Below, piece by piece: positions 1 to 64,000 of a stretch of 64,000 nt of DNA (the stretch's first letter is position 1; the number at the start of each line of letters is the position of its first letter). The stretch is from a virus (taxonomy: Duplodnaviria > Caudoviricetes), in IMG/VR virus record IMGVR_UViG_3300032312_001355, positions 8,929 to 72,928 of that record; one strand, given 5' to 3'. Position numbers and translations under genes: made by a program. The notes beneath the pieces were generated by a model, which was not told where the DNA came from, searched no databases, and saw only the letters and a list, made by a program, of their open reading frames with translations.

Positions 1-3
1 CTT

Positions 4-387
4 ATGCCGTTGCTTGGTTCTGTAGCACCTCCAACTAATGAGCAAGCGCTCGCCGTTGAGTCTGAGCCAGTAGCGATTAAAGAAGAGTCAAAGAAAGAGA
101 AGAAAGTCCCAACTTTCCAAGCTAACCCTGATAAGTATGTTTATCTTTCTGCATTAAAAGTGAATGCTTATGAAGGAAACTCCGAGTCAGTCAAGACAGT
201 TCAACTGCGTTTGAATGATTTGGGTTTCAGTTCAGTAATGAACGATAAGTTTGGTCGTCTAGAAGAAGGATCAGTAGAAGCAATTAACGCTTTTAGAAAG
301 TCTAAAGGACTTGATGAGTGCGGTTGCTTTGATGAAGAAATTTTGGCTTATCTCTTTCAAGGTGAAAGTGTTGGAGTTCTTCCCTAA
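4..387 (+). CDS. Peptidoglycan-binding domain protein (PG_binding_1-like)
   Basis: C-terminal SESVKTVQLRLNDLGF...GRLEEGSVEAINAFRKSKGL matches the PG-binding helical motif; no catalytic domain visible; start may lie upstream of the window. Confidence 0.6.
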   Translation: MPLLGSVAPPTNEQALAVESEPVAIKEESKKEKKVPTFQANPDKYVYLSALKVNAYEGNSESVKTVQLRLNDLGFSSVMNDKFGRLEEGSVEAINAFRKSKGLDECGCFDEEILAYLFQGESVGVLP

Positions 388-397
388 ATAAAGACAA

Positions 398-438
398 CAA
401 AAAACCCCCTTCCTTTTAGGTCGGGGGTTCTTTGTTTT
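398..438. terminator. Bidirectional intrinsic terminator between convergent genes
   Basis: AACCCCC(403-409)/GGGGGTT(423-429) stem flanked by an A-run on the left and a T-rich run on the right. Confidence 0.75.
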
Positions 439-443
439 ACTTC

Positions 444-785
444 TTAGGACTGTGAAAGCGTTTCTAATAAAACTTCAGCATATACAGACTCAAGACCTAG
501 TTGCTCACCTTCATCATCATAACCCCCTGCAATAACTACATCACCGAGAATTACATCAGGAAAGTTTGGAAAGTTAGCCAACCAAATTTCAGTTGCTCTT
601 TCATTTATTGGAAGACCCTGCAACTTTCCTTCTTCATTCATAATAAGGGTGTAACCATTTTCAAGAGTCTTTGCTTCAATAAGACCCCCAACTGCGGTTT
701 GAAGTGTTAGTAGTTCGTTACTATCTGCCGTTAGGTCAATGATAGAAGCGTTTCCTTCTGCGGTTAGTTTAATTGCTAGTTTCAT
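444..785 (-). CDS. DUF3846-like small phage protein
   Basis: LQTAVGGLIE...MNEEGKLQGLPINERAT...ILGDVVIAG pattern; RBS AGGGAG upstream. Confidence 0.7.
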   Translation of the reverse strand: MKLAIKLTAEGNASIIDLTADSNELLTLQTAVGGLIEAKTLENGYTLIMNEEGKLQGLPINERATEIWLANFPNFPDVILGDVVIAGGYDDEGEQLGLESVYAEVLLETLSQS

Positions 786-827
786 TTGTTTTCTCCCTAG
801 TGTGGTACTTGGTTTCCCACTACCAAA

Positions 828-856
828 AGAATAGATTACTTTCCTGCACTTTGCAA
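828..856 (-). promoter_or_regulatory. sigma70/SigA-type early promoter P1
   Basis: Minus strand TTGCAA-N17-TATTCT upstream of the 444-785 gene; near-identical to P2. Confidence 0.7.
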
Positions 857-890
857 GATTAAAGGGAAGCTTTTGTGCGGTGTGTCTTAG

Positions 891-923
891 AAAAAGAAAA
901 AGCCCCCCTTGGATAGGGGGGCT
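891..923 (-). terminator. Intrinsic terminator for the 935-1195 gene
   Basis: Perfect 9-bp stem AGCCCCCCT/AGGGGGGCT with 5-nt loop, followed by TTTTCTTTTT on the minus strand. Confidence 0.8.
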
Positions 924-934
924 AATTCTTGCGG

Positions 935-1195
935 TTACTTGGTTAGGAGTAAGTCCAAGATTTCGCTATCTGAAAGGTTGCGGTAAGGGTTCTCATAAGA
1001 GTTTGGATTTTCTTCAGTTACCTTAACCTTTAGTACGGTTGCTCCCATTTCCTTTGCATTCTTTGCGGTTTCAGTAATTAAATCACAAGCATTGGTTGCG
1101 GTATCAACGTGGAAAGAATAATCTCTTTCTGTAGTAATAGTTCCATTTGAAGTTGTTTCTGTGTACTTAACTGTAATTTGAACTCCGTATGACAT
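935..1195 (-). CDS. Hypothetical early protein (86 aa, MSYGVQITV...)
   Basis: ORF track gives 935..1234; ATG at 1195 has RBS AGGGAG with the same context as the 785 gene. Confidence 0.65.
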   Translation of the reverse strand: MSYGVQITVKYTETTSNGTITTERDYSFHVDTATNACDLITETAKNAKEMGATVLKVKVTEENPNSYENPYRNLSDSEILDLLLTK

Positions 1196-1241
1196 TTGTT
1201 TCTCCCTTTGTGTTATTGAAGCCCCTTGCTTCAATAAGTAA

Positions 1242-1270
1242 AAGATAACCTACCTTCCTGCACTTTGCAA
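1242..1270 (-). promoter_or_regulatory. sigma70/SigA-type early promoter P2
   Basis: Minus strand TTGCAA-N17-TATCTT; shares the 17-mer CTTGCAAAGTGCAGGAA with P1. Confidence 0.7.
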
Positions 1271-1330
1271 GTCTATAAGTAGTCATTTCGTGTATATGAC
1301 TAGTCATAGTTTTTTAAGCCTGATAGTCAT

Positions 1331-1412
1331 TAAGTTACTAAACAGTAAGTTACTAGTGAGTATCTACTAGTAAGTAAGTTACTAGTGAGTAGATAGTACT
1401 TAGTAAGTCATA
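1331..1412. repeat. Iteron-like direct repeats (GTAAGTTACTAGTGAGTA x2 plus partial copies)
   Basis: Exact 18-mer at 1345-1362 and 1374-1391; TAAGTTACTA at 1331-1340; palindrome TACTAGTA at 1365-1372. Confidence 0.8.
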
Positions 1413-1419
1413 CTAAATC

Positions 1420-1620
1420 TTTATAGAATAAAAAAATATAAAAGAAAAAGAAAATAAAAAGAAAATAAAAATAAAAATAGAATAAAAATACATATTCATA
1501 AATAGGCTTAAAAATCTGTAAAAATAAATAAAAAATAAAGAATGCCTTGCTTTTTATTTAAAGTTATGATAAGAAAAAATAAAAAATAAAAAGAAAATAA
1601 TAAAAGATTTTTTAGGAAAA
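1420..1620. repeat. Extremely A-rich low-complexity tract (repeated A-runs)
   Basis: Repeated AAAAT/AAAAG units with almost no C on the + strand; non-coding. Confidence 0.8.
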
Positions 1621-1740
1621 AAGCCCGGAACGATTTTGAAAAACCTGAAAAACACCCTCTTTCTTCTCCGGGGCCAAAAGCAAAATATGGAAAGGTTCAT
1701 ATATTTAGCTATTCCGTACAAGATTAGGTAGACTATCTTC

Positions 1741-1769
1741 TCGTACACCCTTTAAAAAGTCTGTACAAT
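1741..1769 (+). promoter_or_regulatory. Promoter for a leaderless transcript of the rightward operon
   Basis: TACAAT (1764-1769) followed by 6 nt and the ATG at 1776; no SD; TCGTAC 17 nt upstream. Confidence 0.5.
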
Positions 1770-1775
1770 AGGATC

Positions 1776-2273
1776 ATGCTGAATCCACCGAAGCTCCCCA
1801 TAGAGGAGGTTGTGTTCCTTTCTACGCTTACACGCTCAGAGATGGAGTCACGCCTTCGAGGGCTATGGAAAGCTGGTTGGTCACTAGGAGTCATAGGAAG
1901 CTCTCTCAGCCCCGCTGTACCTAAAACGACTATCCACTTCTGGGTCCGTAGAGCACCAGACGTGAAGCAGTTAAGAGCACTTCCTCTACCCCCACCCAAG
2001 TCTCTTACAACCTCTGTGCCTACCAAGCATGCCCCTCGGCTTAGATCCGTTTCTCCGGGCGTCCCTCCAGAACTAAGAACTCGACTTCGTGAGTTATCCG
2101 CGTTATCAAAACGTTATAGAGCAAAGACTTCCCCTGCTAGCCCACTAGCTCAGGCAAACAATGAGTTGACTCAGATTGCTAGACAGCTAAAGAATCGTGG
2201 CGTACCTACTGCAGCCATCGCAGAAGCTGCTGGAGTTACCTATCGAGCTATGGCAAGGCGTCTTAGCCAATGA
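1776..2273 (+). CDS. Double helix-turn-helix DNA-binding protein
   Basis: N-terminal LWKAGWSLGVIG...KTTIHFWV and C-terminal RGVPTAAIAEAAGVTYRAMARRL both fit HTH patterns. Confidence 0.6.
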   Translation: MLNPPKLPIEEVVFLSTLTRSEMESRLRGLWKAGWSLGVIGSSLSPAVPKTTIHFWVRRAPDVKQLRALPLPPPKSLTTSVPTKHAPRLRSVSPGVPPELRTRLRELSALSKRYRAKTSPASPLAQANNELTQIARQLKNRGVPTAAIAEAAGVTYRAMARRLSQ

Positions 2274-2617
2274 GCCGCCTTTACAAGACAAAGAGCGGCA
2301 CATACAAGGACACCGAACTGGTTGTGGTTGTTTGGAAGAACCCTAAAAAATCCAAAAGACCTCAGTCACGATCCCTTGAAACTATGTCTGCCCCTAACTC
2401 AAGCTACCCTATGGCTTTCCCGCTGGTCTCCCTTAAAGATCACTATGCTTGGAAGAGCGCAAAGCATGTAAAAAGCTCAGAAGACTTTGACTCAAGCATT
2501 GAAGACAGTTCTAGAGAGGCTCCAGTAATGCTTGACCTACAACTAGCAGGTTATGCGTTGGGCTGGAATGATTTCTATATCCCAGAGGAATACACAGAGT
2601 TTGGGTTAAATACTTGA
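2270..2617 (+). CDS. Hypothetical protein
   Basis: 115-aa ORF, ATGA overlap with upstream gene. Confidence 0.6.
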   Translation: MSRLYKTKSGTYKDTELVVVVWKNPKKSKRPQSRSLETMSAPNSSYPMAFPLVSLKDHYAWKSAKHVKSSEDFDSSIEDSSREAPVMLDLQLAGYALGWNDFYIPEEYTEFGLNT

Positions 2618-2982
2618 GAGCAGTTTCGGATGTCTTCCCAGCCCTAGTCTGGATAGCTCCGCCCAACTCCGTTGGGTTAGATGAACTTTCAATACCTGGA
2701 CCATCGCCTCAAGGCACTCGTAAGGTTGACAGAGTCCGAGTAGTGCTTCTTGGCGATAGCATTTTGATAGCTCAAGACACTCCAGAAGGCCCTACACTTG
2801 TGTTTAGAGAAAAATATTTGCATAGGCACGTTGATGGGAAGCTGCAAGCAGTTTTAACAGAGTCCGAGAAGGTTATAGCTTTTATAAAAGACGCTTCCTG
2901 CGGTTGTGGGTCTCGTCTTAGAGGCTGGAATCCATACGGGCAAAACAATTCGGTCTATTCAAGTGAGGATCCAATAGAATGA
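2614..2982 (+). CDS. Hypothetical protein with C-terminal CGCGSRLR motif
   Basis: TTGA-coupled ORF; CGCGSRLRGW motif resembles small proteins upstream of actinophage portals. Confidence 0.6.
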   Translation: MRAVSDVFPALVWIAPPNSVGLDELSIPGPSPQGTRKVDRVRVVLLGDSILIAQDTPEGPTLVFREKYLHRHVDGKLQAVLTESEKVIAFIKDASCGCGSRLRGWNPYGQNNSVYSSEDPIE

Positions 2983-3275
2983 ATGATCTAACACTCCTAC
3001 AATTTATCCTTTTAGGGCTAGCTACATATCGTGTGACTCGTTTAATGACTCGTGACATGATTACAGCCCCTATCCGCAATGCCTTTTGGAAAAAGTTTCC
3101 GCCAGAGTCTTCCTATCTTGGCTACCTATCCACCTGTGAGTGGTGTTTTAGCGTTTGGATAGGATCAGGGTTCGTAATCTCGGCTATCATTATTCCATCA
3201 GTAACCTACATAGTTGCTACCGTTTATGCGGTATCTGCTATAGCAGGGCTGTTGACTGCATATGAAGATAAGTAA
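2979..3275 (+). CDS. DUF1360-like membrane protein (possible holin-like)
   Basis: LATYRVTRL..D.IT.P.R...L.TC.WC.SVW motif with hydrophobic helices. Confidence 0.7.
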   Translation: MNDLTLLQFILLGLATYRVTRLMTRDMITAPIRNAFWKKFPPESSYLGYLSTCEWCFSVWIGSGFVISAIIIPSVTYIVATVYAVSAIAGLLTAYEDK

Positions 3276-3313
3276 TACTTCATATTCCGCAACTAGGATG
3301 ACAAGGAGTTCCC

Positions 3314-5047
3314 GTGGGTTTATTTACTAATGACACACCTGATCAACCTACTCCACCATCCCAGCCGAAGCGCAAAAGAACTAAGTCAACATTTTCTCGT
3401 TCTACACAAGTAATTCAGACTCCAAAGCCTTCAACAATCTCATCTGTATTTACTAATACAGCGCAATCTGCAAGTTACTCCACTCCTAGAACTCTTACAG
3501 CTGCAGCAGCTCAAATTAAAGTTAATGACAAGGGTGAGTTTGAGCAATTTAGAATTCGTCGCTCTGCTGGATCAAGTGCATGGCAAGCAGAAGCTTGGGA
3601 ATACTACGACGCAATCGGTGAAATCAAGTATGCATTTAATTTAGTTGCATCAGTTGTTTCAAGAATCAGAATTTATGCAGCAGTAATTGATGATCCATCA
3701 GAAACTCCAATCTCTGTTCGTCAATCAGAGCTAGTAGATGATCGTCTTGCTGCAGCAGCAGAACGTGCACTTGCACGATTAAATTCTGCATATGGTGGAC
3801 AAGCAGGATTGCTTAGAGATGCCGCACTAAACCTTTCAGTAGCAGGTGAATGCTATCTAGTTCAGATGCCAGCTAAGCCATCACAAAAATTACCAGAGTC
3901 TTGGGATATTCGTTCTGTTGATGAAGTAACAACCGATCCTCGTGGCGGTTTTAATGTTATTGGACGACGTGAACAGGCAACTACTTCACAAGGTGGCACA
4001 GATAAATCTTCTAAATTAGGTGGAAATGCATTTGTAGGACGAATTTGGCGTTCACATCCTCGTTACTCAGATGAAGCAGACTCATCACTTCGTGGTTTGT
4101 TAGATCTCTGCGCCGAACTTCTTCTCCTCAACAGAACATTCCGTGCAACTGCACGTTCACGCCTAAATGCTGGTGCTCTTTACTTACCAGACGGACTTTC
4201 TGTTGCTGCACAAGCAGATGGTGATTTCCCTTATGACTCTGAAGACGGTATCGGTCCTAACTTTACTGCTGAAGAGGCAGAGGATGAGTTTGAAGAGCAG
4301 TTGATGGATGCTATGACAACTCCGATTCGTGACGAAGAGTCCGCATCAGCAGTTGTTCCTCTTATCATCCGTGGTCCTGCAGAACTTGGCGACAAGATTA
4401 AGCAATTCAAGTTTGAGCGTTCATTCGATCCACAACTTGCAGAGCGTTCAGACCGTGTATTAGAGCGCATCTTGCAAGGATTAGATGTTCCAAAGGATGT
4501 TGTAACAGGCCTTGCAAATGTTAAGTACTCAAATGCAATGCAGATTGATGAGTCACTTTACAAGGCACACATCGAGCCACTTATGTTGCTCATTGCAGAT
4601 GCTCTAACAGTTGTCTATCTTCGTCCATATCTTATCGCAAACGGTTATGAAGAAACACAAGTAAATAAAATTGTTGTTTGGTATGACCCATCAGCAATTG
4701 CAACTCGTAATGACCGTGCAACAGATGCTGACGCAGGATTTGACCGTATGGCAGTCTCTGCAAACACATGGCGTCGTGCTCACGGCTTCTCAGATGCAGA
4801 TGCACCAACTCCAAAGGAACTTTCAATCAGACTTCTACAAGAGCGTGGTGTATTTACTCCAGAATTTACTGAAGCAATGCTTTCAGCAATTGCGCCAGAA
4901 GTTATTAACACAGTTCGCTCACAGCAACAGCAATCTTCAGTTGCCCCTATCCCGCCAGAACTTCAGCAAGCACTTGATGCCGCAAGCGAAGGTGCAGAAG
5001 CTGCAGGTATTGCTACAGAAGCCCCAACAGAAGGGCAAGAGCAGTAA
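3314..5047 (+). CDS. Portal protein
   Basis: WQAEAWEYYDAIGEIKYA, RSHPRYSDEADS, LNAGALYLP, RILQGLDVP motifs typical of cluster-B-like actinophage portals; first gene of the head module. Confidence 0.85.
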   Translation: MGLFTNDTPDQPTPPSQPKRKRTKSTFSRSTQVIQTPKPSTISSVFTNTAQSASYSTPRTLTAAAAQIKVNDKGEFEQFRIRRSAGSSAWQAEAWEYYDAIGEIKYAFNLVASVVSRIRIYAAVIDDPSETPISVRQSELVDDRLAAAAERALARLNSAYGGQAGLLRDAALNLSVAGECYLVQMPAKPSQKLPESWDIRSVDEVTTDPRGGFNVIGRREQATTSQGGTDKSSKLGGNAFVGRIWRSHPRYSDEADSSLRGLLDLCAELLLLNRTFRATARSRLNAGALYLPDGLSVAAQADGDFPYDSEDGIGPNFTAEEAEDEFEEQLMDAMTTPIRDEESASAVVPLIIRGPAELGDKIKQFKFERSFDPQLAERSDRVLERILQGLDVPKDVVTGLANVKYSNAMQIDESLYKAHIEPLMLLIADALTVVYLRPYLIANGYEETQVNKIVVWYDPSAIATRNDRATDADAGFDRMAVSANTWRRAHGFSDADAPTPKELSIRLLQERGVFTPEFTEAMLSAIAPEVINTVRSQQQQSSVAPIPPELQQALDAASEGAEAAGIATEAPTEGQEQ

Positions 5048-6213
5048 TGTCTGATCAAGCAATTGACAAAGTTGTTACTTCACTTGTTTCTGCTGGAGAT
5101 CCTTGCTGGGATGGTTACAAGCAAGTTGGAATGAAAGAAAAGAACGGCAAAATGGTTCCTAACTGCGTTCCTGTTGACGCTTCAGATGATTCAGAGGACT
5201 CAGAGTTTGCAGCAAAGAAAAAGAAGCGCACTATCTCTCAAACTCCTGCTCCTAAGAAAGACAGAATTAAAGGCTCTAGCAAAAACAAAAAAGGTTCTGC
5301 ATCAGGAACTCGTAAAGTTAAATTTTCTGCAGCAGTAGAAAAGTCTTTGAAGAATAAAGTTGAACAGCACAACGAAAAAGCAGGTAAGGGCCGTCGTGCA
5401 ACTCTTGGAATGTTAAAAGCTGTTTATCGCAGAGGTGCAGGTGCTTACAGCGTCTCACATCGTCCAGGTATGACACGCAATCAATGGGCGATGGGTCGTG
5501 TAAATGCATTTTTAAGATTGTTGAAGTCTGGAAAGCCATCAAACTCTGCATACACAACAGATAATGATCTACTGCCTTCTGGTCACCCACGTTCAACTAA
5601 GAAATCAAACTCCATTGCAGCTTCAGCAGGTTTGGTTCCTGAAGAAAGCGATCTAGCAGAAGCGCTAGTCGAGATTGCAGATAAATATGGAAGATTCAAT
5701 GAAGATGCCACAGGAATCTGGGCAGGATACACACCTCCAGCCGAAAACGATGTCAGAGGTATCGGAGTCAAATGCTCTAACTGTGTTCTATACATGGGTA
5801 ATGGCCAATGCCGAATCATCGAACTTGAAGTCGAAGACGAGGGTAAGTGTCGTTTCGCGGTTATCCCAGATGGCGTCGTTGATGTCGGAATTCTTGAAGG
5901 CGAAAAACTAGGAAACGATATTCAGTCACCACAAGAGCTAGCAAAGCTTGCTAATGAGTGGAGATATGAGCAAGAATTAAATATTGATCTTCTAAATGAA
6001 GAAGATTATTCATCTCCAGAAGAAGCAATCCTTGCTATGGCAGAGTATTCAGGTTATGGCTACGAAGCAGAGCATGCAATCCGTGCTTCTTGGCTTCGTG
6101 GTGTCCGTAATGGAGATAATCCTTTTAAAAGAGCATCATTACTGGCATCTCTTGGTTACGAAAGCTTAGATGGAGACCTTCTTCCAGTAAAGGCAGAAGA
6201 AGATGGAGAATAA
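5047..6213 (+). CDS. Multidomain minor head protein (CWDGY motif, LKAVYRRG helical domain, HiPIP-like 4-Cys domain)
   Basis: DPCWDGYKQVGMK...VPNCVP; LKAVYRRGAGA...QWAMGRVNAF...DLLPSGHPRST; C243-x2-C246-x8-C255-x12-C268; coupled to portal (TAATG). Confidence 0.65.
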   Translation: MSDQAIDKVVTSLVSAGDPCWDGYKQVGMKEKNGKMVPNCVPVDASDDSEDSEFAAKKKKRTISQTPAPKKDRIKGSSKNKKGSASGTRKVKFSAAVEKSLKNKVEQHNEKAGKGRRATLGMLKAVYRRGAGAYSVSHRPGMTRNQWAMGRVNAFLRLLKSGKPSNSAYTTDNDLLPSGHPRSTKKSNSIAASAGLVPEESDLAEALVEIADKYGRFNEDATGIWAGYTPPAENDVRGIGVKCSNCVLYMGNGQCRIIELEVEDEGKCRFAVIPDGVVDVGILEGEKLGNDIQSPQELAKLANEWRYEQELNIDLLNEEDYSSPEEAILAMAEYSGYGYEAEHAIRASWLRGVRNGDNPFKRASLLASLGYESLDGDLLPVKAEEDGE

Positions 6214-9200
6214 AATTGTTGTAAGCTCTTACAGAGCATATAGCAGTCGTGAACAGGCACGTTTTATTCGTCAAGAAGCAAATGTTTTACTTGAAAAAGC
6301 CAACGAATTTTCTACAACAAGTCGTCGAGTAAATCGTCGATCTGCATACAAGGTTCTTGCTCGTTCTCTACAAAAGACCAGAGGATTACCTTTCTCAATC
6401 CGTAAGCATCAAGCGCTTACAGAGCTTTCTAATTACATCTCTCTAGCTAAATACAACAAGGTTATCGGTTTAGAGGCATTTAATACAGACTTACTTCCAA
6501 CATCACATCCAAGATCTACTCGAATGAACTCAATGAGTGCTTCTGCAATTGCAGAGGCTCAGATGCGTTGGATTCTTGATGACCCACGAATTAAGGATGA
6601 GACAGTAAAGAGCCTTCTTGCTTCTGCAATGTTTTCTCCTATCGACTCTCCAGAGCATAAGTATTCAATGATTCGGTTAGAGAACATGCCTCAGGGACAG
6701 GTTCCTGTTGAAGTTCTTCTAGCTGCAGCAAATCCTTTTGCTGGTAAGAACTCAGCTGCAGCTCGTCGTGCTCGTGAAGCTGTCCAGCTTTCTGACCGCT
6801 TTGAGCGCTGGATTAATATGGGAAGGTCTGCGGCTAAAAGAGCTACAGATGGTTTCCGTGTCTATGTTGCTAGAAACGATGGCTCTACAAGAAGTCTTTC
6901 TGGAGAACTACTAAACCAGAATATGTTTGATCCAAACCTTGTTGACATTGAAATGGGCAAGGGTAAAGTTGCAACAGTTCCTACAAAGCTCGGTGAAGGT
7001 CTTGAAGCTTTTATTAAAAGCAAGGACTCGCAAGATGGTTACTCTTCTGTAGAAGCAGAGGTGCCTAATGGTGCACAGGTACTTCCAGAAAACAGCATTG
7101 TTGTCTCAGATGCTCCAAGTATTTATCGCAAAGATGAGGGTAATAAATATACAGACGATAAATACGACATTGTTAAATTTGATAATCCTAAGGCTGCACA
7201 GACTGCTATTTCCGATGGACAAAAAAGAGCTGCAGAGCTAGATAAGCCAGAACCAAAGCTTCTTAAAAAGGGCGAAGTAGATGCAGACTCAGGTAAGCAG
7301 TTCTGGGATATCGAAGAACCAGTATTCGGTCTCTATCGTCGTGGAAAAAACACACCTCTTGCATTCGCTCAGTCTTGGAAAGATGTAAACAATGAGATCC
7401 TTCGTGACGAACCTTTCCTTGATGAAGATGAAGGTCGTGAATATACACGCCCTGAGCCTCAGACAGCAGACGATAATGTCCCACTTCTAGATCAAGCAGA
7501 TGAAATTTTTAAGCCAGCTAAAAAGAAATCTGAAAAGAAAGAAAAAGTTTCTTCATTCCCATATGAAGTTCCAGATAGAGCATACGAATTTAATCCAAAC
7601 GAAGAGTACACACCAGAGTTTGAGTTTGATGATCCTGTATCAATTGCAAACGATCAGACACCAGAAGAACTAGAAGATGCTCTTCTTACATCAGTAGAAC
7701 CTGTTAGTGATACTGAAAAAGCAACTGGCTACGCTCCAATTAACTTTACAGATGGCCGTGAAAGAGATGTTCCAGCAGAAGCTATCGCTGCAGCAATTCG
7801 TGAGCAAGGTGGAGATGCTGAAATGGCTCTTGCACAGGCTTACGACAAGATTGCAGGAGATAACAAGAACCAAGAAGCCCTTGATAAATCAAGAGGTGCT
7901 AAAGATGAGAAAAAATTAGAAGAAGAAACTAAAAAAGCAGATAAGATTCTTAAGGATGCAGAAAAAGAAGCTAAAAAGATTAAGAAGCCTACATCTGATG
8001 AAATTATTGAAGAAGAGATTCAAAAGCCAGAGCCAAAGGCAACTACTGCTGAGCCAGAAGATGCTCCTACAGAGGGCTTAGAAGATCTTGAAGATGTATC
8101 TGAAGACACATATGTTCCTCCTTTGCTTGAAGGTCTTTCAGAAGAAGAGTTAGCATCCTTTAAGGAAGATGGAGACTACCGACCATTCTTGCCAAAGAAC
8201 GCGGATATAGATACACCTGAAGGACTTTACAAGTTAGATCCAAACCCAGTTGACCCTAAAGAAAACTACACTCCAAAAGATCTTCAAGGTGAAGTACCAC
8301 CAACTACAGCTTTAGATTTGTCTGCAAATACAGTTAAAGATTTAACTAATGAACTGAGCAACGCTATTAATGGCACTGGTGAACACGGTGCTGGTTTTGG
8401 AGAGATGCTAACCGAAGACCCTAACGGTGAACTTGTAAACTCTCCTGTTCCTGCAGAAGCTCTTCGAGATGCTCTTCAACTTAAGGGTAAAGATACAGAT
8501 GCAATTATTGAAAAGATTAATAAGAAGGCTGCAAAAGCAAAGGCAAAAATAAAGCCTCCAGTTTCTGAAGAACCAGAAGTAGAGCCAGATACAAAAGAAG
8601 AAGAGCCTAAACCTAAAAAGGCAGTTACCTACAAGCGTTCAGGTAATCGCACTCTTCTTCGTGCTGGCAAGGGCGGAGCATTTAAGGATAAAGAAATTGC
8701 TGACTTCCTTGACGAGAATGGTTTTGAATGGACTGGAACTGTTGAAAGAGATGGACAAACTCTTCCAGTTAATTCAGAGTCTGCTACACAGACTGATGAA
8801 GAATTTAAGGCTTTTGCTCGTGAACTTCGTGATCGCTTCGGTATTGATTTAGAGCCTCGTGCTGCAACTGCAAAGTCACCTGCTCAAGAACCAATTGATA
8901 TTGATGCGCCAGCTCCTGAACCAGAGGTGCCAACTCCTGCACCTACTCCAGAACCAACTCCAGAAGAAGTTACACCAGAAGAGCCAGTCGTAACTCCTGA
9001 AGAAACACCAAAACCTGTTGAAGATGAAAAAGATAATTGGATTAAGCAAGAAGATGGTACTTGGGTCAACACCAGTACTGGAGAAATTGTAGAAGAGCTT
9101 CCTGAAGGTGCTACTGAAGGAAAACCTGCACCAGAAGAGCCAACAGTTCCTACACCAACTCCTGAAGAAGAAACTCCAGTTGTTGAAGAAACTCCTAAGA

Positions 9201-12200
9201 CAGAAGAAGAAAAGAACTTCATTAGAAAAATATCTGCCTTACTGTTTGATCAAGTAGGCAAGGCTCTCTCTGCGGCTAAAGCAGATAAGGGATTAAAAGC
9301 TCTTGAAGGATTAACAGATCGACAACTATATGACTTGTTCGGTCCTTTCAATGTATTAAAGCTCAATGAGCTTCTTAAGAGAGCTATGGAAAGCGATAAG
9401 GAAAGTGTCTACGGAAATCGCAAAGATATGATTTCCAAGATTATGTTCCTTAAGTATGGTGCTGGATTTAAGAGCAATGAAACTCCGTTTATGCGTAAGT
9501 CAATGGATGAGTTTGAAAATAGTTTAATGCGTAGCTCTACTAAAGAACTAGAACAGATTCTTGATCTTTACTACGATGACATGGATGCAAGAGTAGCTGA
9601 ACAGAACGAAGAAAAAGAAAAAGCAGATGAGCTAAAAAGAGCACGAGAGCGTCGCCGTAAAGCTGCTGAAGATAAACTTCTTGAGAAGTATGGGGACGAT
9701 GCAGATGCTGAAAAACCAGAAGAGGAAGTAGAGCCTGAGCCAGAAGTAGAGACTCCAGCTGAACCACCTCTACCACCTCTTTCTGCTGACGCTAAAGAGA
9801 TTCTTAAAGCTCTTATTGATAGACGCCGCAAGATTCAAAGAAAAATTGATAAAGCAGATCTTGATGAGACAACTACTGCTGCAAAGAAAAAAGCTCTTAA
9901 AGATGAGCTTGATGAAGTAACTAGAATTATTGATTCTCTTGTCCTAGGTGAAAAACCAGCCGAGAAGCCAGAAGAAACTCCTACTGCAGAGGTTAAGGAA
10001 ACAGAAAAGCCTCAAGAACCACAACCAAGTATTACTTCAGTTTTTGCACCTAACTTAAAAGCTGGAGATGTTTTCAAGGATGACTACTTTACAATTGTAA
10101 GTATTGAAACAGGTCTTACTAAAGAAAGAGATATGGAGATAGTTCCAGCAACTAGACTTACTGGATACTATCCAAACTCTGTAGAGCAGAGCACCAAACT
10201 TTGGGCAGATGATACAGAAGTAGATGTGTATCGTGGAGTTACACCTCCATCAAAGGGAGATCTACCAGTACTTAGCAAGCCAGAAATGAAATCCTTTAGT
10301 CCTACTGGAAAACTTCAAATAATTGGAACGTTTAAGAGAAAAGACGGCTCTGAAGGAAAGAAGTGGGGCCTAAAGAACCCAGCTGACGTAGAAAAATACA
10401 ACGCAGCTATGGATGAGTATAAAGAAGAACGTAAACGTCGTATGGCGCTTTGGACTCCTCCAGAGGTTACAACTGTCAATAACGATAATGCAAATACCCC
10501 TGTTAACCCACCCGAGAAATCATCTTATGTATCTAACGTCCCAGCATCTGACGTTCAAGTTGGCGATATTGCATTTAGAAAGAACAAGTACGGGGCTAGA
10601 GAGTTCTTCACGGTTACCAAGGTTCTTGGAACTAAAGATGGAGTTACATCTCTTGAAGGACACTATGTTGGACATCAAACACAGGTTAAGGAATGGCGTG
10701 AAGCTACTCCAATCGACATTATTCGTGGAGAAGTAAATCTTCCAGCATCAGGAGACAAAGAACCTCTAGATAGACCAGATAAATCTCTTCCTAACTATTC
10801 TCAACTTGAAAAAGAACGTCAAGAAAAAATTGCAGAGGCAGATAAGGGTTATACCTTTAATGCTGAAGGATCTATCGAAGCTACACCAAAAGTATCCAAA
10901 CCAAGACTACCTGCATTCTATGGGTCAGCAGAAGAGCTTTTGGCTCTTGGAGATGGAGCTAATATTCAATCAGCTCTAGATGCTAGAGAAAATGGATATG
11001 TAGTTTTTGACTTTGAAACTTTAGGAAACGATGTACAGAATGTATTAAATCCAGACGCACCTATCCAAGCAGCTGCAGTTAGATATGTTGGTGGTGAAAA
11101 GGTAGAAGAGCTTAACATCTACATTAATCCTGAGAAGCCTTTGGGCGATTACTATTATGAAACAGATAGTGAAGGAAATAAAGTTCTTCGTGCAAATAGA
11201 ATGAGAGATGCCGAAGGCAATCCAATAACAGATGAATGGTTAGCTACACAGCCAAGTATTCAAGAACAACTACAAAAACTTGTTGACTTCTTTGGACCAG
11301 ACCCTATTCTTGTTGGACAAAACATTGGCTTTGATTTAAACGTGCTACAACGCTGGTCTCAAAAAGTTGGAATTGACTTCGAACTAAAGGGATCAATTGA
11401 CACGCTACCAATTGCTCAAGCACTACAAAAAATTGAACGTGGAACAGTTACATTCCCAGAGAATCCTGCAGAAGGAGATGAAGCTCTCTCTGCTCTAGGA
11501 AATGCTTGGACATGGAGTGGAACAGCGTGGAAAGCACCTTCTAATGCTCTTAATCAATTAGCGGAGCGTCTAGGAGTAACTACTGACTCTTCTGATTTCC
11601 ACAATGCATTATTCGATGTTGGAGTAACTGATCAAGTTTTAAGAAAGCTACTTGAAAATCTTAAAGCTGGCAACATCCCTACTGGAGGAAGCGCAGCTTA
11701 TGCAGAAGGATTTAAGAAGTGGGTACTTTCTCTAGCTGAAGAAAAGAAGAAAGCTTCTAAGAGAGAAGCTGACAAGATTGTTTCTGAAGGACTTGCTGGA
11801 AAACCTGTAACTGGTGAAAATGTTGATGCAGCTGTAGATGAAGTAAATTCTGTAGTAGAAGAGCCTGTAACTATTGTTGAAGGCGAAGAATCTTCAGACT
11901 CTCCAAAGGAATATGTTTCACCTCTATATGGAGATAAACTTAGTGAAGAATGGGTTAAAGATCCAGAAAACACAGACTTTATCTCTAACGCAAGAATAAA
12001 AGACTTAAAAGTCTCAGACTTTATTACTGGCTCTGATGGAGAGCTTTACGAAATTATTAAACTTGAAGATGATGAAGTACAGCCGGGCAACGCAGTAAGA
12101 ATTATTAGAGCAAATCTTAATACTGGTCAGATTCTCGAAGAAAGACAATCAGAAAGAGATGATGGAGGAACTGGATTCTTCCTAGTTGGAAAAGTTGATG

Positions 12201-15200
12201 GTGGCTTCTATCGCAGAAAAGACAATGCCGATAAGAGCAATGCTCAAATAGAAACAGAAACTATCGAAGCTATTCCAGATGTTGATCCAGTTGTTATCCC
12301 TGAAGTACAGCCTGTTAAGGGTGAGAATGTAACTCCTGAGCAGGTAGCAACAGTTGTTAACGATGCAATTGATGCGATCACAACCTCTAAGCCAGATGCA
12401 TCTATTGAAGAAGCTGTCAAGGGTCTTAATGTTGATGAAACCATTAAAGAGGCAGTAACTGCTAAGCCTGAAAACGCAGAAGGAGAAACAGGTTTCCATA
12501 TCTCCTCTGACGGAGTTACTTTAATTAAGCCTGGAGACAAGGTTATCCACGCTAAGACTAAGAGAACTGGAACTGTAAGCGTTCTCCTTCCTTCATATCA
12601 GGGTGGAAAATATAAGAATTATGTAAAAGTTAGATATGACGATTCTAATGAAAGAGAGCCTGTAGCATCTAAGAATCTTTCAATTGTTTTCCGACCTGAA
12701 TTTGTACCAGTAGTTAAGCCTAAAGGTGAGACAACTGTTAAAGATATTTCAAACAAGATCAAGGATATTCAAGGAACAACACCTGCAGAAGGTTCAGTAA
12801 ATCCTGATGAGCTTGCAGAGAAGTTTAAGTCTGCAGAAAAAGAACGAGATGACAAGGTAAAGGAAACTAACTTTGTAAAGACATCTACTTCTGTAGTTGC
12901 AAAGGTAAAAGAAAATCTTCCAGCACGAGGAACAACTGAAAGCTCTCTTCCAAGTCTTAAAACTGGAAATCTATTCGATGTAACTTTTGCAATAGACAAA
13001 CCAACTGAGAAAGAGCTTAAAGATAAAGGCGTAGACTTAAGCCTAGATTCAGCAGATGACTTAATTGTATTTAGAGCAACTAAAGATTTATTCCTCAGAA
13101 ATCAACCTGTTGCAACTATTAAACCAGACGGATCAATTATCTGGCGTACCGAGAACGACAAGCGTTCATTCTCATTAGAGCTTGAAAGAGTTCTTCAAGA
13201 TTTCATAGATCCAGTAACAAATCTTAACGCAATGATTGTTATCAATGAACCAGAAGATACTGAAGGAACAGACGCCGATAACTTTGGCAACGGAACTCTT
13301 CTTGGTGAATCAGAGAGCTCATTTGACTATAACAACATCTCTAACTTCCCTCCAACAGAGGAGCAGAAGAAGATTGTTGATGCAATTATGACTGGTGGGG
13401 ATGTCATAGTTCAAGCTTTGGCTGGCACTGGAAAGACTTCTACTCTAGTTCTTGCTGCAAAGAGAATTTTGGCAGAAAATCCAGCTAAAAAACTTCTTTA
13501 CATTGTATTTAATAAGGAAACTGCTGAAGAAGCTCAAGGCAGAATGCCTCAGAACGTAGATTCTAGAACTATGGACAACATTGTCTACTCAATGCTTCCA
13601 GATAATCACAAGGAAAGAAATAAACTTAGCAGTGTCTTTAAGATAAATGAGAGAAGTCTTATCGATTACACTGACTATGTAAACCTATTTGAGTACTACC
13701 AGTACGAGCCAGTAACTGTATCTATCAGAGGCACAGAAACAACTCTAGGAAGAAACGATCTTGTTCAAGAAATAAGAGAAGCAGTAGATAGATTTGCAAT
13801 TTCAGCAGACGATGTTTTAACTGAAAAGCATTTCACTAAGAAAACTCCATTCTACGACACAGTTCCACCAATTCTTGTCGAGTATGCAAAGAAAATGTGG
13901 AAAGATGTAAGTACTGAAGAAGGTTGGGACCCTTCCTCAAAGAAGCTGTCAAGAATTGATTATTCACATATGCTTAAAGCTTGGGCACTAACTAAGCCTC
14001 AATTTATAGATGGTTTAAACTCTGGATCAACTAGCACTAAGCAATTTAAAGATAGAAAGAACGATATGTTCTTCTTTGATGAAGCTCAGGATATGAACCC
14101 AGTAATTGTAAAACTTTTGGCTGACCAAGAAGGAATTCAAAAGGTATATGTTGGAGATAGTAATCAAGCTATCTATGCATTCCGTGGAGCTGTAGATGAG
14201 CTTAATAACGTAAAGAATGCAAAAGAGCTATACCTAACTCAGACATTCCGTTTCGGTGCAAAGGTTGCAGGAATAGGAAACAGATTCCTAACTCTACTTA
14301 ACTCTAAAAATAAGGTAGTAGGAAAGCCTGGAGAAGACGACGGCGAAATTGTAGAGAATATGGAAGACCCTACTGCAATTATTGCTAGATCAAACGGTGG
14401 AGTTATCGACAGTGTCTTTGACCTATTAGCTAAGGGAAAGAACCCAGGATTAAACTTAGAGACCTACTACAAGGCTATGTCATATGCAAAGTCTGCAGCA
14501 TGGTTGATTGCAGCTAACAAGGGAACACCTGCATACAAGAAGCCAAAACTCCATGAAGATTTAGCAGGTTTCCAAAACTGGAACGAAGTCCTAAAGGCAG
14601 TTCAGGATGGCAAATCAGTAGGTGGAGCGATGTACATGGTTCGTCTTCTAAGAGATAGAAAGATGACTATAAAAGAGTTGGTAGATAAGCTCAACAGTAT
14701 TACTCCTATCCGTGGTACAGGGTTTAGAACAGATGCATACGTTCCTGTAGGCAAGGAAGCACTCGCAGACGGAATTACTGGAGAGCTCGGTACTGGTAGA
14801 ACTAATAGTGGGTTTAAAGGAAAGCTTACATACACAATTAAAGACGGAGTAATATCTTTCCAAAACTCAAAGTCATATAAAGATTTTCTTTTGAAGGACT
14901 TTACATATAACCCAGAAAAATTCTCTTTTGAAAAGGCTTTTGGAAAAGAGCAAGAAGAAGATATCCTTAATTTAATTAACGATGTTAGACGATGGGTACA
15001 AAACTATCCTCCAAGAATCCCTATTGACGCTGAAATTATTACAGCACATAAGTCAAAGGGTAAAGAATGGGATCGCGTAAAGCTTTTTGATGATTTCAAG
15101 CAACCTGAGATCAATGATGAAGGAGAGATGCAACTTCCTGACCCAGAAGAACTCAGAATCTCATACGTTGCGGCTACTCGTGCAAAGAAGTCTATTGACA

Positions 15201-17044
15201 TTGGAGAAAACCTAAAGTGGATTTACGATGTCACATCTGAAGATGATGAAAAGCCTCAGCTAACTGACGTCGAAAAACTTAGCGGAATGACCGTTACACC
15301 AGATCCAGAACCTGTAACTCCAGAAGAGGTTGGCAACGAGGTTGTCAAGGCTAGAAAGATTACAGATCAGAAGACTTTGGAAGTTGCTAACCGACTAATC
15401 GAACTTATTGAAAAGGGCGTTGTTCCTTGGACAAAGGGATGGTCTGGTGGAGGCTTCCTTCCAACAAACGGAAAAACAAACAAGAGTTATCAAGGAACTA
15501 ACACACTTGCTCTCTGGGCAGCAATGCATCTAAATGATTGGACAGACCCTAGATTCTTAACCTTCAATCAAGGTAAATCACTAGGAGGCTTTGTTCGTAA
15601 GGGCGAGACAGGCACAAAGATTCTAAAGCCTAACGTTGTAACTAAAGAAGTAAAGCAGCCAGATGGAAGCATTAAAAAAGAAGGATACATCTACTTTACA
15701 GAAGTTCCAGTATTTAACGTTTCTCAGTTTGAGAAACTAAACCTTCCACCTTTGGTAAAGAAGGATCCAGTACCTGTATTAGATATTGAAACTCAAATAC
15801 TAGAGTCATATAAAGATCACCCAGAGATTATTTACCGTCCTCAAGATAAGGCTTATTACTTACCTTCTGTAGACAAGATTTACTTACCTTTAAGAGAGCA
15901 ATTTGATACTAGTATCGGTTTCATAGAGACATTTTTCCACGAACTAGGTCACAGTACAGGACACGTTTCACGTCTAGGTAAAGAAGGAAAGCGCAAGGAT
16001 CTTCAAGATAATTATGGCAACCATAAAGCAAGCCGTGGTGAAGAAGAACTTATTGCAGAAATTACAGTTGCACTTATTGCTGCAGAGTTTGGTGTTGAAA
16101 TTGACTGGGGAAATACAGCTTCATACGCACAAGGATGGTTAAAGCCTCTCAAGGATGATCCGGGAATGATTATCATTGCTGCAAAGCAAGCTCAAGATGC
16201 AGTTAACTGGATGCTTGGAATTAAGCCAGAAGATAAGAACGCAACTCCAGAACCTGATGCACAAGCACCAGAAGCTGGCGAAGGCGTAGGCAGTGAAGGT
16301 CAGACTGGAGAGCAAATTGCTGATCAAAAACCTGAAACTCCAGAAGCAACTCCAGAACCTAATGTTGGAGAGCAAGGCCAAACTGGAGAAGAGATTGCTA
16401 AAAATACTCCAAAGAATAAAGATGCCTCTAAACAACCTACAAAACTTACTGTCAATGATGAAGAATACGATCTATGGGATGACATTAACTATGACCGTAC
16501 TTCAGAAGAAGGAAAAGATAACGATAATTTAGAGTCTGCACACGGAATTTTTGCCTCAAGAATTCTAGAAGGACAAGAGCTAATTAAAGATAGAAATGAA
16601 ATTGGAAAATACATTGCCGACATATTGAAAAAATATGGTTACGGCAACAAGCTCTTCTATTTGGCTGGAGGATCTGTAGCCGATAAGATGCTAGGAGATG
16701 ACCCTTCATGGGAAGGTTCCGATGGAACTCCTTATGGTGGAGGAATTGAAGCTGGTATAGGTCTTGCAAATAGCGAAGCTTTCGCAGATGGAGATCCTTT
16801 AAAGGGTGTCGAGTTCCCTGTAGTTCTGGTTAGAAAAAGAGGAATTTCTAAGGTAGCTTTGCTTCACGAAATAGCTCACCTTATGGAAGGTGGATGGAAG
16901 AGCAATACTGGAGGAGGCCATAATCAAGCATGGCACCAGACATTGCTGACATTGCTACGACAAGAGGGTTTTCAAAAAGAAGCTAATCTACTAGCATTAA
17001 CCATAGGAGAAGTGAAAGGAGATACAGGTGTTATCAATCCCTGA
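6203..17044 (+). CDS. Giant polyvalent protein (3613 aa): SH3-like repeats, DEDDh exonuclease, UvrD-like SF1 helicase, ArdC-like ssDNA-binding domain plus zincin, second zincin
   Basis: FDFET/GQNIGFD/HNALFD exonuclease motifs (about 11.0-11.65 kb); ALAGTGKT, FDEAQD, VGDSNQAIY, TAHKSKG, YVAATRAK helicase motifs (13.35-15.22 kb); LIEKGVVPW...FLTFNQ...VRKGE...VFNVSQ and HELGH...EELIAE (15.39-16.22 kb); HEIAH...GH..W (16.86-16.94 kb). Confidence 0.85.
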   Translation: MENKIVVSSYRAYSSREQARFIRQEANVLLEKANEFSTTSRRVNRRSAYKVLARSLQKTRGLPFSIRKHQALTELSNYISLAKYNKVIGLEAFNTDLLPTSHPRSTRMNSMSASAIAEAQMRWILDDPRIKDETVKSLLASAMFSPIDSPEHKYSMIRLENMPQGQVPVEVLLAAANPFAGKNSAAARRAREAVQLSDRFERWINMGRSAAKRATDGFRVYVARNDGSTRSLSGELLNQNMFDPNLVDIEMGKGKVATVPTKLGEGLEAFIKSKDSQDGYSSVEAEVPNGAQVLPENSIVVSDAPSIYRKDEGNKYTDDKYDIVKFDNPKAAQTAISDGQKRAAELDKPEPKLLKKGEVDADSGKQFWDIEEPVFGLYRRGKNTPLAFAQSWKDVNNEILRDEPFLDEDEGREYTRPEPQTADDNVPLLDQADEIFKPAKKKSEKKEKVSSFPYEVPDRAYEFNPNEEYTPEFEFDDPVSIANDQTPEELEDALLTSVEPVSDTEKATGYAPINFTDGRERDVPAEAIAAAIREQGGDAEMALAQAYDKIAGDNKNQEALDKSRGAKDEKKLEEETKKADKILKDAEKEAKKIKKPTSDEIIEEEIQKPEPKATTAEPEDAPTEGLEDLEDVSEDTYVPPLLEGLSEEELASFKEDGDYRPFLPKNADIDTPEGLYKLDPNPVDPKENYTPKDLQGEVPPTTALDLSANTVKDLTNELSNAINGTGEHGAGFGEMLTEDPNGELVNSPVPAEALRDALQLKGKDTDAIIEKINKKAAKAKAKIKPPVSEEPEVEPDTKEEEPKPKKAVTYKRSGNRTLLRAGKGGAFKDKEIADFLDENGFEWTGTVERDGQTLPVNSESATQTDEEFKAFARELRDRFGIDLEPRAATAKSPAQEPIDIDAPAPEPEVPTPAPTPEPTPEEVTPEEPVVTPEETPKPVEDEKDNWIKQEDGTWVNTSTGEIVEELPEGATEGKPAPEEPTVPTPTPEEETPVVEETPKTEEEKNFIRKISALLFDQVGKALSAAKADKGLKALEGLTDRQLYDLFGPFNVLKLNELLKRAMESDKESVYGNRKDMISKIMFLKYGAGFKSNETPFMRKSMDEFENSLMRSSTKELEQILDLYYDDMDARVAEQNEEKEKADELKRARERRRKAAEDKLLEKYGDDADAEKPEEEVEPEPEVETPAEPPLPPLSADAKEILKALIDRRRKIQRKIDKADLDETTTAAKKKALKDELDEVTRIIDSLVLGEKPAEKPEETPTAEVKETEKPQEPQPSITSVFAPNLKAGDVFKDDYFTIVSIETGLTKERDMEIVPATRLTGYYPNSVEQSTKLWADDTEVDVYRGVTPPSKGDLPVLSKPEMKSFSPTGKLQIIGTFKRKDGSEGKKWGLKNPADVEKYNAAMDEYKEERKRRMALWTPPEVTTVNNDNANTPVNPPEKSSYVSNVPASDVQVGDIAFRKNKYGAREFFTVTKVLGTKDGVTSLEGHYVGHQTQVKEWREATPIDIIRGEVNLPASGDKEPLDRPDKSLPNYSQLEKERQEKIAEADKGYTFNAEGSIEATPKVSKPRLPAFYGSAEELLALGDGANIQSALDARENGYVVFDFETLGNDVQNVLNPDAPIQAAAVRYVGGEKVEELNIYINPEKPLGDYYYETDSEGNKVLRANRMRDAEGNPITDEWLATQPSIQEQLQKLVDFFGPDPILVGQNIGFDLNVLQRWSQKVGIDFELKGSIDTLPIAQALQKIERGTVTFPENPAEGDEALSALGNAWTWSGTAWKAPSNALNQLAERLGVTTDSSDFHNALFDVGVTDQVLRKLLENLKAGNIPTGGSAAYAEGFKKWVLSLAEEKKKASKREADKIVSEGLAGKPVTGENVDAAVDEVNSVVEEPVTIVEGEESSDSPKEYVSPLYGDKLSEEWVKDPENTDFISNARIKDLKVSDFITGSDGELYEIIKLEDDEVQPGNAVRIIRANLNTGQILEERQSERDDGGTGFFLVGKVDGGFYRRKDNADKSNAQIETETIEAIPDVDPVVIPEVQPVKGENVTPEQVATVVNDAIDAITTSKPDASIEEAVKGLNVDETIKEAVTAKPENAEGETGFHISSDGVTLIKPGDKVIHAKTKRTGTVSVLLPSYQGGKYKNYVKVRYDDSNEREPVASKNLSIVFRPEFVPVVKPKGETTVKDISNKIKDIQGTTPAEGSVNPDELAEKFKSAEKERDDKVKETNFVKTSTSVVAKVKENLPARGTTESSLPSLKTGNLFDVTFAIDKPTEKELKDKGVDLSLDSADDLIVFRATKDLFLRNQPVATIKPDGSIIWRTENDKRSFSLELERVLQDFIDPVTNLNAMIVINEPEDTEGTDADNFGNGTLLGESESSFDYNNISNFPPTEEQKKIVDAIMTGGDVIVQALAGTGKTSTLVLAAKRILAENPAKKLLYIVFNKETAEEAQGRMPQNVDSRTMDNIVYSMLPDNHKERNKLSSVFKINERSLIDYTDYVNLFEYYQYEPVTVSIRGTETTLGRNDLVQEIREAVDRFAISADDVLTEKHFTKKTPFYDTVPPILVEYAKKMWKDVSTEEGWDPSSKKLSRIDYSHMLKAWALTKPQFIDGLNSGSTSTKQFKDRKNDMFFFDEAQDMNPVIVKLLADQEGIQKVYVGDSNQAIYAFRGAVDELNNVKNAKELYLTQTFRFGAKVAGIGNRFLTLLNSKNKVVGKPGEDDGEIVENMEDPTAIIARSNGGVIDSVFDLLAKGKNPGLNLETYYKAMSYAKSAAWLIAANKGTPAYKKPKLHEDLAGFQNWNEVLKAVQDGKSVGGAMYMVRLLRDRKMTIKELVDKLNSITPIRGTGFRTDAYVPVGKEALADGITGELGTGRTNSGFKGKLTYTIKDGVISFQNSKSYKDFLLKDFTYNPEKFSFEKAFGKEQEEDILNLINDVRRWVQNYPPRIPIDAEIITAHKSKGKEWDRVKLFDDFKQPEINDEGEMQLPDPEELRISYVAATRAKKSIDIGENLKWIYDVTSEDDEKPQLTDVEKLSGMTVTPDPEPVTPEEVGNEVVKARKITDQKTLEVANRLIELIEKGVVPWTKGWSGGGFLPTNGKTNKSYQGTNTLALWAAMHLNDWTDPRFLTFNQGKSLGGFVRKGETGTKILKPNVVTKEVKQPDGSIKKEGYIYFTEVPVFNVSQFEKLNLPPLVKKDPVPVLDIETQILESYKDHPEIIYRPQDKAYYLPSVDKIYLPLREQFDTSIGFIETFFHELGHSTGHVSRLGKEGKRKDLQDNYGNHKASRGEEELIAEITVALIAAEFGVEIDWGNTASYAQGWLKPLKDDPGMIIIAAKQAQDAVNWMLGIKPEDKNATPEPDAQAPEAGEGVGSEGQTGEQIADQKPETPEATPEPNVGEQGQTGEEIAKNTPKNKDASKQPTKLTVNDEEYDLWDDINYDRTSEEGKDNDNLESAHGIFASRILEGQELIKDRNEIGKYIADILKKYGYGNKLFYLAGGSVADKMLGDDPSWEGSDGTPYGGGIEAGIGLANSEAFADGDPLKGVEFPVVLVRKRGISKVALLHEIAHLMEGGWKSNTGGGHNQAWHQTLLTLLRQEGFQKEANLLALTIGEVKGDTGVINP

Positions 17045-17063
17045 AGATATGGAAGAGGCTATT

Positions 17064-17150
17064 ATGCCAAAAGCTTTATCTGACAATCAAAAGTCATTTC
17101 CAGCAATGAAAGAATCTGAAAAAGACTCTGAAAAAAAGGATAATGTATAA
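17064..17150 (+). CDS. Small ORF (28 aa, MPKALSDNQ...), not in ORF track
   Basis: RBS GAAGAGG; TAATG coupling to next ORF. Confidence 0.4.
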   Translation: MPKALSDNQKSFPAMKESEKDSEKKDNV

Positions 17151-17287
17151 TGAGTCTTACAGATAAAGAACTTTACACAGAGGCAATGATTGCTGCATAC
17201 AGAAGGCTTATGGATGTAGCTTTCTGGGACCCAGCAGCAGCCGATGATGACGAAGATGCTGAACCTAAAAAGGAAGAGGATAAATGA
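17150..17287 (+). CDS. Small acidic protein (45 aa, MSLTDKELYTEAMIAAYRR...), not in ORF track
   Basis: TAATG overlap upstream and ATGA overlap downstream fill the gap exactly. Confidence 0.55.
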   Translation: MSLTDKELYTEAMIAAYRRLMDVAFWDPAAADDDEDAEPKKEEDK

Positions 17288-17991
17288 AAACCGTAGTGGT
17301 TAAGTCTTATCCTGAAGAAGGAATGGCTCTTGCATACCTAAAAGGTGAAGATGTTGTAAAGCAACTAGTTTTTTATAGTGAACGATTTGGGATTTCTACT
17401 CTCATAGATGGCAAGTTTCGCTCATACGCAGAAGGCGATGTAAGTCTTGACGGTAAGTCATTTATCTACATTGAACCAGCTAACTACAAAGTTGTCCGTG
17501 AAATGTTTCAAAGAGCAGAGTCAATGGGTAAATATCTTACTTACAAAGATGTAGAAAAATACAGAGTAGATTATGTACTTAAGAAAGCTATGACAGCAGC
17601 TGTAGAGACATCTGAAGGATGTCCTCCTGCAACCCAAGATATTGGTATTAATCTTGATAATCGTAAGAACGCTATTGACACCGCTATGTACGGACCTCTC
17701 AATCCTCTAGAACCTAACGATGAGTACTGGGAAGCGATTGCTGACGAATGGTCAGTTGATAAAGAGACTGCAAAGAAGCAACTTTGTGGCAATTGTGCTG
17801 TATTTATTCAGACTCCAAAGATGCTTGATTGTATTGCTTCTGGGCTTGGTAATGAAGAAGGAAATGATGCTTGGGGCTCAATTGATGCTGGAGATTTAGG
17901 GTATTGTGAAGCATTCGACTTTAAATGCGCTGCATCCCGCACATGTCGTGCATGGGTCGCTGGTGGACCAGTAACAGAGGAGAGCAAGTAA
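17284..17991 (+). CDS. Cys-rich putative head-associated protein
   Basis: C-terminal LCGNCAVF...C...GYCEAFDFKCAASRTCRAWVAGGP domain; located in the head operon. Confidence 0.6.
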   Translation: MKTVVVKSYPEEGMALAYLKGEDVVKQLVFYSERFGISTLIDGKFRSYAEGDVSLDGKSFIYIEPANYKVVREMFQRAESMGKYLTYKDVEKYRVDYVLKKAMTAAVETSEGCPPATQDIGINLDNRKNAIDTAMYGPLNPLEPNDEYWEAIADEWSVDKETAKKQLCGNCAVFIQTPKMLDCIASGLGNEEGNDAWGSIDAGDLGYCEAFDFKCAASRTCRAWVAGGPVTEESK

Positions 17992-20900
17992 TGGACTATG
18001 TTGGCCGCAACGGTTCTAAGGTACTTTTCATCTCCGAAACATTGGGAACAGTTGTTGATGAGTTCCAAAATGTTGTGCTTGAGCTAGACCTTAAAGAACC
18101 TCTTATTGCAGCCACCTACTGGGATAGTAACTCTGAAAGACCTACTGGACCTGCAGTAGAGCTTGCAGCAGCAGCTCTAACAGATTTAGATATTAAAGTT
18201 TTTTCAAACAATGACCGTATGTACACAATTCCTGACTCCGTTGTTGCAGAAGCAAAACGCGGTCTTGAGTGGCGTAAAGAAGAAAATCGCGGTGGAACAT
18301 CTGTTGGTCTTAATACTGCTCGCACACTAGCTCGTGGCGGTCAAATTGGTATTCGTAAACTTCGTCATATTGCTAAATACTTTCCACGTCACGAAGTAGA
18401 TAAAAAGGGAACTGGCTACAAGCCGGGACAAAAAAATTATCCATCCAATGGTCGCATCGCTTGGGCTCTTTGGGGTGGAGACGCTGCTCGTTCATGGGCA
18501 TCTGCAATTGTAGAACGTGAAAATAAGAAGGCTAAGTCAAACTCAATTCTTGCGGGTGGATTAGATCCTATGCAATATGAGATGCCAAAGAGAGTTAACT
18601 ACGATTCTTTTATTACCTCAAAGACAATGCCTGAAGATAATGTAATTGAATTTTTTGCCCGTATTCGTTTAGACGGATCTGGTATTGATCGCCTGTATCG
18701 TATTGAGCCAGCAGGTCACATTTATGTGTGGGATGACGGCGACTGGGATGACATGGGCATGACAGATGCTGATATGTCTATGTATGACAAAATTCTTGAC
18801 GACCCTAACGATAGAACACCTTGCGGACAAATTCCTGTAGATACTGAAACAGCACTTTTCATTGCAGCACTTCTAGATAACGAACCTTTTATTGCACATA
18901 AGGTAGATAAGTTATACCCAGAAGAAAGCAAGATTTATGAAGAAGCATATCCAGATCTTGATATGGATCTACTAGATGATTTAGCTCTTCAAGATGAAAT
19001 GTCTGACTCATGGGATTTTGTAGACGACAGTTTAACTGCTGCAGGAGAAGCTCCAAGTTCTGGATCTAGGGCAGACAAAGATGGAGATGGAAAGCTAGAT
19101 AGTGATTTTCTATCCGAAAAGGCTTCTGCTCAACTTCGTGACAAATCAGGTAAATTTGCAAAAATGGGTGGACGAGTAGTTATTGGCGGGAACGCAAAGT
19201 ATCAAGGAAATATTCGTTCTTTAGATGCAACAACACAGACCGTTAAGGTAGAGCTTAATAACGGAAATATGATAGATATTCCTGCATCAATGACAGAGCC
19301 TTTAGAGTCATATGTTCCTATCCCTAATGCAGTTGCAGAAGGAGAGTTAGATACTTCTGGAATTCTTGGTGAGCCTCGTACTCCAATGGATTCTCCAATT
19401 CGTATGCCAGGAACTCTTCCTCCACTTAACGCATCGAATCTTAATTTAATGCTTACAAACTATCCACAGTGGGTGTCAGAGCAAAGACTTTCTCCAGACC
19501 CACAACCAACTCAAGCTCCTGCAAGTTCTAATCTAAAAACATCAGCACCTCAGCAACCTCAAGGTGTTGAAAAAGATGTTGCTAAAGACAATCCTTTATA
19601 TAAGTATTACCCAGAAAAGTTTACAAATTGGACTAAGGAAGTAAATGCTTACAATCTTCCTATCCTTAAGCCTTGGCTTGAGTCTGGACCAGACAGTCGT
19701 CGCAAATACAATCCATTTGTAGATCCAGAAAAAACAAAAAAATTTGTTGAAGAAAAAGGAATTAAATCCCCAAAGCTTGACTCTAAGGGTCGTCCTCTAA
19801 AGGCTTCTGCTGGTGAAGAAAAAGCTATGACACCAGAGACTTCTGATGTATCTATCTTGCATATGGCAATCGTTTCTCCTGATGATCCTCAGGCAGTAAT
19901 GGATTTAGTTGCTTTAGTTCCAGCATCTAATAAAACAATTCAACCAACCACATATAGTCGTAAAGATAGTAAATGGGTACACGATCCTCAAATCTTAAAT
20001 GATCTTCAAAGTGCAACTCCTCCACCAGTAATTGTTTTAGATGATGCAACTTTAGTAGATGTACTAGAGCAAGTTGATAATAAAGCAATCACTGCTGCAG
20101 GTGGTGCAGACCGTAATCGTGGAAATGCTGAAAAGCTTCGTCGTTATTGGACCTATGGTAAGGGTGCAGCCAAGATTCGTTGGAAGACTCCAGGAGACTG
20201 GACTCGTTGCTATCGTCAGTTAGCTAAATATATGGGTCCTCGTGCCAAGGGCTATTGCGCCCTTCGTCACAGAGAGATGAATGGTTATTGGCCAGGAGAT
20301 AAAAAGAATCAAGAGATGGGCGCTTTTAGTGTCAATACCTTGCACAATTACGATGAACTTTTGAGCACTTTTGTTATGCGTGCTAAAGCTGCAGATGCTA
20401 GAGCAAGAGTAATGACAGCTGGCGGAGATATGGAAAGCCAAGAAGGATCTGAATTCTTCATCCCTCTCGTTATACCTGAAGAAGTCGAATCTGGAGACGG
20501 AAGAGTTATCGTTAAAGATGCTCTTTCTATTAGAGAGCTTCCACTACCTCTTTTATGGCAAATTCAAACAGGAGAAGGCCACAATGGGTCTGTCGTAGTT
20601 GGAAAAATTGTTTCAATGGAGAGAGTCGATGGCGGAATTGGAAACGCTAAAGGATTTTTCGACAAAGGCTCTTATGGGCAAGAAGCTGAACGACTAGTTC
20701 GTGGTGGCTTCATTCGTGGTGTTTCGGCAGATCTCGATCAATTTGAGGGTGACGAAGAGGTGCCAGAGGTTAAAGAAACATCTGACACTAAGGTAGAAAG
20801 CGGTAAAATAAAGATCAAGAAAGCACGAGTCATGGCTGTGACTTTGGTGCCGAAGCCAGCTTTCCAAGAATGCTCAATTCAACTCGCCAATGAGCTTGGC

Positions 20901-22760
20901 GGAGAAGAGGAAGAAGTGAATATCCCTGACGGCGTATATGTCGAAGGAGTAAACCCTCTCGATGCTTCGGCGCTTGTTGCTTGCGGAATGATCGCAGGTG
21001 CAATTCCAGTTAATCCACCAAAAGAGTGGTTTAACGATCCAAAATTAACAACTGCAACACCACTAACTGTTGATGATGATGGTCGTGTATTCGGTCATAT
21101 CGCAGCTTGGCATGTCGATCATATCGGTATGAGTATGGGAACCAAGCCTCCACGCAGTCGTAGCAAGTATGCATATTTTCATACAGGTGTAGTTCGTACA
21201 GACGATGGTACAGATGTACCAGTAGGGCAACTAACTCTTGCGGGGGGACACGCATCACTAGAAGCATCTGCCTCTGAAGCAGTTCGTCACTACGACGACA
21301 CAGCATCTGCAATTGCAGATGTACATGCTGGAGAAGATGCCTATGGTATTTGGGTAGCTGGATCAGTTCGCCCAGGATCTACACCAGAACAAATTCGTGC
21401 ACTTCGTGCATCAGCACCTTCAGGTGACTGGCGCCCAATTAAAAATTCTCTAGAACTAGTTGCTGTATGTCAAGTAAATGTTCCAGGATTCCCAATCGCT
21501 CGTGCTCGTGTTGCATCAGGTTCAGTTATGGCACTCGTTGCTGCTGGTGCAAGTGTTCTTGCACAGATGAAGAGCGATCCACTTTCAGAAATGAAGGGTC
21601 GTATTGAAGCTCTTGAGAAGCCACAAAAGGAAGCTTTAGTTGCCTCAGCAAATGATGCCCGTGCTCGCATTCAAGCTTTTCAAAACGAACAGCTGAATCA
21701 GAAGAAGGCTTTAATTGCTGCAAAGGTAGCAAAAGTAAAACAAGATTCAGATCTTGATTATGACTACATGAACGAAATGTTTGATGATAACCCAGAAAAT
21801 GAAATGGCTGTTATTTCTCGTAAGACTCGTATGCGTCTTGCTGAAGAAGGAAAAGCACTTCCAGATGGTTCGTACCCAATCCGTAATGCTCAAGATCTAA
21901 AGAACGCTATCCGTGCCTATGGCCGCTCAAAGCCAGGAAGCCGTGGAAAGGTAAAGCGCCATATTATGAAACGTGCTATTGGACTAAATAAAGAAGAAAT
22001 CATTCCAGAAAATTGGAAGGGTGCAGCTTCTAATCTAGATGAAATTGTTGCCACTATGAAAACCAGAGCAACTTTTGCAGCAGCTTCTATGAATTCAGAA
22101 GCAGTTTTTTCAACACAAGAATTTGCTGAAGAACCTGCACCAGAAGAGATTGCTGATCTTACAGATGAAGAAATTGAAGTCTTAAGGCAAGAAGCAAAGA
22201 CTCGTAAGTCACAAGAAAATGATGGTGTCTCAAGAGATCAAGATGGTCGTGTTAAGTACACTCCAGAGACCCAACCTCGTGATGCCTCAGGAAAGTTCCG
22301 TCAGGTGCTAGCCCGTATCAAGCAGGATCTTGGAACCTCTGGTTTGGACCGTGTTCTAGATAAGATTGAAGAGGCTGAGAACTTTGATAGCACTGGCGAT
22401 TACGCTGGAGCAGCCAAAGCAGCAGGAGATTTACTCGGAATTATTGACCGATTGGACTCTGGAGCACTAAATGCTGAAGCTTTAGAGAACGTTAGAATCA
22501 GCGCTGGAGAGCTTGGAAAGGTTATCGCTAACCTACCTTTTGCCTTCGGTGAAGAGTCTCAAAAGATCCGCTTCTCAGATGTCCCACCAGCACTACGCGA
22601 CCTCATGGAAGACATGATTACCCGTGTAGAAGACAAGATTGGCCAAGAAGATGCCGATATTGCCACAGAAGATTTGAAGAAGTTTATTTCAGGAAGCGAG
22701 CTCTACAACCAGTCAGAGATTTCCTCTCAGATGGCTAAGCTCCTTCGCTTACTTACCTAA
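17991..22760 (+). CDS. Multidomain capsid maturation (prohead) protease, 1589 aa
   Basis: ESGDGR...LPLPL..Q...GH.GSVVVGKI...RGVSADLD...AVTLVPKPAF assemblin-type domain, then GRVFGHIAAW...GQLTLAGGHA...APSGDWR...ELVA...VNVPGFP; true start is the TAATG-coupled ATG at 17991, not 17925. Confidence 0.85.
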   Translation: MDYVGRNGSKVLFISETLGTVVDEFQNVVLELDLKEPLIAATYWDSNSERPTGPAVELAAAALTDLDIKVFSNNDRMYTIPDSVVAEAKRGLEWRKEENRGGTSVGLNTARTLARGGQIGIRKLRHIAKYFPRHEVDKKGTGYKPGQKNYPSNGRIAWALWGGDAARSWASAIVERENKKAKSNSILAGGLDPMQYEMPKRVNYDSFITSKTMPEDNVIEFFARIRLDGSGIDRLYRIEPAGHIYVWDDGDWDDMGMTDADMSMYDKILDDPNDRTPCGQIPVDTETALFIAALLDNEPFIAHKVDKLYPEESKIYEEAYPDLDMDLLDDLALQDEMSDSWDFVDDSLTAAGEAPSSGSRADKDGDGKLDSDFLSEKASAQLRDKSGKFAKMGGRVVIGGNAKYQGNIRSLDATTQTVKVELNNGNMIDIPASMTEPLESYVPIPNAVAEGELDTSGILGEPRTPMDSPIRMPGTLPPLNASNLNLMLTNYPQWVSEQRLSPDPQPTQAPASSNLKTSAPQQPQGVEKDVAKDNPLYKYYPEKFTNWTKEVNAYNLPILKPWLESGPDSRRKYNPFVDPEKTKKFVEEKGIKSPKLDSKGRPLKASAGEEKAMTPETSDVSILHMAIVSPDDPQAVMDLVALVPASNKTIQPTTYSRKDSKWVHDPQILNDLQSATPPPVIVLDDATLVDVLEQVDNKAITAAGGADRNRGNAEKLRRYWTYGKGAAKIRWKTPGDWTRCYRQLAKYMGPRAKGYCALRHREMNGYWPGDKKNQEMGAFSVNTLHNYDELLSTFVMRAKAADARARVMTAGGDMESQEGSEFFIPLVIPEEVESGDGRVIVKDALSIRELPLPLLWQIQTGEGHNGSVVVGKIVSMERVDGGIGNAKGFFDKGSYGQEAERLVRGGFIRGVSADLDQFEGDEEVPEVKETSDTKVESGKIKIKKARVMAVTLVPKPAFQECSIQLANELGGEEEEVNIPDGVYVEGVNPLDASALVACGMIAGAIPVNPPKEWFNDPKLTTATPLTVDDDGRVFGHIAAWHVDHIGMSMGTKPPRSRSKYAYFHTGVVRTDDGTDVPVGQLTLAGGHASLEASASEAVRHYDDTASAIADVHAGEDAYGIWVAGSVRPGSTPEQIRALRASAPSGDWRPIKNSLELVAVCQVNVPGFPIARARVASGSVMALVAAGASVLAQMKSDPLSEMKGRIEALEKPQKEALVASANDARARIQAFQNEQLNQKKALIAAKVAKVKQDSDLDYDYMNEMFDDNPENEMAVISRKTRMRLAEEGKALPDGSYPIRNAQDLKNAIRAYGRSKPGSRGKVKRHIMKRAIGLNKEEIIPENWKGAASNLDEIVATMKTRATFAAASMNSEAVFSTQEFAEEPAPEEIADLTDEEIEVLRQEAKTRKSQENDGVSRDQDGRVKYTPETQPRDASGKFRQVLARIKQDLGTSGLDRVLDKIEEAENFDSTGDYAGAAKAAGDLLGIIDRLDSGALNAEALENVRISAGELGKVIANLPFAFGEESQKIRFSDVPPALRDLMEDMITRVEDKIGQEDADIATEDLKKFISGSELYNQSEISSQMAKLLRLLT

Positions 22761-22800
22761 GTAACTAATAATCGTACAAATAACCATATAAAAGATAATG

Positions 22801-22922
22801 TACTATATAAATCAGGTGGAGTGCCTCCACGCATCTAATGCGTCTGAGAGTCCCTCGGCCTCGACTGATAAGCGAGACGAGAAGCATTAACGCCTTCTTG
22901 TCGTAACTGGCCCGGAAAAGGA
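22801..22922 (+). promoter_or_regulatory. -10 box and structured 5' leader of the major capsid gene
   Basis: TACTAT at 22801-22806; multiple hairpins 22816-22912; RBS AAAGGA at 22917-22922. Confidence 0.45.
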
Positions 22923-22928
22923 ACAGTA

Positions 22929-25004
22929 ATGGACCAAATTAAAGAATCATTTGATTCCTTGTCTGAACTCTCTGACGATCAAGTCACTGAACTTCAAAAC
23001 AAGATCATCAAAGAATTTGAGTCTGTAGAAAAAGAAGATCCTACTCCGCAATCAGTTGACGCAATGTCGTCATTAGCCGACATGCTTGACACCGTTCGTG
23101 GTGAATTCAAGCGACGCGAGGCCGCGGTTCAAGAGCTCGCACAGCGGGCAGCAGAAGCAGCCTCTCGTGTGTACGGCGAAGACAAAGAAAAGGACATGGA
23201 GTCCGATTCCTCAGAGGAAATGAAAGAAGAGATGACATCTGAATCAGAAGCTGCAATGGCTGAAGATAAGAAAGATGAAATGCCTTCTGAAGAAGTTCCT
23301 GCAGCCGAAGCTCCTATGGCAGAAGAAATGCCAGTAGAAGAAGAAGCACCAACTCCAGTGATGGATGAGGAAAAGAAAAAGGAAGAGGAAAAAATGTCCG
23401 AAGCGTCAATCGATGCAGATAAGACCGTCGAACTTTCGACAGAATCAAATGAAGTTGTTACCGAAGCAGCTGCCGCTGTAGAGGCAACCGCTGTTGTTGC
23501 AGATGGTGCAGAAGCATCAGAAGCAGAAGCAGCACCTGCAGAAGCAGCACCTGCTGCTGAAGCAGTTGTAACAGAAGCAGAGGTAGTAGTTGAAGATGCA
23601 GCAGTAGTTGCAGATTCAGAAGCTGCAGTTGCAGAAGTTACAGAAGATGCAGAAGCATCAACCCAAACACAAACAGAACCTACAGAGGTTCAAGAAAAGA
23701 TGGAGGCACCTGTGACCGCCGCTGCAAATGCAGATAACCTCAATATCGAGGTCCCGGCTGACCGTCGCCCTGTTGCACAGGCATCTGTAGCTCCCGTGGC
23801 AATCACTGCGGGTGCTGACATTCCTGGCTACACAGCTGGCAGCCCAATGAACGACATGTATGATGTCGCTTCAGCGTTCGAAAAGCGTATCCACGCTCTA
23901 CGTCGCGTTAATGGTGGAGATGGAGAACAACACATTGTTGCATCTGTCGCCACTGTATACCCAGAGTCTCGCACCCTTACACAGGATGCAGAGTCAAACT
24001 GGGCAAAAGTACAAGCTGTAACTGGCCCAGAAGCACTTGTTGCATCTGGTGGCCACTCAGCACCATTCGAAGTTAAGTACGACATCTTCGGTCTAGGAAC
24101 AACAGATCGTCCACTACGCGACGCTCTACCTAAGTTCCAAGCTGATCGTGGCGGTATTCGCTTCGTAACCCCACCAGTTCTTAGCTCATATGCTAACGCT
24201 GTTGGTATTTGGACCGCAGCAAATGACTCAGCACAGACACCAAACCCAGCTGCAAAGCTTAGTTTGACAGTTTCTGCTGCAGCAGAAGAGACAGTTGCAA
24301 CTGATGCTGTAACACTACAGCTACAGTTCGGTAACTTGATGTCTCGTGCGTATCCTGAATTGATCGCTCGCCACAATGAGCTTGGTCTTATTCAGCACGC
24401 TCGTGAAGCAGAAGGTCAAATCTTGACCCGTCTAACTGCACTTTCAACTGCAGTTACTTCAACTTCACTAATCGGTGTAGCTCGTGACTTCCTAGTAACA
24501 CTAGGTCGCGCAGCAGCTAACTACCGTGGCCGTCACCGTCTAGGTGCAGATGCTCCACTTCGCGTTATTGCTCCAGCTTGGATCAAGGACGCAATGGCAG
24601 CAGATCTAGCTCTACAGATGCCAGGAGATGCAAGTCTCAACGCAGCTTCAGAGATTGATGGCTACATTGCATCACGCAACATCAACATCACATACCACAT
24701 CGATGATTTCACAGGCGCTCAGGGTGCATCAGCACTTAACGAGTTTGCTGATACATTCGTTTGGTACATGTTCGCTGAAGGAACATTCTTGTTCCTAGAT
24801 GGCGGTACATTGGATCTTGGTGTTATCCGTGACTCAACCCTCGTTGGCACAAACGACTACAAGATGTTCGTTGAAACCTTCGAAGGTGTTGCAAAGATTG
24901 GTGTTGAAGGACTTGTCGTCACATCAACCATCTCAGTGAACGGTGTAGCAGCAGCTCTCCGTGACACAACAGGTGGCGCAACAGCCGCGGCAATCGAATA
25001 CTAA
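22929..25004 (+). CDS. Major capsid protein with N-terminal scaffolding domain (HK97 fold)
   Basis: Acidic Glu/Ala-rich N-terminal half, then LVASGGHSAPFEVKYD...LPKFQADRGGIRF...GGTLDLGVIRDSTL...NDYKMFVETFEG. Confidence 0.88.
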   Translation: MDQIKESFDSLSELSDDQVTELQNKIIKEFESVEKEDPTPQSVDAMSSLADMLDTVRGEFKRREAAVQELAQRAAEAASRVYGEDKEKDMESDSSEEMKEEMTSESEAAMAEDKKDEMPSEEVPAAEAPMAEEMPVEEEAPTPVMDEEKKKEEEKMSEASIDADKTVELSTESNEVVTEAAAAVEATAVVADGAEASEAEAAPAEAAPAAEAVVTEAEVVVEDAAVVADSEAAVAEVTEDAEASTQTQTEPTEVQEKMEAPVTAAANADNLNIEVPADRRPVAQASVAPVAITAGADIPGYTAGSPMNDMYDVASAFEKRIHALRRVNGGDGEQHIVASVATVYPESRTLTQDAESNWAKVQAVTGPEALVASGGHSAPFEVKYDIFGLGTTDRPLRDALPKFQADRGGIRFVTPPVLSSYANAVGIWTAANDSAQTPNPAAKLSLTVSAAAEETVATDAVTLQLQFGNLMSRAYPELIARHNELGLIQHAREAEGQILTRLTALSTAVTSTSLIGVARDFLVTLGRAAANYRGRHRLGADAPLRVIAPAWIKDAMAADLALQMPGDASLNAASEIDGYIASRNINITYHIDDFTGAQGASALNEFADTFVWYMFAEGTFLFLDGGTLDLGVIRDSTLVGTNDYKMFVETFEGVAKIGVEGLVVTSTISVNGVAAALRDTTGGATAAAIEY

Positions 25005-25078
25005 AAAGTAAGCGATAGCTAAAAAGTAGTAAGTCAAACCCGAGCAGACACTTAGAAAGAAACAGGAGAAAACTAGAA

Positions 25079-25957
25079 ATGGCGTTTAGAGGAATCTATC
25101 CAGCACCAGATTTGGTTCACGCACCTTGCGGACTTCTAAGTGTCGCTCGGGTTATGACACACACCACCGCAAATTACGATGAGCGTTGGGTTCGTGGCTT
25201 TAGTTACGAATTTGATTCACAACCAGAAGTAGAAGTATTTACAGTAAACGATGCAGCTGCTAGTGCAGTTGTAGGAACATCAACTCTTCCTCAGTTTAAA
25301 GAATACGATCCTTTCTTTATTCAAGTAACAGATACCCGTTCATATTTTGGTATTAATGGTGAAGATCGTTTTGCAATTGCTAGAAAGCAGTTAGAAGCAG
25401 CTACACAGAAAGCAATCGAGCTTGAACTTTGGGAAGGTAAAGCTGCAATTGCTGAAACAAATGGGAATGACTTTTTAAGGGAAACAGGAGTAGCAACCGT
25501 TGTAAATAGCGGTGCATTAGCTCCAGCAACAGCACTTATGCTGTTAGAACAAGCAGTTTCTTCATCACCAGCAGGTACAAACGGAGTCATTCACATGACC
25601 CGCGATGTTGCGTCGATTCTTGGATCACGTCTCATCTACTCTCCTGCAGATGGAGGAAAGACAGGTAAAGCAATGACACGCTTAGGTACAGAAGTAGTCA
25701 TTGGTTCTGGTTACACAGGAGCTGGTCGTCTTAGTGACGCCAACACCTCAGCATCTGCTTCAAACAAGTGGATGTTTGCAACTGGTCCTGTAGATGTACA
25801 TCTAAGCAAAATTGAAATTGTGAACGAAAATCTTGGTCAAGGTGCAACTGTAAGTACGAACACAAATGACTTAACAGTCAGAGCGGTTCGTTCAGCTGCG
25901 GTATACTTTGATCCAAGTATCTTCTACACAGTTCGTCTAGCACTACCCACAACCTAG
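25079..25957 (+). CDS. Capsid-associated (minor capsid/decoration) protein
   Basis: Directly follows MCP; APCGLLSVA...RWVRGFSYE...TRLGTEVVIGSGY...WMFATGPV motifs as in cluster-B-like phages. Confidence 0.55.
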   Translation: MAFRGIYPAPDLVHAPCGLLSVARVMTHTTANYDERWVRGFSYEFDSQPEVEVFTVNDAAASAVVGTSTLPQFKEYDPFFIQVTDTRSYFGINGEDRFAIARKQLEAATQKAIELELWEGKAAIAETNGNDFLRETGVATVVNSGALAPATALMLLEQAVSSSPAGTNGVIHMTRDVASILGSRLIYSPADGGKTGKAMTRLGTEVVIGSGYTGAGRLSDANTSASASNKWMFATGPVDVHLSKIEIVNENLGQGATVSTNTNDLTVRAVRSAAVYFDPSIFYTVRLALPTT

Positions 25958-25984
25958 TAAGAAAAAACAAAGGAGAACACTGGA

Positions 25985-27031
25985 ATGGCCACTCAGGACT
26001 ATGCGGCTAGCGTCCAAGGTGTGGCGATCCGAGTCACGAGACTGGACGCCGCTGGCAATCTGCTCAATGGAGCAGGAGACAGCTACACCACCTCGGCGTT
26101 CCTTCGCACATCTTTCACCCCTGAATATGAAGAGGGTGACGAAATCGTTGAGAAGTCAGCAGACGGTACTGTATGCGTGTCATACAAGGCCCCTGACACA
26201 CTCAAGCGCATCACAATGGAACTCGCAATTTGCGAACCAGATACAGAACTTTCACAACTAATCTCTGGCGGTTTGTTGCTTCGTAAGAACTTCGGTTCTT
26301 TTGCATCACCAGATAACAAGTCAGTCGGTTGGGCCGCACCTTCCGTCGGCGATGACCCATCAGGCAACGGTGTTGCTCTTGAATGCTGGTCTTTTGCTGT
26401 CGCAGATGGCCGCCGTGCTTCAACTAACCCATACTTCCACTGGGTATTCCCATACGCAAAGCTTCGCCAAAGCGGAGACCGCGTTATTGAAAACGGAATG
26501 CTTGCCACAACTTTTGAAGGTTATGGACTTGGAAATGTTAACTTTGGTTCAGGTCTAGATGGCCGTTGGGAATATCCAGTAGCAACTGAGCGCTCATATT
26601 CATATGCTCGCACAAACTACTCACCAACAGGTCTAAAGGGCTTCTATCGCTGGTTTAATAACTCAACAAAGACCGTCACAAACAAAGCTCTAACATCAAA
26701 CATTGCAACACTTACAACAGGTGCTGCACACGGATTTGAAGTTGGTCAGAGCGTAACAGTGAGCTCAGTTGATTCAACATTCAACGGTACTTACACAATT
26801 ACCGCTGTGCCTACAACAACAACCTTCCGCTATGCAAAGACTGCAACAGATGTTGCATCTACAGCAGTTAGCCCAGCAGGTTCAGTACTCCGCAATCGTG
26901 GATACCTTGCAGTATCAGATTTCGCCTCACAAGGGTCAACATCTACATACAACGTTCCAGGTAGCGAAGAATACAACGCAGATCTACCAGTTGACTTTAT
27001 TATTGCGTCAACCGAGGATCCAACCGCTTAA
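25985..27031 (+). CDS. Major tail tube protein with an inserted HG beta module
   Basis: AIRVTRLDAAG...YEEGDEIVEKSADG.VC...LAICEPD...YFHWVFP; insert TTGAAHGFEVGQSV...FNGTYTITAVPTTTTFRY. Confidence 0.85.
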   Translation: MATQDYAASVQGVAIRVTRLDAAGNLLNGAGDSYTTSAFLRTSFTPEYEEGDEIVEKSADGTVCVSYKAPDTLKRITMELAICEPDTELSQLISGGLLLRKNFGSFASPDNKSVGWAAPSVGDDPSGNGVALECWSFAVADGRRASTNPYFHWVFPYAKLRQSGDRVIENGMLATTFEGYGLGNVNFGSGLDGRWEYPVATERSYSYARTNYSPTGLKGFYRWFNNSTKTVTNKALTSNIATLTTGAAHGFEVGQSVTVSSVDSTFNGTYTITAVPTTTTFRYAKTATDVASTAVSPAGSVLRNRGYLAVSDFASQGSTSTYNVPGSEEYNADLPVDFIIASTEDPTA

Positions 27032-27041
27032 TTCATTAGGA

Positions 27042-27091
27042 AAGGCGGGCATCGAGCCGATGGTTTTTAAACTACGGTTTGTGCCCGCCTT
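27042..27091 (+). terminator. Long stem-loop after the tail tube gene (terminator or processing/stability hairpin)
   Basis: AAGGCGGGCA/TGCCCGCCTT outer stem plus CGAGCCG/CGGTTTG inner stem. Confidence 0.6.
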
Positions 27092-27115
27092 CTTACTTAG
27101 AGACGAGGTGAGAGT

Positions 27116-28249
27116 ATGAGTAATCTTTGGGTAACACCAGAAGAGCTAGGTACATACGCTAATTCAGATTATGCCTACGAAGCTTGTAAATCAGCCTCTT
27201 ATTTACTTTGGGGAATGTCAGGCCGCAAATTTAGCGGTGTAACAACAGTAACAGAACGATATGTATCTTCTTACGATCCATACCTTCGATCAGGTGGATC
27301 TAGTCTTGTTTACAGCCCAATTTTAATAAATGGAGATGTTGTAAATATGGCCTCTGGTGGTCGATACGCAGAGGATGATTTTCAAGGTGATGGTACATCT
27401 TCAAACTCCCGTGTCCGCCTTCGTGGTCGCAAGGTAGTTAAAATACATACTCTTCGTGACCTTGATGGAAATATTATAGAACCAAGTAAGTATTATCTTT
27501 CTGACCACTCAACAATTTTTGGAGTTGCAGGATCAGGATGGTCACCTTCTCAAGTAGAGGTTACCTACACATATGGAAGCCCTGCACCTTCAGCAGGTCG
27601 TGCAGCAGCTCGTGTTTTGGCTACAGAACTTGTTAAGCTTTACGAAGATGACGACACATGTGCCCTTCCTCAGAGAGTTACATCTATAAGTCGTCAAGGT
27701 GTTTCATATACTCTTCTTGATAATCAAGATTTTATTGATGAACTTAAAACAGGCATATATGCTATTGATCTTTTTCTAAAAACAGTAAACCCAGACAAGG
27801 CTCGTGCTCGTTCTCGTGTATTTAGCCCAGACCAGCCGCGAGCTCGTCGTATCACGGGGGCATCTCCTCTTTACCCACTTAGCGCATTTGACCTATATTC
27901 GACTGCAGATGGGGCATCTAACATCTATTATTTCTCAGAGATTAATGCAGATTTTATTGATGGAAGTAATGCTTGGACTATTCAAATAGATTTTTCTGAT
28001 ATTAATAGCAACACAACGACAACTATTCCTAATGCTGCTGTTATTGATAGAGTAGAAAATACAATAAGAGTGAGTGCAACTTACAAACAAGTATTAGATG
28101 TAATAGGACCTCGTGATCCAGGTATTTTAGATATGTACGCTGTACGACCAAGTCTTGCAAATCCAGCTGTTTCCGAGATTGTTCATTTAATTTCTAGTAA
28201 CATTATCATGCAACTAGGCGAACGAACAATTCCAATCTATACTGTATAA
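27116..28249 (+). CDS. Head-to-tail adaptor with C-terminal extension
   Basis: AC..ASYLLWGMSGRKF...GRAAARVLATELVK...C.LPQRVTSISRQGVSY...TG...IDLFL..VNP. Confidence 0.8.
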   Translation: MSNLWVTPEELGTYANSDYAYEACKSASYLLWGMSGRKFSGVTTVTERYVSSYDPYLRSGGSSLVYSPILINGDVVNMASGGRYAEDDFQGDGTSSNSRVRLRGRKVVKIHTLRDLDGNIIEPSKYYLSDHSTIFGVAGSGWSPSQVEVTYTYGSPAPSAGRAAARVLATELVKLYEDDDTCALPQRVTSISRQGVSYTLLDNQDFIDELKTGIYAIDLFLKTVNPDKARARSRVFSPDQPRARRITGASPLYPLSAFDLYSTADGASNIYYFSEINADFIDGSNAWTIQIDFSDINSNTTTTIPNAAVIDRVENTIRVSATYKQVLDVIGPRDPGILDMYAVRPSLANPAVSEIVHLISSNIIMQLGERTIPIYTV

Positions 28250-28277
28250 CTAGAGAAACTAAAAGACAAGAGGACAT

Positions 28278-28784
28278 ATGGGATTAAATGTAGATCCAGC
28301 AACAGTATCTAGCGATGCTAAGAATTTAGCTAACCTTATGCAAAATGTGCTTAATGCTGTAATTGATACATATACTTCCTATACGATGCCATTACCGGGT
28401 CGTCGCTATTGGACACTAGGTTCTCCAGCTGTTGACTGCGAGCAAGTAGTTGTTTCTATGTTGCAGATGTATATTGGATCTCCAGGAGATGAAGCAACAT
28501 CTCCACGCAGATGTAATGATCCTCGCTCAGTGACCCTTCTGGTTCAAGTTTCTCGTGAAGTTCCTACAGTAGGAGCAAATGGCAGATCACCATCTGCAGA
28601 TGCAATTCAAGATGGGTCAGAGATTTCTGCATACGATGCATGGATTCTGTTGGATAGCTCAAGACTATTAGACCGCTGGGATCCAGCTAACTTTGGTCTT
28701 GGTGTTATTGCAACAGTAGAAACCAACGCTCCTGAGGGCGGGTTTCAAACAGTAAGTATGACTATAACTATGGCGGTTCCGTAA
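28278..28784 (+). CDS. Head-tail joining / tail terminator protein
   Basis: LPGRRYWT.G.PAVDCEQVVVS...PEGG; synteny. Confidence 0.6.
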   Translation: MGLNVDPATVSSDAKNLANLMQNVLNAVIDTYTSYTMPLPGRRYWTLGSPAVDCEQVVVSMLQMYIGSPGDEATSPRRCNDPRSVTLLVQVSREVPTVGANGRSPSADAIQDGSEISAYDAWILLDSSRLLDRWDPANFGLGVIATVETNAPEGGFQTVSMTITMAVP

Positions 28785-29167
28785 TGGCTAGAGTTAAGTT
28801 TTACGATTCAGTTTTAGATAACTTCCTAAACAATCCAAATGGAGAAGTAGGTAGATTTCTAAATGAAAAAGGAGAAGAAATAATTACAGCTGCCAGAGCA
28901 ATGGTAGGTGTAAGAACTGGAAGTCTTCGTAGTTCTATTCATATGAGACATATGAGAGATCCACGAGGTCAACGTATCTGGGTTGGGTCAACCTTAGATT
29001 ACGCATTAGCACACCATGAAGGAACTGCTCCTCGATTAGTAGCCTCAAAAAGCGGAAAAATGCTTAGGTTTGTTTCTAGAGGACAAATTGTTTATGCACA
29101 TGCAGTTCTACATCCAGGTAATGAAGCTAATCGTTATCTAAGTAAAGCTCTTAAAGCCAAGATATAA
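28784..29167 (+). CDS. HK97 gp10-like tail completion protein
   Basis: GVRTGSLRSSI...VGSTLDYALAHHEGT...VLHPG. Confidence 0.7.
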   Translation: MARVKFYDSVLDNFLNNPNGEVGRFLNEKGEEIITAARAMVGVRTGSLRSSIHMRHMRDPRGQRIWVGSTLDYALAHHEGTAPRLVASKSGKMLRFVSRGQIVYAHAVLHPGNEANRYLSKALKAKI

Positions 29168-29195
29168 TTACTACAACGACAGATAAGGAAAACTG

Positions 29196-29564
29196 ATGAC
29201 AACACGATTTAAAGATTTTGGGTCTGGTGGAGATCAAAACACCGAGCCAATTCTGTTTAAGCTTCATGGAGAAGAGTTTGAATGCGTAAAAAACCTTCAA
29301 GGAAACGCTCTTCTTAATCTTGTTGCAAAGGCTGGCAGTGGAGAGCCAGGCGATGCAGCAGAGACAATTAAAGACATCTTCTCACGAGCTCTTGTGGAAG
29401 AAAGCTACACAAGATTCGTCAAACTCATTGACGATAAGGAAAAGATTGTAACTGTGGAAACACTAGGCGCTATCACCGCTTGGTTAGTAGAACAGTACTC
29501 AGGCCGTCCTACGCAGGGGCCAGAGCAATCGCAGAGTGGGCAGTCGACCTCTGGCCTTATGTAA
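29196..29564 (+). CDS. Tail assembly chaperone (G-like)
   Basis: Position before tape measure; ends ...WLVEQYSGRPT. Confidence 0.75.
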   Translation: MTTRFKDFGSGGDQNTEPILFKLHGEEFECVKNLQGNALLNLVAKAGSGEPGDAAETIKDIFSRALVEESYTRFVKLIDDKEKIVTVETLGAITAWLVEQYSGRPTQGPEQSQSGQSTSGLM

Positions 29565-29914
29565 ATGGTAAAGCTCTAACAAACGGATTGAAATTGGCAA
29601 ATATGGATATGGCAGACATGCTAGATGTGATGCACTATTACATGGAAACCGATTTTAATGTGTCAAATGCTGAACAAGCGGAAGCTCGTGATAAAGCAAG
29701 GAGCATTATCTACACAAGTTTATATAACAAACAATATAAACTTACTGTAAAAAGCAATAACCATTCTCAGACTAACGCAAGTGGTTTTGAGGAAAATTTT
29801 GCTGACAACGACCCCTTAAAAGGTCCTACGAAGTCATATGTCCCACCGACAGACTTCAATGCAGACTCCGAAAAACCTTTCGGAGACATTTTAGATTCAC
29901 CATTAGGTAGCTAG
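29480..29914 (+). CDS. Tail assembly chaperone downstream ORF (T-like, probably expressed by -1 frameshift)
   Basis: Overlaps the G ORF in the -1 frame with no convincing RBS/start; ends just before the TMP; left boundary uncertain. Confidence 0.6.
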   Translation: MVSRTVLRPSYAGARAIAEWAVDLWPYVNGKALTNGLKLANMDMADMLDVMHYYMETDFNVSNAEQAEARDKARSIIYTSLYNKQYKLTVKSNNHSQTNASGFEENFADNDPLKGPTKSYVPPTDFNADSEKPFGDILDSPLGS

Positions 29915-29925
29915 GAGGTGATGGC

Positions 29926-32900
29926 ATGGCAGTTGTAGGCGAGGCATCGGTAATTGTTCGTGCCGTCACCACTAGCGTAAAAAATGATATTCAAAAAGCT
30001 TTTGACGGAGCTGGTCGAGTAGGTGAACGTGCTGGAGCTGATGCAGGTTCTAGCTTTAGTAGAGGGTTTAAAAGCAACAACAATGTTGGAGCTCTCTTTG
30101 GCAAAAACTTATCTCAAAGAGATATAAATGTATTTAAACAAGCAAGAGAGCAATTTCTTTCTCTTGCAAGAGTTGGTTACACCTTAGGTGCTTCTCTTAC
30201 AGCTCTAGGCGGAATTATTGGTGGTGTAATTGGTGGTTTAGGTACTTTAGTAGCAGTTGTTGGTGGAGCTACTCCAGCTTTATTAGGTTTATCTGGTGCA
30301 TTTTTAGCCGTTGCTGCCTCGGCAGCTGTACTTAGGGCAACTTTTGGCGGTGTAGGGGAAGCTATTAGCGCAGGTGCAAAGGTAGGACAAAATGCAGCTG
30401 CAGATGCAGATAGACTTGCTGCAGCAAACGATAGATTAGCAGATGCTTATTACAATTTAGATGAAACTGCTCGAGACAATGCTAAAAGAAAAGCAGATGC
30501 TGTAGAGGCAGAGTCTGATGCAGCTATTGCAGTTGCAGATGCAGCTATTGCTGTTGAAAGAGCTGAACGATCTTATCAAGGCGCTGTTAAAAATACTCAA
30601 AAAGCTCTTGAAGAAGTTACAGAAGCTCGTGAAGAAGCTAAAGAAGCAATCCAACAGCTTCGCTTTGAGCTTGAAGGCGGAGTTATTTCTGAAAAGAAAG
30701 CACGCCTTGAGTTTGAAAAAGCTCGTGATTCTTTGCAACGCGTTCAAGATCTTCCACCTAACTCTCGTGCTCGTCGTGAAGCAGAACTTGCTTTTGCTGA
30801 AGCCGATCTTAATCTTCGCCGTGCAATTGATAAAAATAACGATCTCCGTAAATCAACTGCAAAGGCAAATCGTGAAGGTGTAGATGGAAATAAGGTAGTA
30901 ATTGCCGCACAGGAGAAATTAGCAGAAGCTAAAACATCTGAAAGCGATGCTCAGATAGATGCTGCACGATCAACTATTACTTATAGAGAAGCTCTAGAAG
31001 ACCTCAAAAAAGCACAAGATGCTTTAACAGATGGAGGAGAAGTAGATCGTCAAAATCTTCGTGCTCTAGAGCTTGCTAATAGAGAGCTTGAATCTGCAAT
31101 TAAAGCTCAGGCTGCAGCTGCTAAGGGCTCTGGTTTTGATGAATATAAAGCTGCTTTAGATAAACTTTCACCAGCTGCACAAGACTTTGTAAAATATATT
31201 CTTAGCCTAAAAGATGCATTTGAAGAGCTTAGAAAGAAACTTCAAGAAGCTTTTTTCCCTAAATTTACTGAGGCAGTTAAGCTTCTTGTAGAAACTCTTT
31301 TACCTGCTTTAGAGCAGTCTTTAATAACACTTGCAGCAAAACTTGGAGAATTATCTTTACTTTTTGCACAAGCATTTACAACTCCTAAAAAAGTAGAAGA
31401 ATTAAAAACTATTTTTGACTCTTTTACCCCCATAATTGATGCTTTAGGTAAGGCATTTATTGCTCTTGCTTCAGCATTTGTAACTCTTCAAGCAGCATTT
31501 ACTCCTTACACAATCGAGTTTGCTCAGTTTATTCAAAAGAAAGCAGAAGCTTTCCAAAAGACTGTAGAGTTAAAAGAGGCTACTGGCGAGCTAGCCACAA
31601 TCTACAAAAATGCAACAGACATTGTTAGAGGCTTTGGAGAAGCCTTTGGCAATGCATTTAGTGCTTTTGGAACTATTATTGCTGCTGCTGTTGGGCCAGG
31701 AAGTGCTGGAGAGTTCTTTACTAACTGGCTAATTGGTATTACTGAAAAATGGGAAACAGCTACAAAAGCATTAAGTGAGTCTGGAGAGCTTCAGACATTT
31801 CTTTTAGGTTTAACTGAAAACTTCACAAAGATACTTGAAATTATTGGCCTTATTGGTCTAGGAATGATTAAGATTGCAGCAACAGAAGGCTTTGGCTATT
31901 TCCTAGATAGATTAAAAGAGTCGGTTATAGAGTTTAATAAACTAGGTGTAAGTATTGCAGATAAAGCTTTACCTGCATTTGGTGATTTTATTCTTGCATT
32001 TACAAGATTTATTGTTTTATTTGCTGATGCTGGCGCCATTGCAGTTTTCTTTAATACTCTTGCTGCAATTCTTAACACCATAGTTGCATTACTAGATAAT
32101 GAAGTAGGAAGAGCTGTACTTGCAGTAACTGGCTCTATGCTTGCTTTCTCTGCAGCTACAGGACTGGCAAGTAAAGCTGCATTGTTCTATGCAAACTCAC
32201 TAAAGGGAGCTGTAATAGGCGGAGTAGCATTTGGACAAAATCTTGCACTACTACTACAGAAAGTTCCTTTGTTAGGCGGTTTTGCCACACAGCTAGGAGT
32301 TAGGATGGCAGGACTTACTGGAATTATTGCAGCAGGTGGAGCGCCTCTCTGGGCCCTTGTAGCGGCAGTTGTAGCTGTTCTTGCAATATTTAAACTTGCT
32401 TACGATGCTAGCGAGAATTTAAGAAATGCTGTATCTGGTTTAACTGCAGGTATAAAAAATGCTTTAAGTAAAGCTTTTGAAGATATCAAAAGAACTATTC
32501 AAGAAGTTTTTCCTGTGTTTAAAGGAACTTCAGACTTCTTTAAAGACATAGGAGATATCCTTGCTATAACTTTGGTACCTATTCTTGGGCGCTTAGCTGG
32601 TATCTTGATTGGAACTGTGTCTGGAGCTTTCCAAAGAGTTATTTACTTTATTGGAGCTGCAAAAGACTTTATAATGATTTTTGCTAATATATTCCAAGGA
32701 GTGTTTAAACTTCTCACTGGAGATGTTTCAGGTGCTGTAGATGAAATGAAGCAAGTATTTACAAGTTTAGGTAACTTTATAAAAAATATTCTTAAGGGTG
32801 TTGCAGCACCATTTGTAGGAGCTCTTAACGGAGTTATCGATGTATGGAATGGCGCAGCTGGTAAGTTTAAGGTAAACATTCCAAAGTGGGTACCTATTAT

Positions 32901-33210
32901 TGGAGGAAATGTATACAGTCTTCCTCAAATACCAAGAATTAACCTAGCAAATCTTGCAGAAGGCGGAATTGTTATGCCATCTATGGGTGGAACAATTGCC
33001 CGTATTGGTGAAGCTGGTCGTCCAGAGCGTGTAGAGCCTCTTGATCCAAGCGGGCTATCAAAGCGTGATAGAGCATTAATTGAAATGCTTGCTGGTCCTG
33101 CTGGCGGTATTAATATCACTGTAAATCCATCTGCTGGTATGGACGAGCGTGAGCTTGCTGCTCTTGTTTCTCGTCAACTTGCATTCCAAATGCGTAAAGG
33201 TGCTGCATAA
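29926..33210 (+). CDS. Tape measure protein
   Basis: 1094 aa Ala/Gly-rich helical protein, VGEASVIVRA start, C-terminal LAEGGIV...IGEAGRPE. Confidence 0.9.
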   Translation: MAVVGEASVIVRAVTTSVKNDIQKAFDGAGRVGERAGADAGSSFSRGFKSNNNVGALFGKNLSQRDINVFKQAREQFLSLARVGYTLGASLTALGGIIGGVIGGLGTLVAVVGGATPALLGLSGAFLAVAASAAVLRATFGGVGEAISAGAKVGQNAAADADRLAAANDRLADAYYNLDETARDNAKRKADAVEAESDAAIAVADAAIAVERAERSYQGAVKNTQKALEEVTEAREEAKEAIQQLRFELEGGVISEKKARLEFEKARDSLQRVQDLPPNSRARREAELAFAEADLNLRRAIDKNNDLRKSTAKANREGVDGNKVVIAAQEKLAEAKTSESDAQIDAARSTITYREALEDLKKAQDALTDGGEVDRQNLRALELANRELESAIKAQAAAAKGSGFDEYKAALDKLSPAAQDFVKYILSLKDAFEELRKKLQEAFFPKFTEAVKLLVETLLPALEQSLITLAAKLGELSLLFAQAFTTPKKVEELKTIFDSFTPIIDALGKAFIALASAFVTLQAAFTPYTIEFAQFIQKKAEAFQKTVELKEATGELATIYKNATDIVRGFGEAFGNAFSAFGTIIAAAVGPGSAGEFFTNWLIGITEKWETATKALSESGELQTFLLGLTENFTKILEIIGLIGLGMIKIAATEGFGYFLDRLKESVIEFNKLGVSIADKALPAFGDFILAFTRFIVLFADAGAIAVFFNTLAAILNTIVALLDNEVGRAVLAVTGSMLAFSAATGLASKAALFYANSLKGAVIGGVAFGQNLALLLQKVPLLGGFATQLGVRMAGLTGIIAAGGAPLWALVAAVVAVLAIFKLAYDASENLRNAVSGLTAGIKNALSKAFEDIKRTIQEVFPVFKGTSDFFKDIGDILAITLVPILGRLAGILIGTVSGAFQRVIYFIGAAKDFIMIFANIFQGVFKLLTGDVSGAVDEMKQVFTSLGNFIKNILKGVAAPFVGALNGVIDVWNGAAGKFKVNIPKWVPIIGGNVYSLPQIPRINLANLAEGGIVMPSMGGTIARIGEAGRPERVEPLDPSGLSKRDRALIEMLAGPAGGINITVNPSAGMDERELAALVSRQLAFQMRKGAA

Positions 33211-35834
33211 TGGCTGAAGTATTTAATCAAAGAGAAGAAAACAGCACGGTAGATCGTTCTTTAATTCCGCTTCAACAGCCTCATTTGACTGGAATGAAGC
33301 TACAAGGCGATATTGCCTTGGGTGAATTTCTTTTTAACACAATTGACCAGTACGGCGTTGTTTGGGTCATTACAGAAATTGAAGGTTGGTGGCAACACCC
33401 AGAACCAGACATGCCAGACATTCCTCGTGGTTTTGGCGACGGTTCTTACGACATTAAAGGTCGCTACCAAGCAAGAATTCTTAACCTACAAGGAAGCTTC
33501 TTAACTCCTGACCCATCTTTAGTTGAAGCAGCTCGTGACCGTCTTATTGCCGCCACAAACCTTGTATACAGAGGTGCTTGGCTTAAGACAGGTATTGAGT
33601 CTGACAACAAACGTTCATCTTTTGTAAGACTTAGCGGTGCACCAAACATTCAAACTGTTACAGCAAGAGGTCGCACAGACTTTTCTATTGGACTAAAAGC
33701 AGCAGACCCAATTAAATATGCGTGGAATGACTCCGACCCAGATGGCTATGAAAGAGTTGAAATTCCAGCTACTAATAGAACTACTGGTGCTACTGGAGTA
33801 GAGACTATTACCAACATCGGAAATGTTGATGTTCCAGTTAATTTTGAAATTTCTGGACCTATTACAGGACCTGCTCGTATTTACAATAGAACTACAGATA
33901 AGCTTCTTTATATTGTCTCTAACCTTAGAGGACGTTTAACATCTTCAATTGTTAATAAGCAATTAGACTTTGATGAAGATATCTTAGAAGATATTGTAAC
34001 TCTAACCACTACTACAGCTCACGGGTACTTGCAAGGAGATACAGTAGAAATTAGTGGACTTGCAGAGTCTGATCTTAATGGAGACTTTACTATTACAGAG
34101 GTTCCTACAGCTACAACATTTAAATACAGCCTCTTCCCTCTTAATGCAGCTATTACAAAAGCCGTTGTTGCAAAAAAGTTAGTAAGCAATGTAGCTACAA
34201 TTTTTACAAAAGAAGCGCATGGTTTTGCTGTAGGAAATACTGTTTTTCTAAAAGATATAGACTCTGTTTTTGACGGTAATTATAGAATTGACACTGTGCC
34301 AACACCTACAACTTTTACTTATGCAAAAAATCGTAGTACCGCTAGAACTGTCACTGGAGCAATTTTAGTTTCTAATACAGCTACTTTGACTACTACCGAG
34401 CCTCACGGTGTTGTTGAAGGTGAAGATGTAACTATTTCAGGTTTAGATCAAAATTATAACGGAACCTACACTGTAACATCTGTCCCATCTACAACAACAT
34501 TTAGCTATACAAAAACAAGAACAGACGCTAGAGCTATATCTTCAAGGTCTATGACTAATGATGTTGCAACAATTACAATGGATGCAACTCACGGTTTTGT
34601 TCAAAATGAACTAGTTGAGGTCTCTGGTATGGATAGAACCGCTACTCAGACTGCCATAGGTTTTGAAAATGCATTTAATGGAACATTTACAATTAAAAGT
34701 ATCCCTTCTGCTTCTTCCTTTACATACGATGTCCCTAGACTTTTTAGCTCTACAATAACTACAACTTCACGTTCTGCAAATGTTGCATCTGTTACTGTTG
34801 CAGAAAGTATCTCGGCATTTGTTGGAGACACGGTAGTTATTCAAGATTTAGCAAATAACTCTTATAACGGAACATTCACTGTCACAGCTGTTCTTAGCAG
34901 TACTACTTATGTATTTGCATCTGTTGGAACAGATGAGGCACCTATTGGCGTATCTACAGGAAAAATAACTTTACTTTCTGCAGAACCCGTAGTTGCTGTT
35001 GTTGCTGGTGGAAATTTTGATCTTGTTTTCCCAAGAGAGCACAGCTTTATTGTTGGAGAGTCTGTGGTTGTTTCTGGGCTAGGATCTGATTACAACGGAA
35101 CATATACGGTATTAGATACTCCGCAGTTTAACGTTATCCGTTTAAATGGAGTTGGTAAGCCAGCAACAAGTTCAAGTACATTAAACCCTCCTATTTCTTT
35201 GAGGGCAAGAACAGGTAATACTGTAACAATTACTACATCTACTCCACATAATTTAGTTAATGGTCAATATGTTAGAGTAAATTTGTCAGATGTTGGTTTA
35301 GGTGGAACATGGGTTGCTACTGTAACTGGAGCAAATACATTTACATACACAACGCCAACTTCTGGAACTATTGCATCGGCAGCGCCAAGTGCAGGATCTG
35401 GTATTGCTGGAGCTAAGATTACACGTTTGCGATCTGTAGCTAGCACTGTAGATGCAGGAGAAGCTAGAGTAGGTGGTGGTCTTCCATTTGCATCATACAC
35501 TTCTGGAACTGCATCAATTGGTGGAAACATAGTAAATTCTGATGGAAGCGAATTAGAAGCATCTGGCATTGCCGTTAAAAAAGCTAATATACCTTTTACT
35601 CCAGGCCTAACTGGTGCATTGGCAGACTTTGGCCCCGATGTTTTGGAAGTTGATACATTAACTAGAGATGTCGCTCTAAATGGAAACTATGAAGGTGCTA
35701 GAGCAAAGCTTGATGTCCTTACTGATTTTTTCTTCTTACAACCGGGAAACAATGAGATAGAGTTTGCTGATGATAAAAACTCTGTAAGTACTGGATTACT
35801 AAAGGTGTTTTATAGGTCTGGTTGGCTAGGTTAA
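33210..35834 (+). CDS. Distal tail protein (evolved Dit) with 7 inserted HG beta modules
   Basis: Dit-like N-terminus (WVITEIEGWW...DGSY...RILNLQG) and C-terminus (LEVDTLTR...FLQPGNNEIEF...YRSGW) flank the repeats. Confidence 0.75.
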   Translation: MAEVFNQREENSTVDRSLIPLQQPHLTGMKLQGDIALGEFLFNTIDQYGVVWVITEIEGWWQHPEPDMPDIPRGFGDGSYDIKGRYQARILNLQGSFLTPDPSLVEAARDRLIAATNLVYRGAWLKTGIESDNKRSSFVRLSGAPNIQTVTARGRTDFSIGLKAADPIKYAWNDSDPDGYERVEIPATNRTTGATGVETITNIGNVDVPVNFEISGPITGPARIYNRTTDKLLYIVSNLRGRLTSSIVNKQLDFDEDILEDIVTLTTTTAHGYLQGDTVEISGLAESDLNGDFTITEVPTATTFKYSLFPLNAAITKAVVAKKLVSNVATIFTKEAHGFAVGNTVFLKDIDSVFDGNYRIDTVPTPTTFTYAKNRSTARTVTGAILVSNTATLTTTEPHGVVEGEDVTISGLDQNYNGTYTVTSVPSTTTFSYTKTRTDARAISSRSMTNDVATITMDATHGFVQNELVEVSGMDRTATQTAIGFENAFNGTFTIKSIPSASSFTYDVPRLFSSTITTTSRSANVASVTVAESISAFVGDTVVIQDLANNSYNGTFTVTAVLSSTTYVFASVGTDEAPIGVSTGKITLLSAEPVVAVVAGGNFDLVFPREHSFIVGESVVVSGLGSDYNGTYTVLDTPQFNVIRLNGVGKPATSSSTLNPPISLRARTGNTVTITTSTPHNLVNGQYVRVNLSDVGLGGTWVATVTGANTFTYTTPTSGTIASAAPSAGSGIAGAKITRLRSVASTVDAGEARVGGGLPFASYTSGTASIGGNIVNSDGSELEASGIAVKKANIPFTPGLTGALADFGPDVLEVDTLTRDVALNGNYEGARAKLDVLTDFFFLQPGNNEIEFADDKNSVSTGLLKVFYRSGWLG

Positions 35835-35846
35835 AAAAGGATAAAA

Positions 35847-37910
35847 ATGACATCAATAGACGCAACACTAACAGACGTTAATTATCGATACTTTCTTACA
35901 GACTTAGTCTCTAACGAAGTTTTAGCAGAAGTTCCTTTTTCTGGGGTTAACTATGAAAGACAGCTTCGTAAAGCTGGTGCTTTTAGTGGAACCATCCCTG
36001 TAATTGCTGCTACCAATAAGTTAAATTTGTATGAGGCAACTATGCCAGGCCGAACTGGTCTATATGTTATGCGTAATGATGTTTGCGTATGGGGAGGAAT
36101 TGTCTGGGCTAGAAAATATGATGAGTCTAGTAAAAGTCTGACAGTTGATGCTTCAGAGTTTACAAGCTATTTCTATCATAGACACATTTGGCAAACTTTA
36201 GTTTATGGATCTGAATATATTGGAGTTTCTTCTTTTTCTGTAAGTAATGGGGTTGCCTCAATTGTTACTGGAGAAGCTCATGGATTTAAGCAAGACGATT
36301 TTGTAAAAGTAACTTTTACTAACCCTTCTGTAGATGGAACTCATCAGATAACTGCTGTGACAAGTCCTACAAGTTTTAACTATATTGTTGCAGCTCCTAA
36401 TGTTGGCTCGACTGCTATAAACGGCGGCGCTGCAAGAAAGCTTATAGATACCTACGACTTTGTAAGAGATCTTCTTTTCCAAGTTGCCACCGATATTTCT
36501 GTAACAACAGATGCTCGTCCAGGATTTTTTGCTAATGATGTTATAGAGCCAGGAAAAACTATAGAGGCCTCGGTTATCTCTAAGAAAAGAGATGAAGGGC
36601 TTGTTACTATTAAAACTCTTGAAGACCATGAAGTAGTTCCTGGTCAACAGTTTGAGTTAGTTGAAGTAGATTCAACGTTTAATGGTTATCATATAGCTAG
36701 CCAAGTTCCTGACAGTAAAACTGTAATTTTTGAGGATAGAGGAGGAAATATTCCTTTAACCACAGTGCCAGGTATAAGAACTTTCTTTGTTACAAACAAG
36801 GTTCTTACTAGTAATATAGCCACAGTAACCACTCATATTCCTCACGGGATAACTGTTGGTCAAAGCTTTACTTTGTCTGATGTAGATTCTTTCTTCAATC
36901 AACGTCTAGATGAAAACTTTAACGGAACTTATATCGCTACAGCTACAACCTCCAACACTATAAGTTATGCAAAAGAGAATATTAGAAATATTGCATCTTC
37001 TGTAGTATCTGGTGGAACTGTCAGTGTAGGAAGTAAGCTAGTTTATGGGACTTATGGCCCGTATGCTTCAAACTCAGATTTAGGCATTGAAGTTGGAACT
37101 AACGAGACAAGTAATCTATATCAAGATACTCAATATTTAAGAGGTTTTGAGCTTAAAAGTGTTGGAGAGATTTTAGAAGACTACTCTAATAATCTTAATG
37201 GTTTTGAGTATCGAATTGATTGCGATTATGATTTAACTACTGCATCTTTTACTAGAACTCTTACTTTACTTAATATTGAAAATCCTAATCCTATAGCGGA
37301 TACTTTAGTAGGTATTACAGATGCAGAAAGACTTGGATATAATCAAATTATCTTTGAGTACCCCGGAAGTATTTCAACATTTAGCATTGAAGAAAGTGCT
37401 GAAGATGCGGCCACTCGTTTCTTTGTAGAGGGAAACATTTCAGATTTATCAGATGCTGCAAGTCAGCCATACGCTGTAGCTGCAGATATATCTCTACTTA
37501 ACAATCCTGTTGGTAAAAGTTGGCCGCTACTAGATCAAGTTGAAGTAGTAAATAACACAGGAGATGAAGAGGTTTTATATGAATACGCTAAAGAGTATTT
37601 ATATGAGTCAAAGCCTCCGATGGGAGAGTTTAGTTTGACAGTAAACGGATCTTTGACTCCTGTACTTGGAACATACAACCCAGGAGATTGGTGCTCACTT
37701 ATCATTGATGATCCATTTGTTTTAGCTCGTCTTGCAGATGATCAAGAACCAAGAGATGACATTATTGTTAGAAAAATTGCATCATATAAAGTTTCAGTTC
37801 CAGATAATCCTGCTTTCCCAGAAACTGTAACCCTAGAGCTAATTACAGACTGGAAAGTTGACACGGCTGGAGAAGAAGCTGGTCTTAGTAGAAATATAGA
37901 AGGAGACTAA
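35847..37910 (+). CDS. Baseplate hub / Tal-like minor tail protein with 3 HG modules
   Basis: YRYFLTDLVSNEVLAEVPF...LRKAGAFSG...YVMRNDVCVWGGIVW; follows Dit. Confidence 0.7.
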   Translation: MTSIDATLTDVNYRYFLTDLVSNEVLAEVPFSGVNYERQLRKAGAFSGTIPVIAATNKLNLYEATMPGRTGLYVMRNDVCVWGGIVWARKYDESSKSLTVDASEFTSYFYHRHIWQTLVYGSEYIGVSSFSVSNGVASIVTGEAHGFKQDDFVKVTFTNPSVDGTHQITAVTSPTSFNYIVAAPNVGSTAINGGAARKLIDTYDFVRDLLFQVATDISVTTDARPGFFANDVIEPGKTIEASVISKKRDEGLVTIKTLEDHEVVPGQQFELVEVDSTFNGYHIASQVPDSKTVIFEDRGGNIPLTTVPGIRTFFVTNKVLTSNIATVTTHIPHGITVGQSFTLSDVDSFFNQRLDENFNGTYIATATTSNTISYAKENIRNIASSVVSGGTVSVGSKLVYGTYGPYASNSDLGIEVGTNETSNLYQDTQYLRGFELKSVGEILEDYSNNLNGFEYRIDCDYDLTTASFTRTLTLLNIENPNPIADTLVGITDAERLGYNQIIFEYPGSISTFSIEESAEDAATRFFVEGNISDLSDAASQPYAVAADISLLNNPVGKSWPLLDQVEVVNNTGDEEVLYEYAKEYLYESKPPMGEFSLTVNGSLTPVLGTYNPGDWCSLIIDDPFVLARLADDQEPRDDIIVRKIASYKVSVPDNPAFPETVTLELITDWKVDTAGEEAGLSRNIEGD

Positions 37911-37912
37911 AA

Positions 37913-39529
37913 ATGGCAACTCGTCGTAGATCCCGTAGAAAAACTATCTCTGGAAATCTTACAGATATCCAAAAGAGAGTTAGATACCTAGAAACACGCC
38001 CTGCCCCCTCCAAGCTGGCAAATAAAGTAGTCGCAACTAAAAACATTGCTATAGAATCAATTGTTGATGATTTAGTAGCAACTCAAGCATTAACTCGTCG
38101 TACAATAGCAGATAGTGCTATCGGCACTAATCAGATTGAACCAGATTCAATTACAAATAGTCTTATTGCAACAGATGCTGTAAACACAGATTCTATAGCT
38201 GGTGGCGCTGTAACGACAAACGAGCTTGGAACAGATGCTGTTACAACAGACAAAATTGCAACAGATGCTATTACAAATAATGAACTTGCCACCAACTCAG
38301 TAAATGCTGACTCTATTGCACCCGGATCTGTAGGTGAAAATGAACTAGCAAGTTTAGCTGTTGCAACAGATAAAATTCAAAATTCAGCAGTTACTGACGA
38401 TAAAATTTCTGGGATCTCTGGCTCTAAAATTATTGGCGGTGTTGACGGTGATTTAATTATAAACAACTCAATTGAGGCAATTAAAATTGCTGGTGTAAAT
38501 GCAACTGTACTTATTGGTCAGATCCAAGATGCTCAGATTGAAGAACTTGATGGCTCAAAAATTATTACAGGGAGTCTTCCTCCAACTGCAATAGAACCTG
38601 ACTCAATTACTGAGGATCAAATGGCTACAAACTCTATTGGCTTTGATGAACTACAAGTTGACTCCGTAGGCACGGCTCAATTACAAGTAAATTCTGTAGT
38701 AGAAGCGATCATTGATGATCTTGCAGTTTCAAGACGTACTATTCAAGACAACGCAATTATTGCAAGAATGATTAATGCTGGTGCCGTTACAACAACAGGC
38801 ATTCAAAATCTTGCAGTTACCAATGCCAAAATCGCAGATGGAACAATTAGTGGTGGAAAAATACAAGATTCAACTATTACAACTAATAAAATTTTTGGCG
38901 GGACAAACATTGCTACATCAGTTAATTCTACTGGAACAGGTATATCTGTAAGTAGCGTTGGAAACGCAAATGGAAGAGGGTACACAGTAGCTCTATCTGT
39001 AGGGTCTGGATCTACTCAGTTAGCTCTAGGAAGCCACGTTCATGGTCAGGGTGGTTATTCTGCAGCAGGTTCTTCAGGAGTCCCTTCTCACACACACCCT
39101 ATTTCTTTCAGCACTACCGCTACTGGTGGTACACACGCTGGACACTCAATTCCAAACAATGGAAACCACTCGCACACCGTTTCAGCTTCTGGAAACTCTG
39201 GAACTCCATCAACTATAAAACTGAAAAAGGAAGTTACAGATTACTCAATAGTAGATGTAAAAAATTTACTTAATTTAAACCTTAAAAGATATAAATATAA
39301 AAATCAGGTAAGACATCTTCAAGAAGGTAGAGAGTGGATGTATGGCTATATTGCAGAAGAGGTGCAAGAGCTAGGTATTGAAGAAATTATTGGGTATGAT
39401 GAAAACAAAGAACCTAATGCAATCAATTACGGTCTTCTTTCTACCCTTGTTCTTGAGCTAGTCAAAGTACAACAAACTGAGATAGACTCTCTTAAAGAAG
39501 AGATTCAGAGACTGAAGGAAAAAATATGA
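37913..39529 (+). CDS. Tail fibre/spike with 10-residue repeats, HxH motifs and C-terminal intramolecular chaperone (peptidase S74-like)
   Basis: AVTTDKIA-type repeats; SHVH/SHTH/HSHT; STIKLKKEV...YGYIAEEVQE...INYG...QQTEIDSLK. Confidence 0.8.
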   Translation: MATRRRSRRKTISGNLTDIQKRVRYLETRPAPSKLANKVVATKNIAIESIVDDLVATQALTRRTIADSAIGTNQIEPDSITNSLIATDAVNTDSIAGGAVTTNELGTDAVTTDKIATDAITNNELATNSVNADSIAPGSVGENELASLAVATDKIQNSAVTDDKISGISGSKIIGGVDGDLIINNSIEAIKIAGVNATVLIGQIQDAQIEELDGSKIITGSLPPTAIEPDSITEDQMATNSIGFDELQVDSVGTAQLQVNSVVEAIIDDLAVSRRTIQDNAIIARMINAGAVTTTGIQNLAVTNAKIADGTISGGKIQDSTITTNKIFGGTNIATSVNSTGTGISVSSVGNANGRGYTVALSVGSGSTQLALGSHVHGQGGYSAAGSSGVPSHTHPISFSTTATGGTHAGHSIPNNGNHSHTVSASGNSGTPSTIKLKKEVTDYSIVDVKNLLNLNLKRYKYKNQVRHLQEGREWMYGYIAEEVQELGIEEIIGYDENKEPNAINYGLLSTLVLELVKVQQTEIDSLKEEIQRLKEKI

Positions 39530-39945
39530 TAACTTATGAAGCAAACTATGAGCCAGTAAATAGACCATATATTTGTAAAGTTTTTACTGCATCTTCTGGT
39601 GAAGAGTCTCACACAGCTATAAACTATGAGAACCAAGCTGAACGACTAGAAGTTTCTGCAGAATTAATATTTCAACACTTAGACAACTGTGTTACATATA
39701 TGGAAGATAAGTCTAAAGAAATAAAAATAGTTCAACTTGATGAACCAATTGGATCGGAGCCTTGGCCAGCCGTTGGGTGGAACGAGCTCCTCTGGGCAAA
39801 TAACGAAATTAATCTTTGGTGGAGTTATATCTATTACAAAGATGAAGAATCTGGCGTAACTGTAACAATGAGCGACGAGCACTCCCATGAAGGCTCTGAC
39901 CATACTCACGACCCAGCAACAGGAGACGAAATTCCTAATGCATGA
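39526..39945 (+). CDS. Hypothetical protein (possible fibre assembly factor)
   Basis: ATGA-coupled to the fibre gene; His-rich C-terminus. Confidence 0.55.
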   Translation: MITYEANYEPVNRPYICKVFTASSGEESHTAINYENQAERLEVSAELIFQHLDNCVTYMEDKSKEIKIVQLDEPIGSEPWPAVGWNELLWANNEINLWWSYIYYKDEESGVTVTMSDEHSHEGSDHTHDPATGDEIPNA

Positions 39946-40408
39946 AGTCAAAGACGGATCTCGAACTCTCCAATTTAATGGGCGTCTCTTAGGAGAATCT
40001 TCCTCGTGGAGACGTGGCTCAACACGCTGGATTGAGTTCAAACTTTACAAAACAGAGAATGGGTCGTATATTCTTTCTAGAATCGGAGTGTCAATAGTTT
40101 TTCACTCCCCGACATGCTCTCTTGTTAAAAGATACGGACTAAAAGAAGGGTCAGTAGATGAGCTTAGAGATGAGTCCTTACCTTGTGAAGAGTGCAACCC
40201 TTCATATGACATGCCTATTGTCTTCCCTGAAACAGACCGCAACTGGGCACAAGTAAGTGAAGAGCCAGAGCCAGTTTTAGATGCCCTTTACAAATACGAT
40301 GCAGGTGGTGCAAGATACCTTACTAACGTAGCTCAAAGGCTACTGGAAAGGGCAGCACTAAACGATGAAAAGATAGATTCTATTTATAGAATTGAGATGA
40401 TCCCTTAA
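39938..40408 (+). CDS. Hypothetical protein (MHEVKDGSRTLQFNG...)
   Basis: ATG at 39938 overlaps the upstream stop and has AGGAG upstream; RWIEFKLYKT motif. Confidence 0.6.
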   Translation: MHEVKDGSRTLQFNGRLLGESSSWRRGSTRWIEFKLYKTENGSYILSRIGVSIVFHSPTCSLVKRYGLKEGSVDELRDESLPCEECNPSYDMPIVFPETDRNWAQVSEEPEPVLDALYKYDAGGARYLTNVAQRLLERAALNDEKIDSIYRIEMIP

Positions 40409-40422
40409 AAAGTTAGGAAAAA

Positions 40423-42261
40423 ATGAGCGACAACCAAGTGACGAACGGACTGGGAGATGTAAAGCTACACCTTGTAGATTCTGCAGAAAAGGCGCAGCAA
40501 TTCATTTCATGGCTAAGTCAAAAAAGACCTTACAACGCAATTGCAATTGACACTGAAACAGGTGAATTACCTGGCGGTAAAAGAGAGCATGCGTTATCTC
40601 CTTGGCATGGAAAATTACGTCTTGTCCAAGTAGGAGACGGTATGACTGGCTGGTCTATTCCTTGGGATGAATGGGGCGGTGTTTTCTACGAAGCAATGAA
40701 TAAGTTTGATGGACCTGTTGTCTGTCACAACATTGCCTTTGAAGCACGATGGTTTGATATCCAATCTAAATGGAAAATTCCTTGGGAACGTGCACATGAC
40801 ACGATGATTATGGCTCACATCATTAATCCTCTAGGTTCTGGTGCATTAAAGCCTTTATCTGCTCTTTATGTTGATGGCAAAGCCGTTGCAATGCAAGAAA
40901 GTCTTGACCAAGGGCTTATTGAAAATGGTTGGACTTGGGGAACTGTTCCAACTAACTATGAGCCTTACTGGGTTTATGGTGCTCTAGATACAGTTTTAAC
41001 TATGCGTTTGTGGGAGCAGTTCTATGAAAAGTGTGGTCCACAAGGTCCATACAATCGTGCTTACGAACTAGAGATGGCTACTCGCAAGATTGTTACTCGT
41101 ATGGAGCTTAACGGTGCTCGTATTGATCTTGATTATTCAAAAAAGAAATTTGATGAACTTATTCAGTACTCAGACTCTGTAAAGAGTTGGGCTTCAAGTA
41201 CTTACAATGGAGTAAGCATTACAAGTAATATCCAACTTGTGCGTCTACTAGAAGGTCTTGGCGCAGAGATTACAGAAACAACTCCGTCTGGAGCTAAGTC
41301 TGCCAGCAAAGACCAACTGCAGCTTTTGATGATTAATGGAAACAATGATGTTAAAAACCTTGCAGAAAATGTTCTTAAGCAACGAAAGGCTGATAAGTTA
41401 GCTAATACTTACTTTTCTAACTTTATGGAAAAGTCTATTGACGGAATAGTTCACCCTTCTGTAAAAACATTAGGAGCTCGCACATCTCGTATGTCTATTA
41501 CAGATCCAGCTCTACAAACTCTTCCTAAAGGAGATGACACTGTTCGCACAGCTTTTATCCCTAGAGAAGAAGGCAATGTAATCATTACCTCTGACTTAGA
41601 TCAGGTTGAGTTCCGTATGTTTGCATCTTTATCTGAAGATGAAAACCTTATTTCGCTATTTCACAAGGCAGATGCAACTGGTTCAGATCCGTTTACTGAG
41701 ATTGGTCGTCAGGTTTATCAAGAACCAGATATGCAAAAGTCTGACAAGCGTCGTAATCTAATTAAGGGCGTTGTTTACGGACGACTATACGGGGCAGGAG
41801 TTGCTAAGCAAGCTCTTACTGCTGGAGTGCCAGAAGCGCAGATGCGTTCTGTATCTGACTCTTTTGATGCTAACTATCCGGGTATGTCAATCTTCCAAAG
41901 ACAAATTGACCATATTGGGCAAACTAGACTTCGTAATGAAGGTCAAGGATATGTTCACACTTGGACTGGTCGTCGTATTCCTTGCGATGAAGATCGCACC
42001 TATACTCTTGTTAACTATCTAATCCAAGGTGGAGCAGCAGAAGTTTTTAAATCTAATCTTGTAAAGCTCGATCAAGCAGATTTAACAGACAACCTTATTG
42101 TTCCAGTACACGATGAAATTGTTCTTGAAGCTCCACGCAAAGATGCTGAAGAGATTAAGCATTTAGTTCGTCAGTGTATGACTACAACTGAAGGATGGGC
42201 AGTTCCATTAACAGCAGATGTTGATGGTCCACTAGAAAATTGGGGGCAAAAGTATCGATGA
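40423..42261 (+). CDS. polA: DNA polymerase family A with 3'-5' exonuclease (no 5'-3' exonuclease)
   Basis: IDTETG exo I; SDLDQVEFR motif A; RRNLIKGVVYGRLYG motif B; PVHDEIV motif C. Confidence 0.93.
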   Translation: MSDNQVTNGLGDVKLHLVDSAEKAQQFISWLSQKRPYNAIAIDTETGELPGGKREHALSPWHGKLRLVQVGDGMTGWSIPWDEWGGVFYEAMNKFDGPVVCHNIAFEARWFDIQSKWKIPWERAHDTMIMAHIINPLGSGALKPLSALYVDGKAVAMQESLDQGLIENGWTWGTVPTNYEPYWVYGALDTVLTMRLWEQFYEKCGPQGPYNRAYELEMATRKIVTRMELNGARIDLDYSKKKFDELIQYSDSVKSWASSTYNGVSITSNIQLVRLLEGLGAEITETTPSGAKSASKDQLQLLMINGNNDVKNLAENVLKQRKADKLANTYFSNFMEKSIDGIVHPSVKTLGARTSRMSITDPALQTLPKGDDTVRTAFIPREEGNVIITSDLDQVEFRMFASLSEDENLISLFHKADATGSDPFTEIGRQVYQEPDMQKSDKRRNLIKGVVYGRLYGAGVAKQALTAGVPEAQMRSVSDSFDANYPGMSIFQRQIDHIGQTRLRNEGQGYVHTWTGRRIPCDEDRTYTLVNYLIQGGAAEVFKSNLVKLDQADLTDNLIVPVHDEIVLEAPRKDAEEIKHLVRQCMTTTEGWAVPLTADVDGPLENWGQKYR

Positions 42262-42722
42262 AACATGTATTAGCAGTTGATCCTGGCAAAGCAAGCGGAA
42301 TTATTTTTATGTCCTTAGCTGGACCTGAAGAAACTCCAACAATTATCTACGCTAGCGAATCTCAGCCAGAAGAGTATGGAATGGCATTAAATACATTTAT
42401 AAATGGCTGGAACACCTATGAAGACTTTACTGTTGTCTGCGAAAGATTCACCATCAACGCTCAGACAGTTCGTAACTCTCAAGCTCCTTATAGCCTAGAG
42501 CAAATAGGGGTTCTAAAACATATTTGTAGAGAAAATGGATACAATCCAGAAAAGATTGCTATGCAATCTCCAGCTGACGCCAAGGCTATGTTCCCGAATG
42601 AGGCTCTTAGGAAGATAGGAACTTGGCATGTAGGCGGGGAAGGGCACGCAAATGATGCAATACGACACGCCTTACTTAGGCTGGTTAAAACTGGCTGGAA
42701 ACCAAGAGTTCTGCTAGACTAA
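42258..42722 (+). CDS. RuvC-like Holliday junction resolvase
   Basis: LAVDPGKASG...VVCERF...HANDAIRH acidic triad; ATGA start at 42258. Confidence 0.7.
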   Translation: MKHVLAVDPGKASGIIFMSLAGPEETPTIIYASESQPEEYGMALNTFINGWNTYEDFTVVCERFTINAQTVRNSQAPYSLEQIGVLKHICRENGYNPEKIAMQSPADAKAMFPNEALRKIGTWHVGGEGHANDAIRHALLRLVKTGWKPRVLLD

Positions 42723-42723
42723 T

Positions 42724-42776
42724 ATGCGGTAAGATAAATGTATTCAAAAAAGTTTTAGAACCGCATGTGACATAAT
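42724..42776 (+). promoter_or_regulatory. Promoter of the helicase operon with inverted ATGCGGT/ACCGCAT repeat
   Basis: Extended -10 TGnCATAAT (42768-42776); inverted 7-mers at 42724-42730 and 42760-42766. Confidence 0.5.
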
Positions 42777-42796
42777 GACAGGGAAAAGAGGGTAAG

Positions 42797-44596
42797 TTGT
42801 CCGTAATAGCCGAAGTAGATGCCGATAAGAAGCATATCCTTCTAACTACCGACTGGCGTTATAAAGAGCTCTGTAAGAGCCTTCCAGGGGCTTCTTGGAG
42901 CCCTAAGGAGCAGGTTTGGAGAGCTCCACTTAGTTGGACAACCTGTCTTGCTTTACGCTCTACATTCCGTGATGGATTGACTGTTGGCCCGAACTTAACC
43001 GAATGGGCTACAAACGAGCTAAACACTCGTATTAACCCATCTAACGCCTTTAGAGAGCTTGAGACAGCCGATGGAGACGAAGACCTATTCCCACACCAAA
43101 GAGCAGGGGTTCAGTTCCTTAAAACGGCTCGTAGGGCTTTATTGGCTGATGAGCCCGGTTTAGGTAAAACCGCTCAAGCCATTCGTGCTCTTAAGGCTAT
43201 TCAAGATTCTGGAGAAGAAGTTTTTCCAGCCCTAATTGTTTGCCCTAACACTTTAAAAAAGAACTGGGCTCGTGAGTTTTCTAGATGGTGGCCGGGCGTA
43301 AAGACTCAAGTAATCAAAGGAAGTTCTGCTCAAAGGAAGAAACAATTTGAGTCTGGTGCAGATATTTATATTATTAATTGGGAGTCTTTGCGCTCTCACT
43401 CACGCCTGTCTGGGTACGGTTCTATTGCTTTAGTTCATTGTAAAGCCTGTGGAGGTCTTAATGAGGCTGTCACAGAAACTCGTTGCGAAGTGCACCCAAG
43501 AGAGTTAAATGAAATTGATTTTAAAGCTGTAGTTGCTGATGAAATTCACAGATCTAAGGATCCTAAATCAAAACAAAGTCGTGCTTTGTGGTCTGCAACA
43601 GGAGATGCTGAGATTCGTTTTGCATTAACTGGTACGCCAATTGCTAACAATGTTGTAGACCTTTGGTCTATTCTTCACTGGCTATCACCTAAAGATTGGC
43701 CATCAAAGACAAAGTGGATTGATCGAATGATTGACATTATGCTCAACGCATTTGGTGGAATGATGGTTATTGGCGTTAAACCAATGATGCAAGACGAGTT
43801 TTATAAATCTGTAAACCCTGTTATGCGTCGTATGCTTAAAAAGGTTGTGCTTCCACACTTGCCTCCAGTTATGAATGAGCGTAGAGATGTAGAAATGTCA
43901 CCTAAGCAAAGAAAAGCTTACGAGCAGATGCGTGACACAATGATTGCTGAGCTTGAGTCTGGTGATGCATTAACCGCTCCAAGTATTTTGACTCAGACAA
44001 CTCGTCTGCTTCAGTTTGCAAGTTCGTATGCCGATATGGTTGTTGATGAATCAAGTGGTGAGTTGAAGACGGTTTTGACAGAGCCTTCCTGTAAAGTTGA
44101 TTCGCTGATGGATGACATCAGTAACGGGGACTTTGGAGATGATTCAGTTGCAGTTTGCGCCGTATCTCGTCAACTTATTGAAATTTTAAGTGCTGCTATG
44201 ACAAAGGCAAAAATCCCTCACGGACTTATTACTGGAGCTCAAAATGAAGATGAGCGTCAAAAGGCAGTAGATGATTTTCAAGAAGGTCGTGTTAAGTGGA
44301 TTCTATTTACGGCACAGGCTGGTGGTGTTGGTATTACCTTGACTGCAGCTCGACGTTTAGTTATGCTACAACGACCTTGGTCACTAGTTGATCATAAGCA
44401 AGCGCTAGACCGTGTACATCGTATTGGAAGTGAAATTCACGACTCAATATTGATTATGGATTATGTAACAGAAGGAACAATTGAAGAAAGAGTTCTACAA
44501 GTACTAGAAACAAAGTCAGATAACTTCGAACAAATTGTTCGAGACAAAGATCAACTGATGAAGTTGCTCAAGGATGATAAGGCAGGGGCGCTATGA
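42797..44596 (+). CDS. SNF2-family (SF2) DNA helicase
   Basis: LADEPGLGKT, VADEIH, LTGTP, AGGVGITL, QALDRVHRIG. Confidence 0.92.
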   Translation: MSVIAEVDADKKHILLTTDWRYKELCKSLPGASWSPKEQVWRAPLSWTTCLALRSTFRDGLTVGPNLTEWATNELNTRINPSNAFRELETADGDEDLFPHQRAGVQFLKTARRALLADEPGLGKTAQAIRALKAIQDSGEEVFPALIVCPNTLKKNWAREFSRWWPGVKTQVIKGSSAQRKKQFESGADIYIINWESLRSHSRLSGYGSIALVHCKACGGLNEAVTETRCEVHPRELNEIDFKAVVADEIHRSKDPKSKQSRALWSATGDAEIRFALTGTPIANNVVDLWSILHWLSPKDWPSKTKWIDRMIDIMLNAFGGMMVIGVKPMMQDEFYKSVNPVMRRMLKKVVLPHLPPVMNERRDVEMSPKQRKAYEQMRDTMIAELESGDALTAPSILTQTTRLLQFASSYADMVVDESSGELKTVLTEPSCKVDSLMDDISNGDFGDDSVAVCAVSRQLIEILSAAMTKAKIPHGLITGAQNEDERQKAVDDFQEGRVKWILFTAQAGGVGITLTAARRLVMLQRPWSLVDHKQALDRVHRIGSEIHDSILIMDYVTEGTIEERVLQVLETKSDNFEQIVRDKDQLMKLLKDDKAGAL

Positions 44597-45522
44597 GCGA
44601 TGTAGTAAGACTTTCAAATTCTGAACTACAAACATTTAAAGATTGTCGTCGCCGATGGTGGCTTACCTATTATCGTCGTCTTCAACCAAAGAACAGGGAT
44701 ATGACTGGTGCTCTCGCATTTGGTAGTCGTATTCACGCAGCTTTAGATGCTCACTACGCTCAAGGTCTTCCACTTCTACAAGCTCATTCTGAATTAGTTG
44801 AGACAGATCGCAAATTACTTCTTGCAGACTTTCAAGACACATACCAGTTGGAACAAGAAGCCGAAATGGGACGCATCATGCTTGAAGGCTATGAGCAATG
44901 GGTTGAAGAAGAAGGCATTGATGCTGAACTGGAAATGATTTCTACAGAAGAAACTGTAATCGTTCCTTTGTTTAATGGAGATGTCGAACTTCAAGGAAAG
45001 CTTGATATGCGTGTTCGTCGCAAAGCTGACGGAGTTCGTATGTTCCGTGACTTTAAAACTGTTGGTGGCTCTCTTAGCGACTTTGCCAACCTTGCTCCTA
45101 TGAACGAGCAGGTACTTACATACATGCTTTTGGAGTCTACTAAAGCAGATGAAGCAGAACGTTCTGAAGGTGGAATCTTTACATTGTTGAAAAAGGTAAA
45201 GCGCACAGCAAATGCACGCCCACCTTTCTACGATCAAATTGAAATTCGTCATAATGTTTTTACAATGCGTTCTTTTTGGAATCGCATCCACGGAACTATC
45301 TCTGATTTAATGAATACCCGTAAAGCTCTTGATACAGGAGCAGACCACGCTTATGTTGCATATCCTCACCCAACTAGGGACTGTAAATGGAAATGCCAAT
45401 TTTTCGCTATATGCCCAATGTTTGACGACGGAAGCGCCGTTGAACAAGCACTTAGCGATTCATATGAGGTCGCAGACCCATATGCGTACTACGAAACAAC
45501 TGACAAAAAAGGAAGTGAGTGA
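44593..45522 (+). CDS. PD-(D/E)xK RecB/Cas4-like exonuclease
   Basis: SELQTFKDCRRRW...GSRIHAAL...LQGKLD...DFKT...CKWKCQF..IC. Confidence 0.85.
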   Translation: MSDVVRLSNSELQTFKDCRRRWWLTYYRRLQPKNRDMTGALAFGSRIHAALDAHYAQGLPLLQAHSELVETDRKLLLADFQDTYQLEQEAEMGRIMLEGYEQWVEEEGIDAELEMISTEETVIVPLFNGDVELQGKLDMRVRRKADGVRMFRDFKTVGGSLSDFANLAPMNEQVLTYMLLESTKADEAERSEGGIFTLLKKVKRTANARPPFYDQIEIRHNVFTMRSFWNRIHGTISDLMNTRKALDTGADHAYVAYPHPTRDCKWKCQFFAICPMFDDGSAVEQALSDSYEVADPYAYYETTDKKGSE

Positions 45523-46307
45523 CGATGAGCGAAATTCAACGCTCTCTTACTGTAATGGTGTACGGAGAGAGCAAGGTTGGTAAATCAAGTCTTGCTGTCA
45601 CTGCACCTTACCCACGGCTCATGCTTGACGTAGAAGGCGGTCACAGGTTTTTGCCTATCATCGTCAAGTACTGGGATCCACTGCGAGAGGAACCACCTAT
45701 TGCAGATGGCACATGGGACACTGTTGTAGTCACAGTTCGTGATTACGATACTGTTCTAAAAACATACCAATGGCTTCAACTTGGAAAGCATCATTTCAAG
45801 AGTCTGATTATTGACTCTGTATCTGAGCTTCAAGTGAAGTGTTTGGAAAACATTGCTGGTGTCAATCAAATGACACAGCAGCAGTGGGGAGAGTTGTTGC
45901 GTCATATGGGCGGTCTTTTGCGAGATCTCCGTGACCTAACAATGCATCCAACAAATCCGTTAGAAGCAGTAGTTCTAACTGCAATGGCTCGTCTTGATAA
46001 GGATGGTCGTTATCGTCCATACCTACAAGGTCAGCTTGCAATTCAGGCTCCTTACTTCTACGACATTCTGGGGGCAATTACTGTTGAAGAACGTATGAAC
46101 CCAGATCCAACTCAGCAACCATACAAAGTTCGTCGTATGTATGTTGAACGCACTAATCACTACGAAGCTGGCGAGCGTGTCCAAGGACGCCTTGGTAAAG
46201 TCGTAGAACAAGAAAACATGTCAATTGAAAAAATGCTAGACATTGTTTTTGGACCAAAACAAGCAGCGGCAGCTGAAACAACTACAAAGGAAGAAGGCAC
46301 TCAGTGA
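45519..46307 (+). CDS. AAA-family ATPase (Sak4/RecA-like recombination protein)
   Basis: VYGESKVGKS Walker A, LIIDSVSE Walker B; located between exonuclease and SSB. Confidence 0.8.
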   Translation: MTMSEIQRSLTVMVYGESKVGKSSLAVTAPYPRLMLDVEGGHRFLPIIVKYWDPLREEPPIADGTWDTVVVTVRDYDTVLKTYQWLQLGKHHFKSLIIDSVSELQVKCLENIAGVNQMTQQQWGELLRHMGGLLRDLRDLTMHPTNPLEAVVLTAMARLDKDGRYRPYLQGQLAIQAPYFYDILGAITVEERMNPDPTQQPYKVRRMYVERTNHYEAGERVQGRLGKVVEQENMSIEKMLDIVFGPKQAAAAETTTKEEGTQ

Positions 46308-46837
46308 GTTCACGCAATTGGGCAGACCTCATTAAAGACGCTGGTGATTCGGGTAATTACGAACCTCTACCAGACGGCGATTACGATCTCGTAGTCGTTG
46401 AAGCCACTGCGACAACATCGCAATCTGGCAAAACCATGTTCAAAGTAAAGGCGCAGGTTGAGGGCGGAGCCCACAATAAGCGTCTTGTATGGGACAACTT
46501 AGTTGTCTCACCAGATTCACCAGCAGCGCTGGGAATCTTGTTTAAGAAGTTCCACGCAATGGGAATTGGCCGTGGGTATTTCGACAACAACCCAACTAAT
46601 GCTCAGATTGAGCAAGCAATCATGGGTCGTCGATTCCGTGCTCAGATTGGTAGCCGTTTGTATAACGGAGCTAAAAAGAACGAAATCAAGAACTACTACC
46701 CAAGCGCACAGACAGTTGCTGCAATGAATGGCGAGACAGCCTCTCCAGCACCTGTTGCAGCTGCTCCAGCTCCTGCTCCAGCGCCAGCACCTGCTGCCGC
46801 TCCTGCACCTGCTGCAGCCCCAGCCTCACCGTTCTAA
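46304..46837 (+). CDS. Single-stranded DNA-binding protein (DUF669-like)
   Basis: YEPLPDGDY.LVVVEA...SQSGKTM...KNEIKNY; Pro/Ala tail ending PF. Confidence 0.8.
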   Translation: MSSRNWADLIKDAGDSGNYEPLPDGDYDLVVVEATATTSQSGKTMFKVKAQVEGGAHNKRLVWDNLVVSPDSPAALGILFKKFHAMGIGRGYFDNNPTNAQIEQAIMGRRFRAQIGSRLYNGAKKNEIKNYYPSAQTVAAMNGETASPAPVAAAPAPAPAPAPAAAPAPAAAPASPF

Positions 46838-46847
46838 GCTGGTTTTG

Positions 46848-46886
46848 CTAGGTTGCTACCCAACGATTTGTTGGGTAGCAATTTAG
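46848..46886 (+). terminator. Stem-loop after SSB
   Basis: Perfect 12-bp stem TTGCTACCCAAC/GTTGGGTAGCAA, extendable to 17 bp with G-U pairs; weak U-tract. Confidence 0.55.
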
Positions 46887-46906
46887 TAATCCAAGATAAG
46901 GAAATT

Positions 46907-47935
46907 ATGAAGATACTAGTTACTGGATGCACAGCATCTCAGTCGTCCCAAAACGCGATAAGTCGTTATCCGACTTTTACTGGTCTTCTGCACAATGCTT
47001 TTATTGAATTAGGGCATGAAGTTGTTCTTACAAAGCCACACTTTACATATACAAAAGAGTATTTAGATCAATACGATGCTATTTTTGTAGGGCTAGCGTC
47101 TCCATCAAATATATCAGCGCATTATGCTCACGGAGCTTTTGCCTTAGGAAATAAAGCAAGGGAGCTTGGCAAGCTTCGTTTGATTTTAGATATGCCAGAG
47201 CCGCAAAAGATTAAGACAACTATTAGAGATTTTTATACAGGGACTGATGATTTTTATAAAGATTTTTACTCAAAAAGACTTCAATACGATAATGCAGTAA
47301 AGCCAGAAAACAAAGAACAAATTAGTTCTTTTGTAGACTACTTGCACAACAGTAAATGGGACCAGACATACGTTCCTAGCATGCCTTGGTTTTCTAAAAA
47401 AATAGTAACTGATAGCGTCCCGAGCTTAAGTGAAGAAAATATAGTATCTCTTTGCTTTGATAGAGTTCTGATAGACGACTCTGCAGATAGAGTTTCTCCT
47501 GTATATAAAACATATTGGTGTGCAGATAACCCTAAATCAGCATGGACAAAAAAAGTATCTTCAAACTTAACTGTTCCTATCGAGTCTATTAGATATAATA
47601 ATTACACCAAAAAAAATGTAGTTCAAGAAAAGATGCAGAGATCAATAGGTACTTTGGTAAGTACTTATCAGGGTGGAGATCCTTGGTGGTCTGTTGCAAT
47701 ATCACAATCACTTGTAGCAGGTGTTCCTGTTGTTACTGAATGGCGTCATACCGCCGAGCTGGGAGCAGAATGGGCGTATTTACCTTCGACAATAGAGGAA
47801 ATGAGTCCAGAGGAAAGACTGGTAGTGGCTCAAACACAGAAAGATTTTTACAGAGAGGCAGTGCCTTCATACACCGACTCTCTGGAAAAAACAGCGAGAG
47901 CTCTGGACAACCAGAGCCAGTTGTTGTTAGTCTAG
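46907..47935 (+). CDS. GT-B fold glycosyltransferase-like protein
   Basis: MKILVTG...LGHEV...YDAIFVG N-terminal Rossmann pattern; SLVAGVPVVT C-terminal pattern; ATG at 46907 with AAGGA RBS. Confidence 0.55.
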   Translation: MKILVTGCTASQSSQNAISRYPTFTGLLHNAFIELGHEVVLTKPHFTYTKEYLDQYDAIFVGLASPSNISAHYAHGAFALGNKARELGKLRLILDMPEPQKIKTTIRDFYTGTDDFYKDFYSKRLQYDNAVKPENKEQISSFVDYLHNSKWDQTYVPSMPWFSKKIVTDSVPSLSEENIVSLCFDRVLIDDSADRVSPVYKTYWCADNPKSAWTKKVSSNLTVPIESIRYNNYTKKNVVQEKMQRSIGTLVSTYQGGDPWWSVAISQSLVAGVPVVTEWRHTAELGAEWAYLPSTIEEMSPEERLVVAQTQKDFYREAVPSYTDSLEKTARALDNQSQLLLV

Positions 47936-47961
47936 GCAAAACTGTACGAAAGGACAGCGAG

Positions 47962-48402
47962 ATGGCCAAAGTAGATATGCCGTGGGTCAAAGAACAATTG
48001 ACCAACAATCGCACTAAACGGATTGTTGGCGATCATGTTATTGCCCTACTAGAAAAGTGGGAAGAACTAAAAAATACAGATCCAGACCCACAAAAGAACG
48101 AAGCAAACCTAAGTCAAATTATTGAAATATTTGGTAAATTGGCACTAGGTCATGCGATTATTGCAGAAAACAAAAATGAACGCTGGGTACCAGCTCAGTC
48201 TGGTCAGATTGTTGTTGCCGATGAAGTCAGAGTTAAATGGAATGCATTTGATGGCGAGATGGGCAAACTACACAATGGTCGTCGTGGCAAAGTAGTAAGT
48301 ATTCGCTACGGAGACATTATTGTAAAGACAACTGATGGCAGAGAGCCTGTACTTGAAGGTTATCACTACACACCTCAGCAGCTTGAAAAACGAGTTCCAT
48401 AG
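47962..48402 (+). CDS. Hypothetical protein with C-terminal SH3/KOW-like domain
   Basis: ATG at 47962 (MAKVDMPW...); DEVRVK...HNGRRGKVVSIRYGDIIVK. Confidence 0.6.
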   Translation: MAKVDMPWVKEQLTNNRTKRIVGDHVIALLEKWEELKNTDPDPQKNEANLSQIIEIFGKLALGHAIIAENKNERWVPAQSGQIVVADEVRVKWNAFDGEMGKLHNGRRGKVVSIRYGDIIVKTTDGREPVLEGYHYTPQQLEKRVP

Positions 48403-48614
48403 TGAATTCAGCAGTTTTTAAGTTTAGAGTTGATGGCAGTGATTATCAAAACATACAAGAAAAAGCTAAAAAAGAACTTTCTGGATTTATTGAGGTAGAT
48501 CTTGAAGAGCTTAACAAGTATGTTAGCTATGAATTAGAGATTGAACCAAATACAAAAACAACTAGTACCTACTCATATACCGCTTTAGTGACTGCGAGGT
48601 TGAAGAATGTCTGA
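48402..48614 (+). CDS. Hypothetical protein
   Basis: 70-aa ORF coupled on both sides. Confidence 0.55.
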   Translation: MNSAVFKFRVDGSDYQNIQEKAKKELSGFIEVDLEELNKYVSYELEIEPNTKTTSTYSYTALVTARLKNV

Positions 48615-48957
48615 TAATGTAAATAACACAGTTCCCCCTGTTAATGAATATATGAAACAGACTTCTGATACCCCGCATCGAGTAGAGGCTCTTCGTGAAG
48701 CTGCTCGAATTACTACACAAGACAGAAATGCTAACTATGGCGGACCAGAAGAAAACTTTACAAGAACTGCAAAAATCTGGTCTGTAATTCTTGGACAAGA
48801 GATTACAAACGAGCAGGTTGCAATGATGATGGTTGGTTTAAAGATGGCACGTTTTGCCCATGGGTCTGGCTTCCAACCAGATACTTGGATAGACATTGCT
48901 GGATATGCAGGATGCGGATATGAAGTAGGAAAGATAGAGTCAGAAAAACTTAAATAG
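48607..48957 (+). CDS. DUF6378-like all-helical protein (possible nucleotide hydrolase)
   Basis: LREA...DRNANYG.PEENF.R.A.IWS...VAMMM..LK.AR...DTWIDIAGYAGC. Confidence 0.75.
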   Translation: MSDNVNNTVPPVNEYMKQTSDTPHRVEALREAARITTQDRNANYGGPEENFTRTAKIWSVILGQEITNEQVAMMMVGLKMARFAHGSGFQPDTWIDIAGYAGCGYEVGKIESEKLK

Positions 48958-48973
48958 TTTCTTGGAGGGGAAC

Positions 48974-49270
48974 ATGTCCGAGCTTGTGCCACCTTGGAAA
49001 TATGAACAACCGCTCTGTGCTGAGATAGGCGCAGAGCTGTTTTATATTGAAGATAAAGATGAAATAGTTGTTGGCCAAAGACTTAATGCTTATGTTGAAG
49101 CTAAAAAAATATGTTCATCATGTGCTCACATAGTTGAGTGCGGTCAATGGGCTATAAAAAATGAAAAGCATGGGTTTTGGGGAGGATATTCTCCAGAAGA
49201 AAGAAAACAAATAAGAGGTAAATTAAATATAATACTTACAGAAGATATGACGTTTGCTTTAAAAGAGTAG
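48974..49270 (+). CDS. whiB: WhiB-family transcription factor
   Basis: C...LFY...AKKICSSC..IVEC..WA...GFWGG.SPEERK; ATG at 48974 with GGAGGGG RBS. Confidence 0.9.
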   Translation: MSELVPPWKYEQPLCAEIGAELFYIEDKDEIVVGQRLNAYVEAKKICSSCAHIVECGQWAIKNEKHGFWGGYSPEERKQIRGKLNIILTEDMTFALKE

Positions 49271-49279
49271 ACTGTTGTC

Positions 49280-49573
49280 ATGGCTGCTGAACCAGTAATT
49301 AGTCCCGTGCCCATTTGTGAGGCATGTTGGATGGAAAACCATGCTCGGTGGGAGCCAGAAAGTATGGACAAGACTGGTCGCATAATAATGCGTCTTAAAG
49401 GCGTAGATGTGCCTAATAAAGTTAACAACGGGTCTGTTGAAGTCTGTGCTATGTGCGGAGCTGTAACAATAGCTGGAATATTTGAAATGAAACTTACTAG
49501 CGAAATGTATTTTTTGGATCAGCAGAGTCCAGATTTTGAGCTTAATATTAACCCTGAAGATGATCAAATATAA
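49280..49573 (+). CDS. Small CxxC...CxxC zinc-binding protein
   Basis: ICEACW and VCAMCG motifs. Confidence 0.55.
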   Translation: MAAEPVISPVPICEACWMENHARWEPESMDKTGRIIMRLKGVDVPNKVNNGSVEVCAMCGAVTIAGIFEMKLTSEMYFLDQQSPDFELNINPEDDQI

Positions 49574-49582
49574 GGTAGGTAT

Positions 49583-49918
49583 ATGAGAAGCGATAGACCA
49601 GGAGACTTTCTTTGGGAAGAATGGGAAGGATCTGGATATGACCCACAGGTAGATTGCTCAGTTATTTATTACACCTTTGAACATATTGATTTAGAGAATG
49701 ACTTAGTAAGAAGAGCTTTAGCTTCTGCTCTACAAAGAGATGGGGTAGCAATCTCTCTTGGAGATGGGTTTAATTTAATTGACAAGTGCTCCCCAAATTA
49801 TGGGTGGACTGGAATAATAGAAGATGAAGAAGATTATGTAGTTTGCGATGAATTAGGTGAAACAGAGTATGGGGAGTTTGTAGATTCCATCCTTCCTGCA
49901 ACTTGGATAGAGATATAA
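49583..49918 (+). CDS. Hypothetical acidic protein
   Basis: 111-aa ORF with AAGGTAGG RBS. Confidence 0.6.
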   Translation: MRSDRPGDFLWEEWEGSGYDPQVDCSVIYYTFEHIDLENDLVRRALASALQRDGVAISLGDGFNLIDKCSPNYGWTGIIEDEEDYVVCDELGETEYGEFVDSILPATWIEI

Positions 49919-49967
49919 TTTTTTAATAAATATAGTGTCATAGACGATATTTTTATAATTTATAGTC

Positions 49968-49973
49968 TACTAT
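49968..49973 (+). promoter_or_regulatory. -10 box of a leaderless whiB transcript
   Basis: TACTAT followed by 6 nt and the GTG at 49980; AT-rich upstream; no SD. Confidence 0.5.
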
Positions 49974-49979
49974 AGTTAT

Positions 49980-50504
49980 GTGTGGAAACCAGCGGAAAAT
50001 CTTAATTGGCAGTCAGAGGCTACTTGCGCCAAGCCTTCTAATAGATACGCTTTAGACTGGTTTTTCTCTAAAGACTTTAAAGAAAAATATGCGGCTAAGA
50101 ACATGTGCTTTACCTGTCCTGTGCGCTCAGAATGCCTTCAGTGGGCTCTAGAGCATCGGCAAATCTGGGGTATCTGGGGCGGTAGAGATGAAGTTGATAT
50201 TCGTAGAGCTCTATCTGTGTCTTATAACGGTGAAGAAACAAGGCGCCGCAGATTTCCTAACTGTCCTTACTGCACAGCTAGACCTTCAAAACTAGAAACA
50301 TCTATTGAGCAACTTCCTAATGGAGGACGATGGACAACAGCAAAAGTTGTTACATGCACAGAGTGTGGTTTTGCTTGGAGAAGTCGTACTAGTGCAAATG
50401 CAGTTGAAGCTTACAAAGCAGATCGTGTAGAAAAGACTAGTAAGAAAACTAAATCTAAAAAATCTTCCTCGTCCAAACTTGCAACCCCTGCTCAAGAACA
50501 GTAA
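49980..50504 (+). CDS. whiB: WhiB-family regulator fused to a C-terminal zinc ribbon
   Basis: W...ATC...WFF...AKNMCFTCPVRSEC..WAL...GIWGG; then CPYC...CTECG. Confidence 0.88.
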   Translation: MWKPAENLNWQSEATCAKPSNRYALDWFFSKDFKEKYAAKNMCFTCPVRSECLQWALEHRQIWGIWGGRDEVDIRRALSVSYNGEETRRRRFPNCPYCTARPSKLETSIEQLPNGGRWTTAKVVTCTECGFAWRSRTSANAVEAYKADRVEKTSKKTKSKKSSSSKLATPAQEQ

Positions 50505-51030
50505 CTTTATTTGCATAAGAAATTAAAAATGCATCAACTCCTGTTTTAGGTTGATCCATTATAGGTAGAGAAGCTCCCCACATATAATCATCAAAGGCAA
50601 GTATTCCTCCGTTATTTAGACAGGAGTACCCGTCTAAGCCATCTCTAAGAGCCCAGATTGCATGATGATCTGCATCTACATAGACAAACTCATATCTTTT
50701 ATCATTTGACTTAAAGAATTCTTTAGTTGTCATTTTCTTTTTTATTAGTTGACCTGAAGCAAGATAAGGTCTTAATTTTTGATCATAAGTATCTTCTACG
50801 CTTTTCCAGTCCATATCCATATGCTCTTCTTCTTCAGAGCCTTCCCATGTATCAACATCTGTCAAAGTTGATTCTGGATGAGTGAGAACATTGTCAAAAA
50901 GCCAAGCAGAAGCGTCTCCTGTATATGCTCCTAGCTGAAGAAAATCTACTTTTACATCTTTATACTTAGGTAGAAATTTAGAAAAGTTGTGGATTGCTCC
51001 ACCCTCGATAAACCAATTAGGGTATGTCAT
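50455..51030 (-). CDS. Class I SAM-dependent methyltransferase (Methyltransf_24-like)
   Basis: LQLGAYTGDAS...DVDTW...FVYVDADH...LNNGGILAFDDY. Confidence 0.85.
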   Translation of the reverse strand: MTYPNWFIEGGAIHNFSKFLPKYKDVKVDFLQLGAYTGDASAWLFDNVLTHPESTLTDVDTWEGSEEEEHMDMDWKSVEDTYDQKLRPYLASGQLIKKKMTTKEFFKSNDKRYEFVYVDADHHAIWALRDGLDGYSCLNNGGILAFDDYMWGASLPIMDQPKTGVDAFLISYANKVTVLEQGLQVWTRKIF

Positions 51031-52088
51031 GCTTTCTGCTCACAGAAGGCCAAGTTATTAGCAAGTCTTTCCTTGTGCTCTGGAGTAGCAATTTCTAAGG
51101 CGTTTCTAGCATGAACAACTGCATCTTGATATCTACCTAAATTGTAAGCAGCAATGGCTGCCATATCGTGTGGTGTGTAGCCCCAAGCCTCTGCTTCGCA
51201 GAGATACTCCATAGGCTTAACAGTAATAGCTAAAGCTTGAGTTGCTATGTCATAACACTCTTCCCACTTACCGACTGAGTAGTAGTACTGAGCTAGATCG
51301 ACATATGCTTCTCTGCGTTCTGGAGCTTCCTTTATTGCCATAGTAAACCACAGCTCTGCATCTTCTTTAGATATCTTTCCAATAAAACGCATTGATGCTG
51401 AACGCTCTGGTGCCCACTTTGCGGTGTGTAATTGTAAGTGACGCTTAAACTCTTCTTTTGCTTCATCAAATCTGTTGTAGAAATATAGCTCTCTTGCATA
51501 GTAAAAAGCATTTCTATCATCGTATGGATCTTCTTCTACAGAAATTTTTAGCAAATCTAAATACTGTCCTCTTGACTTTGTGTTATCTGCGTGGTGCTCC
51601 ATAACTGCTTGAGTCCAGTATTGAACTTCTTGCATGCGGTCAGGAACTAAAACTTCATGTACTGGGTGCTTCCAACGGTATCCATGACGAGCATGGATTT
51701 TGTCTCCACCAAAGGTAAGTCCTGGAGTTCCGTCTTCATTCCAATTCCAAGTGTAGTTATATCTAGGACGAGTTGCTCCCGAGTCAAAAGCTTTTTGAAG
51801 TTCTGCTTTCCATCCCGGCAACATGATCTCGTCCATATCTAAAGGGATGCAGTAATCAATATCGGCTGGAAGTAGTCCTAAAGAAACGTTTCTTGCTTGA
51901 TCAAAACGCCAAGGTCTTACACAGATAGACACAACATTAATTCCTAAAGCAAGAGCTTTTTCAACAGTCTTATCTGTTGACCCTGTGTCGGCAATTAGTA
52001 AGTAGTCTGCCTCATCTTTGACAGAGTTGTACCAAGTCTCAACAAATTTTTCCTCGTTGAGGGCTATTGTGTAAACTGCTACTTTCAT
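51027..52088 (-). CDS. Glycosyltransferase family 2 with TPR repeats
   Basis: VYTIALNEE...IADTGSTD...FDQARN...IPLDMDE (DxD)...PVHE; C-terminal TPR helices. Confidence 0.88.
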   Translation of the reverse strand: MKVAVYTIALNEEKFVETWYNSVKDEADYLLIADTGSTDKTVEKALALGINVVSICVRPWRFDQARNVSLGLLPADIDYCIPLDMDEIMLPGWKAELQKAFDSGATRPRYNYTWNWNEDGTPGLTFGGDKIHARHGYRWKHPVHEVLVPDRMQEVQYWTQAVMEHHADNTKSRGQYLDLLKISVEEDPYDDRNAFYYARELYFYNRFDEAKEEFKRHLQLHTAKWAPERSASMRFIGKISKEDAELWFTMAIKEAPERREAYVDLAQYYYSVGKWEECYDIATQALAITVKPMEYLCEAEAWGYTPHDMAAIAAYNLGRYQDAVVHARNALEIATPEHKERLANNLAFCEQKA

Positions 52089-52288
52089 ATAGTTTCCTTT
52101 TCTACAGTTGAACCGTTGTATAAAGGAAATACATCTTTCAATAACACTTGTCTTTTAGTGACGTATCCTCCTTCTTTATCTAGTTTTTCTTCAGCAGATT
52201 CTCTGTTTTCAGCTAGAACTTGAACAACCATTAGGACCTCGTATGAGTAGCATGAGGTTTCTTTAGCGTTTGATACGTCTTTTGTCAT
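52085..52288 (-). CDS. Hypothetical protein
   Basis: 67-aa ORF with AGGAG RBS, ATGA-coupled to GT2. Confidence 0.55.
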   Translation of the reverse strand: MTKDVSNAKETSCYSYEVLMVVQVLAENRESAEEKLDKEGGYVTKRQVLLKDVFPLYNGSTVEKETI

Positions 52289-52411
52289 AAATTCTCCTAA
52301 AAAGTCTTTCTACATTAGCAGTTATGGTATTTCAGGAATAATCCTATCCTATCCTTACAGAAAATGCTAGATACTTCAATAGATATCTTTGACTTCTTTA
52401 GAGGACCTTGT

Positions 52412-52708
52412 CTATAAATTGATTAAATATTCAGATTCTTCTTGCGTGATTGCGATGTTGTTTAGCACTTTTATTCTAGCTTTTTCGATTGCTCGTTGTC
52501 TTAGCTCTTCGGGTGTGAACTCACGCACTGACCAAACAGTGGCCCAAACGCCTTCAACCAATTCGGGTGCGAGTTCAAATGCAACTTCATTTTCGCCCGC
52601 AACTGGCGCTTCAGTTTGCACGACTTCTGCCCAATTTGCACTCGGGTCCAAATCCACATCGCCTTGATAGCGTGGGTACTCAAGCGTGTCTGTGTTAATG
52701 AATAGCAT
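52412..52708 (-). CDS. Small tail-fibre-associated protein
   Basis: YPRYQGD...WAEV...PELVEGVW...WSVRE pattern common downstream of fibre genes. Confidence 0.6.
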   Translation of the reverse strand: MLFINTDTLEYPRYQGDVDLDPSANWAEVVQTEAPVAGENEVAFELAPELVEGVWATVWSVREFTPEELRQRAIEKARIKVLNNIAITQEESEYLINL

Positions 52709-52716
52709 GCCAGCTC

Positions 52717-54015
52717 CTAGATTAGTGTTCGTGCTGTGGTTAGTGTTTCGGCAGTGTTGCTGTATGAGTAACTTGTTGTACCATAATTAAATGCAGAGTC
52801 TGCGTACGAGATTGTTGCTCTAGACAGAGTTCCAGCGGATTCTGTTGCTGAAGAAGCTGCGTAGGCGTTCGTCAAAGAGCCAACTGTGTATGTTCCAGTC
52901 TTTGAACCATCATCTGGCAACTTTGCGATGTGTGGTGCTTCGTACGTGCTAACAATAGCCGACGAGCTGATGTACATGCAGTTGTTTTTTAAAGCACCAA
53001 TATTGGACGCTGTCACATTTGTTAATGAACGCTGCCATTGAATGTTGCCAGACGAATCAAACCTTGCAATAAAACCTCGGTCGCTGTTTGTAGTTCCAGC
53101 AACAAACACATTGCCGCCGCTGTGCAAAGCTACTGACACAAGGCGTGTGTCACTCGCTATTTTTCTCTGCCATGTAATGTTGCCACTGGAATCAAGCTTT
53201 ACAACGTGTGATGTGTAGCTGCCAGAAGAACCACCGCTAAGCACTGCGTACACGTTTCCACTCGAGTCAACTACACATTCATGGCAGGTGGTTGTGTTTC
53301 CGCTGTCTGTGAAACCCCATTGGCTTTGAATGGTGCCAGATGTGTTGTACTTTATAATAAGCGGCAGATATGCGCCCGTTGCATTGGTGTCGCCACAAAC
53401 GAAAACATTCGAAGACGAGTCAGTAGTAATATGGCCAGCGTTTGACCAAGCACTTGTGCTGCCGTAACGCCTCTGCCATTGTAGAACACCAGACGAGTTA
53501 CTTTTTGATGTTACGATACCGAACCCAGTACCGTTGTATCCGCTAAGGGCTGATATGTAGATGTTTCCAGATGAATCAACCGTTGCTGATCTTGGGTACG
53601 AGTTGCCACCATCATTCCAACGCAACCAACTCGTTGAATTAAAAGTGCCGTCTGTATTTAACAATGACATGGCGATTGACTGAGCACCAGAGATGTCTGG
53701 TGCGCTAATTAAACGGACGTTGTTGCTTGTGTCAATAGCGAAAGTGACACCGAACTCATACGCAGCACTAACAGTCTCGGCACCATACCTTGACCATTGA
53801 ACCACGCCGTTATTGTCATACTTTGAGAAGCCAGTGTTCAGAGCGCCACTTACATCTCTCTGGTACGTTCTATAGAGGTAGTCGTTTCCGTCAATTTTAA
53901 GTGCTTCGAATTGATTGCCCATATTGCTAGAGCCAGTCGTGGTGTAAGCCAAGAAAAGTTTCTGTGCATTCGGACCGCTTTGTTGAGAAGCAATAATTCC
54001 AATGATTGGTGTCAT
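52717..54015 (-). CDS. Beta-propeller virion / receptor-binding protein
   Basis: Repeated VDSSGN(V/I)Y...K.DSSG.(I/L).WQR blades; [11 protein letters not shown]-terminus. Confidence 0.7.
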   Translation of the reverse strand: MTPIIGIIASQQSGPNAQKLFLAYTTTGSSNMGNQFEALKIDGNDYLYRTYQRDVSGALNTGFSKYDNNGVVQWSRYGAETVSAAYEFGVTFAIDTSNNVRLISAPDISGAQSIAMSLLNTDGTFNSTSWLRWNDGGNSYPRSATVDSSGNIYISALSGYNGTGFGIVTSKSNSSGVLQWQRRYGSTSAWSNAGHITTDSSSNVFVCGDTNATGAYLPLIIKYNTSGTIQSQWGFTDSGNTTTCHECVVDSSGNVYAVLSGGSSGSYTSHVVKLDSSGNITWQRKIASDTRLVSVALHSGGNVFVAGTTNSDRGFIARFDSSGNIQWQRSLTNVTASNIGALKNNCMYISSSAIVSTYEAPHIAKLPDDGSKTGTYTVGSLTNAYAASSATESAGTLSRATISYADSAFNYGTTSYSYSNTAETLTTARTLI

Positions 54016-55460
54016 TAAGAAACATCTCCGCTTGCGTACCAGAGATCCGTTCCCGCTTTGATCAAAGTCATAGCAGAGTAGCGAACTCTTGTTTTAGGAG
54101 TAGCAGCTGTTCCACCTGTTGATAGAATAGTAACTCCAGAATCACCTTGCACGGTTACTTGTCCTGTACCAATTTGAATAAGGTTAATTAAACTTCCAAT
54201 TGGATATGCAACGCTTGAGTTCAAAGGAATTGTGTATGTCTGAGCACTTGCATTCGATGCAGTAACTAGATCATCACGATCTGCTAAAACAAAAGTATAT
54301 GTTGTTCCTGTTTGTGCATTGATTGCTTCAATACCGCCAGCACCAGTTGGTCCTGTTACACCAGTGGCTCCAGTAGGTCCAGTTGCACCCGTAGGTCCTG
54401 TAACACTTGGACCTGTAGGTCCTGTAGGTCCCGTAACTGTTGACGCCGCTCCTGTAGGACCTGTAACACTTGCACCAGTTGGACCTGTTGGTCCTGTTGG
54501 CCCAGTAGGGCCTCCCGATGGACCAGTTGGTCCTGTAATGGATGCACCAGTAGGACCTGTTGGTCCCGTAGCTCCCACTGCACCAGTAGGTCCTGTAACA
54601 AATGAAGCTGCACCTGTTGGTCCTGTTGGCCCAGTAGGGCCAGTGACAGTTGAAGCAGGACCCGTAGGTCCCGTTGGGCCTCCCGATGGACCAGTTGGTC
54701 CTGTCGCACCAGTAGGTCCAGTTACTGAAGCGCCAGTCGCGCCTGTAGCACCTACAGGTCCTGTAGGCCCTGAAGGACCAACAAAAGGTCCAGAGCTTAC
54801 CCACGCTGAGTTTTGAGCATCCCAGATATAAAGATTTGGTGAAACTAAATACGCTTGTCCTGCTGTACCAGTTGGATTATCTGCTTGAAGTAGTTCAAGA
54901 GTTGCATATGAACCTAAAACAGAGATTCCAGAACCAGCAGGTCCAGTAGTGCCAGTAGGACCAGTAGGCCCTGCACCGCCAGTAGGACCTGTAGGTCCTG
55001 TAGCAGCAATAGTAGATACAGTTCTAAATCCACTTCCTGTGTATACACCTACTGCATCAGAGGAACTGTTAACCCAAATATCTCCAACTTGAGGCTGACC
55101 TGGTTGTGTTGACTGATAAACAATATTTGATCGACCAGTTGACTCGTATGCAGCTGTAGCAGAAAACGATGCATTAGCGGTACTTGCTGCTACATAAATT
55201 ATATCCCCAACAGCCATTGCAAATCTAAAAGTTTCAAAAGATTGACCAACACCAATAACTAAACTGTTTACAATGTAAGCACGAGTAGCTGGGTTACCTG
55301 GAGATTCAACTGGCTCAACATAAACAGTTGCATTGAGCTCTACAGCTCCTTTATTAGCAATAATTACTGAGGCAACACATGCGACATCTGCAGTAGCAAG
55401 AGGTGTAAATGTATTTGTATATGCAGCAGGAGTTGCGACCCCTAAACGTTTTACTGGCAT
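54015..55460 (-). CDS. Collagen-like (GPT) fibre protein 1
   Basis: Two Gly-X-Y runs dominated by GPT; C-terminal [15 protein letters not shown]...QIGTGQVT domain. Confidence 0.85.
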
Positions 55461-55600
55461 TTACAGCTCCTTTTTTTCCACATCCAAATATGATGCACTG
55501 CCATAATAGCCATAAGAGCCCACATTAACTGCATCTCTGTAAAAGGAAACGACCAGTCGGTAGAGGTAACTATTGTCTGATTATGGTTATCATGCTCCAT
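55451..55600 (-). CDS. Unannotated 49-aa Met/His-rich membrane peptide
   Basis: [49 protein letters not shown]; RBS GAGGGGG; overlaps both neighbours and fills the gap. Confidence 0.65.
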
Positions 55601-55841
55601 TAATTTCCCCCTCTACTAAAAAAACTTTTCCTTGATAGCAGCAGTGATCTGCCCCATCAAGGGTCTCTACAGCTGTATTGTATACACCTTCAAGAAAATC
55701 TTCACGACCAGTAGCCCATACTACATCTGAAATTAACACAGTCTTGTTTTCAGAAATGTTCTTAATAGTTAGGTTAAGCAGTGGAGCGTTTTCGCTCTCT
55801 TCTGCTTTCCATTCAAAATTACCTACTGTTTCCATTATCAT
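55590..55841 (-). CDS. Hypothetical protein with DHCC motif
   Basis: 83-aa ORF, ATGA-coupled to the upstream collagen gene. Confidence 0.6.
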
Positions 55842-57088
55842 ATCGCTGAAATGTCCTTAATCGTAATGACTCCAAGCATTCCGCTATGAATCGAGCATTG
55901 ATACGCATAGTTTCCATTTATGTTTGCTGGTACTTGCCAGTATAAAGTTCCTGTTACCTTACCTTGAGCTGATGTACCTGTAGTAACTGTTCCATCAGTT
56001 GCCACATGTATGAGGCCAGTATCATAATTTGCTGAGCCACCTGCAGTCTTAATTAAGAAAGGATGCCCAGTCACTGCTAAATTAAAAGCAATTGTAGTTC
56101 CTGAAATTGCATAAATAGTAGGATTATTTCCAGTGTATTGATTATTAAAAAGATACGCTGTAGATCCACTATTGGTTACAGATAATCTAGTAATTGCAGG
56201 ATAAGCAACTTCATCAATAGTAATTGCAGCAGCAGTTGCGTCTGTTGTTCCACTGAATGTAGAAGATCCAGCAGTACCTGTAGCTCCTGTAGCTCCTGTA
56301 GCTCCTGTAGCTCCTGTAGCACCTGTTGGACCAGTGACAGTTGACGCATCACCCGTAGCACCAGTAGGTCCAGTAGGTCCAGAAGGACCAGTAGGTCCAG
56401 TAGGTCCACCAGAAGGACCAGTAGGTCCAGTTGCTCCCGCAGCTCCTGTAGGACCTGTAGGTCCACCCGAAGGGCCAGTAGGACCCGTAGGGCCAGTTAC
56501 TGTGCTAGCTGCTCCTGTGGGACCAGTTGGACCTATTGGACCCGTAGGACCAGTTGCCCCGTTACCTGCTCCAGAACCAACGGTTGCCCAACTAGATGTA
56601 GTTTTTACTTCTAAATTTTCAGTTTCTGTATTAAACCTTACATAACCAACCTCTGCAGAAGCAGGGCGCTGTCCAGTAGTTCCAGATTCTAGATATATGG
56701 TGTTGTTATCACCACGGATGACTTTATTTGTAAAAGTTTGAGCAATATTTTCTGGTTGAGCAGAATCTTCTTGCGCTACACCATTAATGCTAAAAGATGT
56801 TTGTGCGAGAGTTGTTCTAACATATACAGAGTCTCCATTATTTAAAGCAAATCTAAATGTCTCAAAGGACTGTCCAACACCGATAGTTACGTTAAATGCT
56901 ATATAGGCATATTGAGCAGGTATTGTTGCATTAGCGGGTACTACCCAAATACTTACTTTTGTTACAGGAGTAGCATTAATTGCTTTATTAGCAACTACAA
57001 CAGAAGCTAAATAATTTGCATTAGCATTAAAAAGAGCTATATCTGTATTGGCTGCAGGATTTACAAGTCCAAGTCTTAAAATTGGCAC
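55838..57088 (-). CDS. Collagen-like fibre protein 2 with C-terminal cupredoxin-like domain
   Basis: GPT repeats; NPTIY...GHPF (H342)...YQCSIHSGM (C398, H401, M404). Confidence 0.8.
56281..56316. repeat. Perfect 9-nt tandem repeat (TAGCTCCTG)x4 within the collagen gene
   Basis: Encodes (Gly-Ala-Thr)4 with identical codons. Confidence 0.85.
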
Positions 57089-57097
57089 TTGAGCCTC

Positions 57098-60000
57098 CTA
57101 TGCCTGAGCTTCAGACCATGAAAGTTTGGCTGATGTTAGAGTAGATGATCCTGAAAGACGAGCTACTGCGATAGTAATAATATCAGGTCCATCAGGGAAA
57201 ATGCTGTCTCCACCAAGGATTGAGTTAGACATTTCAAACAGACTTGCTACGTTTGCAACTGTAGTTCCTACAGCTCCACGGAAGTTATAAATCTGAACTC
57301 CACCAGAAACAGTGTCTGCTGCGGTATGTTCAACAACCTGTGTAAGAGAAGGTGAGTCAACACCGACAAAGTTCAAGTTGTTAAGACGTGGATTAAGGAG
57401 AACTTTAACGTCAACAAGTTGATCAGATGAGATACCAACTTCAGATAGACGCAACTGCATGCGGTTGATAACATCTCGATCACCAAGCTTACCAGTTAAA
57501 CCTTCAGATACAGATGGGCTCAAGCGGAGTGAGATTAGCGGCTGATAGTTTGGACCAGAGGTGTTGTTAAGTGAACCGTCTGGGTATAGGAAGTATGTAA
57601 ACTGAGTATTTCCTTGACCAGTAAAGTCAATAACTTCAGAGATAATAGATCCAGATTCAGCTAAAATTGTTTGGTTAGTACCTACTGATGGATATGTAAA
57701 AGTAGTAGATCCAGTTACAGTAATTGTAAAGGCTCCATTTGCAACTCCAGTTGGAGAAGTTGCTGGCTGGTTCATATTTAAAGTCGTGTTCGCTACTCCA
57801 TAAACACCAACATACATACCAGTTGTTAAATTATGAGGTGCTGTAGTAGTAACTGTCATAACGTTAGAGCTTCTGGCAAATGATGCACCAGTGCTAATTG
57901 TTGCTGATAAAGGTGCTAGATGTAGCAAGTTTGCAGAGTTTACAATAGTCTTGTAGCGAGCTCCATTTGTTAGATTTGCAAAGGTGTTAGATCCTACAAC
58001 TCTAGTTGGAGGGTTCTGTGCATTTGCTCCTCTTAAACCACTAGCTCCAATTGACTCGAACTGAAGAATATCTCCACTTCTAAATCCGTGAGTCTGTACT
58101 GTCATCAAATCATTTGTTAAGTTGATACCAGTAGACGCAAATGATTTAGCTGTAGTTCCTCGAATATCCAAAGTCTGGCTGTTCTGAGTAAAGAGGTATG
58201 CGTTATCGTCATCAAAACGACCATCCATCATTACTGAAGTACCCCAGTGGAATAGGGAAGGAATATAGGTTGGGTTGTTATAAGTTACAACTTCATAACG
58301 AGCTGGCATGTTACCAGAACGTAAGTATGACTCAAACAAGTTGTTATTGTGAACATACTCGTGAACATATTGAACCTGTCCGTCAGTTGTCTTAAAGCCA
58401 TAACGAATTTTACCTGCTCCGTACCAAGAATAGTCAATGTAAGCCATTTGAATTCTTGATAGATCAAGATTGTAGCCAGTCACACCAGTTCCATCGCAAG
58501 GGTCGATTGACCAATTTTCTTGAGGAGTTTTAGTGTCAACAGTTTTTGTCACAATAATTCCTGATTTAGCAGGTGTAAGTGAGTGAATTGTTGTAGTTCC
58601 AACACTTGAAAGGTTTACATCTTCATTAGCATCTGGAGAAGCCTTTAGTTTAAAAGTATTTCCATTGATAAGATTAATATAGTAAGTTCTACCGTTTACT
58701 AATCCGCCAATTGGCTCGCCGTCAATTGAGTTATACACGACTGGAAGCAAGTTACTAAAACCGTGTCCAACAATTGTAAAGACATCTGTTGAAGTATTTA
58801 CAACTGTTACTGGGTTAAATTCTTTTTCTGGTCCAGATGAACCCTTATATTCAGGACGAACTGACATACGAGTTTCTGAGTCAATCTGTGTTACACGATA
58901 GCTCTGACCACGCATAACAACAAAATCACCAACATCTAACTGAGCTTGGAAGCTTGTGCCAGTTCCAAAGATAACTTCGTTACCTTGTAGAGCAGCCGCA
59001 GTTCCACCTAATTGCTGAGTTGAAGAACGACGCACTGCATAAATTTTCTGTCCATCAAACTCGAAGAACATACCGTTCTGGAAGTCATACATACCAGTAC
59101 GGACAGCTCCGCCAGACCACTCGCGGACATAGAATTGAGGGAATCCATAAGCACGCTCTTCTGGGATACCACCAGCCTTACTAATTCTAAATGTAGTTAG
59201 GTCTACTACAGTTACTTGAAAAGTACCGTTGTATACAGTACTTGTGACACCAGCAGAATCTTTCGCTTCCCCAATAACTATAAACAAGTCGTTAATTAAG
59301 CCGTGAGGACGACGAGTTTTACATGTAATAGTAGTTGAGTTAAACTTAACCATACTTTCAAGATCAATTGATGGCTTAAAGTTAATACCACAAGAAGTCT
59401 GAAGACCTTTACCTGACTGATATCTAAAATACTTACGAGTCTGACGAACGATGGAACCCCAAGAGGTTCCACTTCCTACTGACATTTCAACTCCACCGTC
59501 AAACGGACGGTGCAAGCTATAGCCTTCAGGACGAACGTAGATAAAGGTTGGATATGAGTAAGACGCAGCTGTGTATGCAGCTGCATATGGACGATCTACA
59601 GAAATCTGTGTATCAGAACCAATAGCTGCGATACGACGAATAATTGGACCGACTGGTGTTGTACTTATAAGTGTAAATAGAGAGCCAGTTCCTGTTGTAC
59701 TAAAATCTGCTGGGCTTGTATTAGATGTTGCATCTGCTGCAGACCCGTGTAAAGAGATTTGAGTATCACTAATTCTACGAACAAAGTAGTAGTAACCATC
59801 AACTAATGGGCTAGGAGCTACTCCACCATTTGCTGAAAACTTAACTGTATCTCCAGTCACAAAGTTATGTGTGCGTGTGATGCGGTTAAGTGATGTATCA
59901 ACGTTTGCTGCAGAGAAATCTGTTTGATCTGCATATAATCTAAATGCTAAACCAGTGCCAGCTGCGGTTATATCTATAGTATTACTTCCTGCAACAGCAT

Positions 60001-63000
60001 CTGCTTCCGTTGGGTGCAGTGTTAAAGTTGTAGAACTTGCTCTACGAACAAAGTAAGAGTCGTTATTTGTTAGCCCCGTTGGAGAAGTTCCTCCACCATT
60101 GTTAAATATAACTTGAGTACCTGTAGAGAAATCATGTGCTTTAGTGATAACTTCGGTACTTGTGTTAATATCTGCTGCTGCAAATGTTATAGACAAGTTA
60201 ATAGTATTTGCACTTATTGTAAATGCGCTACCAGTACCAGCGGTTGTTATATCTATAGTATTAGTTCCAGCTACAGCATCTGCAAGAGTTGTATGTAATG
60301 CAATTGTAGATGAGGATGCTGCTCTAACAAAATAAGTAGTACCTTCAACTAAAGGTGCAGGAGCTGTTCCACCACCTGCAGAAAAGACAACTGCTTGTCC
60401 TGTAGGTAGAGTGTGAGACTTACCAATTAAATTCGTTGTTGTGTTCACATCTGCTGCTGCAAATGTTAAAGTTCCATGCTGCTTAATGGTGTTAGGTGGA
60501 AATAAACGGAATCTATCTCCCACTTTAAGGATCTTTGTAAACTGAGTACCAGTACCTGTAACAAGAACAGAACCCGAACCAATAGTAACCGAACCAGCTC
60601 CAGAGACGTTTCCATTGATCTGAGTAGAGGTAAATTTATGTCCAACACCTGTACCAAAATCAGCTAAAGCAATAACTACACCTGTTGCTGCATTTGCAGC
60701 AGAGGATGCAAGACGTAGGTAATCTTTATTAATAGCAACTACAAAATAATTTGTTAAATCTGTTAAACCAGAAATAACTGTTGCTGCATCACCCTTGTCA
60801 TACAAAACTTTTGTTCCAGTTATAAATCCATGAGAAGGGATGTATAAAGCGTTTTGAACAATGTCAATTGAAGTTCTTGGGTTAAATATTTTTTCAATTT
60901 GTGGAACTTGACCTCGTGCTGTAACTTTAAATGTGTTTGGAGCACCATTAGGCAAGTTTGTGATATTGTAAATACCATCTGGAGTCTTTGATAAAGACTG
61001 TAGACTATGACGGCCAACACCTGCTGGTGAGCTAGTTATATCTACTGCAGTTTCAGCAATAGCATTTTCTGGTGTGGTTGCAAGCTTAATATTGTCTCCA
61101 TCTACGAATATAATGTAGTAAGGAGTTGCAGTTGTTAGGCCATTAACAACTGTCTGACCTTTAGCATCATACAAAACCAATTCGCCTTGTAAGAATCCAT
61201 GCTTAGGTAAAGTAATTGTATTACTATCAAAATTAAGTGCAGTGATTAAAAGCTGCTGAGTTCCTGTTCCTGCTCCAGTAATATTAGCAAAAGTATTAAG
61301 GGCAGTTGTTGTAGCAAGTTTTACAATGCTATTGTCAACTTTTTTAATGTAATAAGTAGCATTATTAGTTAAACCTGGAATTGTAGTTCCACCGTTATTT
61401 GAATAACGAACAGTTTGACCGTCAACTAATCCATGGTTTGCAATATATAAACTGTCATCTATAATATTAACTGTTGCAAATATAAAGCTGTGTGATGTTC
61501 CAGTTCCTGCTGCAGTAAGATTAATATATGAAAGAGAGTCAAGGGCAAGCTTTAGTCTAATTCTATTTGCATCAATTACTTCTTGAACATAATATGTAGA
61601 TCCATTAACAAGTGGTGAGATTGCGGTGCCACCACCAGTGCTGTAAATCAGAGGCTGATCTACTTGAAAACCGTGGCTGCTAATTGTTAAAGTATCCTCA
61701 ACAATGTTGGCTACAACTCGACTAATAGTAGAGCTCGTTGATGTCTCTCTTGTAGAAGGAGTAGTTAAATTAATTGTTGTAAAAGTTGGGCTAGGAGTAG
61801 TGCTTAAACGATATGTAAAGTTGTTTACAGTATTTATATAATATGTAGCTGCATTTGTAAGACCTGCAGGTGCTGTACCATTAAAGTTCAAAACAACAGC
61901 TTCACCATTTACTAATCCATGAGCTGTAGGAGAATGAATTACGTCATTCTGTGAGTCAAGGTTAATAGGAACGAAAGCATGATATGAACTACCTGCTGCA
62001 GCAATAGAAATTTTATTTGTTCCTGCTTCTGAGTCAGCTGCAGTTGGATAAACTTCGTTACCAGTTGTAAATGTTGACACAATTGTCATTACAACGGAGC
62101 CTTCTCCACTATTATATCCAGCAAGGTTTGTAATAGCAACACCGTTGAAATTACTCTGTCCGTCAAATAAACCTGTAGATGTTGCTACGTTAGTTGCAGT
62201 TGTTGTAATAAATGAACCACCACCACCACCTGAGTGGTTTGGAGTTCCAGTACGAGCACCAGCACCTCCAGAATAGCCACCGCCACCACCAGACTGTCCA
62301 ATTAGATTTCCTTCAGACTGTCCACCGCCACCAAAACCACCGTATCCACCAATACGAGCATTTGTTCCCATGGTGAGTCCATCTAGGAATGAACCTCCAC
62401 CTAAATCATTTTGATAACCTGCTTGTCCACGAGAGTTAAATCCTCCACCAGCAGCAGAACCAGAGCTTCCTCCAGCAAAACCACCAAAGCCAGCACCACT
62501 ACCAGCAACAAGTGTTTGATTAGTAGGACGACCACCTAATTGAGTAAGTACACCATTTAAACCAGGACCAGAGTTGGACTCACCTGAACCTCCACCTGCA
62601 ATAAACAAAGGCTCTTGTCCAGTTTTACGAACAACAAACGTTCCTCCGCCAGATCCGCCCCATGTTGAACCTTGGCTAGGAGCAGCTCCTACTTGTCCAA
62701 CAGCAATAGTGATAATTTCACCCTTAGTAAGTTGAACTCTTCCCTTTACTATGGCTCCTAAACCAAATCCTCCACTGCCAGAACCGTTATATCCAGAAGC
62801 ACCATTAGCTGTGAACTCGTAGATACCAGAAACTGGAACTGTCCAATCTTGGTAACCTTGAAACGTACCTTGAGATATATATGTTTCATCCCAGTTGCCA
62901 TTTGCTGAAGTATTATATGCTGTACGCATTTGCGCTTGAGTAGGTCCTACTCGACCAGTTTGTCCACAAGTAGTGAAAGTATGAGTGTTAGAGGCAATTG

Positions 63001-63460
63001 TATAGAGCGCCTGTGCACCAGCAAAAGCAGATGCTGACACGTTCTTTAAAAAGTATGTATTACCAGATGTTAAACCTGTTAATGGAGTAGAGTTTGTATA
63101 ATACTTTACTGCTTGATTAGTACTAGTTGATGCGTCAATGTTTAAGATATTGTTGTAGACAGTAGGAGTATTTAAAGTTACAGAGCCAGCAACAGATCCT
63201 GTTACGTTAATGGCAACGCCGCCAGAAGTTGCAGAAAAAGCTAACCTATAAGAATCTAGAACTTTTGCAAAAACTAATCCGTTGTTGGTGTAGCCTGTCA
63301 GAGAACCAATTCCCTGACTATAGATGTATCCTCTTCCGTCTTGAATTCCACCAGGAATATTTCCTGCTTTAAAATAGATATACTCTTCTTCTAAATTCAC
63401 ATTTACTTTTCGAAATGTGTGAGTACCGACTCCACCGACGGACGTAAAATCTAAAGGCAT
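57098..63460 (-). CDS. Large (2120 aa) virion/tail-associated protein with Gly-rich domain, about 12 HG beta modules and a conserved W.IDPCDGTG...IDYSWYGAG core
   Basis: FTTCGQTGRVGPT...WTVP..G.Y...A.GASG and GGGG-rich segment; repeated HG..G..V...GL.NG.TYY modules. Confidence 0.75.
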   Translation of the reverse strand: MPLDFTSVGGVGTHTFRKVNVNLEEEYIYFKAGNIPGGIQDGRGYIYSQGIGSLTGYTNNGLVFAKVLDSYRLAFSATSGGVAINVTGSVAGSVTLNTPTVYNNILNIDASTSTNQAVKYYTNSTPLTGLTSGNTYFLKNVSASAFAGAQALYTIASNTHTFTTCGQTGRVGPTQAQMRTAYNTSANGNWDETYISQGTFQGYQDWTVPVSGIYEFTANGASGYNGSGSGGFGLGAIVKGRVQLTKGEIITIAVGQVGAAPSQGSTWGGSGGGTFVVRKTGQEPLFIAGGGSGESNSGPGLNGVLTQLGGRPTNQTLVAGSGAGFGGFAGGSSGSAAGGGFNSRGQAGYQNDLGGGSFLDGLTMGTNARIGGYGGFGGGGQSEGNLIGQSGGGGGYSGGAGARTGTPNHSGGGGGSFITTTATNVATSTGLFDGQSNFNGVAITNLAGYNSGEGSVVMTIVSTFTTGNEVYPTAADSEAGTNKISIAAAGSSYHAFVPINLDSQNDVIHSPTAHGLVNGEAVVLNFNGTAPAGLTNAATYYINTVNNFTYRLSTTPSPTFTTINLTTPSTRETSTSSTISRVVANIVEDTLTISSHGFQVDQPLIYSTGGGTAISPLVNGSTYYVQEVIDANRIRLKLALDSLSYINLTAAGTGTSHSFIFATVNIIDDSLYIANHGLVDGQTVRYSNNGGTTIPGLTNNATYYIKKVDNSIVKLATTTALNTFANITGAGTGTQQLLITALNFDSNTITLPKHGFLQGELVLYDAKGQTVVNGLTTATPYYIIFVDGDNIKLATTPENAIAETAVDITSSPAGVGRHSLQSLSKTPDGIYNITNLPNGAPNTFKVTARGQVPQIEKIFNPRTSIDIVQNALYIPSHGFITGTKVLYDKGDAATVISGLTDLTNYFVVAINKDYLRLASSAANAATGVVIALADFGTGVGHKFTSTQINGNVSGAGSVTIGSGSVLVTGTGTQFTKILKVGDRFRLFPPNTIKQHGTLTFAAADVNTTTNLIGKSHTLPTGQAVVFSAGGGTAPAPLVEGTTYFVRAASSSTIALHTTLADAVAGTNTIDITTAGTGSAFTISANTINLSITFAAADINTSTEVITKAHDFSTGTQVIFNNGGGTSPTGLTNNDSYFVRRASSTTLTLHPTEADAVAGSNTIDITAAGTGLAFRLYADQTDFSAANVDTSLNRITRTHNFVTGDTVKFSANGGVAPSPLVDGYYYFVRRISDTQISLHGSAADATSNTSPADFSTTGTGSLFTLISTTPVGPIIRRIAAIGSDTQISVDRPYAAAYTAASYSYPTFIYVRPEGYSLHRPFDGGVEMSVGSGTSWGSIVRQTRKYFRYQSGKGLQTSCGINFKPSIDLESMVKFNSTTITCKTRRPHGLINDLFIVIGEAKDSAGVTSTVYNGTFQVTVVDLTTFRISKAGGIPEERAYGFPQFYVREWSGGAVRTGMYDFQNGMFFEFDGQKIYAVRRSSTQQLGGTAAALQGNEVIFGTGTSFQAQLDVGDFVVMRGQSYRVTQIDSETRMSVRPEYKGSSGPEKEFNPVTVVNTSTDVFTIVGHGFSNLLPVVYNSIDGEPIGGLVNGRTYYINLINGNTFKLKASPDANEDVNLSSVGTTTIHSLTPAKSGIIVTKTVDTKTPQENWSIDPCDGTGVTGYNLDLSRIQMAYIDYSWYGAGKIRYGFKTTDGQVQYVHEYVHNNNLFESYLRSGNMPARYEVVTYNNPTYIPSLFHWGTSVMMDGRFDDDNAYLFTQNSQTLDIRGTTAKSFASTGINLTNDLMTVQTHGFRSGDILQFESIGASGLRGANAQNPPTRVVGSNTFANLTNGARYKTIVNSANLLHLAPLSATISTGASFARSSNVMTVTTTAPHNLTTGMYVGVYGVANTTLNMNQPATSPTGVANGAFTITVTGSTTFTYPSVGTNQTILAESGSIISEVIDFTGQGNTQFTYFLYPDGSLNNTSGPNYQPLISLRLSPSVSEGLTGKLGDRDVINRMQLRLSEVGISSDQLVDVKVLLNPRLNNLNFVGVDSPSLTQVVEHTAADTVSGGVQIYNFRGAVGTTVANVASLFEMSNSILGGDSIFPDGPDIITIAVARLSGSSTLTSAKLSWSEAQA

Positions 63461-63471
63461 CTATTTATCTC

Positions 63472-64000
63472 CTAGTTCCAACTAATGTTTCCAGAACCAC
63501 CTGTGATTCTAGTAACTTTATCTGATCCAACGGTGGTAGTTACTCCAGTTAAACCTGCACCTAATGTTATTGTTTGAGCGCTTGGGTATCTAAGAATAAT
63601 TACTCCGCTGCCACCATCTCCGCCAGTGTTGTCTGAAGACCAAGATCCACCACCACCGCCGCCGCCAGTGTTCGCACCACCATTACCGCCTTTTCGGTCA
63701 TCACCTTGAATACCAGATGCACCCGAATTTTGTGCAGAGCCTCCGCCTGAACCGCCACCTTCACCTGCGTTTGAAGAACCACCTCCACCACCGCCAAGAC
63801 CACCTGCGCCACCAAAACCAGAACCTACATAGCAGCCACCACCACCACCACCTGCGTAGTAGAGAGTTGACCCAGTAATGTCGCTCTGATATCCGTTTCC
63901 ACCAGAGCCGTTATTTCCTTGACCGTTAGAGCCGTTGTAAGAGTTAACGTTAATATCTGCTGCTGCAGCTCCAGCTCCACCGCCACCTGCACCACGGCAA
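63472..64000 (-). CDS. Glycine-rich virion protein (C-terminal fragment, starts beyond the window)
   Basis: Open frame ...GNGYQSDITGSTLYYAGGGG...GGDGGSGVIILRYP...SGNISWN* ending in TAG at 63472-63474. Confidence 0.8.
   Translation of the reverse strand, partial: CRGAGGGGAGAAAADINVNSYNGSNGQGNNGSGGNGYQSDITGSTLYYAGGGGGGCYVGSGFGGAGGLGGGGGGSSNAGEGGGSGGGSAQNSGASGIQGDDRKGGNGGANTGGGGGGGSWSSDNTGGDGGSGVIILRYPSAQTITLGAGLTGVTTTVGSDKVTRITGGSGNISWN

Follow-up and report, generated by a model that had tools for sequence, protein, structure and literature searches.

A giant cysteine-free polyvalent protein with an N-terminal anchor and variable enzyme cargo, coded in the head module of an uncultured freshwater actinophage

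The DNA analysed here is a window of 64,000 nucleotides from an uncultured freshwater actinobacterial phage, known from one metagenomic contig of 55% completeness. Its head module comprises, in this order, the genes for the portal protein (3314..5047, + strand; phrog_776, 1.3e-109), a 388-aa DUF5824 protein (5047..6213, +; Pfam DUF5824, 3.1e-9), a giant protein (6203..17044, +), a 235-aa product, a 1,611-aa fusion protein with a head-maturation-protease region (17925..22760, +; phrog_18402, 1.1e-58, and phrog_859, 2.6e-94) and the major capsid protein (22929..25004, +; phrog_777, 3.2e-85). The DUF5824 protein has Cys clusters and two DLLP motifs, at aa 174 and aa 377, and the fusion protein carries two RDxxGKF motifs, at aa 403 and aa 1450. 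The capsid protein is 75% identical to that of phage DSL-LC01; megablast found no GenBank phage matching the head module. A separate replication module at 40.4-45.5 kb codes for an SNF2 helicase, for a Pol A with an exonuclease of its own and for a PD-(D/E)XK nuclease (44593-45522), the latter in a gene distinct from that of the giant.

The giant gene overlaps the DUF5824 gene by 11 nt and has no internal stops (ORF/translation check). It is an intact reading frame of 3,613 aa and 401 kDa lying, as a preliminary description of this DNA had stated, between the portal and protease genes, and each residue named in that description is found in the translation where it had been placed. Composition calculations give a pI of 4.8 and a net charge of -173. 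Such a charge is unusual for a protein packed beside DNA, an observation that speaks against packaging. Domain-wise searches against Pfam, PHROGs and PDB, together with model comparison, revealed disparate activities on a single chain, namely an exonuclease, an SF1 helicase, an ssDNA-binding domain and two zincins, the second of them predicted. Both hub domains of polyvalent proteins, MPTase and ArdC-N, are among them. The giant belongs among the polyvalent proteins of phage type (Iyer et al. 2017), is coded within the head module and is thus of a kind already known; what is new is its anchor, the anchor-plus-variable-cargo design and the Cys-free composition.

The anchor corresponds to the first ~320 residues, in which a DUF5824-like helical part is followed by an RDRxGRF-type motif and a beta domain. 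The preliminary description had recognised the enzyme modules and missed this family-defining module. Anchor sub-domain 1 (aa 10-176; 6230..6730, +) is helical, with an AF2 pLDDT of 80-94 over the stretch, and contains a DLLPxSHPRST motif at aa 96-106 that is invariant in the alignment columns. It shares 39% identity over 56 aa with the upstream 388-aa protein (BLAST), and the anchor family (A3) aligns with the neighbouring DUF5824 proteins (A4) over 122 columns (hhalign 92%, E 5e-7); the Pfam DUF5824 model (PF19141) has no direct match in the anchor. At the level of profiles, the DUF5824 core of the upstream protein appears to be a distant relative of sub-domain 1. Anchor sub-domain 2 (aa 183-305; 6749..7117, +) presents the motif NSxAAR...Q(L/R)xDRxxR(F/W)..MG and then the beta domain. 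It is also N-terminal in giant proteins of cultured Microbacterium phages (hhalign, motif scan), and hhalign relates it to Cece gp68 (99.3%, E 1e-20), to A3Wally gp85 (99.1%), to the post-portal protein of DSL-LC01 (98.5%) and to aa 397-467 of the 1,611-aa protein, g1611 (72%). Pieces of the anchor are found again in other head-module proteins, neighbours included (hhalign, BLAST, motif scan).

With regard to its fold, the anchor model had nothing at E <= 0.001 in Foldseek searches of PDB and BFVD, where short high-probability matches were restricted to proteins of uncultured phages, with the labels ChaB, XkdF or prohead protease on some of them. VIA-align returned only generic helical bundles (Z <= 6.3). 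Likewise, Phage_Mu_F had no Pfam match in the anchor and fold searches gave no informative match to it. The anchor is previously undescribed, and a comparison covering MuF, portal fusions and DarA-N suggests that it is none of these. Since no solved or annotated structural relative was found with Foldseek (PDB, BFVD) or VIA-align, its putative role in head targeting is deduced from synteny and from the sharing of its parts.

Behind the anchor, a core repeat module of ~110 aa occurs twice (HMM), at aa 451-565 (7553..7897, +) and aa 671-780 (8213..8542, +). The two copies are seen only with HMMs, and a self-BLAST of the giant with the low-complexity filter on detected no internal repeats. The module is shared with the DSL-LC01 giant. 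The acidic Pro/Glu linkers of the preliminary description are present as acidic, Pro/Glu/Thr-rich stretches by composition: one linker spans aa 880-1000 (8840..9202, +; pI 4.1), and a Gly/Glu/Gln/Pro-rich one with an internal short repeat spans aa 3345-3440 (16235..16522, +). These long linkers are probably disordered. A tandem pair of conserved modules directly precedes the exonuclease (aa 1270-1590; 10010..10972, +) and has no Pfam match and no usable match in the ESM Atlas; further conserved inter-domain modules, delimited by homologue alignment and HMM, occupy aa 1910-2370 (11930..13312, +). When seven unannotated segments of the giant were scanned against Pfam at E up to 5, only noise was obtained.

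The first enzyme of the chain is a DEDDh (epsilon/PolC-like) 3'-5' exonuclease at aa 1596-1906 (10988..11920, +; Pfam RNase_T, PF00929, 3.4e-12; phrog_192, 1.3e-21), which matches the PolC exonuclease of PDB 2P1J with an E of 4.4e-11. Motifs Exo I (DxE), Exo II (D) and Exo III (Hx4D) are all present, and the residues that had been singled out, D1603, E1605, D1711, H1800 and D1805, are invariant in 69/69 homologues. It is followed by a UvrD-family SF1 helicase at aa 2372-3017 (13316..15253, +; UvrD-helicase, PF00580, 8.5e-19; UvrD_C, PF13361; phrog_1967, 9e-76), whose nearest solved relative is FBH1 (E 1.8e-29). The SF1 motif set that had been read from the sequence is in place, with K2411 in AGTGKT, D2626/E2627 in FFDEAQ and Y2988 in YVAATRA; Walker A, Walker B and motif VI are invariant in 50/50 homologues. 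This is the single P-loop helicase region of the giant, with one G-x4-GK[ST] site and one UvrD region. PADLOC yielded only generic UvrD (GajB) and DEDDh matches.

Nearer the C-terminus lies a complete ArdC unit, as had been anticipated from an ArdC-like N domain and a HELGH zincin at H3246. The ArdC-N ssDNA-binding domain (aa 3060-3170; 15380..15712, +; Pfam ArdcN, PF08401, 1e-24) and the ArdC-type zincin MPTase-PolyVal (aa 3212-3329; 15836..16189, +; PF18818, 1.1e-24) together align almost end to end with R388 ArdC, residues 3061-3335 of the giant matching residues 13-282 of the 297-aa protein (PDB 6I89, E 8.5e-33). The zincin motif HELGHSTGH and the glutamate helix EEELIAE are both conserved, and H3246, E3247, H3250 and H3254 are invariant in 49/49 homologues.

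A second zincin had been claimed from a HEIAH motif at H3555. The motif is there, together with H3573, in an optional C-terminal domain (aa ~3462-3600; 16586..17002, +) found in ~31/50 full-architecture homologues, and H3555, E3556, H3559 and H3573 are invariant in 31/31 homologues. Pfam and phmmer against PDB returned no match for this domain, Foldseek of its model gave nothing significant, and in an hhalign comparison with P0260, which has a SprT-like domain, only the ArdC part aligned. The AlphaFold model (pLDDT 83, pTM 0.85) was compared by VIA-align, and zincins dominate the resulting list at modest Z scores (abylysin 5.6, jannalysin 5.5, selecase 5.2, Spartan 5.0, Wss1 4.0), so that the domain is predicted, on these modest scores, to fold as a minimal zincin. 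The catalytic motifs had been expected to be conserved among homologues; all catalytic residues are invariant across 31-69 homologues per domain, and those of the four enzyme units remain so down to 24-35% domain identity, which argues that the enzyme cargo is under selection.

The anchor profile recovers 484 protein clusters and always matches residues ~1-330 of proteins of 1.8-7.0 kaa. The gene slot is conserved as well: head-operon synteny, suggested beforehand as a check, was found in 6 diverged loci and in 3 GenBank phages (DSL-LC01, A3Wally and Cece), with the order DUF1360, portal, DUF5824 protein, giant, ~1,400-1,850-aa protease fusion and ~690-aa capsid protein. This slot is identical in every variant examined, whether of the same architecture, primase-bearing, exonuclease-only or domain-less. 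The cargo varies. Among 122 full-size family representatives, for which cargo, core repeats and Cys were counted, the exonuclease is present in 62, the helicase in 33 (30 of which also have the exonuclease) and ArdC in 15, and 56 have none of these; GNAT, ART, NUDIX, WYL, KTSC and DnaG primase are further cargo of the family. No Pfam domain at all is found in the 3,289-aa protein of DSL-LC01, A3Wally gp85, P0145 or P0099. Domain order also differs between relatives, with the helicase before the exonuclease, ArdC before the helicase, or two ArdC copies. By HMM, the core repeat is matched in 110/122 representatives, in 83 of them in multiple copies, and the tandem module pair before the exonuclease in 52/122; anchor and core repeat are the only near-universal parts of the family.

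Module by module, P0004, for example, has an anchor 94% identical to that of the giant, an exonuclease 53% identical and an MPTase 100% identical, and such mosaic identities would be the pattern expected of cargo engaged in an arms race. The enzyme set named in the preliminary description is intact. That description had missed that many members have no recognisable enzyme, so that the conserved role of the protein is independent of this set.

The cysteine content of the giant departs from expectation: judged by the rest of its genome, 27 Cys would be expected in 3,613 residues, and none is found (P about 2e-12). Cys-free chains account for 69/122 representatives. Also devoid of Cys in this phage are the capsid protein and the tape measure, as well as two minor tail proteins, and the intracellular enzymes Pol A and SNF2 helicase contain 4 and 8 Cys, respectively. 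Some virion proteins of the phage do contain Cys, and a Cys-free composition fits other explanations too. A literature search found no proteomics of cultured relatives and nothing specific on DUF5824, on these relatives or on giant proteins of freshwater actinophages.

What is established here comprises the domain architecture, catalytic centres that are both intact and conserved, a fixed slot, an anchor followed by variable cargo, and the bias in composition. The account of them that we favour, and regard as probable, is that of a conserved anchor with acidic linkers and a lineage-specific cargo of four enzymes, packaged in the head and delivered with the DNA. Packaging and ejection are what we infer, as are processing and targets; the fixed slot, an anchor with swappable cargo, shared anchor pieces and Cys-free composition are comparative features consistent with virion association. 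According to this proposal, the giant would be made late, incorporated through its anchor (aa 1-320) into the procapsid beside the portal, packed in the head and ejected via the tail along with the DNA. It might travel as an unfolded Cys-free chain, either whole or after its own zincins, or the prohead protease, have cut the linkers. Once inside the cell, the modules would act on the entering DNA before phage gene expression. The ArdC module, a putative anti-restriction unit by analogy, could counter type I restriction as R388 ArdC does; helicase and exonuclease, working on ssDNA or 3' ends, could clear or process DNA and bound proteins; and the Spartan/Wss1-like zincins may cut the polyprotein itself, DNA-bound host proteins, or both.

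A bolder version of this proposal, which we hold to be unlikely, takes the anchor as a general, transferable head-loading tag and the cargo as a DNA-tethered protein-clearing machine that passes through the tail as an unfolded Cys-free thread. The UvrD/FBH1-like motor would strip bound host proteins, such as restriction complexes and nucleoid-type silencers, the two Spartan/Wss1-like, DNA-associated zincins would degrade what is stripped, and the exonuclease would trim exposed 3' ends. A general loading tag of a large actinophage lineage would explain why the cargo behind the anchor is swappable.

The giant could also be primarily a structural internal head or ejection protein (a scaffold, a DNA-spooling core or a conduit), comparable to the core proteins of T7 or the inner body of phiKZ, with its conserved job in anchor and core repeats and the enzymes as opportunistic minor passengers. 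Since about half of the family has no recognisable enzyme, the conserved function may indeed be structural and the cargo secondary; the 56/122 full-size members without the four enzyme modules, those without any Pfam domain and the restriction of near-universal parts to anchor and core repeat all point this way. However, catalytic residues of four enzymes that stay invariant over wide divergence argue for a cargo under selection. A structural role is compatible with packaging and delivery of the cargo rather than exclusive of it, and as a full account it seems unlikely.

It is similarly improbable that the giant is an unpackaged, late intracellular DNA-processing enzyme that merely sits in a late operon and serves concatemer trimming or resolution, or nick repair before or during packaging. 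An exonuclease, an SF1 helicase and an ssDNA-binding domain are ordinary activities of DNA metabolism, and co-transcription with packaging genes would suit a packaging-coupled role. Nevertheless, replication and recombination have a module of their own in this phage, relatives of the giant that occupy its slot bear ART, GNAT or NUDIX cargo or no enzyme, and the conserved N-terminal anchor is common to other head proteins. Furthermore, ArdC is an establishment-phase factor (PMC7213743), and in its lack of Cys the giant resembles the capsid and tape-measure proteins rather than the intracellular enzymes of this phage.

The preliminary description had cast the giant as a one-chain RecBCD/AdnAB-like unit for unwinding, trimming, ssDNA coating and protein cleavage. 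Such a single polypeptide would resect DNA ends, unwinding, trimming and coating those of the genome that comes in. The co-occurrence of exonuclease and helicase in 30/33 helicase-bearing representatives fits such an end-resection machine, and primase-bearing cousins suggest work on the phage's own DNA. The analogy fails because its defining features are absent: no RecB-family PD-(D/E)XK nuclease was matched anywhere in the giant (Pfam at E up to 0.1-5), and the chain has one SF1 motor where two would be expected. The nuclease is instead a DnaQ-like 3'-5' exonuclease, domain order varies among relatives, and long linkers with zincins, in the light of Iyer et al. (PMC5512222), suggest that the modules may act separately after cleavage. 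Membership of the RecBCD/AdnAB group is rejected on the missing nuclease and second motor, and the wider reading is very unlikely. Finally, the chance that the ORF is an artefact, be it a chimera made in assembly or a long frame that is spurious, is negligible: it comes from a single, 55% complete contig, yet its domain order and its neighbours recur in ~50 independent clusters drawn from assemblies of JGI, ENA, NCBI and Logan, and domain matches and invariant motifs extend along its entire length, so the chimera foreseen as a possible objection is rejected.

The favoured reading, a packaged and delivered anchor with its enzyme cargo, bears on the first minutes of infection, which are decided by what enters the cell with the phage DNA. 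Polyvalent proteins are a known class almost wholly without experimental tests. The family described here is large (484 clusters) and of a clean anchor-plus-cargo design, and its candidate head-loading module is testable in cultured Microbacterium phages; should the anchor prove to be a loading tag, it could serve to bring chosen proteins into capsids. The family deploys ArdC, UvrD and DnaG primase, activities so far tied to conjugative ssDNA transfer, from the head modules of dsDNA phages. Freshwater Actinobacteria are very abundant, and this set of enzymes points to strategies of anti-restriction and DNA clearing against them.

Among known systems, P1 DarB is a very large helicase-containing phage protein that is packaged in the head and shields incoming DNA against type I restriction. 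DarB combines an LPD36 N-terminus, an N6-adenine methyltransferase and an SF2 helicase. The parallel with DarB drawn in the preliminary description stands for size and location and breaks down on the enzymes, as the giant lacks a methyltransferase and has an SF1 rather than an SF2 helicase. Homology with DarB is rejected, given that no methyltransferase domain was found (Pfam, PHROGs), the helicase class and the N-terminus differ and no sequence relationship was seen.

The virion RNA polymerase of coliphage N4 (about 3,500 aa), as presented in PMC5512222, is packaged in few copies, is ejected through the tail and has a zincin domain, with encapsidation and injection served by separate regions. 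The giant resembles it in size and in having a zincin domain; unlike it, the giant has no RNA polymerase module, belongs to another phage lineage and has its anchor at the N-terminus. MuF/SPP1 gp7 and MuF-fused toxins share with the giant a gene near the portal and a conserved, head-associated N-terminal part followed by variable effectors. In contrast to MuF/SPP1 gp7, the anchor has no Pfam Phage_Mu_F or structural match and appears, at the level of profiles, to be related to DUF5824 instead. Syntenic counterparts are the 3,289-aa protein of the Actinomycetia phage DSL-LC01, Cece gp68 and A3Wally gp85, which occupy the same slot and have the anchor or its sub-domain 2 in common with the giant; unlike it, they are annotated as hypothetical and have no recognisable enzyme domains.

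Structures are available of ArdC of the IncW plasmid R388 (PDB 6I89/6SNA; Gonzalez-Montes et al. 2020, PMC7213743), which counters hsdRMS in the recipient and has a Spartan-like protease domain. The unit of the giant has the same ssDNA-binding N-domain, HExxH motif and glutamate helix. Whereas R388 ArdC, a plasmid protein of 297 aa, stands on its own and is expressed in the recipient, the unit of the giant is a module near the end of a 401-kDa chain.

In kind, the giant is like the polyvalent proteins of Iyer et al. 2017 (J Bacteriol; PMC5512222), which are predicted to be packaged and injected, carry an ART, GNAT and NUDIX-type repertoire when injected, and are proposed to be processed by their zincins, the authors preferring cleavage of the polyprotein itself over that of host proteins. 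The giant agrees with this class in being a giant single chain with unrelated activities, MPTase-PolyVal and ArdC-N hubs and a gene in the company of portal, terminase and head genes, and the cargo of its family (GNAT, ART, NUDIX and others) is the repertoire listed there for injected polyvalent proteins. In that survey, ArdC-N is found mainly, and DnaG primase exclusively, in conjugative elements, UvrD is assigned to a small number of plasmid proteins of actinomycetes, and an exonuclease is mentioned once in passing; in the present family, by contrast, the ArdC-N, UvrD and DnaG primase domains all lie in a phage head module.

The gene at 6203-17044 (+) is intact over 3,613 codons and encodes a giant polyvalent protein with a computed mass of 401 kDa, a pI of 4.8 and a net charge of -173. 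The gene shares its first 11 nt with the end of the upstream gene, and composition confirms that the acidic Pro/Glu/Thr linkers of the protein are real. A motif check of the translation located all the residues named in a preliminary description at the claimed positions and in the expected motifs: the DEDDh set (D1603, E1605, D1711, H1800, D1805), the helicase motifs (Walker A K2411, Walker B D2626/E2627 and motif VI, YVAATRA, at Y2988) and two zincin motifs, HELGH at 3246 and HEIAH at 3555. Its exonuclease, helicase and ArdC assignments are likewise borne out by Pfam and PHROGs matches, which place the exonuclease at aa 1596-1906 (RNase_T, phrog_192), the helicase at aa 2372-3017 (UvrD-helicase with UvrD_C; phrog_1967, 9e-76), ArdcN at aa 3060-3170 and MPTase-PolyVal at aa 3212-3329 (the last two from Pfam). 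The closest solved relatives of the exonuclease and the helicase are the PolC exonuclease (2P1J, 4.4e-11) and FBH1 (1.8e-29), respectively, while ArdcN and MPTase-PolyVal jointly align to residues 13-282 of the 297-aa R388 ArdC (PDB 6I89, E 8.5e-33). The HEIAH domain found no match in Pfam or in a sequence search of the PDB. AlphaFold modelled it with confidence (pLDDT 83, pTM 0.85), and an exhaustive structural search with the model returned almost only zincins, including abylysin (Z score 5.6), jannalysin (5.5), selecase (5.2), Spartan (5.0) and Wss1 (4.0). Since these scores are modest, the modelled domain is regarded as a probable minimal zincin.

The relatives of this protein appear to be defined by its N-terminus rather than by its enzymes. 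A word-indexed search with residues 1-300 recovered 73 giant metagenome proteins, about 50 of which carry the same set of exonuclease, UvrD, ArdC and MPTase, the rest having the exonuclease alone, an extra NUDIX or ART, or a DnaG primase with exonuclease and UvrD (P0071 and P0072). An exhaustive search with a profile built from seven diverged N-termini (A3) yielded 484 clusters (50% identity level), with E <= 1e-30 for 209 of these, and the match always lies at residues ~1-330 in proteins of 1.8-7.0 kaa; shorter matches probably represent fragments cut off at contig ends. Among 122 full-size representatives, the exonuclease is found in 62, the helicase in 33 (30 of which also have the exonuclease), ArdC/MPTase in 15 and the C-terminal zincin in one, with 56 having none of these four. 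Other members that were spot-checked contain several GNAT domains, ART, NUDIX, WYL and KTSC, or no Pfam domain, and a Pfam scan of the syntenic giants of the Actinomycetia phage DSL-LC01 and the Microbacterium phages A3Wally and Cece detected no domains. Only the N-terminal anchor and a ~110-aa core module, present in 110 of the 122 and in two copies in the giant (aa 451-565 and 671-780), are near-universal. The order of the domains also varies, with the helicase ahead of the exonuclease, ArdC ahead of the helicase, or two ArdC copies. P0071 (L005:4348-13788, in a diverged locus) and P0072 bear the anchor and occupy the same head slot with a DnaG primase/Toprim, a DEDDh exonuclease and UvrD; in L005, a second giant gene of over 3,900 aa lies directly downstream. 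P0260, a 987-aa relative that is probably a fragment, combines a Pfam SprT-like domain with ArdC-N and MPTase; if this domain follows the ArdC unit, different DNA-protease-type zincins would be accepted at the terminal position.

The catalytic residues of all modules are invariant in every homologue bearing the module concerned, which answers the question of motif conservation raised in the preliminary description. Sequence identity is a mosaic from module to module: identity between the metagenome relative P0004 and the giant is 94% for the anchor, 53% for the exonuclease and 100% for MPTase, and across P0002-P0050 anchors of 90-98% identity are combined in one protein with an exonuclease or helicase of 50-60%, the converse being found as well. 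This pattern indicates frequent intragenic recombination among co-occurring phages, as judged from the sequences. An assembly chimera is ruled out by the many independent assemblies.

The order DUF1360, portal, DUF5824 protein, giant, protease fusion and capsid is kept in six diverged loci, whichever cargo is carried, and the giants of DSL-LC01, A3Wally and Cece are found in the same slot. In the window, the portal gene (3314-5047) is followed by that of the 388-aa DUF5824 protein (5047-6213), the giant, a 235-aa Cys-rich protein (17284-17991), a 1,611-aa fusion protein with a head-maturation-protease region (17925-22760) and the major capsid protein (22929-25004), and then by the major tail protein and adaptor genes. 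Both genes flanking the giant encode Cys clusters, with seven Cys in the 235-aa protein, whose DSL-LC01 homologue is annotated as a high-potential iron-sulfur protein, and six in the 388-aa protein. The fusion protein has no Pfam matches; its PHROGs matches at aa 848-1275 are labelled portal, head maturation protease and virion structural protein, with further ones at aa 64-203 and 731-797 and RDxxGKF motifs at aa 403 and 1450. The two WhiB-family genes (49004-49210 and 50007-50198) and the capsid relatives, found in DSL-LC01 (75% identity) and in Microbacterium, Arthrobacter, Gordonia and Mycobacterium phages, mark the phage as an actinophage by sequence; the source record is a 72.9-kb fragment estimated to be 55% complete. 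The products of a leftward block, opposite to the structural operon (57098-63460, 55838-57088, 54015-55460 and 52717-54015, all on the minus strand), are probably fibres or host-recognition proteins: one of 2,120 aa has an ALK/LTK glycine-rich domain and an E1_FCCH-like match, two contain collagen repeats and one contains beta-propeller repeats.

With regard to the anchor, its AlphaFold model (pLDDT 74) is helical at aa 15-176 and beta at aa 217-303, and fold searches with it gave no informative matches. In a profile-profile comparison, residues 24-162 matched the DUF5824 core of the neighbouring protein (92%, E 5e-7); the Pfam DUF5824 model itself does not match the anchor. The motif DLLPxxHP(R/K)S is confined to the giant (aa 96) and the DUF5824 protein (aa 174), which ends in a second DLLP motif; across all six reading frames of the window there are just four DLLP. 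The second sub-domain, NSxAAR...QRRDRxGRF..MGG plus a beta domain, recurs at the extreme N-terminus of Cece gp68 (99.3%, E 1e-20) and A3Wally gp85 (99.1%), near that of a 466-aa DSL-LC01 post-portal protein (aa 16-101, 98.5%) and, weakly, within the fusion protein that has the protease region (aa 397-467, 72%). Because its parts recur in these proteins, the anchor is an assembly of modules circulating among portal-adjacent gene products, a build that would be expected of a head-incorporation device without being proof of one. The DUF5824 protein, which may be a second, smaller cargo carrier of the head module, is itself modular: the conserved DUF5824 core and DNDLLPxxHP(R/K)S are accompanied by a C-terminal DxDLLP tail and optionally by a Cys-cluster domain, and an N-terminal ferritin/Dps-like domain is added in two diverged phages (L005:2750-4345 and L032:7956-10001).

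The giant contains no Cys, whereas the content of the remaining 52 ORFs of the genome would predict 27 (P about 2e-12), and Cys is absent from 69 of the 122 representatives, with a maximum of 1.5 per 1,000 residues. The other large Cys-free proteins of the phage are the capsid protein, a 1,094-aa tape-measure-like protein (29926-33210) and two minor tail proteins (33210-35834 and 37913-39529); the portal, major tail and adaptor proteins do contain Cys. In the separate downstream replication block (40.4-45.5 kb), Pol A, which has its own exonuclease, contains four, the SNF2 helicase eight and the PD-(D/E)XK nuclease four, and replication enzymes have 6-13 per 1,000 residues. By these counts, the helicase and exonuclease of the giant resemble the capsid, tape-measure and minor tail proteins, unlike the intracellular enzymes of the phage, which would favour a life outside the cytoplasm and perhaps threading through the tail in unfolded form.

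Alongside a conserved anchor and core, the giant has acidic, flexible linkers and four enzyme units that are all intact. It has no DarB homology, and the analogy with RecBCD/AdnAB drawn in the preliminary description is unsupported, since the giant has only one motor, a DnaQ-type exonuclease and no RecB-type nuclease. The protein would be loaded via the anchor, ejected with the DNA and act ahead of phage gene expression; packaging and injection have been proposed for polyvalent proteins by Iyer et al. (PMC5512222). The ArdC unit might then counter restriction, and the helicase and exonuclease could act on ssDNA or 3' ends. R388 ArdC binds ssDNA and must act in the recipient to overcome hsdRMS; Spartan and IrrE are similar to its protease domain (PMC7213743). 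The giant's two DNA-protease-like zincins may cut its own chain and/or DNA-bound proteins; for zincins of polyvalent proteins, Iyer et al. propose chain processing before or after delivery, or attack on host proteins (PMC5512222).

Polyvalent proteins are a known kind (Iyer 2017). What is new here is an undescribed and very widespread N-terminal anchor family, its fixed slot and adjoining DUF5824-related paralogue, the avoidance of Cys across the family and a second, optional domain modelled as a probable minimal zincin. The phage head-module setting is also new for ArdC-N and UvrD, and for the DnaG primase of cousins, whereas the Iyer 2017 survey ties these domains mainly or only to conjugative elements, DnaG primase being given there for polyvalent proteins of conjugative elements only (PMC5512222).
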